This document shows, one piece after another, positions 1 to 64,000 of a DNA stretch of 64,000 nt. Every line of letters begins with the position of its first letter. The first letter of the stretch is position 1. The notes under the pieces are model-generated. The model was given only the letters and a program-made list of their open reading frames with translations. It was not told the DNA's origin and did no database searches. Position numbers and translations under genes: made by a program. This DNA is from Macrostomum lignano. Lineage: Eukaryota. Where the stretch lies: positions 186,001-250,000 of the forward strand of contig NIVC01000041.1 of assembly GCA_002269645.1 (NCBI GenBank), read 5' to 3'.

Positions 1-2
1 AA

Positions 3-14
3 CAACAACAACAG

Positions 15-55
<41 letters not shown>

Positions 56-485
56 GCAACAGCAACCGCAGCAGTACCATCATCACCATCATCACCTGGG
101 CAGCATGGATCCGACTGCGGCCTACCATCATCATCACCAGCAGCAGCAGCAGCAGGCAGCCTCCAACATGATGAACATGTCGCACTATGGCAGCTACCTG
201 CCGCACCTGCCAGCCGCCTACGCCGCCTACGCAGCTCCAGGCATGTCAGGAATGGTTGGCGGCCCCGGCTACATGACAGCTGCTGCCGCCGCGGCCTCCT
301 CCTACATGCTCAAACAGGAGACTGGCAGCGCCGGCAGTCCAGCAGGCAGCATCGGTGGCGGCGGCGGTGGCAGCCAGTCGCCGACGCCGCTGGTTCAGGC
401 AGGATTCGCCGAGCACCTGTGCATGCAGTACATGCAGAATGGTCAGAGCAGTCCCGACAACCTGCCCACCATGGGCAGCATATGA
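3..485 (+). CDS. 3' terminal coding exon (partial; 5' end outside window) of a polyQ/polyH/polyA low-complexity protein, possibly a transcription factor
   Basis: Frame open from base 3 (CAA/CAG run, Q..QPQQYHHHHHHLGSMDPTAAY...) to TGA at 483-485, with GC3-rich codons. No diagnostic domain lies inside the window, so the transcription-factor idea rests on composition only. Confidence 0.6.
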
Positions 486-2211
486 GCTGAGACCAGATGG
501 ATGGACGCAGACAAGACAAGCAGAGAGTGCACAGACCAATGAAGAGTTTGGATTTTGTTTGTTATAATTATTACTTGACTCGGCCCCAGTTCCCGCTGTG
601 TTTGCTTTCATCTCCCCGTCTCGTGCTCGTCAGATAACTGTGCATATTATTAACTAGTTATTATATTATTGCTGTCATTCGCTTATTGTTAATTGGTTCC
701 TGTTGCTTCTCTCGTCTTTTGCTGGCCAACTTTCAGGTTTTGAGCAGTTGTTGTCTCTGCGCACAGGATCCGCTTGGACCCCACATTCCCTCTCTTTTCA
801 AAAGCATCGTCTTTTTTCTGCTTTTGCGTTTCCGTCTTTAATCGGCCACTTTTTTTGATCTGTCAATCAGCGCATATTTATTCCAAAATCAGTTCTTTTA
901 TCAGCTGGTTACTAAGGGAAAATTCAAATTTTAAGCACCTGAGTGATGGCACCTGCATTTTGACTATCCTGTACCAGCAGCTCCATCAGAGTCCGTTCCA
1001 AGCTTAAAACCACTTTTTTTCTATTGTGGCTTCTGAAACAGTTTAATCCTTTCTGAAACAGAAAGGGTGAATCACTGATCTTGTCTGCGCTTTAACGACA
1101 AGATGTTCCTTCCCTTTGTTCGATTGCTTGCGCTTGCTTGTGAAAGAAGAGTTTTAACACACTGGCATAAAATATTTCTCTATGCATAAATACACACACA
1201 TATCCTACTATGCATACAACTTTATGAACTGAAATCTGTTGTGCATTGTGAAAATCCAAAACGACAATCCAGAATGATGCAACACTTGTTTTTGCCTTTT
1301 GGAAAATTTCAATTTCTTAGCATTTTTCATGCTCCACCTCTCCCTTCCACAGTTTCAATTTTTTTGCATTCTTCATCAGAATTGAAAGCAGCAAACAGAA
1401 GATTCGAATCTCTCATTGTGGATTCGCATTGGTCAGCCACATGCCAGATTTTGAGTCACGCAGATTTCCAAAATCTGCTTCTTTAGAATTCAATTGAGGA
1501 GACCTCGCGGTCTTTGTGCCAAAGATAATCAGCGGCGCAGTTTCGGGCGGGGCAGCTCCTTTTCTGCTTCTAAAAGAAGGAATAAAGAAAAATCTCAGCT
1601 CTGACTGGCACATTTTTTTTCTCAACCCCCCCCCCATCGTTTGGTAGGCCTCGGTCCCCAATCCCCCTGATTGAAATGGCGGATCGCCCGCAGCCATCAG
1701 GCTTTGTCACGGGCAATGAAAAAAGGCGGATCACTTGTTGCAGATTCTGCTTTTATCTTACTCAACAAAAGGAGGCCATGAGCAGCGCTGCACCACTGCT
1801 GCCTCATCTCGCTCACCCCCCCCCTCCCCCCCTGATTGCCAGCCAGTGTCTCCGGGGCTCCACTCAAGATTTCATTTAATTGAAATTAATTCTCCCTGTA
1901 TTGGCTGCAGAATCTCTGGCTGAATTTTTTTCAGCAGCTTGAAGCAGCGGATCCGGGATATTTGCCTAAATTTAAGCAGTAAATTTCCTGTGCACTGAGA
2001 CTCGGATTGTCAATCAATTGAAATATCATCTATACCAGAGCTCGGCTCTCGGTGTAAGGTCTAATACTCGTATAGCTAATTCTAATGATTGACAGACAAA
2101 ATCAAAATTTGACAATCTGTGAGAACATCTAACCTCTAAGAGAAGCTTATAGCAGTTCTCTTCTCCAAAATATCTTCTTGCAATTTCAAAATGAAGGAAT
2201 TCTATGCATCA

Positions 2212-2918
2212 GATTCTCATGGTTCTCATGATTCTCATGGTTCTCAGGATTCTCAGGATTTACAGGATTCTCATGATTCTCAGGATTCTCAGGATTCTCA
2301 GGATTCTCAGGATTCTCAGGATTCTCAGGATTCTCAGGATTCTCATGATTCTCAGGATTCTCAGGATTCTCAGGATTCTCAGGATTCTCATTATTCTCAT
2401 TATTCTCATGATTCTCATGATTCTCATGATTCTCAGGATTCTCAGGATTCTCAGGATTCTCAGGATTCTCAGGATTCTCAGGATTCTCAGGATTCTCAGG
2501 ATTCTCAGGATTCTCAGGATTCTCAGGATTCTCAGGATTCTCAGGATTCTCAGGATTCTCAGGATTCTCAGGATTCTCAGGATTCTCAGGATTCTCAGGA
2601 TTCTCAGGATTCTCAGGATTCTCAGGATTCTCAGGATTCTCATGATTCTCAGGATTCTCAGGATTCTCAGGATTCTCAGGATTCTCAGGATTCTCAGGAT
2701 TCTCAGGATTCTCAGGATTCTCAGGATTCTCAGGATTCTCAGGATTCTCAGGATTCTCAGGATTCTCAGGATTCTCAGGATTCTCAGGATTCTCAGGATT
2801 CTCAGGATTCTCAGGATTCTCAGGATTCTCAGGATTCTCATGATTCTCAGGATTCTCAGGATTCTCAGGATTCTCAGGATTCTCAGGATTCTCAGGATTC
2901 TCAGAATTCTCAGGATTC
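2212..2918. repeat. 9-bp minisatellite (GATTCTCAG)n with GATTCTCAT variants
   Basis: Directly visible tandem array. It generates the spurious ENP/DSQ/ILR ORFs. Confidence 0.97.
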
Positions 2919-3379
2919 AAGCAGTTTGGAGGCCTTAAACACGTGTTTCAGTGACATACGAGCTAAGCGTGCATTTCACAGCACGGAAATGGTAAGCATT
3001 CTTCCTACGGAATCCTTTTGGATAGAGAATGCACGAATAACCTTGCATATGCATATCGGATTGGAATAACCAGCTCATAGGTAGAGCGTGAATTCATATT
3101 CACATAAAAATACTAGCGTATATGTTAATATAAACCCATCTTCAGGTAGAGATTTTACCTGCTTAACCAGGCGCAGTCATTGCTGCAACAGTGTATGGAT
3201 CTGCAGTCTGTGCGGGGCTGTTCCCATTAGGGTGTGAAATTAATGCTGCGTCTGTCTACCCCAACAACATCGCAAGGATTTGGGTGCATCAGCCGCGTGC
3301 GAAGTGTCTTACCTGTCTATATAGATCTTATTCAGACGGACAGGTGCCAAAATAGGGTGTCAAAGTGCCGAAATACGTG

Positions 3380-4700
3380 ATTTAGCTTGATATATTTGGC
3401 GCTAAAATGAGTGAAGTATAATTTGATATATTTGGCGCTAAAATTAGTGCCTTATAATTTGATATGATTTATAATTTGATATATTTGGCGCTAAAATTAG
3501 TGCCTTATGATTTGATATATTTGGCGCTAAAATTAGTGCCTTATAATTTGATATGATTTATAATTTGATATGTTTGGCGCTAAAATTAGTGCCTTATGAT
3601 TTGATATATTTGGCGCTAAAATTAGTGACTTATAATTTGATATATTTGGCGCTAAAACTAGTGACTTATAGTTTGATATATTTGGCGCTAAAACTAGTGA
3701 TTTATAATTTGATATATTTGGCGCTAAAACTAGTGATTTATAATTTGATATATTTGGCGCTAAAACTAGTGATTTATAATTTGATATATTTGGCGCTAAA
3801 ACTAGTGACTTATAGTTTGATATATTTGGCGCTAAAACTAGTGATTTATAATTTGATATATTTGGCGCTAAAACTAGTGACTTATAGTTTGATATATTTG
3901 GCGCTAAAACTAGTGATTTATAATTTGATATATTTGGCGCTAAAACTAGTGACTTATAGTTTGATATATTTGGCGCTAAAACTAGTGATTTATAATTTGA
4001 TATATTTGGCGCTAAAACTAGTGATTTATAATTTGATATATTTGGCGCTAAAACTAGTGATTTATAATTTGATATATTTGGCGCTAAAACTAGTGATTTA
4101 TAATTTGATATATTTGGCGCTAAAACTAGTGATTTATAATTTGATATATTTGGCGCTAAAACTAGTGACTTATAGTTTGATATATTTGGCGCTAAAACTA
4201 GTGATTTATAATTTGATATATTTGGCGCTAAAACTAGTGATTTATAATTTGATATATTTGGCGCTAAAACTAGTGACTTATAATTTGATATATTTGGGGC
4301 TAAAACTAGTGATTTATAATTTGATATATTTGGCGCTAAAACTAGTGATTTATAATTTGATATATTTGGCGCTAAAACTAGTGATTTATAATTTGATATA
4401 TTTGGCGCTAAAACTAGTGATTTATAATTTGATACACTTGGCGCTAAAATTGGTGTCTTATAATTTGATATATTTGGCGCTAAAATTAGTGACTTATAAT
4501 TTGATATATTTGGCGCTAAAATTAGTGACTTATAATTTGATATATTTGGCGCTAAAACTAGTGACTTATAATTTGATAAATTTGGCGCTAAAATAGGTGT
4601 TGTAAACTATGAGTCTTATAATTTGATATATTTGCGTCAAAATTACTGAACTCTAATTTGATATATTTGGCGCTGAAATTAGTGAATTATCATTTGATAC
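3380..4700. repeat. 36-bp AT-rich minisatellite (TATAATTTGATATATTTGGCGCTAAAACTAGTGATT)n
   Basis: Tandem array with degenerate ends. The 12-aa periodicity of ORF 3553-4596 matches the unit. Confidence 0.96.
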
Positions 4701-5944
4701 ATTGCTCGCCAAGTTGTTTAACAGAATTAAAATCAATGAAATGACTTACTAGTTCAATTTATTGATAAAAAAAGAGTTAGCAAGTCAAACCAGTGGAGAA
4801 TCTGGAAGTTCTTTGTTGCTGGCGGGCCAGATCAGTCCGCGCAGTGACTGGAGCTACTAAGTGGGAACGGGGGAGCAGAGGGGTTGACAATGGAGCTGAG
4901 ACACAAGTTGCTCGCTCAAGTGTCTGAGCTTAGCTAAAATGGCACTTATTTTGCGAAGCTGAAAAGATGAAGCGTTAGATGGAGAGAGAGAGACAGAGAG
5001 TCAAAAAGGAGGATATGCGAGCTTAGAACAGGACTCGGGAGATCTCAGGGTCGGGTGGCACCTCTCAGTGTGAAGGGTTCTTGTCTGGCAAGGCGCTGTG
5101 TGAGGCATTGGGTAATCGCACTCAGTCACTTGAGGCTCGCGCCGTCCTTCACTCTGCATCCGTCTTTGAGCAGAACTCAGAAGGAGTTGGAACCCTCTGG
5201 AGGAGCCAACCTTAGAAGCCTTCAAATCGTCCTGGCGGATTTTGCATCCCATTGTTGTGACCCGAGTAAGCTGCGGTTGATGAAGTTTGAGGCCCAGGGT
5301 CTGGTCCCGGAAACTCCAGCTTGGAACGCTGGGAGGAAGCTAGGGGAGCGGGAGGCCAGCGGCGCTGCTAGGGTCGGCCGCGATTTCCCTCTCCTTCGCG
5401 GCCAGGGCCCATCAGTCATTCTCGCGGCGACCTCCTCTGCTTGAAGACGCTAAGCCGGGCCAAACCTGCGTTAGGCGGACAGGTGAGTATGAGAGGGGGG
5501 GAGAGGGCGCGCATACTGAAACAGACAGAAGCAGATAGCAGGGAGAAGAGGAAGAGTTCTTGAAACAAAAGAATTTGTTGCACCCCCCCCCCAACTCTCC
5601 TTCTTGATTCCCTCAGAGCGACGGCGCCAGCAACTAGGATGGAGAGTTAGGACGGAGATACATAGAAGAGAAGATGAGAAGGGAGCCTAGGGGCGAAGGA
5701 TGCGCTGTTGTTGTGTTGTAAGAATCCTGTTGCCTCTGCTTTTGGCAATTATGGATCAATGATCCCTGGCGCCACGATGTCGCTCAGTAGTGTGCGTGGC
5801 TGCAGCTGTCGTTTCCGACTGACCGCCCTGGCCTATGCTGTGCTTGGGGTGAACAAATTGCTGGACTAGTGCTGGCGCTTGGATGCTGCTGACTTGGGGA
5901 CTTAGGGAGAAATTGTAGACTTAGGGACTCATGTTTGTTCTATC

Positions 5945-8900
5945 AGCACTGAAGCTAAATCTACCGTAAAATACACTGAAGCGGAATCTACCATAGACAC
6001 TGAAGTGAAGTCTACCATAGACACTGAAGAGGAGTTTACCATAGACACTGAAGAGGAGTTTACCATAGACACTGAAGAGGAGTTTACCATAGACACTGAA
6101 GAGGAGTTTACCATAGACACTGAAGAGGAGTTTACCATAGACACTGAAGAGGAGTCTACCATAGACACTGAAGAGGAGTTTACCATAGACACTGAAGAGG
6201 AGTTTACCATAAACACTGAAGCGAAATCTACCATAGACACTGAAGCGGAATCTAACATAGACACTGAAGCGGAATCTAACATAGACACTGAAGCGAAATC
6301 TACCATAGACACTGAAGCGGAATCTAACATAGACACTGAAGCGGAATCTAACATAGACACTGAAGCGGAATCTAACATAGACACTGAAGCGGAATCTACC
6401 ATTGACACTGAAACGGAGTCCACCATAGACACTGAAACGGAGTCCACCATAGACACTGAAGCGGAGTCTACCATAGACACTGAAGCGGTGTCTACCATAG
6501 ACACTGAAGCGGAGTCTACCCCATCGACACTGAAGCGGAGTCTACCCCATCGACACTGAAGCGGAGTCTACCCCATAGACACTGAAGCGAAATCTACCAT
6601 AGACACTGAAGCGGAGTCTACCATAGACACTGAAGCGGAGTCTACCCCATCGACACTGAAACGGAGTCTACACCATAGACACTGAAGCGGAATCTACCAT
6701 AGACACTGAAGTGGAGTCTACCATAGACACTGAAGAGGAGTTTACCATAGACACTGAAGAGGAGTTTACCATAGACACTGAAGAGGAGTTTACCATAGAC
6801 ACTGAAGAGGAGTCTACCATAGACACTGAAGAGGAGTTTACCATAGACACTGAAGCGAAATCTACCATAGACACTGAAGCGGAATCTAACATAGACACTG
6901 AAGCGGAATCTAACATAGACACTGAAGCGAAATCTACCATAGACACTGAAGCGGAATCTAACATAGACACTGAAGCGGAATCTAACATAGACACTGAAGC
7001 GGAATCTAACATAGACACTGAAGCGGAATCTACCATTGACACTGAAACGGAGTCCACCATAGACACTGAAACGGAGTCCACCATAGACACTGAAGCGGAG
7101 TCTACCATAGACACTGAAGCGGTGTCTACCATAGACACTGAAGCGGAGTCTACCCCATCGACACTGAAGCGGAGTCTACCCCATCGACACTGAAGCGGAG
7201 TCTACCCATAGACACTGAAGCGAAATCTACCATAGACACTGAAGCGGAGTCTACCATAGACACTGAAGCGGAGTCTACCCCATCGACACTGAAACGGAGT
7301 CTACACCATAGACACTGAAGCGGAATCTACCATAGACACTGAAGTGGAGTCTACCATAGACACTGAAGAGGAGTTTACCATAAACACTGAAGAGGAGTTT
7401 ACCATAGACACTGAAGCGGAGTCTACCATAGACACTGAAGCGAAATCTACCATAGACACTGAAGCGGAATCTACCATAGACACTGAATCGGAGTCTACCC
7501 CATAGACACTGAAGCGAAATCTACCATAGACACTGAAGCGGAATCTAACATAGACACTGAAGCGGAATCTACCATTGACACTGAAACGGAGTCCACCCCA
7601 TCGACACTGAAACGGAGTCTACCCCATAGACACTGAAGCGAAATCTACCATAGACACTGAAGCGGAATCTAACATAGACACTGAAGCGAAATCTACCATA
7701 GACACTGAAGCGGAATCTAACATAGACACTGAAGCGGAATCTAACATAGACACTGAAGCGGAATCTAACATAGACACTGAAGCGGAATCTACCATTGACA
7801 CTGAAACGGAGTCCACCATAGACACTGAAACGGAGTCCACCATAGACACTGAAGCGGAGTCTACCATAGACACTGAAGCGGTGTCTACCATAGACACTGA
7901 AGCGGAGTCTACCCCATCGACACTGAAGCGGAGTCTACCCCATCGACACTGAAGCGGAGTCTACCCCATAGACACTGAAGCGAAATCTACCATAGACACT
8001 GAAGCGGAGTCTACCATAGACACTGAAGCGGAGTCTACCCCATCGACACTGAAACGGAGTCTACACCATAGACACTGAAGCGGAATCTACCATAGACACT
8101 GAAGTGGAGTCTACCATAGACACTGAAGAGGAGTTTACCATAGACACTGAAGAGGAGTTTACCATAGACACTGAAGAGGAGTTTACCATAGACACTGAAG
8201 AGGAGTCTACCATAGACACTGAAGAGGAGTTTACCATAGACACTGAAGCGAAATCTACCATAGACACTGAAGCGGAATCTAACATAGACACTGAAGCGGA
8301 ATCTAACATAGACACTGAAGCGAAATCTACCATAGACACTGAAGCGGAATCTAACATAGACACTGAAGCGGAATCTAACATAGACACTGAAGCGGAATCT
8401 AACATAGACACTGAAGCGGAATCTACCATTGACACTGAAACGGAGTCCACCATAGACACTGAAACGGAGTCCACCATAGACACTGAAGCGGAGTCTACCA
8501 TAGACACTGAAGCGGTGTCTACCATAGACACTGAAGCGGAGTCTACCCCATCGACACTGAAGCGGAGTCTACCCCATCGACACTGAAGCGGAGTCTACCC
8601 CATAGACACTGAAGCGAAATCTACCATAGACACTGAAGCGGAGTCTACCATAGACACTGAAGCGGAGTCTACCCCATCGACACTGAAACGGAGTCTACAC
8701 CATAGACACTGAAGCGGAATCTACCATAGACACTGAAGTGGAGTCTACCATAGACACTGAAGAGGAGTTTACCATAAACACTGAAGAGGAGTTTACCATA
8801 GACACTGAAGCGGAGTCTACCATAGACACTGAAGCGAAATCTACCATAGACACTGAAGCGGAATCTACCATAGACACTGAATCGGAGTCTACCCCATAGA

Positions 8901-9129
8901 CACTGAAGCGAAATCTACCATAGACACTGAAGCGGAATCTAACATAGACACTGAAGCGGAATCTACCATTGACACTGAAACGGAGTCCACCCCATCGACA
9001 CTGAAACGGAGTCTACCCCATAGACACTGAAGCGAAATCTACCATAGACACTGAAGCGGAATCTACCATAGACACTGAAGCGGAATCTACCATAGACACT
9101 GAAGCGGAGTCTACCCCTTGGACACTGAA
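5945..9129. repeat. 24-bp minisatellite (ACCATAGACACTGAAGCGGAGTCT)n with a ~1.39-kb higher-order duplication
   Basis: Tandem units with variant tails. The same variant series recurs at offsets of 1393-1394 bp (6661 vs 8054; 7294 vs 8688). Confidence 0.96.
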
Positions 9130-9919
9130 TAGACAGTCTCCGATAGAGATTCTCCGATTATATTTCACTCATAGATACAATCACAATACCATAGATTTTA
9201 GGATTAGTATATCGTGACCGCTGGTTTGTTAACATAAGACTGAATTTAAGTTGAATATGTATTATGTGTTTTGAAATTAATAGTATATTTTAGCAATATT
9301 TCAATAGGTTAAAAGACAAAAAGCTAAATTTAATAAACGGCATGCCTCATTTATATTAGCAGTTTAAATAAAATGGAAAATAATCGAGATGTAAATAAGG
9401 TGAACTAACAGAAATTGATATTGCTAGTCTCAGAATTAACAAAGCTTATCAAATGAAATCGAACAAAGTAGTTCATGTGTGAGAGAGATACTTTGAGGAA
9501 AATCTAGCAATTAATGATTTGTTATAAAGAACGGATTAACTGAGCGATAATCTAATGGATTAATGGAAGTTGGACTAATCTAAAATGGCATTTAAAGCAA
9601 ACGGAATCTCTAGAACAGAGAATGCTCAGGTGTATGACTAAAATACTTTCTAATATTATGCAAATTCTGGGGTGCAAAACGAGTCTATTGGCGATAGTGA
9701 AATTAGCTAAGTAGGTGACGGGTAAAGGTGAGAGACACTGATTTAAGGGCATGACAGTTTCACCTATGATGGAAACTAACATTATAATAAATAGTTTTCA
9801 TATAGCTGATTAAGATATGATTATGATTAAGTAGGATTGCGATCAAATATTATATTCGGGGATCGTTTGAGCTGGAATATCAACAGAATTTTCTAGCCAC
9901 TGGATCTGCGTCACAAAAA

Positions 9920-10652
9920 TGTGTCACTAAACTGTTGTGTCACAAGAAGTTTTGCGTCACTATAGAACTGTTGTGTCACTATAGAACTGTTGTCATTATA
10001 GAACTGTTGTGTCACTATAGAACCGTTGTGTCACTATAGAACTGTTGTGTCACTATAGAACTGTTGTGTCACTATAGAACCGTTGTGTCACTATAGAACT
10101 GTTGTGTCACTATAGAACCGTTGTGTCACTATAGAACTGTTGTGTCACTATAGAACCGTTGTGTCACTATAGAACTGTTGTGTCACTATAGAACCGTTGT
10201 GTCACTATAGAACTGTTGTGTCACTATAGAACTGTTGTGTCACTATAGAACTGTTGTCATTATAGAACTGTTGTGTCACTATAGAACTGTTGTGTCACTA
10301 TAGAACTGTTGTCATTATAGAACTGTTGTGTCACTATAGAACTGTTGTGTCACTATAGAACTGTTGTGTCACTATAGAACCGTTGTGTCACTATAGAACT
10401 GTTGTGTCACTATAGAACCGTTGTGTCACTATAGAACTGTTGTGTCACTATAGAACCGTTGTGTCACTATAGAACTGTTGTGTCACTATAGAACCGTTGT
10501 GTCACTATAGAACTGTTGTCATTATAGAACTGTTGTGTCACTATAGAGCTGTTGTGTCACTATAGAACTGTTGTGTCACTATAGAACTGTTGTGTCACTA
10601 TAGAGCTGTTGTGTCACTACAGAACTGTTGTGTCACTATAGAGCTGTTGTGT
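9920..10652. repeat. 19-bp minisatellite (TCACTATAGAACTGTTGTG)n
   Basis: Directly visible tandem array with occasional 17-bp variants. Confidence 0.96.
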
Positions 10653-11018
10653 TTGATCACAAAAACGAATTTCTATCATTGGAAAATAGACAAAACAAGA
10701 GCTGATCTGCTAACAAACATACGCTTGTAACAACGCAAAAAATTATTAGTGTAAAATATTTGCCAGTCAACTAGCGCAGTACATTTTTTCAGTTCAAAAA
10801 ATTGCATGCAGTCGAAAATATTCGATACTAAACTGGGATAAATCTACTTATCTGTTCGCTATCGATTCGAATAAAAGATAATTTCAGCGTCTATTTCAAC
10901 CCCAACCCAATTCATTGTTCGAGAGAAAAAAATACTTCACAAAATCCGTAGACATTGGGGCCAGTTTACTTTTTCCCGAAGTATTCATTTTCGACTCTAA
11001 GGATTCGTGAGTTTGAGT

Positions 11019-18578
<7,560 letters not shown>

Positions 18579-21500
18579 GTCTTTAACTCTTGAAGCGTTC
18601 CGGATGCTTTCGGTTGTGGTTGAAACTGCTGAATTAGCTGTCTGAATCGGAGGAGAAACTTTGCTGGGGTGGCAATTTACTGAGGGGAGAGGGCAAAGAG
18701 AAGAGAAGAGAGGCTGATGGGGAAGGGATGGAGAGAGCTGATCTGCGGCAGGTGAGCGGGCCCGGAGGGGTGGGTAGGGTGAGCCGGGCTGGGCTGGGTC
18801 AGAATATAAGAAGAAGCGTGCTCATAATCTCATCCTCCAGCATCTCCTCTCCTCCATCCTCTGCTCAGCAGAGCACTTTTTCAGGGAGGGCGAGAGAGGG
18901 GGTGCAGAAAAATCCCCGGGAGAGCTTGAACAGGCGGGAGTTGAGTTCAGACTCCCCCCCTCTCTCCATCATGGTCGATACGCGTTCCTTCCTTCCTCTC
19001 AGCGCACTTTTTCTTTCCTTTTCATTTCAGTCCCATCGGTGGAGGCCATCGCGCCTCAAATTTGGCTGCGTACATGTTGGCGCCTCTGTCGCTGAGCTGA
19101 GAGAGGGCCGAGACTTGGGCGAGAAGAGAGTGGACGCGGGCAAGTGGGGCATTTTTTCAAGGAAAGATTTCCCCTGCTTATCGTCTCAATCCTTTTTGGT
19201 CGGCTCTTTCGCCCTCTCTTCCCCGCTGCACTCTCCCCTCTTGAACCCCGGCAATGTCTTCCGTCTTCCGACCCTGCCGCCTCATCAAAGGCACTCGAAT
19301 TACCCAAAGTTTTTTGCTCGAAGTTCGACCTCACGCTTTACACATTAGTAATGTATGTAGTATTAATCACTACTACATTATGAACTATCAATCAATCAAT
19401 CGAGACACCAAATATAACAGTTTCCCTCTTTTGGGGGCCTTACACACAGACTTTCAATAGCTCGCATGCAATCTTGGACAGTGATGAAATGGAACGAAGT
19501 CAGTTTTAATTTTCACTTAACTCTAGTTAACATATTCTTTTGATAAAAAGCTGCTATTTCTAAGAAAGAGAAATATCCCATATATAACTATATCTTGCCG
19601 AGAGCGGACTAATCCTTCGAATTGCCTTTCTTCGCCACTCATGCATTAATAATTTCTTCGCCTAACGCAGAATACTTGTCCCCGATCCCCAAGCCACAGG
19701 CGCAAGTCCAGCTCGCCTCTTCATCTTCAGCTTCAGCATCCCCCGACTCGCTCAGTCTAGCAGCACTTTCTGCTTCTATTTCTGTATCGAACCATGTCTC
19801 CTCTCTGTGTCCAAGCTGTATATGTTCAGGGATAATTCATGAGATAATTGCACATGCATGGCTTAAGAGTAAGGTATAGAATCATGCATTACTGTATACT
19901 CTCCATCAAAGTCAAGGATTGATAATAATTAGAGACTCCATGCGACTAGCGCTATTCTTGGATCCAGCCAGATTTTATTGTGCTGGCATGCACGGGTACT
20001 TTGGCTAGGGCACTCCTTGCTGCAGCGCTAAATGTATTGATGGCATCTTTATTCGATATCCTATCTGCATGAATTGTCAACCTCAACAGCAAAGCAGGAC
20101 TAAATAATACGAGCTTATTTGTATGCGATACATTAAAAAGCGAGCATGGGACAAATTCAGTCCAGTTCATACAGTTGCAAACATTTATATAAGTTACATA
20201 CATATGTACATGTACATGTACGTATTTTCCTCAGAAGTTAAGCTGCACTAATTTACTGGGTATATGCAGCAAATCAGAAATAAAAAGGGATACAAGTATG
20301 TATATTCAGACCATGTTTATTTAGAGGTCTAAATTAAGCAGAAAAAATACAACCGTAAACTTTGTGATGAGTTTTGAATTCAGATCTGTTGATTAAAACC
20401 GAAACGATGGGTTTATTTGCAAACATATATACAAGCATTTTGTGCAGTACAGTGTATTGTACATGTACGTGTGCATGCAAATGATCACTATTTCAGATTT
20501 CGTTAGACTTCTTTAAAACTTAACTAAAAAGTAGAAACTAATTGTCAATTCACGGACGTTCATGTATCATGAACGTGAAAAGCCGTAGTAAGCTTTGATA
20601 AAGGAGTTAAAACAAAAAAATTAACTTTTTTTGTCAAAAACGCGTAATAAATAGTAACTATTGGCAAAAAGTTCTTAAAATATACAGATTATTGCAAAGT
20701 GTCAGCTTACTTATTATTTAAGACTTTACATCGGTTGATAAGTGCAACACTCTCATTTTGAACTTCGTTTGAATTGCTGAATTAATTATTTTGAAGTACA
20801 CAATTGTTATTCTACTTCTAGCTTTCTCTCAAAGAAACCAGAAGCGACACTAATTGTTATATGAATAGGAAATAAAATATTTGCCAGGCTAAGCCTAAAC
20901 GTTACTTACAATCTAGTTGTGCTCAATCCAATAAATTTTAGAGACCCTTAAATTAAATGCTAATTTGAGAGAGAGCTTGACACATCATAAGTTGTAGACT
21001 TGCAGTGATAGCGAAATGGTTACTTTACCTTTCACATTCAGATTAATTATTTTTGTGTAAGTTACGCGGAGAAACTTTATCGCACGAAACAGTGAGAACT
21101 AGACTCTTTTTGTTTAGTTTATTAATATGAACAGACACATTTATTTTGTAGCTGCATTAAGTTATTGAGGACAATTTACATTTAAAAAATCTTGAAAACA
21201 ATTCTGCGTATCTGCTCATTTAAAAATAGAAAATCCACTATAATTTTAAGCGAAAGTTTTCTTTCTTATCAATATTTCATGATTCTTAAATCATTATTCA
21301 TGAATTAACTGAACTGAATGCATTTTGACATTGAATACATGAATTTTCTATGAAAAAACGTTTTTAAGAAAAGATAAGATACTGTAGTTAATATCTGATA
21401 TCCTATATACTAAATCCATATACTAAAAATGTTTTGTCAGTAGGTATTTATACATCTATCTATGTGATCAGTTTCAGAAAAAAACGACTCAACTGATTTT

Positions 21501-21750
21501 CTTCGAAATAAAAAATAAGATACTGCGTTTAAATAGCTGAAAATCAAAATTCATTGTTTACTCTTCATGTTTGTATTATCATTTGGATCATTAATAAACC
21601 TTTTTTTCAGCAGCCCATGATCTTTTTTAAACTTTAAAATTGGTAATAAAATATTAAAAAGACAAAAAAATTATTTCACAAATATCCACTGCATGCAACC
21701 ACTTGGTGTGGCAATAGGAGCAACATTAACCTAGACGAAAATTAAGCAGC

Positions 21751-24700
21751 ATGGCTCAGGCTGTCCAGGCCAACAAAGGCAAGGGGACAAATGATCCGCG
21801 CAACATGCTGCCAGCGATGCCCGACACCCGGGCCAAACCCTCCTGGGCCGCCAACCAGCCCATGTTTGTGTTGAAGGGCGGCGGCGCTGCGGCCAAGGAG
21901 GAGGAGGACAATTTCGATCTGGTCTTCGAGCTCACTGGCAGTGAGTAGCGCTCATTAATTTTAAACCGATTTTTTTAAACCCATAATTTGCATTTCGAAG
22001 ATTTATTACAGTTAGATATAACTTTAAAAAATTACAGCATCTGTGCGAAAAAAATAATGGTAAAAGTAACTCCTTTTCTCCATTTTCAACATTTTTCACC
22101 CCCCCCTAAAAGCTGATCACAGCAAATCGGTCAATTGGCTGATGACATCTTTGTCGATTGGTCACAGTTTATTGTCTTTGAATTTCTATTATTGAAATTA
22201 TTGACTTGAAAGCTGTTTTCAAAATGTAATTTTTACAATGCCCTACTGAAATTTGCACACACAGAAGACAACAAGAAGACCAAGAAAGTTGACCAGGCCA
22301 CCACTCAGAGGACCAAGATCAAGAAGGATAGAGAGAAGTTTCGCAAAGCGCTCGTCGATATAATTCTGTAAGTAAATAACCCGTGCGAATCCTAATGCAA
22401 ATCTGCATGTTCTAAACCGACCATTTCTGCCACCCTGACCCCTCCAGGCAAGGCGAGGACAAGCCATTCAACGAGTCGCTTGAGGGCGACAAGGTCGTCG
22501 GACTCGAACAGCAGCAGAAGAACTTTGGTCTCACAGGAGCCGAGAAGGATGTACTGGTGAGTCGCTATACCTGTCAATAAAACACAAAAATATGAGCCAT
22601 TCGTTCACTGACAAGAAACGCCCCAATCCAGAGATACTACTACTACATCCATCACGGCATCGACACGGAGCACGTGGCTCCGATGGAGGACTCCTGGATG
22701 GGCAACATCATGTCCTTCGTCGGCAAGGCCCAGCGCGGCAACCACACTGAACTTCTTGAAGATCTCGAAGACGAGATCAGAGAGGACTACCTGCTCAGCG
22801 TGAAGAAGGCGATCGTGGACTTCGTACTGAAAGAGCCGCGCGAGAAGGAAGATGAGCCCGAAGAGCTTCCAGAGCACCGACAGGAGCTGGCCGTGGTGCC
22901 GAAGCCCTGGGAGAAAAGTTTCTACGCCTGCAGGCGCCAGATTGACCGCAGTCTGCACATCACAAACCCGTGCATGAACCAGGTGCTGGAGCTGTGGCAC
23001 AAGACGTTCACGTAAGTGCGCTAATCTGGCTCATTGTTTACCCTGAGGTTACTAATGGTAAGCCTTAATGCCAGCTACAGATTAACTAACTAACCAACAA
23101 TGTTAATGGCTATAAACTAAAAATGCGTTCTCCACGTCACAAAAACCTGAAAGTCCACTTGACACGGAGCCAGACGATGTTGCCAATGCGCCTCTCTCCG
23201 AGGCGTCCAAATCTCTATGGTAAAATGTCACAGTGAAATTCCTAAAGCCTTTAAACAACCTTTGCATCGTTTTGCACAATAGAATTTCAAACGCCCCTGC
23301 TCCTGCTTTGCACCATCATTTTTTTGCATTTTTCTTAGCTTTTTCAAACCGCCTGCAGACCCAGTTTTGCCGAATTCCAGTGCATTCTTTTCTGCTTAAA
23401 TTGGTTTGTCTCTGCCGAAGTGCATGCACCCGCTTTGCGACACTGAAGTCTGTACTGGGCTATTAGTCACTAAAGATTTTTTAATTGTTAAGTGAGTAAA
23501 AAAAACTTTTGCATTTCTCCAGGCAACTCCGACTGGTGGACATCCACGAGTTCCAAACGAAGCTCGAACCGCTGGAACTGAAGGAGTTCCAAACCTGCTG
23601 CATGAAGCACATTGACGCGGCTAGAGACAAACTGATCAAGCGGTGAGTCATGCCGTCTGGGATTGGCAAGTCAAAAAGAAGTGCTGCAAAATATTTAACA
23701 TCGCCTTCTAATTTTACCTCCGCCAGGTGGCTATCGGAGATTCAGCACATCTTCTACAAGGGCCACAAGCAGAAACAGATTCCTAGCGAGCACGAGGCGG
23801 ATCAGCTGGCCGCATTCTACAATTGCGCGGCCAACCTCATGACCTCGCAGCTGCAGAGCCTTGGACTGCTGTCCATGGACGACTACACAGATCTGCTGGT
23901 GCAGCCACCGGTAGGTTCTTGATCTTAGTTGGCTGGGCTTGTTACCAGGTAACTATCCAAGAACAATAAGATATTTATTAGTAAGTAAAATTTGGTTTCC
24001 CCTGCAGACGTCGGCGCGAGCTTACGAGCACTCGGGCTTCATTCTGCGCTTCGTCTTGGACGACGATCGAATCAAATTTGAGCCGAACTTCGACGACTTC
24101 GAGACAGTTTTCTTGAACATCTACGACGTGATGCTCAAGGTGATCTGCGCGATACCGCGCATCGAGACCAAGCTGTACTCGGCTTACGAAGGCGAGACTC
24201 TACTGAAGCCGTGCATCCTGCCCGAGATCCTCGCCGCCCACAAGAGCAAAGTCTCTGAAGTGGTGAAGCAAGAGGGCGACGGCCCGCTGAAGCACCTGAA
24301 ACAGTTCGACAAGTACAAGTTCATAGTAAGCAAACAGGCCGACAACGATATTGACACTTTCCTACAGGAGGAGCACACATTCGATGAGTACGCGCGCGAG
24401 CTGCGAAAGTTCAAGCAGTTCGCTGAGCAGATCCAGTTCAAGTCGGTGCGCAGCCTGCGACTGGGCATGTTCCAGGTCCACTGCGACGACCTCATTCGGG
24501 CGCTCACGAAGCGCACTGAAGCCATCTGCGAGCGAATCCTCACGCGCATGATGGACAACCACCGACTGGGCAACCAGGAGCTCATAAACGACTATAAGAA
24601 CATCGCTGAGAAGGCGCTGACACTGCCGTCCAACACGGAGCAGCTCATGGAGCTGCGCGCCTTCGTCGAGAAGGTTGAGAATGAGACAATGGTGACTCTG

Positions 24701-27700
24701 CGAAGCCGCCTGGAGCAGAGCCGCGACCGATTGGTCTTCCTCGTGGAGCAGACTTCGTTTACCAACCACGATATGGAGCTCAACGCTGAGGTCTTCACCT
24801 GGGAGACTCGCATGCCGAATATCTTTGAGGAGCACAGGCACAACTTCAACGAGAAGCGTGACCAATTCCAAGAAAATCTGAAGTTCAAGAGGGATCAGTT
24901 TGTGCTGGAGCTTGAAGGCTACGCCAAGCGGGTCGAAGAGTTCCAGCAGTTCGGTGACATGGCCGAAGTGCCTCGGTATCTGTCCAAAGCGCAGAAACTC
25001 CACAACAACCTGGAGGCGGCTGCCGATAAGGTTGAGGCGCTCAACAACGAAGAGGAGGCGTTCGGCTGGCCGACGACACCCTATCCGCAGCGACAGCAGA
25101 TTCTGACCACACTGCGGCCGTACAAGCAGCTGTACGAGCAGACTGTGGACTTCCACCGCAAGTACAAAGAGTGGATGGATGGCCCAATGGGCAATGTTGT
25201 GCCTGATGTGGTAGTCGAAGATGTCAACGGGCTGTGGCGTCTATTGTACAAACTCGAAAAGACATTTGATGATGTACCAGCGGCGAAGAAAATTGCCAGC
25301 AAAATTAAAGAGAAAGTCGAGGAGTTCAAAGAGCACCTGCCACTAATCACCTGCCTGTTTAACCCGGGTCTGAGGGAGCGCCACTGGACGCAGATCTCCG
25401 ACATTGTTGGATATCCGCTCCAGCCGGACGAAGAGATGTGCCTCTCGAAGTTGATCGACATGAACCTAGAACCGTACGTGCAAAAGTTTGAGAGCATCTC
25501 CGAGGCAGCCACCAAGGAGCACAACCTCGAGAAGACAATGAACAAGATGAAGAACGAGTGGGAAAGCATCGAGTTTAACATCATCCCTACCGTGAGAGCG
25601 GAACGCACATTCTGTCATCTATTGACGACATTCAGCTACTCCTCGATGATCACATTGTCAAGACGCAAACAATGCGCGGCTCCCCCTTCATCAAGCCGTT
25701 CGAGAATGAGATCAAGGATTGGGAGCAAAATTTGATCCTGCTGCAGGATGTGCTGGATGAGTGGCTGAAAGTGCAGGCCACGTGGCTTTACTGGAACCAA
25801 TTTTCAGCTCACCAGACATCATGGCTCAAATGCCTGAGGAGGGTCGCCGGTTCACTACAGTGGACAAGAACTGGCGCGAGATCATGAAGGCGGCCATCAC
25901 AGACAAGCGTGTGATGCAAGTTATCATGATCGACAAGCTGCTGGAGAAGCTGCGCAAGTCAAACGAGCTACTCGAGCTGATCCAGAAGGGTCTGAACGAT
26001 TATTTGGAGAAAAAGCGGCTCTACTTCCCGCGATTTTTCTTCTTATCTAACGACGAGCTGCTGGAAATCCTATCAGAGACGAAGGACCCGACCAGAGTGC
26101 AGCCGCACCTCAAGAAGTGCTTTGAGGGCATCGCCAGCCTGGAGTTCACCGACGTGCTGGACATCACTCACATGAAGAGCTCAGAAGGAGAGGTTGTGCA
26201 GTTGAAGGAGGTAATTTCGACAGCCAAGGCGCGCGGCCAAGTCGAGAAGTGGCTGCTGGAGCTCGAGGGCGACATGATCCAGTCCGTGCGCATGGCAACC
26301 AAGCTAGCTATGGAAGACTACGATAAGACGCCACGGGCTCAATGGGTTCGCGCCTGGCCTGGACAGGCTGTGCTGGCCATCGACTGCCTGTTCTGGACCA
26401 CGAATGTACACCGCGCATTGCGCGAGGGTCCAGATTCTATGGACAAATACTTGAAGGAGAGCAACAGCCAGATTGACGAAATTGTCACTCTAGTGCGCGG
26501 AAAGCTGTCCAAGCAGAACCGCACAACGCTGCAGGCGCTTATTGTGCTGGACGTCCACGCCAGAGACGTGCTGACCAATCTGATCGAGCTGAAAGTGCGC
26601 GAGGAGAACGATTTTAACTGGCTGAGCCAGCTGCGCTACTACTGGACAGACGACAACCTGCTGACGCGGATGATCAACTCAATGCTCCGATACGGCTACG
26701 AGTACCTTGGTAACAGCGGCCGACTGGTCATCACGCCCCTCACTGACCGCTGCTATCGAACCCTGTTCGGCGCGCTCCATCTTCATTTGGGCGGCGCACC
26801 CGAAGGTCCCGCTGGAACAGGAAAAACCGAGACAACAAGGATCTGGCCAAGGCCGTGGCCAAGCAGTGCGTGGTCTTCAACTGTTCCGACGGCCTCGACT
26901 ATCTGGCGCTTGGCAAGTTCTTCAAAGGCCTCGCCTCCTGCGGTGCCTGGTCCTGTTTCGATGAGTTCAACCGAATTGACCTGGAGGTGCTCTCCGTGGT
27001 GGCCCAGCAGATCCTCACCATTCAAAAGGCGGTCAACGCTGCCGCGGACACGCTCGAATTTGAGGGCACCCAGCTGAAGCTGGACCCAACCTGCGCTGTG
27101 TTCATTACAATGAACCCTGGGTAAGTAACTTTATTATCTAACCGTAAGTATGAAAATTTCTCAACTTTTTCGACTCAAACTCTTAAATTGAAATAAATTA
27201 TCCTCATACCTGCAGCTATGCCGGCCGGTCTGAACTGCCAGACAACCTGAAGGCGCTGTTCCGTTCAGTGGCCATGATGGTGCCAGACTATGCGCTGATC
27301 TCGGAGATCTCGCTTTATTCCTGCGGCTTCATCAACGCCCGGCCGCTCAGTGTGAAGATCGTGGCCACCTACCGGCTGTGCTCCGAGCAGCTGTCCTCTC
27401 AGCCGCATTACGACTACGGCATGCGCGCCGTCAAGTCCGTGCTAACTGCCGCCGGAAATCTGAAGCTCAAATACCCCGAAGAGGACGAAGACATCCTCAT
27501 GCTGCGCTCCATCATTGATGTCAATTTGCCGAAGTTCCTCAACCACGACCTGCCCTTATTTGAGGGCATCGCCTCGGATCTGTTCCCCGGAGTGCAGAGG
27601 CCGACGCCAGACTATGATCTCTTCAACATCGCTGTTAAGGAGAACTGCGAGAAGATGAATCTTCAATGCACTCCGTTCTTCCTGGAGAAGATTCAGCAGA

Positions 27701-30700
27701 TTTACGAGATGATGATCGTCCGTCACGGCTTCATGATTGTCGGAGAGCCGTTCGGTGGCAAGACGTCCGCCTATCGGGTAAAAATCCTGCGAGTTTTCTT
27801 AGACTATTTAAAAAAATTCTTAGAGCCCCGCAATGAAAGTAGCACACTTTCTCTTCTAGGTGCTGGCCAAAGCCCTAGCGATCTGCACGACCGGGAGCAG
27901 ATGGAGAGAACAGGGCCCAGTATACTGTGCTCAACCCGAAGGCCATCACTATGGGCCAACTGTATGGCCAGTTCGACCCGGTGTCGCACGAATGGTCAGA
28001 CGGAATTCTGGCCGTGTCTTACCGCGCCTTTGCTACCTCGACTACGCCCGACCGCAAGTGGCTGATCTTCGACGGCCCAGTCGATGCCGTGTGGATTGAG
28101 AACATGAACACGGTGCTGGATGACAACAAGAAGCTCTGCCTAATGAGCGGTGAGATCATCCAGCTAGCGCCAACCACCAATCTGATCTTCGAGCCGATGG
28201 ACCTGGAGGTCGCCAGTCCAGCCACTGTCAGCCGCTGCGGCATGATCTACATGGAGCCGGCCAGCCTCGGCTGGCGCCCCATCGTCCGGTCCTGGCTCTA
28301 CAATTCCACTGACGGACCGGATGACCCCATGAAGGAGCCTAATTACGTGCGGAACACAACAAAGTTTCTCAAGAAGGAGCAAAAAGAAGGTCTGGACGAA
28401 ATGTTCGAACGCTTCATTGACGCCGGCATTGCCATGGTACGCAAGGGTGGCGGCCGGGAGCTGTCAAAGACTTCTGACATTAACCTGGTCAGGTCGCTGA
28501 TGAACCTGATCGACTGCCAGCTAGACGAGTTCCAAGATGAAGCCAAGGTCAATCAGATGGAGCCGCGCCAGGTTCGCGCCTGGCTTGAGGGCATCTTCCT
28601 CTTTTCGTTCGTCTGGTCCGTTGGCGCCTCCACCGATGAGAATGGCCGTCGCCGATTCGACAAGCTCACCAGGGAGCTGGTGAATGGAGGCATGCTGAGG
28701 AGACGCGTTCCAGGATTGCTCTGGTTGAGCTGGTGCCACCGCCACTCCAGGACTACTCGTGCCCGTTCCCGAACAAAGGGTCCGTCTACGACTACCGCTT
28801 CGTGAAAGAAGGCATGGGGAAGTGGGAACCCTGGGCAGCGGCCCTCCAGGAGATGCCGCCGATTCCGAAGGACGCCGAGTTCAACCAATCATTGTGCCTA
28901 CCGTGGACACTGTGCGATACACACATCTGATGAAGCTGCTGCTGACACACGAAAAGGCCTGTCTGTTTGTTGGCCCGACCGGTACAGGAAAATCGTCATA
29001 CATTGCCGAGTTCCTGTACTCAGGTCTAGACAAGGATACTTACAAGCCGAACACGCTGAACTTTTCGGCCCAGACGTCGGCCAACATGACGCAGAACATC
29101 ATCATGTCGAAGCTGGATCGTCGCCGCAAGGGCGTCTTTGGCCCTCCATGGGCAAGAAGGTAATAATCTTTGTGGACGATCTTAACATGCCTATCAAGGA
29201 GACGTACGGCGCCCAGCCGCCGATCGAGCTCCTGCGGCAGTGGCTTGACCACTGGAACTGGTACGACATCAAGGACACGTCAACTATCAACTTGGTCGAT
29301 CTAATCTTCATCGGCGCCATGGGACCACCTGGTGGCGGCCGCAGTGCCATCACGCCGCGATTCCTGCGCCACCTCAACACCATTACCATCAACGAGTTCC
29401 ACGACGAAACCATGATTACTATCTTCAGCAGCATTGTGAAGTGGCACATGGATACGAGGGGCTTTGCTCACGACTTCCAGCCGTGCATTGAGCAGATCGT
29501 AAACGGTACCCTGGCTGTTTACAAGAGCGCAATGGAAAATCTGCTACCCACTCCGGCCAAGTCTCACTACCTGTTTAATCTGCGAGACTTCAGCCGTGTA
29601 GTGCAGGGCGTGCTTCTTTCAACGCCGGACACCACCGAGGAGCCCGGATATCTGAAGCGTCTCTGGTTGCACGAGGTTATGCGAGTGTATTATGATCGTC
29701 TGGTTGATGATGAGGATCGCAAATGGCTGTTCGACTACCTGAAGGAGGTGCTTCAAAAGGAGTTCAAAGAGGACTTTAACCAGCTCTTCGGTCATCTGGA
29801 CTTTGATGAGGATGGTCAAGTAACTGAGGACGATTTACGCTCCCTAATCTACTGCGACTTCTCCGATCCAAAATCTGCCAAAGGCAACTATGTCGAAGTG
29901 AACGACATGGAGAAGTTGCGCGTTGTGGTTGAGGGCCACCTCGAGGAGTTCAATAACATGAGCAAGAAGCCGATGAATCTCGTGCTGTTCCGATTTGCCA
30001 TCGAGCACGTGTCGCGCATCTCGCGAATCCTCAAGCACCCAAGGAGCCACGCCCTACTCGTCGGTGTCGGCGGCTCCGGTCGTCAGTCGCTGACGCGGCT
30101 CGCTGCGCACATGGCCGACTACGACCTGTTCCAAGTGGAGATTAGCAAGTCCTACACTAGCAACGAGTGGCGCGAGGACCTCAAGCGGATCCTGCGCAAG
30201 GCCACAGAGTCAGAAAATCACGGCGTCTTCCTGTTCTCCGATACGCAGATCAAACAGGAATCCTTCCTGGAGGACATTAACAATTTGCTAAACGCTGGCG
30301 AGGTCCCAAATCTGTATGCTACGGATGAGAAGGCTGAGATACTGAGAAGATGCGTCAGATCGACCGGCAGAGAGACAAGACTAAGCAGACAGACGGCAGC
30401 TTGGTGGCCTTGTTCAACCTGTTCATCCAGCGCTGCCAGGAGCAGCTGCACGTGGTGCTGGCCATGAGCCCAATTGGAAGCGCGTTCAGGAACCGGCTGC
30501 GCAAGTTTCCGTCGTTAGTGAACTGCTGCACCATCGATTGGTTCCAGGCCTGGCCGGAAGACGCACTGACAGCCGTGGCCACGCGATTCTGGAGGACGTT
30601 GAGCTGACTGACGAGCTGCGCGCCGGCTGCATCAAGTTCTGCAAGCACTTCCACCAGTCCACCATCAATCTGTCGGCCCGTTTCGGCAGTGAGCTCGGCC

Positions 30701-33700
30701 GATACAACTACGTAACGCCCACCAGCTATTTGGAGCTGATCAACACCTACAAGCAGTTGCTAGACGAGAAGCGAACTGAGATTCACAGACAGAAACGACG
30801 CTACGAAGTCGGTCTTGACAAGCTGCAGTCGGCCGCCGAGGAGATCGGGGTGATGCAGCAGAATCTGACCGCGCTGCAGCCGCAGCTGGTCCAGGCTAGC
30901 AAAGAGGTGGACGAAACTATGATTATTGTGGAGAAGGAGAGCCAGGAGGTGGCCAAGCAGGAGAAAGTTGTCAAAGCGGATGAGGCCGTGGCTAACGAGC
31001 AGAAACAGGCTGCTCAGGCCATCAAAGACGAGTGCGACAGCGATTTGGCCGAGGCCATTCCAATCCTGAACGCCGCGCTAGCTGCCCTAAAGACGCTGAC
31101 ACAGCAGGACATCACCATCGTCAAGACCATGAAGTCGCCGCCAGCTGGTGTGAGGCTTGTGATGGAGTCTGTCTGCGTGCTCAAAGGAATCAAGCCGGAC
31201 CGCATCCCGGATCCCAGCGGCTCGGGCAAAAAGATTGAGGACTACTGGGGTCCTTCGAAGAAAATCCTTGGCGACATGAAGTTCCTCGAGAGTCTGCAAA
31301 ACTTTGACAAGACAACATCCCGGCTCCAATTATGAAGGTGATTCGCGAGCGATTTATTGTTAACCCAGAGTTCGTGCCGGAGAGAATCGCGGTCGCTCCA
31401 CTGCCTGCGAGGGCCTGTGCAAATGGGTGCGCGCCATGGACCAGTACGACAAGGTAGCAAAGATTGTAGCTCCCAAGAAAGAGGCCCTGCGCAAAGCCGA
31501 GGGCGAGCTGGCGGTGGCCCAGGAGGCTCTAGCCAAGAAGCAGGCGACGCTGAAGGCCGTCCAAGACCGACTGGAGAAGCTGCGCAGCGACCTCGAGATG
31601 AACAAGAAGCGCAAGATCGAGCTGGAGAACGAGTGGATCTCTGCACAAAGAAGCTGGACCGTGCCGAGCAGCTAATCGGTGGTCTTGGTGGCGAGAAGGA
31701 CCGCTGGCGCGAGGCCGCGCACAATCTCGGCATCACTACACAAACCTGACCGGCGACATCCTCATCAGCTCTGGCGTCGTCGCCTATCTGGGCGCATTCA
31801 CGTCGGCCTTCCGGCAGGACCAAACCCTCTTGTGGGTCAATGAGGTGCGCGAGCAGCAGATCCCCGTGTCCGAGCGCTTCAGTCTGGTTCAGACTCTTGG
31901 CAACCCGGTAGAAATTCGGTCATGGAATATCAATGGCCTGCCCACGGACGACTTTTCAGTCGAGAACGGTATCATCATCAAGAATGCTCGGCGTTGGCCT
32001 CTGATGATTGACCCACAGGGCCAGGCTAACAAATGGGTCAAGAGCAACGAGAAAGCGAATAACTTGAAGGTGTGCAAGTTAAGCGATTCCGACTTCGTGC
32101 GCAACCTGGAGAACGCAATCCAGTTCGGCACGCCTGTGCTTCTTGAGAATGTTGGGGAAGAGTTAGACCCCCTTCTGGAGCCCCTGCTGCTCAAACAGAC
32201 TTTCAAACAGGGCGGCGCCATCTGCATCAAGCTGGGCGACTCAATCATCGAGTACTCGAACGACTTCCGCCTATTCATCACGACTAAGCTGAGAAACCCG
32301 CACTATCTGCCCGAGGTGGCCGTCAAGGTGACACTGTTGAACTTCATGATTACTCCGGAGGGTCTTCAGGATCAGCTGCTGGGCATCGTTGTTGCTAGAG
32401 AGAAGCCGGAACTGGAGGAGGAAAAGAACCAGCTGATTGTTCAGGGCGCCGAGAACAAGCGCCAACTGAAGGAGATCGAAGACAAGATCCTCTACGTACT
32501 GTCATCCTCCGAAGGCAACATCCTGGAGGATGAGTCTGCAATCAAGGTACTTAACTCATCAAAGACCCTCAGTAACGAGATCACTGAGAAGCAAGAGATT
32601 GCTGAGATCACGGAGAAGAAGATCGATGAAGCCCGAGCCGGTTATGTGCCCATTGCGGTGCACTCGACCATCCTGTTCTTCACGGTAGCTGATCTAGGCA
32701 ATATCGATCCGATGTACCAGTACTCGCTCACGTGGTTCATTAACCTATTCGTCATGTCGATTGACAATTCGCAAAAATCGGATGTTCTGGACCAGCGTCT
32801 CGAGAACTTGAAGCTGCACTTCACTTATTCGCTGTACTGTAACGTCTGCCGTTCTTTGTTTGAGAAGGACAAGTTGCTGTTCTCCTTCCTGCTGTGCATC
32901 AACCTGCAGAAGCACGAGAAGCTGTCAACGATGAGGAGTGGCGTTTCCTGCTGACGGGCGGCGTCGGTCTCGATAATCCCAATCCCAACCCGACCGCCTG
33001 GCTGCCGCCCAAGTCCTGGGATGAATCTGCCGCCTGGACGACCTGCCGCGCTTTAAGACGATCCGGCAGAAGTTCATGGCGCAGAAGGACCAGTGGAAGG
33101 TCATCTACGACAGCGCTACGCCGCAGAGCGAGACTCCGCCAGGCGAATGGGCTGAGAAATTGGCCGAGGAATTTCCACGACTCTGCGTCCTACGCTGCCT
33201 GCGGCCAGACAAAATTGTGCCAGCTGTTCAGGACTTTGTGGAGAAGAAGCTCGGCAAGAAGTACATTGAACCGCCGTCGTTTGATCTGCCCGGTTCCTTC
33301 AATGACTCGAACTGCTGCTCCCCGCTGCTCTTCGTGCTGTCTCCCGGTGCCGACCCCATGGCGAGCCTGCTCAAGTTCGCTGATGACATGGGCTTCGGCG
33401 GCTCCAAGTTCGACTTCCTGTCGCTCGGCCAGGGCCAGGGACCCATCGCTATCGCCAAGATCGAGCGCGGAATAAAAGACGGCATGTGGATCCTTCTGCA
33501 GAACTGCCACCTCGCCCCGAGCTGGATGCCGACGCTGGAGAAAATCGTTGAGGACTTCACCCCAGAGAAGACGCATCCGGATTTCCGCCTGTGGCTTACC
33601 AGCTACCCCTCTGACAGCTTCCCGGTTTCCATCCTGCAGAACGGCGTTAAGATGACAAATGAGCCGCCTAAAGGCCTGCGCTTTAACATTGCCCGCTCCT

Positions 33701-36700
33701 ACCGCACCGACCCGATCAGTAATCCGGAGTTCTTCAACGAGTCGCACAATCCACGTGCCTGGAAGAAGATGTTGTTCGGCCTCTGCTTCTTCCACGCCAT
33801 CGTGCAGGAGCGGCGCAAGTTCGGCCCGATGGGCTGGAACATCCCCTACGAGTTCAACGAGACAGATTTGCGCATCTCCGTGCAACAGCTGCACATGTTC
33901 CTGGACGAGTACGAAGAGGTGCAGTACGACGCGCTGCGCTACCTCACCGGAGAGTGCAACTACGGCGGCCGTGTCACCGAGGAGTGGGACCGGCGCACTC
34001 TCAAGACCATCCTCAACAAGTTCTACTGCAAAGAGATCATCTCGGATGATAATTACAAATTCGACGAAACCGGCTTGTACTTTGCGCCACCCGACGGAGA
34101 GGTAAGTTGTGGAGTCTTTGGGACAAGAGGCAGGTAGTCCTGGCCATTCCGCTTAGCATTATGTAGGGATGCGGAGTGTACAGGGTGTACAGCGGTTCTG
34201 ACTTTCTCAGCGTATTCGGGCTGCTACCGAACCGAACTCCCACCCAATCGTTAAATTTTCAGTACGACAGCTACCTGGAGTACATCAAGAATCTGCCGTT
34301 GAATCCGCAGCCGCAGGTGTTCGGCATGCACCCGAACGCCGATATAACAAAGGACCAACAGGAGACAAATCTGCTGTTTAATAGCATCCTGCTAACGCAG
34401 GTAATTTTTTATAACGAATCTCATATAACTACTAACAGTAATACCATATTTATTAACGTTTTTTACTAATCTAAATTTAATTTAAACTTGTAATCTTTGT
34501 ACTCGTATAAAATAACAGCTACTACTACTTCATATTTAAATTTGTTATTAAAACTCGACAAGTGACAACCATGACAACTTTATTCGCATGCCTTTCGGTT
34601 TCCTTGACGCAACAAAACTAGCCAGGAAATGAGACTTCAGTCACGTCCGTGCAGGTGATGCGTATTTCAATTCAAAATTACCCGAATTAGAATCCGACAG
34701 TCGTCTTTTTTTAGTACTGGAAGTAGTTAATGCACACCTTTTTGTTAAACAATTCATCAATTTTTACTGTACGTTCGCTACACTGCTGAAAAAAATAATT
34801 TGTGCTGCTAAATCCCATAACAAAGGTGTAAAAGTCATACATAACGCTCCTTTATTTCGGCTCTGTGCATACAAAATATTTCAGAACAATTGCCTTCACC
34901 TAATTTGGCTCATAGCAGAGCGGGAAGTTCTAACAAAACTTATTGCCAGTGTACCGTCGCTTGTGAGTGCAACGGTTGAGTCACATCCAGATCTTCCTGG
35001 TGGCTGTCAACACAAATTTATGATATTAAAATCATTGTCTGTGGCCCCACAATAACCCTCCCTCCCAACTGTTACCTGAGCGAGACGAATTTACAAGAAA
35101 AAACATGTGTTGATTTTCGTTGTTGATAGGAGCCAAGTCATGCCTGTTAAATATGCATTTTAGCTGCATCAACCAATTCATTTTCTAACGAATTCAGGAG
35201 AAACTGAGTTTGTTAAACCGATTGAGTAAGTATCGGTGGCGTGTTATCAATGCAGTTCAGATTTCGTCAGTTCAGTCAGTTAGTCACTATGCAGGAGCGA
35301 GTGTTCACCAATATCATTTCTGCTCCCCGTTTCAGTTCACTTAAGATGCAAGTTTTCTTTTGTTTTTTGGAGGGAAGGGGGTTAAATTTCGAATCGATTG
35401 AAGGAGTCATTGTTAAAGAATCGTGTTACCATTGCCACGAGTACATCACCGTTAACTGTTGTCTACCCGAAATTCCACACTCGATCACTTATTCAATGTG
35501 ACTAATTGCATCCAAACGCACTGTCGATGACGCACAAATTCTCGGTTACGTCACCAAGCTTTGCGCAACTGTTTTCAACAAATAAATCACACAAATCGCT
35601 CTCCCTCCTGCAGTCTCGCTCCAGCGGCGACGGCGGCAAAGGTGCCGACGATATTATCGACAGCGTCGCGGCCGACATCCTGGATCGCCTGCCGAAAGAT
35701 TTCGACATCGAGATATCGTTGAGAAAATATCCGACTAGCTATAAGCAGAGCATGAACACTGTCCTGGTGCAGGAGATGGTCAGGTTCAACGCGCTGCTCA
35801 GCGTCATCAGAAGCTCGCTGGAAAACATCCGCAAAGCCATCAAGGGCCTTGTGGTGATGTCGCCAGACCTCGAGGAGGTGACCTCCAGTCTGTTGAAGTC
35901 CAAAATCCCCGGCATGTGGATGAAGAAGAGCTATCCATCGTTGAAGCCGGTCGGTTCCTACGTTAATGACTTCCTAGCGAGGCTGAAGTTCCTTCAGGTA
36001 AGCGGGGCTCTGAATCTATAAAGCGTTCAATACATCTGCAAATTTCACGAAACAATATGCTTGTTTGCCAGTAACATGGCGCAGACAAGGAGGGAGAGGT
36101 AGAAAGGATTCTAAAGAAAGGGATAGAAGAAAAGGGCGCCGTAGCCTATAGTGGTCTAGCGCGGCGCTCTGATGTGCCAGCAGCCCAGGTTCGATTTCAA
36201 GTGCAGTCACATTGATTTGGGGCTAAATTGGAACCTCGGTTCGGCTCTGCTCGTGCAATTAACGACGCATTTTGAGGGCCGCTGTACACTCCTGTGTGAG
36301 TGTGTGCCTGTGCGCATGACTGCGTACGTATCCGCGCGCTTGTGTGCCTGCTCAGGGGAGTCGGCGGAATGGGCAGTAATGCCTCTCGCCGGTTGTGTGA
36401 CAATGTCGCTTGAAGTGCGCTAGGGTGCACACAGACCCCTGCCTCTAATAAAAGATAGGGATAGAAGAAGAGTGGATAGAGGGAGAATGGATAAACAGGA
36501 AGAGAGGTGGAGTCGAGAAAAAAAGAAAATGCGATAAGGAGAGAGACCAATTAAGCGACCCAGTTTCCCTATCCAAACGCTATTACTACATGTAACTCTT
36601 TCTAGGACTTTAAAATGGGAAAAAACTATCCGCAGACAAGTGAATTAGCTAGCCCATCAAACTCCCCTCGCACAGGACTGGTTCGACAACGGACCGCCTC

Positions 36701-38415
36701 CGGTGTTCTGGGTGTCCGGCTTCTACTTTACCCAGGCCTTCCTGACCGGAGTGCAGCAGAACTTTGCCAGAAAGTACACCATCCCAATCGACTTGCTGGC
36801 ATTCGACTTCGAGATAATGGATGACAAGCAATACGACACGGAGCCGGAGGATGGTAAGGGCGGATTCTTTAGGGAATTTTAACTCAATGCACACCCAATC
36901 AGCGACAAAATAAGGTGGGCAAGCAAACAAGCCTTCAGTCAATTTTTGAGTTAGACGCGTTATCAGCTGAACTCCGCATTTGCAGACCAACTATGTGGGA
37001 AAGAATTATTTTGGGGTTCACCAGAAACAATATGCAGATTTTTGCTCATGAAGACTCAAACCCAACTGGAGGCGTGTTTTACGTTCCTGACTATTGAGCT
37101 CCAGGAGTCTGTGTTTAATAATTACCTGAGGCTGTGGGTCGGCTGTCGTCAGTACCTGTGCACAGCCCCATTGGAAACTAACTAAACCTCCGATCGACAC
37201 AACCAACAGGTGCCTACGTTCAAGGACTCTTTGTTGTTGGCGCCAGATGGGACAGGCAGCGCAAGCAGCTGGCCGAGTCAACACCGAAAGTGCTGCACGA
37301 CACGGTGCCGACGGTGAGTGCGATTGTTCAAGTCTGATTTAGTCTAGTGCAACAGGTATGACGGAATTAAGCACCTAGATATAGATCCTGCAACCAATTC
37401 TAGATTAGTGCAACAGGTGTGACAGAATTAAACACATAGATCTTGATCCTGCAACCAACACCTAGATTAGTCTAACAGGTGTGACGGAAGATAAACACAT
37501 AGCTATCTTGATCCTGCAACCAACACCTAGATTAGTCTAACAGGTGTGACGGAAGATAAACACATAGCTATCTTGATCCTGCAACCAACATCTAGATTAG
37601 TCCAACAGGTGTGACGGAAGATAAACACATAGATCTAGATCCTGCAACCAACATCTAGATTAGTCCAACAGGTGTGACGGAAGATAAACACATAGATCTA
37701 GATCCTGCAGCCAAACCCCTAGATTAATTAGTGCAACAGGTGTGACAGAAATAAACATCTAGATCTAGATCCTGCAGCCAAACCCCTAGATTAATTAGTG
37801 CAAAAGATGTGACAGAATTAAACATCTATATCTAGATCCTGCAGCCAAACCCCTAGATTAATTAGTGCAACAGGTGTGACAGAATTAAACATCTATATCT
37901 AGATCCTGCAGCCAAACCCCTAGATTAATTAGTGCAACAGGTGTGACAGACTTAAACATCTATATCTAGATCCTGCAGCCAAACCCCTAGATTAATTAGT
38001 GCAACAGGTGTGACAGACTTAAACATCTAGATCTAGATCCTGCAGCCAAACCCCTAGATTAATTAGTGCAACAGGTGACAGAATTAAACATCTATATCTT
38101 GATCCTGCAACCAAAACCCTAGATTAGTGCAACAGGTGTGACGGAGGTTATCACTTGTCCTGCAACGCCCCGAATCCTAAAACCAAAACCAATTTCTCAA
38201 CACCGCAGGTGTGGCTGAAACCGGCGAAGCGCTCGGACATAGACCCGGGCAGCAGCTACCACTGTCCAATCTACAAAACCTCCGAGCGTCGCGGTGTCCT
38301 CTCCACCACAGGCCACTCAACCAACTACGTGATGGCCATGACCATTCCAACCGACAAGCCGCAGTCCCACTGGATTATGCGAGGAGTGGCGCTTATCTGC
38401 CAACTGGACGAATGA
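21751..38415 (+). CDS. DNAH7: Axonemal inner-arm dynein heavy chain, DNAH7-like, ~4010 codons after correcting ~16 single-base deletions; 14 exons
   Basis: Exons: 21751-21940, 22265-22367, 22448-22556, 22632-23011, 23523-23642, 23727-23910, 24008-27120, 27216-27777, 27860-34101, 34263-34400, 35614-35997, 36676-36853, 37210-37313, 38209-38415. N-terminal [22 protein letters not shown] is typical of DNAH7. P-loops [26 protein letters not shown] and GVGGSGRQS are present, and the C-terminus ends [15 protein letters not shown]. Exon sum 12014 nt plus 16 restored bases gives 12030 nt, divisible by 3. Confidence 0.9.
36132..36456 (+). mobile_element. Full-length tRNA-derived SINE (~325 bp) in DNAH7 intron 11
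   Basis: tRNA-like head with an A-box-like TAGCCTATAGTGG and B-box-like GGTTCGATTTC (36188-36198), and a 3' AATAAAAG. A 13-bp direct repeat AGGGATAGAAGAA at 36119-36131 and 36457-36469 serves as TSD. The body recurs at 56631-56812. Confidence 0.7.
37335..38145. repeat. ~60-bp minisatellite filling DNAH7 intron 13
   Basis: Tandem units containing GATCCTGCAACC...CTAGATTAGT.CAACAGGTGTGAC. Confidence 0.92.
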
Positions 38416-39349
38416 AAATTTACACGTTTCCATGCGGTTGCTACACTGGGGGGATTTAACATGTTTTTTACTTGGTACTTGTAGATTCCGGCTTTTCTCT
38501 GTTTTTTTTCTTGTTATTTTTTGTCTGTTAACTGCCAAAGGAGCTCAAAAAAACCAGCAGAGACTAATATATGGATTGCACAAGATTTCCAATTCCTGAA
38601 CCCACAAGAAAACTCTCCATTCCCATTGGAACTTTTAACAGCATCAATTGGCGCGCCTAATGATAAATTCACACTTTTAACGGAACCCCCTTCACTGTGT
38701 TTGGCTTCACTGATAAAAAATTGATTGGCCCTCTTCCGTGTATCTCGAAAAGTTTTTTTTACACATTTCTATATGTCTTTTTAACCAGAAATAGAATGTT
38801 CTTTACAGACTACTTATAAAATATGAAGAGCAAATTGTAATATAAAAACATGGTGGATTAAAGTGCTCTACTTTGCTTAGAAAAAGTACTAAAAAGTGTA
38901 CAAGACAATAAAAAATTACACAGAATCGAGTAAATTCTAGCTTACTGTCGGTACAATTTCTGTAAAGGACAGGTGCACTTGACAAAGCTGTACGCTACAC
39001 ATCTCCAAGGTGAATTTATATTTTCCTACTGTAATTTATATTAATTCAACAATATATGCTCTTTGCTTCAGCGAACTAATATTAGATTTCTAATGAATAC
39101 ATATAACTATTATTTTTTTGGTTGCGCTGTTGTCTAAAGAATCGAAATATACTTTTAAAATATTAGATAGCCACCGAGCTAGGTTTTGTTTCCACGAGAC
39201 TCGCCTTCGACTTTAAAATAGAATCTCTTTTCGCGAAATCGTTTTTTACCTAATAATGTGGCTACGAAAATGAATTCCTACTTGATTCTCCAAGCAACTA
39301 GGGCTAGGGGTGAATTCGATTCATTTCATTAGTTTAGTTTAACCTATTC

Positions 39350-42300
39350 AACCAAAGGGGAACCTGTCCAAAAACACCCATAGGGCACCCATTCCAACAA
39401 CCGGGAACCTGTCCAAAAACACCTGTAGGGCACCCATTCCAAACGGGAACCTGTCCAAAAACACCTGTAGGGCACCCATTCCAACAACCGGGAACCTGTC
39501 TAAAAACACCTGTAGGGCACCCATTCCAACAATCAGAAACCTGTCTAAAAACACCTGTAGGGCACCCATTCCAACAACCGGGAACCTGTCCAAAAACACC
39601 CGTAGGGCACCTGTCGAAAATCTACTGTAGGGCACCCATTCTACCAACCGGGAACCTGTCCAAAAACACCCGTAGGGCACCTGTCTTAAAATCTACTGTA
39701 AGGCACCCATTCCAACAACCAGAAACCTGTCCAAAAACACCTGTAGGGCACCCATTCCAACCGGGAACCTGTCCAAAAACACCTGTAGGGCACTCATTCC
39801 AACAACCAGGAACCTGTCCAAAAACACCTGTAGGGCACCCATTCTACCAATCGGGAACCCGTCCAAAAACACCCGTAGGGCACCCATTCCAACAACCGGG
39901 AACCTGTCCAAAAACACCTGTAGGGCACTCATTCCAACAACCGGGAACCTGTCCAAAAACACCTGTAGGGCACCCATTCCAACAACCGGGAACCTGTCCA
40001 AAAACACCTGTAGGGCACCCATTCCAACAACCGGGAACCTGTCTAAAAACACCTGTAGGGCACCCATTCCAACAACCGGGAACCTGTCCAAAAACACCTG
40101 TAGGGCACCCATTCCAACAACCGGGAACCTGTCTAAAAACACCTGTAGGGCACCCATTCCAACAACCGGGAACCTGTCCAAAAACACCTGTAGGGCACTC
40201 ATTCCAACAACCGGGAACCTGTCTAAAAACACCTGTAGGGCACCCATTCCAACAACCGGGAACCTGTCCAAAAACACCTGTAGGGCACCCATTCCAACAA
40301 CCGGGAACCTGTCTAAAAACACCTGTAGGGCACCCATTCCAACAACCGGGAACCTGTCCAAAAACACCTGTAGGGCACCCATTCCAACAACCGGGAACCT
40401 GTCTAAAAACACCTGTAGGGCACCCATTCCAACAACCGGGAACCTGTCCAAAAACACCTGTAGGGCACCCACAGTGTGACCACAGCGCATTTTGAAAATA
40501 ATTGAGCAGGACAAATTTTTTTGAGCAGCAACATTAGGCATTGTTTTTTGGAAAAAAATCGCTTTATGTGAAATAATTAACAAACAGAAAAGAAAAAAAC
40601 TACATTTCTAGTCACAAAAACCTTTAAAAAACTTTTTTGAATCCAGTGATATATTTGTTTAACTTAGACAACAACCCTGTGACACTGACACGATTTTTAT
40701 GTATTTCCAAATTCCAGACTTCCCACTTCACTGCGCCAATTTCAAATCATATTCAAATCAAATCATTCAGTCTCAAATCATGTCTTAACTCAAATTAATA
40801 TAGACGTTAAGTTTTTACTGGTATTATCGTCCAGCGATTCACTTCTTGTTTGTTGATTTCGTTAATCCGCCTTTTGGAGCATCTCCTGTGCCAGATATGT
40901 TTTCTCATTTCGTTGATTACCTTTTGTTCAGAAGCTTCGTTCGTCCTCTTGCTTTTTTTCTTTTCCCGCTCATTGGCCTTCCGACGCTGCATGTTTAGCT
41001 TTTTCTGAAGGCGGTTCATTACTTCTTCACGCTCCTTTGCCTTAGCACGTGCTTCAGCGTTTGCACAGGCATCAAAACTGAGGACCAACAGCGAGCGGTC
41101 AGTGCAAAAATCGGATGGCTCTTTTTCCCTTTAGCCAGGACTTGATGGACAAAGGACAGTCCAGTGTATAATCGGCCAGCTGGTTTCGCTGCTTTGTGAC
41201 ATTGTTGGCAATCCATTTGATGACCCGCTCACTGTCGGCGTTTCTATGCGGTAGGCATAGAAATTCCTCACATGGCAATGCGGCCCAGAACTTCTCCGGT
41301 TCTTTGACTCTAGCGTTCAAAGCATTCAACGCAACTTAATGACCTCCAGTCACAGGTCGTCTAGACGAGCGGGTTCAATTACAGTCGGCATAGCCTTAGC
41401 AATCAGGATGACCGTCTCTTCCAAATTCAATTGGTGATCGAGCAGTTGATGTGGGTCAACAAAGCGCAAGCTCGTAGAAGTTTGCTTTCCAACGGCAGGT
41501 AGGCAAAGAAGCGACTGGTGAGCTCAACATAGAAGTCTCGCACTGCCTTAAAAAGCCCACTCGATCTATTTTGGGCAGGCGGCCAATAGTGGTCCTGATG
41601 TTGGCTCCTCAGCTCAGCGTTGACTAGCTGGTTAGAGTGATCCTTTGCAGCAGTGAAGAGATTGGAGAGTGATGTTGCCGCCTCCACCACGTCAGGACGA
41701 ACAAATCTGAGCAGCATGTCGCTACAAACCTGGTCAAGAGCGGCTGATAGCAGGTTCAACGTTGAACCTGCGTTGCGTAGCTTCACGTTGAACCAACTTC
41801 TCAAAGTTTTTGAGCAGTTAGTGACATTTATTAGTGTATTTCAAAAATAGTTGTGCAATTGAGCAGAAAAATAAAAATAGTGCAAAATACTAAAATAGTG
41901 CAGGTGTGGTCACCATGGGCACCCATTCCAACCGGGAACCTGTCCAAAAACACCTGTAGGGCACCCATTCCAACAACCGGGAACCTGTCCAAAACACCTG
42001 TAGGGCACCCATTCCAACAACCAGAAACCTGTCTAAAAACACCTGTAGGGCACCCATTCCAACAACCGGGAACCTGTCCAAAAACACCCGTAGGGCACCT
42101 GTCGAAAATCTACTGTAGGGCACCCATTCTACCAACCGGGAACCTGTCCAAAAACACCCGTAGGGCACCTGTCTTAAAATCTACTGTAAGGCACCCATTC
42201 CAACAACCAGAAACCTGTCCAAAAACACCTGTAGGGCACCCATTCCAACCGGGAACCTGTCCAAAAACACCTGTAGGGCACTCATTCCAACAACCAGGAA

Positions 42301-43900
42301 CCTGTCCAAAAACACCTGTAGGGCACCCATTCTACCAATCGGGAACCCGTCCAAAAACACCCGTAGGGCACCCATTCCAACAACCGGGAACCTGTCCAAA
42401 AACACCTGTAGGGCACTCATTCCAACAACCGGGAACCTGTCCAAAAACACCTGTAGGGCACCCATTCCAACAACCGGGAACCTGTCCAAAAACACCTGTA
42501 GGGCACCCATTCCAACAACCGGGAACCTGTCTAAAAACACCTGTAGGGCACCCATTCCAACAACCGGGAACCTGTCCAAAAACACCTGTAGGGCACCCAT
42601 TCCAACCGGGAACCTGTCCAAAAACACCTGTAGGGCACCCATTCCAACAACCGGGAACCTGTCCAAAACACCTGTAGGGCACCCATTCCAACAACCGGGA
42701 ACCTGTCCAAAAACACCTGTAGGGCACCCATTCTACCAATCGGGAACCCGTCCAAAAACACCCGTAGGGCACCCATTCCAACCGGGAACCTGTCTAAAAA
42801 CACCCGTAGGGCATCCATTCCAACAACCGGGAACCTGTCCAAAAACACCTGTAGGGCACCCATTCCAACAACCGGGAACCTGTCCAAAAACACCTGTAGG
42901 GCACCCATTCCAACAACCGGGAACCTGTCCAAAAACACCTGTAGGGCACCCATTCCAACCGGGAACCCGTCCAAAAACCACCCGTAGGGCATCCATTCCA
43001 ACAACCGGGAACCTGTCCAAAAACATCCGTAGGGCACCCATTCCAACAACCGGGAACCTGTCCAAAAACACCTGTAGGGCACCCATTCCAAACGGGAACC
43101 TGTCCAAAAACACCCGTAGGGCACCCATTCCAACAACCGGGAACCTGTCCAAAAACACCTGTAGGGCACCCATTCCAACCGGGAACCTGTCCAAAAACAC
43201 CTGTAGGGCACCCATTCCAACAACCGGGAACCTGTCCAAAAACACCCGTAGGGCACCTGTCGAAAATCTACTGTAGGGCACCCATTCTACCAACCGGGAA
43301 CCTGTCCAAAAACACCCGTAGGGCACCTGTCTTAAAATCTACTGTAAGGCACCCATTCCAACAACCAGAAACCTGTCCAAAAACACCTGTAGGGCACCCA
43401 TTCCAAACGGGAACCTGTCCAAAAACACCCGTAGGGCACCCATTCCAACAACCGGGAACCTGTCCAAAAACACCTGTAGGGCACCCATTCCAAACGGGAA
43501 CCTGTCCAAAAACACCCGTAGGGCACCCATTCCAACAACCGGGAACCTGCCCAAAAACACCTGTAGGGCACCCATTCCAACAACCGGGAACCTGTCCAAA
43601 AACACCTGTAGGGCACCCATTCCAACCGGGAACCTGTCTAAAAACACCTGTAGGGCACCCATTCCAAACGGGAACCTGTCCAAAAACACCCGTAGGGCAC
43701 CCATTCCAACAACCGGGAACCTGTCCAAAAACACCTGTAGGGCACCCATTCCAACAACCAGGAACCTGTCCAAAAACACCTGTAGGGCACCCATTCCAAC
43801 AACCAGGAACCTGTCCAAAAACACCTGTAGGGCACCCATTCCAACAACCGGGAACCTGTCCAAAAACACCCGTAGGGCACTCATTCCAACAACCGGGAAC
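39350..43900. repeat. 45-bp minisatellite (GTAGGGCACCCATTCCAACAACCGGGAACCTGTCCAAAAACACCT)n, interrupted by a hAT element, with ~1.0-1.2-kb higher-order units
   Basis: Tandem array. A diagnostic variant block (CGTAGGGCACCTGTCGAAAATCTACTG...) recurs at 39601, 42089 and 43247. Confidence 0.96.
40472..41917 (-). mobile_element. Internally deleted, non-autonomous hAT-superfamily DNA transposon with decayed transposase fragments
   Basis: 8-bp TSD GGCACCCA at 40464-40471 and 41918-41925. Imperfect 13-bp TIRs: CAGTGTGACCACA vs reverse complement of the right end, CATGGTGACCACA. The minus-strand fragment LCLPHRNADSERVIKWIANNVTKQRNQL resembles the hAT C-terminal dimerisation motif (LPHSNA..ER.FS). Confidence 0.78.
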
Positions 43901-44579
43901 GAGCAGTCCTTAAACTAAAAGTAAGCACACATGAATTGACAGACATTTTCGGATCAGTAGGAATATTATGTTTTAAAAATAAACTCACTCAGAGTTCGAG
44001 AATTAAAAAGATGAATTATTTGTATTTTTTACTTGCTCGTACACTTACACGACAGACCAACTGCGAAGGGAGAAACGAGCACCGCTTATTGTACAATAAC
44101 AAACAAGGTCAACGGTTCTTTGCAAAGCCTGGATTAAACTAGACAGATGATTTTACTCTCACTAAGGCTGGCCTGATATGGACAGAAAAAGGCCAAATGG
44201 GATTAGCGACTGGTTTGTGTACGCGCAACATTCGCAAGACCGGGCCGTAAACAGATTACAGAGATCGGTGGGGGGACAGTAGGCAAAGTATTACAAGTTA
44301 TAAAAGCATAAAAATAGTGAAATATTATATACAGGCATACAAGTATGAAAGAGAAATACCCACAAAAAAACTTATTTAATGTATTGTATTAGTTATAATG
44401 GCTGGGCTCATAATTGCGATTTGTAATAGTTAAGGGGATTAATGGACTCAAGTTAGGATTCGTAGCGGTTGGGTTGCATTGTAGATAACTTAGAAGAGGC
44501 TGATTACAGTTACATTTAACTCACTATAGACTGGTACATGATGAAATGTCAAGCGCTTGACAAGGAATATATAGAAACA

Positions 44580-45125
44580 AGTGAACAGACAGACAGACAG
44601 ACAGACATAAGAAAGTTTACGGAGACAGGTAGAAAGTGGACAGCTAGACAGATAGACAGTAGACGAGACAGGTAAGACCATGGACGGAAATAAGTAGATA
44701 GTGCAGACAGATGGTGGAAAGAGTCATGCAGACAGACAGGTACACAGTGGACAGAGTCAGGCAGAAAGACAGGCAGATACACAGTGGACAGAGTCAGACA
44801 GACAGACAGACAGACACTAAGACAGACAGACAGACAGACAGGTACACAGTGGACAGAGTCAGACAGACAGACAGACAGACACTAAGACAGACAGACAGAC
44901 AGACAGACAGGTACACAGTGGACAGAGTCAGACAGACAGACAGACAGACACTAAGACAGACAGACAGACAGACAGACAGGTACACAGTGGACAGAGTCAG
45001 ACAGACAGACAGACAGACACTAAGACAGACAGACAGACAGACAGACAGGTACACAGTGGACAGAGTCAGACAGACAGACAGAGACAGACAGACACAAACA
45101 GGTACACAGTGGACAGAGTCAGGTA
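44580..45125. repeat. Compound (GACA)n microsatellite with ~55-60-bp higher-order unit (GGTACACAGTGGACAGAGTCA spacer)
   Basis: Directly visible. Confidence 0.92.
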
Positions 45126-45595
45126 GATAGTGCAGAGTCAAGAGAAAAACACAAAACCAGAAGAGAGACATGGAAAGAAAGAAGTGAGACTCAGCGAGTA
45201 TTAAAAAATAGATACATTTATTTACAGAAAAAAGAAAAAAAAACTTCGATGCAAAAATACAGTAAAGTTGTCTTGATCAAATCCAAGGACTCCAAGCAAT
45301 TAGAAGCTCAAACGCAAGAGACCCCCGTCCTCACGGGAAGAAGAGGCAGACGCAAAGCTAAAATTTTATTAAAATTCCAAAATTTCAACAATTATTTCGT
45401 GTCAAACGTAGACCAAAGCGTGCACTAAAAATGCAAGCAAAGTATTATAATGCGCGAACGAATACAAAAATATTAAAAGTGCAACTTAGTATTTTAGTAC
45501 AGATAGGCAATCTACACAACAAAACCAACACATTTTGAAACGCATAACCCAAGATTGAAATTTATATTAGAAAAATTCTGTGTTGTATCAACAGT

Positions 45596-47489
45596 TTAAT
45601 CAACGTCGCAGTTGAGCAGCTCGTCTTCCTCTGCGTCGCCGATTTCGCCAACGCCGCCAACGCCAGCCGCGGGTGCCTTCGGACTCGGAACGGTCGCCGA
45701 CTCAACAGGTGGCGATGAAGATTCAGCCATCGCGGCAGTTGCCTCATTGGCTTTCCCAGCCTCCGGATTATCATCGATAGTGATTATCGATCGATCTTTA
45801 TCAGCTGGCTGTTCAGCCTCCTCTTCGATCAGTATTTCTTCATCTTCATTATCTTCATCAGAGCTGACCAGATTGACTACGACAGGCGACCCGGGCTCCT
45901 CGTAGTCCGTCAAGTCTTCTTCATCTTCATCGTCGAATTCTTCTTCATCATCATCATCGTCATCTTCTTCATCATCTTCGTCGTAGTCAGCTTCCTCATC
46001 CTCGGAGCAGATCTCGTCCGGGTGCGCCTCGGCGCCCGGGAACACGTATTTATTCGGCGGGAATCTGGCAAAGGCGCCATCCGGCAGGTAGGCCGACAAA
46101 TTGCAGTCGTCCTCGTGCGGCGTGGCCGAGGCGTCCGATTCAGCGGCTTCTGTTACTGTCGCTACCGCTGCCGACGAGGATGACGGCTCCGAGGAAGACG
46201 AAGGGCCGGGATGTTCAACTTGCCCGGCTGTCGTCGAGCCCGACGTAGAAGCCGAAGCAGCATCGACGGCGGGTTTTTCGGCATCTTTTGCTGCTTTATC
46301 AGACGACTGCTCAGCGGCGGCAGCGTACGCTAGTCGACGCCTCTCTAACAGTTCTTCACCGCGAATTTCTGACAATTGACCGTCGGCCTCGTCGGCGACG
46401 CCTTCCCAGCCGAGCCGGCGGCACAACTCCGCCACAATCCGGTCGCAGTCGCCTAGCAGGCAAACGTCGAAATTGTGCTGATGCAGCGGCTCGCGATTGA
46501 TTAGAATCTGCGGCACTCGGCTTGGCAAACTGCTCGGAATAAGGCTGACTGGTTGTACTTTTAGCGATGACCCGATCACGATCAGCAGATCGGCTTGGCT
46601 CTCATCTTGGCTAATGCAATCGTAGAATTCTACTGGCAGAGATTCGCCAAAGAACACAATATCAGGCTTTAATACGGCAGGATTTGTTGGCGCTGATTCT
46701 GCCGCTGCAGCTGCTGACGAAGTTGACGGACTAGTAGTAGCAGCGGATTCTGCATCATCCTTAGACTTATCAGCTTTATCGCTACTTGAGCACTTGGGAC
46801 ACACTGGTATGCGCTCGTTCATGATATCATCTTTAATGACATCGGAGTCAACCTTGTGCTTGCACCGCATACAGGAAGCTGTGGCAAACGAGCCGTGACA
46901 GTTCAGCACGCGTTGTATGCCGGCCGACCGTTCCAGTGTGTCGATATTCTGCGAATAGTTGCGCAACAGCCGGCCGCGCTCCTCCAAGGCGCGGATAAAT
47001 CGATGCGACGGGCTGGGCTTAAACAGGCCCGGATAAATCTCTTTGGCGAACTTGAAAAACGGCCGCTGATCCTGTCTAAAGTAGCTGATGTCAAACATTG
47101 AATGCGGATCTGGCAGCTCCGGATACTGGGTGGCCAGCCGAGCGTAGATGCCGTCGCGCGACCGGAAATCCGGGATGCCGCAGGAGACGGACACCCCGGC
47201 GCCCGTGAGCACCAGCACGCGCTGACAGGTGTTCAGAAGGACAACAACATCGTCGAGGGTTGATACGTTTTCTAGACGCTTGCGTCTAGTCGGCTCAGTA
47301 ACTAGACGAAGCAGCAGCTGCCAGAGAGCTTCTTCGGGCGCCTGGAAGCCGGACATGTCCGAGCCAATCAGCGAGGTGAGCAGGTCGCGTGGATTCAAGC
47401 CGCGATCGCGCAGGTGCTGAACATATTCAACGTCGCTTCGAGGCATCGCCGGGACCCGGTGGCTGACCCCGACAATCTGACAGTCGTCG

Positions 47490-47521
<32 letters not shown>

Positions 47522-50500
47522 AACCGTTTCGACTTCATTGTCGCCTGCAACTGCCGCCGCCGCCTCCTCGTCGTCGCCTTCGCTGATGACAACCACCGAA
47601 GTCTGCGAGGAGAGTTGGATGGAGCTCTGGGGTTTCTGGCTTAAAGCGATGCTTTAGGAGTGCATTTGCACCCTGGATTAGAGGCCTGTAAGAGTGACTG
47701 GGCCCTGGATTAGAGGCCTGTGATACTGACTGGGCCTGGATTAAAGGCCTTTGATACTGACTGGGCCCTGGAGGCCTGTAAGAGTGACTGGGCCCTGGAT
47801 TAGAGGCCTATAAGAGTGACTGGGCCCTGGATTAGAGGCCTGTGATACTGACTGGGCCCTGGATTAGAGGCCTGTGATAGTGACTGGGCCTGGATTAGAG
47901 GCCTGTGATAGTGACTGGGCCTGGATTAGAGGCCTGTGATAGTGACTGGGCCTGGATTAGAGGCCTGTGATACTGATTGGGCCCTGGATTAGAGGCCTGG
48001 ATTACTGACTGGGCCCTAGATTAGAGGCCTGTGATAGTGACTGGGCCCTGGATTAGAAGCCTGTGATAGTGACTGGGCCTGGATTAGAGGTCTGTGATAC
48101 TTACTGGGCCCTGGATTAGAGGCCTGTGATAGTGACTGGGCCTGGATTAGAGGTCTGTGATACTTACTGGGCCCTGGATTAGAGGCCTGTGATACCTACT
48201 GGGCCCTGGATTAGAGGCCTGTGATAGTGACTGGGCCCTGGATTAGTGGCCTGTGATAGTGACTGGATCTGGGAATATATAGTTTTAGTTTGAACAAAAG
48301 AAGGTTGGTAGAGAAGCGAGCATTTTTTGCTAATTCCTACAATAACACAAAGTCCAAAGTTTTGTCAGGTTACCTCAGACTGGTTTCCAGGCAGTGAAAT
48401 CTTGCTAGGTGACTCCATATTAGTAGAGTTGGCATCTGCTGCCTCTGTTGCTTCATCATTTGCTAATCTTGTATTGGTGACATCATTTTGACCTTCCTTG
48501 TCATTGACTGCCTCTACTGATTCTGACACTGGATGCTCAGCATTGTTGCCATTGTCTTTGTTGTCCCCATTAGTCAGTCTTGGACGCTTGCCTATTTTGT
48601 AATAAAGAAAAGTGCTGTTTAGTTCAAGGTATTAAAGTCACATAAGTAAATAAATAAAGCATCAAAATTAAAACATGTTTATTGTCATTAAATTGTACCA
48701 ACAAACCGAAAACTTTTAATAAAAATTAAAATAAAAACTATAGATATGATTTTCTATCTGATAATAAAAAATATATTGTATCAATAAAACAAGCACTCAT
48801 TGAATTTTCCATATTTGTCACCAAAACATAATTTTGCCATTGAACATCTGTCACAAATATGCAGTGATAGATAGAATTCCAATAGTCTGATACTCCAATA
48901 CTGTTAGCAATACCTTTTGGGCATAGGGAATATTAGAAACTAATAATTATAAATGAAATATTTGCATACTCTTATAAAAAGTAATAACAAATACTTTAGT
49001 TTTAGGTCAAAAAGTATTTTAAAAAAACATTTATTGAATTTATAAAAAATAATTTAATAACTATCATTATAATAATGATTCTATTTTGTATCAATTTTTT
49101 TAGATCAATTATCATGCTGCACATTGCACAATAATGGCATTGTTAATCACTGATTACCACTTGATTATACAATTTCTATAATAGTATAAATATATTATAC
49201 TAGTACTTAACTAATAACAAAGAATTTAGTGAACAATGTATAAATAAACAGCAAAACTAAAAAAGTTTTACTTTTTTGGCAGCTTGCATTATTGCAACCA
49301 AGGTCTAAACCATACTAGATATTCCTTTTTCTCATGCTATGCTAGAAACTGTCTATAATAATGGCTGATTAAATACATCTAAGCTAAGGGATGAAATATG
49401 AAAATGCATTATTTGTAAACTAATAGGCTGTTATACTACTAAAAATGATAATACTAATATTAATATTAGCCAGGACAAAAAAATTGCCTATAATAATTGG
49501 AAAATTAATTTTTAAATATTAGTGCAATTAGGCCCTAATTAATTTTTTTTCTTTTTTAGTTCGTTAAAGGTTTCAAATTAAATTTTTCTTTGCCTTAAAA
49601 ATTAAGAAAAGTTAAAAAATCCTTTAATGATATATTTATATTTGTTAAATATTGCCTTCTACAAATTATTGGCATTTAATAAAGTTATCAAAATTAAGTA
49701 TTAAGGTAAAAATTGAATAGATGATATTTAAATTAAGATATTGACTAACAACTAATAAAATTATAAAATTTCTATTCAGGTATTTATAAAACTATATAGA
49801 AAAACCTATAAAAATGCTTTTAAAATTCAAATATCAAAAACTAGCAAAATTTAATTTGCAGGTTCCCCAATAGATATTCTGCTGACAGATATTTTTTCCT
49901 TCAAAAAGATAATTCAAACAAAAATGAATTCATGTTTTGGGATATATTCTTTACTCTGACACTATATTTAGCTTTAAAAATTTGTAAGCAGATTTTTTCT
50001 GTCCCAAAGGAAAAAACATTGGCATGAATGCAAAGTGTGTCAAAAGATAAATTCATTGGCACCCCTTACAAACACATTTTGGAAACAAATATCTCAGGAA
50101 ATACAAAAGGCAATCATGTGTCTAGGATGTCATTGCAAAGCTGAGACATGCGTCAAGAATTGATAAAAGTTTCAGAGCAAATGATTGAAGCATTGAGATG
50201 CAGCAATAAATCAAAGTTTTGGTTGATCTTTGCCCAATGTTTTTTTCTTTAGGACAGAAAATTTCTGCTTACAAATTTTTAAAGCTGAATATGGCATCAG
50301 AGTAAAGAATGTACTAATGTTCCACCATAGCCATAGCTACAGCTACAGGATCCTATGGCAAATATGGTAAAATAGGTGCCTATTGCAGCTACAGATACGC
50401 CTATGGTAGCTAGCTGCTCTTACAGCTACGACTACAGAATATGGTAGTTGTTGTCAAACTCCGTAGATTTCCATAGCCATAGTTATTAATGTTAAAAAAT

Positions 50501-51488
50501 TGAAAAAAAACATTAGAAACAGGTAGAGTAAAACAAAGATACTTTTAGTAAACTGTATTATCAACTTAGAAACTTTTAAAATATACTTAAAAAAGTACAC
50601 TAAAACACTAGCAAACTCTAATTTTTATTAATGTGAAAAAATTCAGCATTAGTACTTTCAGTAATGATTAAGTATTGTTGCTCTAAAAAGAGGAAATATA
50701 ATCTTACAAAGGCAATCCAGTGTTTCTTTTATTTTTTAACTTAATTTGCAGTTGATTAAGCACTAGGTTATCTTCTTGATTCAAAATATTTTGTTTTCTA
50801 GACTTTTTGTTAAAACTATGGCTATGGCTATGGGAACTATGGGAATATGATATTATTGGGGTCCCTGATAATATTGGTAATACGGAATATGGAGAATTGG
50901 AATAAGCCATAGTTTTGCTTATAGCTACGGCTATAATATATAAACCCTCTTTACAACAGAACACTACCTGAAACATGAATTCATTTTTTATTAGAATTAT
51001 CTGTTTGAAGGAAAAATATCTATTTGGAGAATATCTGTCGAGGAACTGGCACATAAAATTTAAGCCCGGTAAAATATTTGTAGAAAAAAATGCAACTTTT
51101 TGTTCCAAAATTTCCATGCAAAGATTTAATCCTAGGGCTAGGTGCCAAACATTGCTAAAATTATTTATTACTCAAACTACAAAGGATGCAAATGCAAATG
51201 ATTAATTTATCATTAATTTATCCTTAATTATTATCCAAATATCAATTGAGCACATTATATTGATCTTTATCTTTTATAATATATAATCTTAACAAGGCTA
51301 AAACATAGACACAGTCTATACTAAATGTTTAATATAGCTTAAGAATGCAAATAAATAAAAAAATTCTTACTTTCAGTAGATGGTAACACATCTTCAGCAG
51401 GTCTTTTTGGTATTTCAACTTCAATGCCTTCTTTGACTTTTGCCTTAGTAGTTTGGTTTTTATCTGGTTCACTATCAACTGATTGCAT
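45596..51488 (-). CDS. SIRT1: NAD-dependent deacetylase sirtuin-1, ~780 aa; 3 coding exons
   Basis: Exons 51488-51371 (MQSVDSEP...STE), 48591-48374 (KRPRL NLS-like) and 47602-45596, with consistent phases. Motifs: GAGVSVSCGIPDFRSRDGIYARL, QNIDTLE, HGSFATASC..C, CPKC, KPDIVFFGESLP, GSSLKVQP, and the SIRT1-type C-terminal regulatory segment FPPNKYVFPGAE. The two short upstream exons are less certain than exon 3. Confidence 0.9.
47671..48268. repeat. 31-32-bp minisatellite (GGGCCCTGGATTAGAGGCCTGTGATAGTGACT)n in SIRT1 intron 2
   Basis: Directly visible tandem array. Confidence 0.94.
49946..50310. repeat. Imperfect ~77-bp inverted repeat (arms 49946-50022 and 50234-50310), foldback/MITE-like, in SIRT1 intron 1
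   Basis: ATTCTTTACTCTGACACTATATTTAGCTTTAAAAATTTGTAAGCAGA... matches the reverse complement of ...TCTGCTTACAAATTTTTAAAGCTGAATATGGCATCAGAGTAAAGAAT with scattered mismatches. No clear TSD. Confidence 0.7.
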
Positions 51489-53061
51489 CTTTGAAAAATC
51501 TATCAATTTAATTTAAACACAGATTTATAAAACCAAAACAAAAGCCTATTTTAAATTGGTTTAGACTAGAGATAGGGGATAGGCCTAGAATGGAACTTAA
51601 CTTTAGTTTAGTACAGGCCTAGCTAAAAGAAAGGATTAGGCCTATTCTTGACTGAATATAGGCCTAGATGTTGAGACAGAATTAAGTTTGGCTTTTTTTG
51701 AACGCAAACTTTAGGACTAAATGAAATTTAGAATAATAGTAATGCTATCAATATTACGTTGCAGAATTCGATGTATAACTTAGTTAAATTATTTAACTTA
51801 TAAGGTTAAGGTTAGTTAAACTAGGTCTAAGACAATTTACATGTCTACAATAATTTTTATGGGCTAACTGACCGTGTCAAATAAAATGCACAATAATAGA
51901 ATGAATAAGTTGTCTCAATACAAACGACAGTCGACAATAGCCACAAGCAATTAAAAGAACACTTATTAATTAATGGCGCGGATGCGTGCGCGTTAAGCGT
52001 GTTTTATAAATAACTTTAAAGAGTTCGTTATTTAAAATGTTCAAATACATTAAACAAAAATATCTATCTATCATTGTTATATATGCAGTAAACTGGTAAA
52101 AAAATTAGTAAAAAGGTAATAAAATATAACTTTATATTGCGTCTAAATAAAATTAAGAAGCATATTTCTTCTTCTTTTTCGTGTATTTGTAATTTTGAGA
52201 GACTATTTTTCCTAGAACAAGTACTACATCATGTTGTTCTATCTCACTCGTTTCTCATTCACAGAATCCGTTTACTTTTATTTTAAATAAGTAGATGCAC
52301 CCTTCGATTATTGCTTGTAATTTTAAATTCACTGCTGTGCTTTTATCGTGTCATACTTAGATATTCCTATTGAACGATCTATTATTACTTTATATTACTT
52401 CATTGAGACAAGTCCAATGCAATGTCCTCTGCTTAAGGGTTAAAAGGTTTAAATGATTTGAATGAATGATAGTATTATTATTTATAGGCAATGTTTTTTG
52501 TTGCTTTTATTAGATCTAAGTAAATATTAGTTATCGATTTTGAGCTTGCTACTAATGAAATAAGACGTTTCCACTTATGATTTTCCACAGCTAGATTTCA
52601 TACTAACTGATTTGACTGGCTGCTCAGACCCTTATTTGTTTGAATTTATTTGCTTATTCTATTGTAGTTTGATAATGCTATTAACGTTAACTGATATCTC
52701 TAACTTTTCCATTTAGAGGCACTAAGTAAAAAACTTATAATATAAGAAGAATTTAAGTATATTTATAATAGCTCCATTTTTACTGATCAGAAGATTAGTA
52801 TTTACTGGTAATACTGTACCCAATAAACATCTAGCAAAGCAATCCTGTGCGCTATTGTACACTTTTGCTTTGAAATTGCATTAATTACAATGTAGAAAAA
52901 AGATTTTTATAATTTATGCCATACACATTAAAACGTAAAGGCCCATCTAATAGTTGTATAATACAGTAAATTCTGTTGTACAATTTAAATTGTTGCTATT
53001 TGTTTTTTGACTAAATTTCTAAAAACTTGATATTGATAATATTTTTTCAGCTCATTCTGAA

Positions 53062-53981
53062 ATGGAAGATTTGTATGCTGTTTTAGGAGTGGTTTCTTCA
53101 TCGACAGTAAGCCCTACTAAATTGTATTAAATAATTTATCACTTGTGTGTTAGCAACTTTTCATTTTTTTCAGACAGAACAAATCATAGCCGAGTACAGG
53201 GCTAAAGCCCTCCAACTTCATCCAGACAAAACTGACAGTGCCACCAAGTGTGAGTATACATCTGAATTTATTCCTTATGGATATTAATTCATTAAGTTTA
53301 TATACTATACCGATTGCTTCTCGAATTCAAATATTAGCCGAGCAGTTCAAGTTATTGTCTGTGGCGAAAAATGTGCTCACGGATCCACAGGAGCGCAAGC
53401 TCTACGATCAATGGTACAATTCCGGTAAAATTATGGGTGTAACCTTTGACCAATGGAAGCATTTAAAGATGCACACCAGTTTGCATTGGGCTACCACTGT
53501 GGATCGGACACCCATGGTTGATTCACCTGAGGCTGCTCACACTGATTCTGGCGGTCAGCAATCTGATAATGGTGAGTCATGCAGTTGTGAGCTTTTTTTT
53601 CAAGGAGGCAGCGTCGTCTGCCTTTTAGTCTTTCATAGCGCCTGGTGTCCATGGACTCTGATGTGGGAGTTCCCGAGCAGATGTGGGGTGATAGTCACTC
53701 TGACCTGGGAGTTCCCGAGCAGATGTGGGGTGATAGTCACTCTGACCTAGGAGTTCCCGAGCAGATGTGGGGTGGTAGTCACTCTGACCTGGGAGTTCCC
53801 GAGCAGACGTGGGGTGACAGAAACGAAAATGATGTTAATGTTCTTCCCCTTCAACTCACCCAATACCCCCTTGCTAGTGCACACTGTGGACGATGTGGCG
53901 GCCTACTGGCGCAGCACGCAGTTTAAGGACGCGGCCCCGGCGGGCTCGTTGTTAAGCAAGTTTCGGAACTACGAAATCTGA
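53062..53981 (+). CDS. DNAJC12: DnaJ homolog subfamily C member 12 (JDP1); 4 exons
   Basis: Exons 53062-53106, 53174-53249, 53338-53571, 53878-53981. J-domain: MEDLYAVLG...EQIIAEYRAKALQLHPDK...AKNVLTDPQERKLYDQW. Also TFDQW..LKMHTSLHW and the family-diagnostic C-terminus LLSKFRNYEI. Confidence 0.9.
53655..53820. repeat. 42-bp tandem repeat (~4 copies) in DNAJC12 intron 3
   Basis: CTCTGACCTGGGAGTTCCCGAGCAGATGTGGGGTGATAGTCA units. Confidence 0.9.
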
Positions 53982-54944
53982 CGGCAAATTTTCGGGATGA
54001 TTAAATCAAATAAACTGAGCATAATACTTTTTAAGTGTTTAATAATAACCGATCATCTTTTGATCCTGACATCTTTTCGTCTAGCAATAGATTTCAAGAA
54101 TAATACTAAAACTCGTATTTCTACCTACTGCAGCTTTGGTGTGAGTAGTATTTACTAGATTTTGATTGCATAATTAATCGATTATATTTGTATCATTACA
54201 TTCGATTGTTTTGAGCATGCTTTATTTCGCATCTTCTGCTTCCTGACATCGAATTCCAGAATGGGAGTCTCACTGTTTTCACTTGATATTAAAATTTTCA
54301 GCGACTTTTTCAAAGCACATTTATACAATATACCCGCTGCTCGATATACTCCTAAGCCATCAAAATTAGCTCTTATGTTTTAACCCAAAAAACGGTTCTT
54401 GTGTGCGTTTTATTTTTTTACGCACAAAAAATGTGCAAGCTTTGCTACTCGTGAGTAGTATTAAACCAACACTTATTCAATAGCATAAATTAAGAATTTA
54501 AGATTAGGAATAGCAGTACTAGGGAATGTATTAAAACCAGTAAGTTAAACAAAGAAAACATTCATTAAACAGCCATGGCTTAACCTGAATAAATGGTCAT
54601 TAAAAGAGCTGATTTGTGGCAAATCTTGGCCTATAAGCATGATGTGAGAGAGAAATGGGGGGAACAGACTGCATTCACAATTGGTATGGATGTGGTGAGA
54701 CCAAGGACAACTGAAAAGTGCTCAAGTAACATTAGAGATTTGAAATGCATTGGCAAGGTGGGTATTTTCCGTTGTGTTTTGTGCAAAAAACTTGATTTTG
54801 AGCCATCAATAAGTAAAATTGTGACAACATTGACTCGGCTTCAATACTATTTTACAGTCTTTATGGAATTATCCAATTGCTTGAATTTGTTTTGTCTATG
54901 GTGGTGAGCAGTTCTGCTGATACAGTCAGTTGGATTCCCCTGGA

Positions 54945-55985
54945 TGGATTCCCCTGGTCACAGACGCTGGATTCTCCAAGGTCATAGACACTGCATGGAT
55001 TCCCTTGGTCACAGACGCTGGATTCTCCAAGGTCATAGACACTGCATGGATTCCCCTGGTCACAGACCCTGGATTCTCCAAGGTCATAGACACTGCATAG
55101 ATTCCCCTGGTCACAGACGCTGGATTCTCCAAGGTCATAAACACTGCATGGATTCCCCTGGTCACAGACGCTGGATTCTCCAAGGTCATAGAAACTGCAT
55201 GGTTTCCCCTGGTCACAGACCCTGGATTTTCCAAGGTCATAGACACTGCATGGATTCCCCTGGTCACAGACGCTGGATTCCCCAAGGTCATAGACACTGC
55301 ATAGATTCCCTGGTCACAGACGCTGGATTCTCCAAGGTCATAGACACTGCATGGATTCCCCTGGTCACAGACGCTGGATTCTCCAAGGTCATAGACACTG
55401 CATGGATTCCCCTGGTCACAGACGCTGGATTCTCCAAGGTCATAGACACTGCATGGATTCCCCTGGTCACAGACCCTGGATTCTCCAAGGTCATAGACAC
55501 TGCATAGATTCCCCTGGTCACAGACGCTGGATTCTCCAAGGTCATAAACACTGCATGGATTCCCCTGGTCACAGACGCTGGATTCTCCAAGGTCATAGAA
55601 ACTGCATGGTTTCCCCTGGTCACAGACCCTGGATTTTCCAAGGTCATAGACACTGCATGGATTCCCCTGGTCACAGACGCTGGATTCCCCAAGGTCATAG
55701 ACACTGCATAGATTCCCTGGTCACAGACGCTGGATTCTCCAAGGTCATAGACACTGCATGGATTCCCCTGGTCACAGACGCTGGATTCTCCAAGGTCATA
55801 GACACTGCATGGATTCCCCTGGTCACAGACGCTGGATTCTCCAAGGTCATAGACACTGCATGGATTCCCCTGGTCACAGACGCTGGATTCTCCAAGGTCA
55901 TAGACACTGCATGGATTCCCCTGGTCACAGACGCTGGATTCTCCAAGGTCATAGACAATGCATAGATTCCCCTGGTCATGGACGC
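54945..55985. repeat. 51-bp minisatellite (GGATTCCCCTGGTCACAGACGCTGGATTCTCCAAGGTCATAGACACTGCAT)n, copy 1
   Basis: Tandem array with a ~408-bp (8-unit) block duplication. Same family as 59228-59815. Confidence 0.95.
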
Positions 55986-56205
55986 TCAATTCTCCAATGT
56001 GATAGAAGCTGGATTATTCAGGGTCATAGAAGCTGGAAATAACAATGTCTCTAATGATACCACATTCCCAAGCGACTCACTCATTGCTTTTCCTGAAGAT
56101 TGCGCACCCGTCAACACATGGCCGCAGCCGGGCTTCCATGGTTCTGGCGCGTGATTTCGGCGAGAAAATTCCATCGTAGCTTTTCGCCTCCAGAGTGGGT
56201 AGGAA
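55985..56205 (-). pseudogene. Diverged partial duplicate of CCR4 exon 2 with its splice donor and intron-2 start
   Basis: Reads PTLEAKSYDGIFSPKSRARTMEARLRPCVDGCAIFRKSN/GA|GTGAGT versus the gene's PTLEAKGYDGIFSPKSRARTMEARLRPRVDGCAIFWKNN/GA|GTGAGT (59864-60018). The acceptor and first ~10 codons are absent. Confidence 0.85.
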
Positions 56206-56352
56206 AAAGGATTCTCAACTTGATAGACAAAAAAATTAAGATCTACCAGCAGTGCTCATGTGGGTGCCCAGTCAAGCAAAACAAAAACAAGAACAAATTA
56301 TGGAAAACAGAGGAAACAACTTGGCGCAAATTAAATAAAATTCTATTTGTGT

Positions 56353-59300
56353 TTAGGAAGTACTCGATGCCGCTGAATCCTTTGTTGTTGCTGTGGTGGT
56401 CAGAGCTCGCTGTCGCGTGAGCTGCAGCCGAACCATGAGAGGGATGTGATCAGACGGCACGTACGCGTTTGGACAGCCGAGCACCGCTTCTGAGCGGAAC
56501 CAGTCAGCCAGGCCGTCCAGGCAGTCAAGCACTCGGAAATGCTGCCTGGCCGCGAATATGTAGTCTATGACGCCTTTGAAGTCATGTCTGCAATGACAAT
56601 GGAAAAGTATGAATCTCGGGCAAAAGTAACCTTTCATTAGAACCAGGAGCCTGTGTGCACTCTCGTGCACTTTAAGCGACATTGTCACACAACCGGCGAG
56701 AGGCATTACTGCCCATTCCACCGACTTATCTGAGCAGGCACACAAGCGTATACGTACGTACGCAGTCATACGCACAGGCACACACTCACAAAGGAGTGTA
56801 CAGCAGCCCTCACTTTATTTATCGTTAGGCATGTACACTTTACTGTGCCTTGGGGTTGGCCCTCTTTATAATGCTAAGTTTTGATGCTAAAATCGATCAT
56901 TTTACTTCAAGTATTTGATTGTTGAAAAGTAGAAATAACAGCTATTAGAAATCCTGTTCGCTCTCACGTGTAGTTTGTGAATGCGGTGTCCACTCCGCTG
57001 TAGCAGGACTGCAGGCCCAGCTGATGGAAAAACCGTTTGTCCTTCCCGTCTGGAGCAGCAACAGAGGAAGCTTCAGAATTTGTTGCTTCCGTCGATCCCG
57101 GGGCGGCAGGGGTGGCGGCGGTGGCAGCAGCAACGGCCGCGTCCTGAAGGCCATCTAGCGAGGGATCTTCGCCCAGCCGACGAAAGTCCGGGTGACTGCG
57201 CGGCACGGAGCCCAAGGTGATGAACTCGATGACACCTGGGGTTCGGGTGTGGGGTTTCGATTGGGAAATTTCTATGGAGAGAAAAGTCCGGATTAACTGT
57301 TGCAAAATACACGGGCGCGATTGGTGTACAGATTAATTTCTGTTCGATGCCCAACTGCATCAACTGGGATTACATCTGTGTGAGCACAGTGTACAACAGC
57401 TAGTACTCAGTAAATTATTGTCATCCCGTTATTTAACACTAATATAAGCCGAATACAGAAAATCGTTTGGATAGAGCTTTTAAAAATAAGCAAAATAACA
57501 CGACAAAATGTTTTTCACTACGGAGATTATAAACTACCCTCAAAAGTACCCAGAAAGCCTTTTACTGATCCACACAGATTCGCATAATAAACAAATTTTC
57601 GATGCGAAGGATAACAAGCTCCTTCACTCAGTCTGTAGCTTATTTGTTTTATTTAATTGGATAGTTTTCTTGTTACGAAAATAAGTGCTAAAAATGGAAA
57701 TAATCTGTTTATGGAACGCTGCTTGAAAGGAGCACCTGGTCTTTAAAGATTGTAAATAAACTGGTCTCGACTAGAGATGAGCGTCTTGGCGCAAGTTTTT
57801 CGACAAAATAACTTGAAAGCGTGTGCAGATTGAAAGAGCCGGCCGTCACCGACTTAGGCAGGTTAAGCAGATTTGGCTGCGGTTAGCATACTTAGCCACC
57901 CGGTAGAACGAGTGGACCCTGTCGTGATAGGATACCAGCTCAGAACCGCGGTAAAACACAGGATGAGAGCGGTCCCAGAATCTCAGAACAGTTACAAGCT
58001 GTAGCCCTTGGCTTCTGATTTTTACTCCCTTATCTGATGTTCGTGAAAAGCTTATAGCTGAGCCAGGATCTACTTGACGACCAAGATTTTGATAGCAAAG
58101 AACCACTGTGTAAATGTTTAAAAGGCTGACTTTTTTTATAAAAGTAAACTACAAGCTACATTTTTAAACAGATTTTAAAACAAAGACTACTTTTTCAACC
58201 TCTGGAGCTTAAAAACTTCAAAAATTGTAGGACTTAAAAAGTTTTCCCATACTGAAACTAGCATATAATTTTTTGTTTGTTCTAACAATATTAGTCGATT
58301 ACACCTGCCCTAATGGCCAGATGTGCAACCGACAGCTCAGCCGCAGCTATTGCGCGGCGCATCTGAAGGCTGCGTACGGCTGTTCAGTCCAAGGACTGGG
58401 GGGTCGCCACACGCACCCTCAATTACCCCAGCTAATGCTGGCACCCATTCTACAGCTGGGTGAGCTGAAGCAATGCAGAGTTAAGTGTCTTGCTCAAGGA
58501 GACAAATTGTTCCAGTGGGATCAGGAATCGAACCTCGACCTTCAAGTCGTGAGTCCGACGCTCTCACCACAAGCCTCAAGCCTAAGCCAAGCGACGCTCC
58601 AAACACCACCTAACCACAAGCAAGCTCTCACGTATTTTCCAAGAAACAATGCACCAAATTCTTCTACTTTAAGTAGGCCGTGCGCATATGAATGTCGTCT
58701 TACCTGACTGCGGCAGCGAGTTGAAATCGCCGCAGAGCAGCAACGGCAGGCAGTTTTTGTGTCGTCCAATAATGGCAGCCAGAGCCCCGGCCAGCAGCAT
58801 AGTCTGAATCAGCTTCACGTCCGGGTGCTGCGGGTCCCAGTGCACGTGCGAATTGCAGACCAGCACCAGCCGGCTGCTCGTTGAATTGTCTGATGATTTC
58901 GAAGCCCCGACAGTCGGCATCAGCACCGCAGCCAGGGCGATGTTGTCGCGCGGCGAGACTCGACTGAAGATCTCGGAGGAGGCCGCTGTATCCGCTGAAG
59001 GCTTTGGACTAGTCCAGCACTGCTCAAGGTACTGCTGGTTGAGCTCGATCACTTGCTTTTCCACTAGACTGAATCTGAATGAGGTGGGGGATGTTTTGCT
59101 GGGTCATTGGAAACTAATAGGACGTATTTATGGTCTTAGTGTCCGACAGATCTTGTATTGTAGATATCTGATCATTTTACTGTAAAAGTTCATTAAGGCT
59201 GAAGTTTCACACAGAAGTCATAAACACTGGATTCCCCTGGTCACAGACGATGAATTCATGAATTCTCCAAGGTCATAGACACTGCATGGATTCCCCTGGT

Positions 59301-61508
59301 CACAGACGATGAATTCTCCAAGGTCATAGACACTGCATGGTTTCCCCTGGTCACAGACCCTGGATTCTCCAAGGTCATAGACACTGCATGGTTTCCCCTG
59401 GTCACAGACCCTGGATTCTCCAAGGTCATAGACACTGCATGGTTTCCCCTGGTCACAGACCCTGGATTCTCCAAGGTCATAGACACTGCATGGATTCCCC
59501 TGGTCACAGACGATGAATTCTCCAAGGTCATAGACACTGCATGGTTTCCCCTGGTCACAGACCCTGGATTCTCCAAGGTCATAGACACTGCATGGTTTCC
59601 CCTGGTCACAGACCCTGGATTCTCCAAGGTCATAGACACTGCATGGATTCCCCTGGTCACAGACGATGAATTCTCCAAGGTCATAGACACTGCATGGATT
59701 CCCCTGGTCACAGACGATGAATTCTCCAAGGTCATAGACACTGCATGGATTCCCCTGGTCACAGACGCTGGATTCTCCAAGGTCATGGACGCCGGATTCT
59801 CCAAGGCCATAGAAGCTGGAAATAACAATGTCTCTAATATTACCACATTCCCAAGCGACTCACTCGTTGTTTTTCCAGAAGATTGCGCAGCCGTCAACAC
59901 GCGGCCGCAGCCGAGCTTCCATGGTTCTAGCGCGCGATTTTGGCGAGAAAATTCCATCGTAGCCTTTCGCCTCCAGAGTGGGTTGGAAGAACGAAAAGAA
60001 CTGCTCAGTTTCCACTTCCTATTTGGCAGAGAGAGATGTTAAATTCAGGGGTTATTTAAAAACAAATACCACGCAATATTTTGCTACGTTGGGTTGAATT
60101 TATAATAATAAATATTGAACAAAGGCCCTGGAAAAGACTGTCCAAAGAAGACGGAAAAGGGACTGTCGGAAGAAGATTTGGGAGGGGCTTTCGAGAGAAG
60201 ACCCGGGAGGGGCTGTCGGGAGAAGACCCGAGAGGGACTGTCGGGAGAAGACCCGGGAGGGACTGTCCGGAGAAGACCCGGGAGGGACTGTCGGGAGATG
60301 ACCCGGGAGGGACTGTCGGGAGATGACCCGAGAGGGACTGTCGGGAGAAGACCCGGGGGGGGGCTGTCGGGAGAAGACCCGGGAGGGGCTGTCGGGAGAA
60401 GACCCGGGAGGGACTGTCGGGAGAAGACCCGGGGGGGGGGGGCTGTCGGGAGAAGACCCGGGAGGGTCTGTCGGGAGAAGACCCGGGAGAGACTATCGGG
60501 AGAAGGCCCGGGAGGGACTGTCTGGAGAAGGCCCGGGAGGGACTGTCGGGAGAAGACCCGAGAGGGACTGTTGGGAGAAGACCAGGGAGGGGCTGTCGGG
60601 AGAAGACCCGGGAGGGACTGTCGGGAGAAGACCCGGGGGGGGCTGTCGGGAGAAGACCCGGGAGGGGCTGTCGGGAGAAGACCCGGGACGGACTGTCGGG
60701 AGAAGACCCGGGGGGGCTGTCGGGAGAAGACCCGGGAGGGTCTGTCGGGAGAAGACCCGGGAGAGACTATCGGGAGAAGGCCCGGGAGGGACTGTCTGGA
60801 GAAGGCCCGGGAGGGACTGTCGGGAGAAGACCCGGGAGGGGCTGTCGGGAGAAGACCCGGGAGGGTCTGTCGGGAGAAGACCCGGGAGAGACTATCGGGA
60901 GAAGGCCCGGGAGGGACTGTCTGGAGAAGGCCCGGGAGGGACTGTCGGGAGAAGACCCGGGAGGGGCTGTCGGCAGAAGACCCGGGAGGGACTGTCGGGA
61001 GAAGACCCGAGAGGGACTGTTGGGAGAAGACCCGGGAGGGGCTATCGGGAGAAGACCCGAGAGGGACTGTCGAGAGAAGACCCGGGAGGGGCTGTCGGGA
61101 GAAGACCCGGGAGGGACTGTCGGGAGAAGGCCCGGGAGGGGCTATCGGGAGAAGACCCGAGAGGGACTGTCGAGAGAAGACCCGGGAGGGGCTGTCGGGA
61201 GAAGACCCGGGAGGGACTGTCGGGAGAAGACCCGGGAGGGACTGTTGGGGATGACCTGGGAGGGGCTGTCGGAACGTCAGTGAATCACTCACTTGCAAGC
61301 ACAGCACCGAAGGCAGATGACAGCAGATGACCTCCATCAGGCCTTGCCGTCTGTATGACCAGGCCAGGGCCCAGTCGGGACAGTACCAGTAGGTCTTGGC
61401 AGAGGCATACTGGTCGCTGAGTATGTTGTAGCTCATCAGCGTGAATACGGTCTCATCAGTGTGGCTCGGCTGGGCCAGATTCCGCCAGCGCTGACGTGGC
61501 GGCTTCAT
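56353..61508 (-). CDS. CCR4/CNOT6-type EEP-family deadenylase, ~414 aa from the first visible ATG; 5 exons; no LRR seen
   Basis: Exons 61508-61293, 60018-59864, 59074-58704, 57235-56968, 56587-56353, with consistent phases. Motifs: FTLMSYNIL, YCPDWALAWSYRR, LQEVETEQ, FSPKSRARTM, VDGCAIF, HVHWDP..PDVKLIQT, CGDFNSLP.SGVIEF, AFTNYTHDFKGVIDYIF, PSDH. The start may be incomplete. Confidence 0.85.
56631..56812 (-). mobile_element. 5'-truncated copy of the SINE at 36132-36456, in CCR4 intron 4
   Basis: Reverse complement aligns with ~36272-36454 (shared translation ...MTAYV...[15 protein letters not shown]...). The tRNA head is missing. Confidence 0.8.
58290..58600 (-). mobile_element. tRNA-derived SINE with CORE-like domain in CCR4 intron 3
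   Basis: Minus strand: tRNA-like head with B-box GGTTCGATTCC, followed by TCCTTGAGCAAGACACTTAACTCTGCATTGCTTCAGCTCACCCAGCTGTAGAATGGG. This resembles the CORE/MIR consensus CCTTGGGCAAGTTACTTAACCTCT...CATCTGTAAAATGGG. No TSD found. Confidence 0.7.
59228..59815. repeat. 51-bp minisatellite, copy 2, in CCR4 intron 2
   Basis: Same unit as 54945-55985, with a private GATGAATTC variant. Confidence 0.95.
60125..61272. repeat. 25-bp G-rich minisatellite (GGGACTGTCGGGAGAAGACCCGGGA)n filling CCR4 intron 1
   Basis: The array starts ~20 bp after the exon-1 donor (in minus orientation). Confidence 0.95.
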
Positions 61509-61849
61509 AAATGCAACTGAAATTGCGGTGAGTTTTTATTGATGATTTAAACTGTGAAGTGTAACATTGTGGGGTTTGGAGGATGTGGGCAGGCTGCACT
61601 TTTTCTAAGCAATTTCTGCACTTTCTACTAGTCCTAATATAGTTTCCAACTAACCAACGTACAAGCGTACCGACTCGGAGATGCGTCGGCTTGAAATAAG
61701 AGAGTGCGGTAATAACATGAAAATTTCTGATAGAGGGGCCTAGAAAGCTCGGCTCAAGGGTCCTATTCAGGACTCTTGGCTGCAGTTGCTGTCTCTTCTA
61801 TCGCATTTTTGCTATCCTCCCTTCTCCCCGGGATGCTGCAGCTCTGCTC

Positions 61850-63520
61850 TTCTTCCAAGCGCAATTTTCGATAATTGCTTCGATCGTGTTTCCCTGCCAG
61901 TCAGAGATGGCCTGGGATTTTATCAATTTTTAGTGCAAATATCCTCAAGGCCGGCTTTGAGATAGCTGAGGGAAAGCTACGAATAATGACTCTCGTCTGT
62001 TGCTACTAAGCACTTCCGGATTTCGCCTATCTGCTCGAATATCCGCTCCTCTGGCGAGCAATTGTAAAAGACAATATTTTCGATGGTGGGACAGACAACT
62101 TGGCTGATCGAAATGGCGCAATGTAAAAATTCTGAGGGACGTCTCCCGGAAGGGATTTTGTGCAAAGGAGACGAGAATAAAGAGGATTTGATACTTTAAA
62201 AAGTGCATCGGTACTTCCTGAGTTCTATACGTACTGGAAGACAGAGTGGCCTTGCAGACAGACTTGGTGAAAGAGAAAAACAATTCTAGGTGAAAAGCAC
62301 TAAGGAGACAACGTCAGGTACGAAAAGGATTTAAGGAAAGCTCTGCGACCAAGGATGTCCAAAAACAAGACAAACACTAAGGAAGACACAAAGTGTCGGG
62401 CTCCAAGACAAAAACTAAGAAAGACACAGTGTCTTCCAAGACAAACACCAAGACAAACACCAAGAAAGACAAAGTGTCTTCCAAGACAAACCAAGACAAA
62501 CACCAAGAAAGACAAAGTGTCCGAAACCAAGACAAACACTAAGAGACACAGAGGGCTGACACAAAGAATCCAAGAGTTTCAGACTGACGTGACACGGTCA
62601 TCAGATTCTGTAAGACTGTAGCAGTGTAGCATTCCATAACTATCGGCCGTAAAGACGGTCTGCTTGAGATCGTGGCTGCACTAATTGTCTTGAAGGAGCA
62701 TGGAGACCGTGAAGAAGATGACCGCTCCTATATCTGAACCTATATCTGAGCAGGGAACAGGTAAATGGACCACCCGGAAGGCCTCGTACCAAGAAGCTGG
62801 ATTCCACGAAGGGCGACGTACCTGGAAGACATGAGCCCTAGAAGTTGATACCCTGTTAGTGCGACCCACCAGGAATTGAGGATTCTATATTGCATAGGAA
62901 CGCATTCAGCGCCAGGTGACTGGCGCTCTCAACAGAACTCTGAGACCGCAGGACCACAGGCGGTTTGGTGGAGTCAAGCCATGATAATGGTTGAGATCTT
63001 TGAAGTAAAGACACCCAGCTACAAGAGGGCCCTTCCAAACCCTTAGTGGGAATTTTCCAACCTACTCTTGTGGCCCGAGACTTATTTATCTCCTGGTGGA
63101 CCCACCGAATTCTCAGCGCGCAGAGCAGTTGACAACCCCGCTAAACAATCGCTATCGCCCGAAGACAAAAACTGGAAACTATAGGAGGAAAGCAAGCCTT
63201 CCAATTAGACAGAATTTGTACAGGGAGTGACGCTCGCATTAACGGTTCAGCTGCTGCTTACAAATACGAAGACAGCGCTGCAGGTTATTAGTCGGGGCTA
63301 TAGAAAAGCCGGATCATTATGTACAGAGGTAGAACTGATTGCTATAGCTGTATGGCTAGGCCTCTGGCCAGAAATTTGAGGAATCGCATAATTACGTATC
63401 CCCAAATTGGCAGGTTGCTATAGAAGGGGAGGAACACAATCCAACGGGGGATGCTGGGTAGGGGGATCGCTCCTGCTAGAGCCGACGAACTCGCCTTTGA
63501 TCTGCCTATTTTCTCCTCTC
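61850..63520 (+). mobile_element. Possible highly decayed non-LTR retrotransposon (RT and RNase H remnants)
   Basis: Broken fragments: SAIFDNCFDRVSL (RT-like ..AFD.V), ICTGSDARINGSAAAY, TEVELIAIAVWL and GIAPARADELA (RNase H-like YTDGS / AEL.AI / GN..AD.LA order). Many stops and frameshifts, so the match is weak. Confidence 0.3.
62360..62550. repeat. Degenerate purine-rich tandem repeat (AGACAAACACCAAGAAAGACAAAGTGTC-like)
   Basis: Several imperfect copies visible. Confidence 0.7.
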
Positions 63521-63612
63521 CAAACGGCAGCGTCAAAGCAACATTATTAACGCGTTTTCTGTCTTACTCTGCGGTCATCCTCCGATTGCAAAAACATTCC
63601 CCGGTTTTTCCT

Positions 63613-63614
<2 letters not shown>

Positions 63615-63660
<46 letters not shown>
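63615..63660. repeat. (CT)n microsatellite
   Basis: Directly visible. Confidence 0.95.
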
Positions 63661-63663
<3 letters not shown>

Positions 63664-64000
63664 CTTAGTCAGTAGCCTTGATGCCACCTTCCCCCCTCGT
63701 CATCTTTCTCCTTTTCCTCTTTATAGCGTCCCTTTTTAGAGAGCCACAGAAATAGTTGTTGTTGGGGAAATTCGCAAATTACAGTGCTTAAAGAGCTTGG
63801 AGCGGCTAGCAATGTCGCTGTCTTGCGTTATGCAGACACAGATCGGTACAAATCAGATAGACCGATATGAGGGATAACTTGACAGTTACGTCTTGATCGT
63901 AGCTACTCTTAAGTATTTTAAGTCAGGGGCGCAGCCAGGTCGGAAGGGACACCATCGTGGAAGCGCCGGCAGCTTAAAGGGAGAGAGATGAGAGGGGAGA

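Follow-up and report, generated by a model that had tools for sequence, protein, structure and literature searches.

A head-to-head SIRT1–DNAJC12 gene pair in the flatworm Macrostomum lignano and its relation to conserved ancestral microsyntenic pairs

Introduction

Why should the gene of the deacetylase SIRT1 lie head-to-head with that of the co-chaperone DNAJC12 in a flatworm, in an arrangement also seen in vertebrates? DNAJC12 is known from human genetics as a co-chaperone for HSC70 and the aromatic amino-acid hydroxylases. The two genes are adjacent at human 10q21.3, where we take their strand orientation to be divergent, and the same two orthologues are adjacent and divergent in zebrafish.

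The window analyzed here is a 64-kb stretch of the Macrostomum lignano genome, in which SIRT1 on the minus strand and DNAJC12 on the plus strand are immediate neighbours transcribed away from each other (5'-5'). The question that this locus raises has three parts: whether the two genes are true orthologues of their human namesakes, whether their adjacency was inherited, and what could have kept it.

The two genes of the locus

The SIRT1 gene (minus strand) was modelled with three exons, from an ATG at 51488 to a stop codon at 45596, and its product has 780 aa. The predicted exon 1 (51371–51488), which is without homology support, was placed by its start codon at 51488, a GTAAGA donor and the closure of the reading frame. 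Exon 2 (48374–48591) opens with the basic, NLS-like KRPRL and has AG/GT boundaries that preserve the frame; goldfish SIRT1 (P0027) likewise has KRPRL close to its N-terminus, and an octocoral orthologue has KRARL. Exon 3 (45596–47602, 56% GC) stays open between its acceptor, cag|ACTTCGG, and the stop codon; it codes for an acidic linker, the N-terminal region that is specific to SIRT1, the entire catalytic Sir2 domain and the C-terminal tail.

The Pfam SIR2 domain (PF02146) was matched over its full profile at 2.9e-59, and both the catalytic His (CHGSF) and the Zn-binding CxxC...CxxC tetrad are present (NCHGSFATASCMRC...CPKC in the translation). Against solved structures, human SIRT1 gave the best score with 404 bits, followed by yeast Sir2 (241), SIRT2 (206) and SIRT3 (196); the protein is thus nearer to SIRT1 than to any of these paralogues. 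The flanks of the catalytic domain point in the same direction: residues 174–230 align with the N-terminal region of human SIRT1, which is specific to SIRT1, and the C-terminal PPNKYVFPGAE aligns to the motif PPNRYIFHGAE of the human regulatory segment. Among the best 120 database proteins, every named match is a SIRT1. Judged by structure-match scores, domain and flanks, the gene is a true SIRT1 orthologue in the class I sirtuin orthogroup.

DNAJC12 (plus strand) has four exons between an ATG at 53062 and a stop codon at 53981. Exon 1 (53062–53106) is followed by exon 2 (53174–53249), which carries helix II of the J domain and the HPD, and by exon 3 (53338–53571), in which the J domain is completed and the conserved S-x-HW motif lies; exon 4 (53878–53981) supplies the C-terminus, LLSKFRNYEI, with the stop codon. 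The product is short (152 aa, in the family range of about 150–200 aa), with a single N-terminal J domain, its HPD within LHPDK, matched by Pfam DnaJ on exons 2 and 3, and no other domain. With A0A1I8H416, its paralogue from the second subgenome of Macrostomum lignano, it shares 97% identity.

The best solved-structure match is the J domain of human DNAJC12, and the human protein aligns with the flatworm one from end to end, including the C-terminal LLxKFRNYEI. Across nine orthologues the residues S88, H90, W91, F147, R148, N149, Y150 and I152 are invariant, the last five making up FRNY-x-I. The gene structure has been kept as well. Macrostomum, Lottia, Capitella and zebrafish have introns 1 and 2 at identical points of the alignment, and a third intron, before S-x-HW, is missing in Macrostomum. 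By J-domain match, alignment, C-terminal motif and shared introns, this gene is identified as a true orthologue of DNAJC12 (JDP1).

Both models run in frame to their stop codons with canonical GT-AG introns, and they agree to the base with the start codons at 51488 and 53062 given by the earlier sequence-only reading. Between 45000 and 54500, neither a tRNA nor an Rfam match (E <= 0.1) was found. Taken on the sequence evidence, the locus is the M. lignano copy of an orthologous, divergent SIRT1–DNAJC12 pair. Beside the pair, the window contains minisatellites and, further left, a gene for an axonemal-type dynein heavy chain.

Distribution and age of the pair

The same two genes were found head-to-head and as immediate neighbours in three other phyla: in the limpet Lottia gigantea (Mollusca) with a spacer of 1.3 kb, in the bristle worm Capitella teleta (Annelida) with 3.6 kb, and in Danio rerio (Vertebrata) with 1.9 kb. 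The orientation is 5'-5' in all four genomes, Platyhelminthes included. In humans, DNAJC12, SIRT1 and HERC4 fall into one linkage-disequilibrium (LD) block (PMC6901563). The conservation is limited to the pair itself; the remaining neighbours vary by species, with cox5b adjoining dnajc12 in zebrafish, and none of the other neighbours is shared between vertebrates and the flatworm.

The pair is also missing from many animals. In the leech Helobdella, the crustacean Daphnia, the beetle Aromia, the sponge Oscarella and the octocoral Dendronephthya, the upstream neighbour of SIRT1 is another gene (eIF1A in Aromia, a GPCR in Daphnia), and no DNAJC12 was seen within 10 kb of SIRT1 in the spider Uloborus, the sea cucumber Apostichopus or Nematostella. 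DNAJC12 itself has orthologues in many members of a wider set of taxa that spans Branchiostoma, Saccoglossus, sea urchins, Amphiura, Priapulus, Lingula, bryozoans, oysters, Schmidtea, Schistosoma, Fasciola, M. hystrix, M. cliftonense, cnidarians, placozoans and sponges. The sequence-only reading had named absence from most intermediate lineages as a sign of convergence or chance. By count, such absence is in part what was found, as 8 of the 11 sampled non-flatworm genomes are without the pair within 10 kb; by phylogeny the conclusion drawn from it does not hold, since the same two orthologues in the same orientation in three spiralian phyla and in vertebrates argue for repeated loss rather than convergence.

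That flatworms and the remaining lineages acquired the adjacency independently, as the many genomes without the pair might seem to suggest, is very improbable. As a genome holds more than 10^4 genes, the chance of finding any one gene as the divergent neighbour of another is about 1e-4 per genome; the recurrence of the same orthologues, immediately adjacent and in one orientation, in four phyla argues against coincidence. Nor could tandem duplication yield such a pattern, because SIRT1 and DNAJC12 are not paralogues. These genome comparisons give good support for a pair that goes back at least to the protostome–deuterostome ancestor and was lost repeatedly, and the suggestion that it may be an ancient bilaterian microsyntenic unit is supported by its recurrence in Mollusca, Annelida and Vertebrata. 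In the congener Macrostomum hystrix no ancestral linkage groups are detectable (PMC11410931), so the survival of the pair is not due to a generally conservative genome.

The intergenic spacer

The spacer (51489–53061) measures 1573 bp from ATG to ATG with 28% GC, in line with the AT-rich interval of about 1.6 kb that had been read from the sequence, and it sits within a roughly 5-kb AT-rich block at 48.4–53.3 kb. It contains no ORF reaching 50 aa, no ORF with a domain match, no tRNA and no Rfam match. Two features stand out within it. A palindrome cluster (51580–51666) lies 92–178 bp upstream of the SIRT1 ATG, with TAGGCCTA at 51580, 51637 and 51659 and CAGGCCTA at 51614. These three exact copies of TAGGCCTA are the sole ones in the window, where 0.74 would be expected, and the cluster is a candidate promoter-proximal element. 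The other is a CpG-rich patch (51975–52001), GGCGCGGATGCGTGCGCGTTAAGCGTG, the only such patch in the spacer, which includes the one-mismatch NRF1-like core CGGATGCG; since the window has no excess of such one-mismatch matches, this core is weak evidence.

Opposite-strand transcription start sites (TSSs) less than 1 kb apart are the usual criterion for a bidirectional promoter. The 1.57 kb in Macrostomum is above that figure, as a distance between start codons and not between TSSs. Possible trans-splice acceptors are located directly upstream of both ATGs: an AG dinucleotide immediately 5' of that of SIRT1 (tttttcaaAG|ATG), and a polypyrimidine tract with an AG at 53041–53050, 11 nt upstream of that of DNAJC12. 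The promoters could thus be nearer to each other than the start codons are, or elsewhere. Spliced-leader (SL) trans-splicing affects about 30% of M. lignano genes (PMC8629364), which again means that the true promoters may lie elsewhere.

The four spacers were compared for common words. No 9-mer is common to those of Macrostomum, Lottia, Capitella and zebrafish. AT-rich words aside, the one shared word is the NRF1-like ACGCATGCG, which Lottia, Capitella and zebrafish have in their spacers and Macrostomum does not. The NRF1-like CGCATGCG occurs as a sole copy per 24-kb locus in Lottia and in zebrafish, inside the spacer each time, and three of its six copies in Capitella are within the spacer; the zebrafish site GCGCATGCGT is 90 bp upstream of dnajc12. 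The exact motif of the other spacers is not present anywhere in the 64 kb of Macrostomum sequence.

A second idea, control of the spacer by heat-shock factor (HSF), was taken from the HSF site at the fly Sir2/DnaJ-H locus. The heat-shock element (HSE; GAAnnTTCnnGAA, up to 1 mismatch) was not found in the Macrostomum, Lottia or Capitella spacers, and the two weak matches in the zebrafish spacer were not above shuffles. The idea was rejected for want of these elements.

Comparison with the fly locus

The arrangement in Drosophila deserves a closer look, as Sirt1 (Sir2) of the fly is likewise head-to-head with a J-domain gene, DnaJ-H, across a very short shared 5' region. With some 40–50 J-protein genes among the about 14,000 genes of the fly, a J-protein neighbour would arise by chance in only about 0.3% of cases, on a rough estimate. 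One could imagine a functional coupling, in which selection favours a J-domain gene divergent to SIRT1 because the deacetylase and an HSP70 co-chaperone would then be controlled together; DNAJC12 would have been retained since the bilaterian ancestor, and in the fly, once that pairing was lost, DnaJ-H would have taken its place beside SIRT1 with a strong HSF site in common. Drosophila Sir2 partly overlaps the oppositely transcribed dnaJ-H (PMC3808700); among the HSF-bound sites of the fly genome the Sir2/DnaJ-H spacer ranks second in strength, and heat induces Sir2 in larvae (PMC3021535). The fly gene is a type I J protein orthologous to DNAJA2, and the fly orthologue of DNAJC12 is Jdp (PMC5597180), which fits a re-created neighbour.

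The same orthology assignment means that the fly arrangement is not homologous to the flatworm pair, and the strong HSF binding of the fly region stands in contrast to a flatworm spacer without heat-shock elements, a lack that extends to Lottia and Capitella. The argument is also post-hoc and built on a single lineage, the genes beside SIRT1 in the beetle and in Daphnia do not encode J proteins, and the induction of dnaJ-H has been ascribed to general stress rather than to the sharing of a locus (PMC3808700). We therefore consider such coupling improbable. If true, it would mean that NAD-dependent deacetylation is tied to the chaperone system through the architecture of the genome.

Why the pair persists

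The reading that we prefer, with a probability of roughly 60%, is that of an inherited pair kept by shared or interleaved promoter elements, of the co-regulated 5'-5' type. That the pair was inherited and not re-created follows from the comparison of genomes above; the part on its persistence is proposed here as a likely course of events. Both promoters would lie within one short spacer, with regulatory elements that are shared or interleaved. A breakpoint in the spacer would then harm at least one of the genes, and the pair would be kept; it would be lost in heavily rearranged lineages, or in those whose promoters came to act independently. A shared bidirectional regulatory region holding the pair together, as the sequence-only reading had suggested, is a plausible candidate mechanism.

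A simpler account is that the ancestral pair persisted passively with no functional coupling at all. A spacer of 1–4 kb is a tiny target for breakpoints, any break in it hits a promoter, and some ancestral neighbours survive by chance. That at least five of the sampled lineages lost the pair with no apparent consequence speaks for this account, as do the missing heat-shock elements and a Macrostomum spacer that has no motif in common with the others. On the other side are the retention of the orientation in every one of four phyla, including a flatworm genus with obliterated macrosynteny, the recurrence of the NRF1-like motif in three of the four spacers, and the co-expression above matched controls of 5'-5' conserved pairs as a class (PMC3514665). 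The human locus adds a further point against passive survival: a SNP in the SIRT1 promoter is reported to be an eQTL of SIRT1 and of DNAJC12 alike (PMC11981957). Passive persistence is a real possibility, about half as probable as the retention by promoter elements proposed above.

Two observations limit how strong the proposed retention could be. The pair is broken in many lineages, which counts against a strong constraint and indicates that any constraint is dispensable. The distance between the human genes is presumably tens of kb, against 1.57 kb in Macrostomum, and would poorly fit a classic bidirectional promoter.

Relation to known conserved gene pairs

A well-described class of gene pairs offers the closest parallel. 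According to Irimia et al. (2012, PMC3514665), 595 conserved ancestral microsyntenic pairs (CAMPs) are known; 5'-5' orientation, short spacers and co-expression are over-represented among them, and lineages have lost them repeatedly. SIRT1 and DNAJC12 are immediate neighbours in Platyhelminthes, Mollusca, Annelida and Vertebrata with the 5'-5' orientation kept, phyla that may differ from the lineage bins of those authors. Like 5'-5' CAMPs such as HSPE1–HSPD1, the pair consists of non-paralogous genes, is divergent across phyla and has short spacers in compact genomes; like CAMPs in general, it has been lost repeatedly in fast-evolving lineages such as flies and the leech. HSPE1–HSPD1 and SIRT1–DNAJC12 also have in common that each includes a chaperone-system gene. 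They differ in that a shared promoter is demonstrated for HSPE1–HSPD1, whereas it is only a candidate for SIRT1–DNAJC12.

The main text of Irimia et al. names neither SIRT1–DNAJC12 nor flatworms (searched as 'Schistosoma'), and a full-text literature search for the synteny of DNAJC12 and SIRT1 returned nothing relevant. The pair would thus join a known class as a new member, or at least as one not discussed before, and it reveals no new kind of system.

Implications

The presence of the pair in Macrostomum, a genus reported to be without ancestral linkage groups, provides a natural test of whether shared regulation protects short divergent spacers, and the 1.6-kb spacer is directly testable since transgenesis exists in M. 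lignano. For the biology of SIRT1, the arrangement implies that the expression of DNAJC12 may shift when the 5' region of SIRT1 is manipulated or carries variants. Such neighbour effects at the SIRT1 5' region are already illustrated by the controversy over Sir2 and DnaJ-H in the fly, and by the double eQTL in humans.

Gene Models and Their Identity

The two genes stand head to head, and the sequence-only reading had their coordinates exactly right, as the frames close with its starts and stops. SIRT1 lies on the minus strand with its ATG at 51488. A SIRT1-like frame of 666 codons is open at 45596-47596 and reaches an acceptor at 47602, so that exon 3 (47602-45596) is one open frame from acceptor to stop. 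Exon 2 (48591-48374) is bounded by canonical GT-AG introns, while exon 1 (51488-51371) is placed solely by its ATG, its donor site and the closure of the frame. The total length of the three exons is divisible by three and gives a protein of 780 aa. The upstream exons are supported by the motif KRPRL, which opens exon 2 and is also found near the N-terminus of goldfish SIRT1; motifs of the K-R-x-R-L type occur in octocoral and beetle SIRT1 as well.

In the product a full Sir2 domain (Pfam 2.9e-59) is present, as are the catalytic histidine of CHGSF and the two zinc-binding CxxC pairs. Among solved structures the best match is human SIRT1 with 404 bits, ahead of yeast Sir2 (241), SIRT2 (206) and SIRT3 (196), and its alignment reaches into the SIRT1-specific N-terminal region. 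The C-terminal PPNKYVFPGAE forms a separate short match to human PPNRYIFHGAE, and every named protein in the best 120 database matches is a SIRT1. Directly C-terminal of the second zinc CxxC pair, where human SIRT1 has few residues, the Macrostomum protein carries a low-complexity insertion of ~35 aa, SSSDKADKSKDDAESAATTSPSTSSAAAAAESAPTNP (46340-46450, residues about 387-420).

DNAJC12, on the plus strand, has four exons (53062-53106, beginning with the start codon, 53174-53249, 53338-53571 and 53878-53981) and a DNAJC12-like product of 152 aa ending in LLSKFRNYEI. Among solved structures it is closest to the human DNAJC12 J domain, and human DNAJC12 aligns with it over the full length. An invariant S-x-HW and FRNY-x-I are common to the proteins of Macrostomum, mollusc, annelid, fish, shark, turtle and human, and introns 1 and 2 have the same positions in Macrostomum, Lottia, Capitella and zebrafish. 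M. lignano is a neopolyploid. UniRef A0A1I8H416 from this species is 97% identical to the DNAJC12 of the window and is probably the other subgenome copy.

Database searches found DNAJC12 orthologues in amphioxus, brittle star, priapulid, brachiopod, bryozoan, molluscs, ticks, spiders, bees, crustaceans, one nematode and the fluke Fasciola. Kickxellomycete fungi (Ramicandelaber, Coemansia; database proteins P0385, P0002) have short J-proteins which end in KFRNYEI or are close to DNAJC12, and to judge from these relatives the family may be older than animals.

The AT-rich divergent interval of ~1.6 kb described in the sequence-only reading was borne out: 1573 bp separate the ATGs (51489-53061), with 28% GC. 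Together with SIRT1 exon 1 and intron 1 and the first DNAJC12 introns, it makes up an AT-rich block of ~5 kb (GC 26-28%) flanked by GC-rich 3' gene bodies (56-59% GC). Searches of the SIRT1-DNAJC12 region for tRNA and Rfam families gave no matches.

Other Features of the Window

SIRT1 intron 1 holds an inverted repeat (49943-50313) whose 80-nt arms are 89% complementary and separated by 211 nt. It resembles a foldback or MITE-type insertion, and its opposite-strand ORFs encode near-identical peptides. Minisatellites crowd the window, many of them yielding long spurious ORFs in several frames. They lie in SIRT1 intron 2 (32 bp x19, 47671-48266), in DNAJC12 intron 3 (42 bp x3.9, 53655-53817) and just 3' of DNAJC12 (51 bp x21, 54940-56006), with others at 2186-3069, 3553-4596, 5929-8586, 39348-43884, 44714-45094 and 59256-61508.

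The very long exons at 23939-36021 (plus strand) belong to a dynein heavy chain gene, recognized by its Pfam matches: DHC_N2, AAA_6, AAA_7, AAA_8, AAA_9, AAA_lid_11 and Dynein_heavy. A 924-codon open frame (15804-18578, minus strand) matches the collagen triple-helix repeat at 1.2e-42; it consists nearly entirely of GQ(M/L)GQQ repeats, has a Q/Y-rich C-terminal part, and is either a collagen-like gene or a low-complexity artefact. At 56353-61508 (minus strand), candidate ORF pieces of a CCR4/nocturnin-like deadenylase resemble by eye the endonuclease/exonuclease/phosphatase family (FTLMSYNILSDQYA, LLLCGDFNSLP, VPSDHIPLMVRL); searched as separate fragments they had no Pfam matches, and a proline/serine-rich repeat lies between them.

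Conservation and Age of the Pair

Eleven other genomes were sampled, amphioxus, hemichordate, priapulid and a second flatworm not being among them. Around the SIRT1 or DNAJC12 orthologue, as much as 10 kb of flank in either direction was examined through the called genes and a DNA search with four DNAJC12 queries. The genes are head to head in Lottia gigantea (a 173-aa DnaJ gene, every exon matched, ending in KFRNYEI, 1.3 kb from SIRT1), in Capitella teleta (148 aa, ending in NFRNYKI, 3.6 kb from SIRT1) and in Danio rerio (sirt1 of 742 aa and dnajc12 of 165 aa, 1.9 kb apart). The human genes we take to be divergent in strand orientation. Other genes occupy the position upstream of SIRT1 in Daphnia pulicaria (a GPCR gene), the beetle Aromia moschata (eIF1A), Dendronephthya gigantea (Tti2), Helobdella robusta (ELP1) and Oscarella lobularis. 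No DNAJC12 was found within 10 kb in Apostichopus japonicus, Uloborus diversus or Nematostella vectensis, the last with a partial SIRT1 model and no upstream gene called.

Since DNAJC12 orthologues are widespread in Bilateria, it is rearrangement rather than gene loss that explains why arthropods and echinoderms lack the pair. The proposal of an ancient bilaterian pair, made from the sequence alone, thus holds: the same non-paralogous genes are immediately adjacent and always divergent in three spiralian phyla and in vertebrates. With adjacency and orientation constant across four phyla, chance or convergence is not a reasonable explanation, and we put the probability of common descent at about 0.9 or higher. 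The pair goes back at least as far as the protostome-deuterostome ancestor, with repeated losses since.

Elements in the Spacer

An NRF1-like palindrome, CGCATGCG, is found in the spacers of Lottia (8935-8942 of its locus) and zebrafish (9911-9918), in each case as the sole copy in a 24-kb locus, and three of its six copies in the Capitella locus fall within the spacer (6778, 7512, 7748). Its presence in three spacers counts for regulatory constraint. The whole 64-kb Macrostomum window has no exact copy; a site with one mismatch lies in the single CpG-rich patch of the spacer (51975-52001). No 9-mer is common to all four spacers.

Macrostomum has a candidate regulatory element of its own. Of the palindromic octamer TAGGCCTA, the whole window has only three exact copies, where 0.74 would be expected. 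All three fall within 87 bp (51580-51666), with a near-copy, CAGGCCTA, at 51614; the cluster lies 92-178 bp upstream of the SIRT1 ATG. This ATG is directly preceded by a pyrimidine tract and AG (tttttcaaAG, 51489-51498), and in DNAJC12 tattttttcAG (53041-53050) is followed by the ATG 11 nt later. Both look like spliced-leader trans-splice acceptors, and as spliced-leader trans-splicing affects about 30% of M. lignano genes (PMC8629364), the real promoters could be elsewhere.

A J-Protein Gene beside Sirt1 in Drosophila

In the fly, Sir2/Sirt1 partly overlaps the oppositely transcribed J-protein gene dnaJ-H (PMC3808700). DnaJ-H is the orthologue of DNAJA2, the fly DNAJC12 orthologue being a separate gene, Jdp (PMC5597180), so the fly arrangement is not homologous to the Macrostomum pair. 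In the whole fly genome, only one site is bound more strongly by HSF than the Sir2/DnaJ-H spacer (PMC3021535); heat-shock control of the SIRT1-DNAJC12 pair was considered and rejected, the tested DNAJC12 spacers having no heat-shock elements. Upstream of SIRT1, beetle and Daphnia have unrelated genes. That SIRT1 has again come to lie beside a J-protein gene may be coincidence, with a rough prior of about 0.3% for an observation made post hoc; it could otherwise point to selection for joint regulation of SIRT1 and a co-chaperone, a reading we consider quite improbable.

Why the Pair Was Kept

We lean slightly towards regulatory constraint as the cause of retention. The literature describes 595 conserved ancestral microsyntenic pairs, a class enriched in 5'-5' orientation, short spacers and co-expression and often lost in single lineages (PMC3514665), and the fit of SIRT1-DNAJC12 to this class speaks for such constraint. 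So does the survival of the pair in Macrostomum, a genus in which all trace of the ancestral linkage groups of metazoans, and of synteny with other flatworms, has reportedly vanished (PMC11410931). In human, where CTNNA3, DNAJC12, SIRT1, HERC4 and MYPN share one LD block (PMC6901563), a SIRT1-promoter SNP has been reported to be an eQTL for SIRT1, DNAJC12 and HERC4 (PMC11981957), which points the same way. Against constraint stand the Macrostomum ATG-to-ATG distance of more than 1 kb, the lack of an exact NRF1-like site in the window and of a 9-mer common to the four spacers, and the possible trans-splice acceptors; the many lineage losses show, at best, a weak or conditional constraint. The pair might instead have persisted passively because its spacer is a small target for breakpoints, an explanation we hold to be less likely than regulatory constraint.

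Our literature search found no paper on SIRT1-DNAJC12 synteny; the pair may already be listed, uncommented, in the supplement to Irimia et al. The phenomenon itself is already known, and SIRT1-DNAJC12 is a new or undiscussed member of the class, here extended to a flatworm. The finding is solid and modestly interesting, and would be no surprise to a comparative genomicist.
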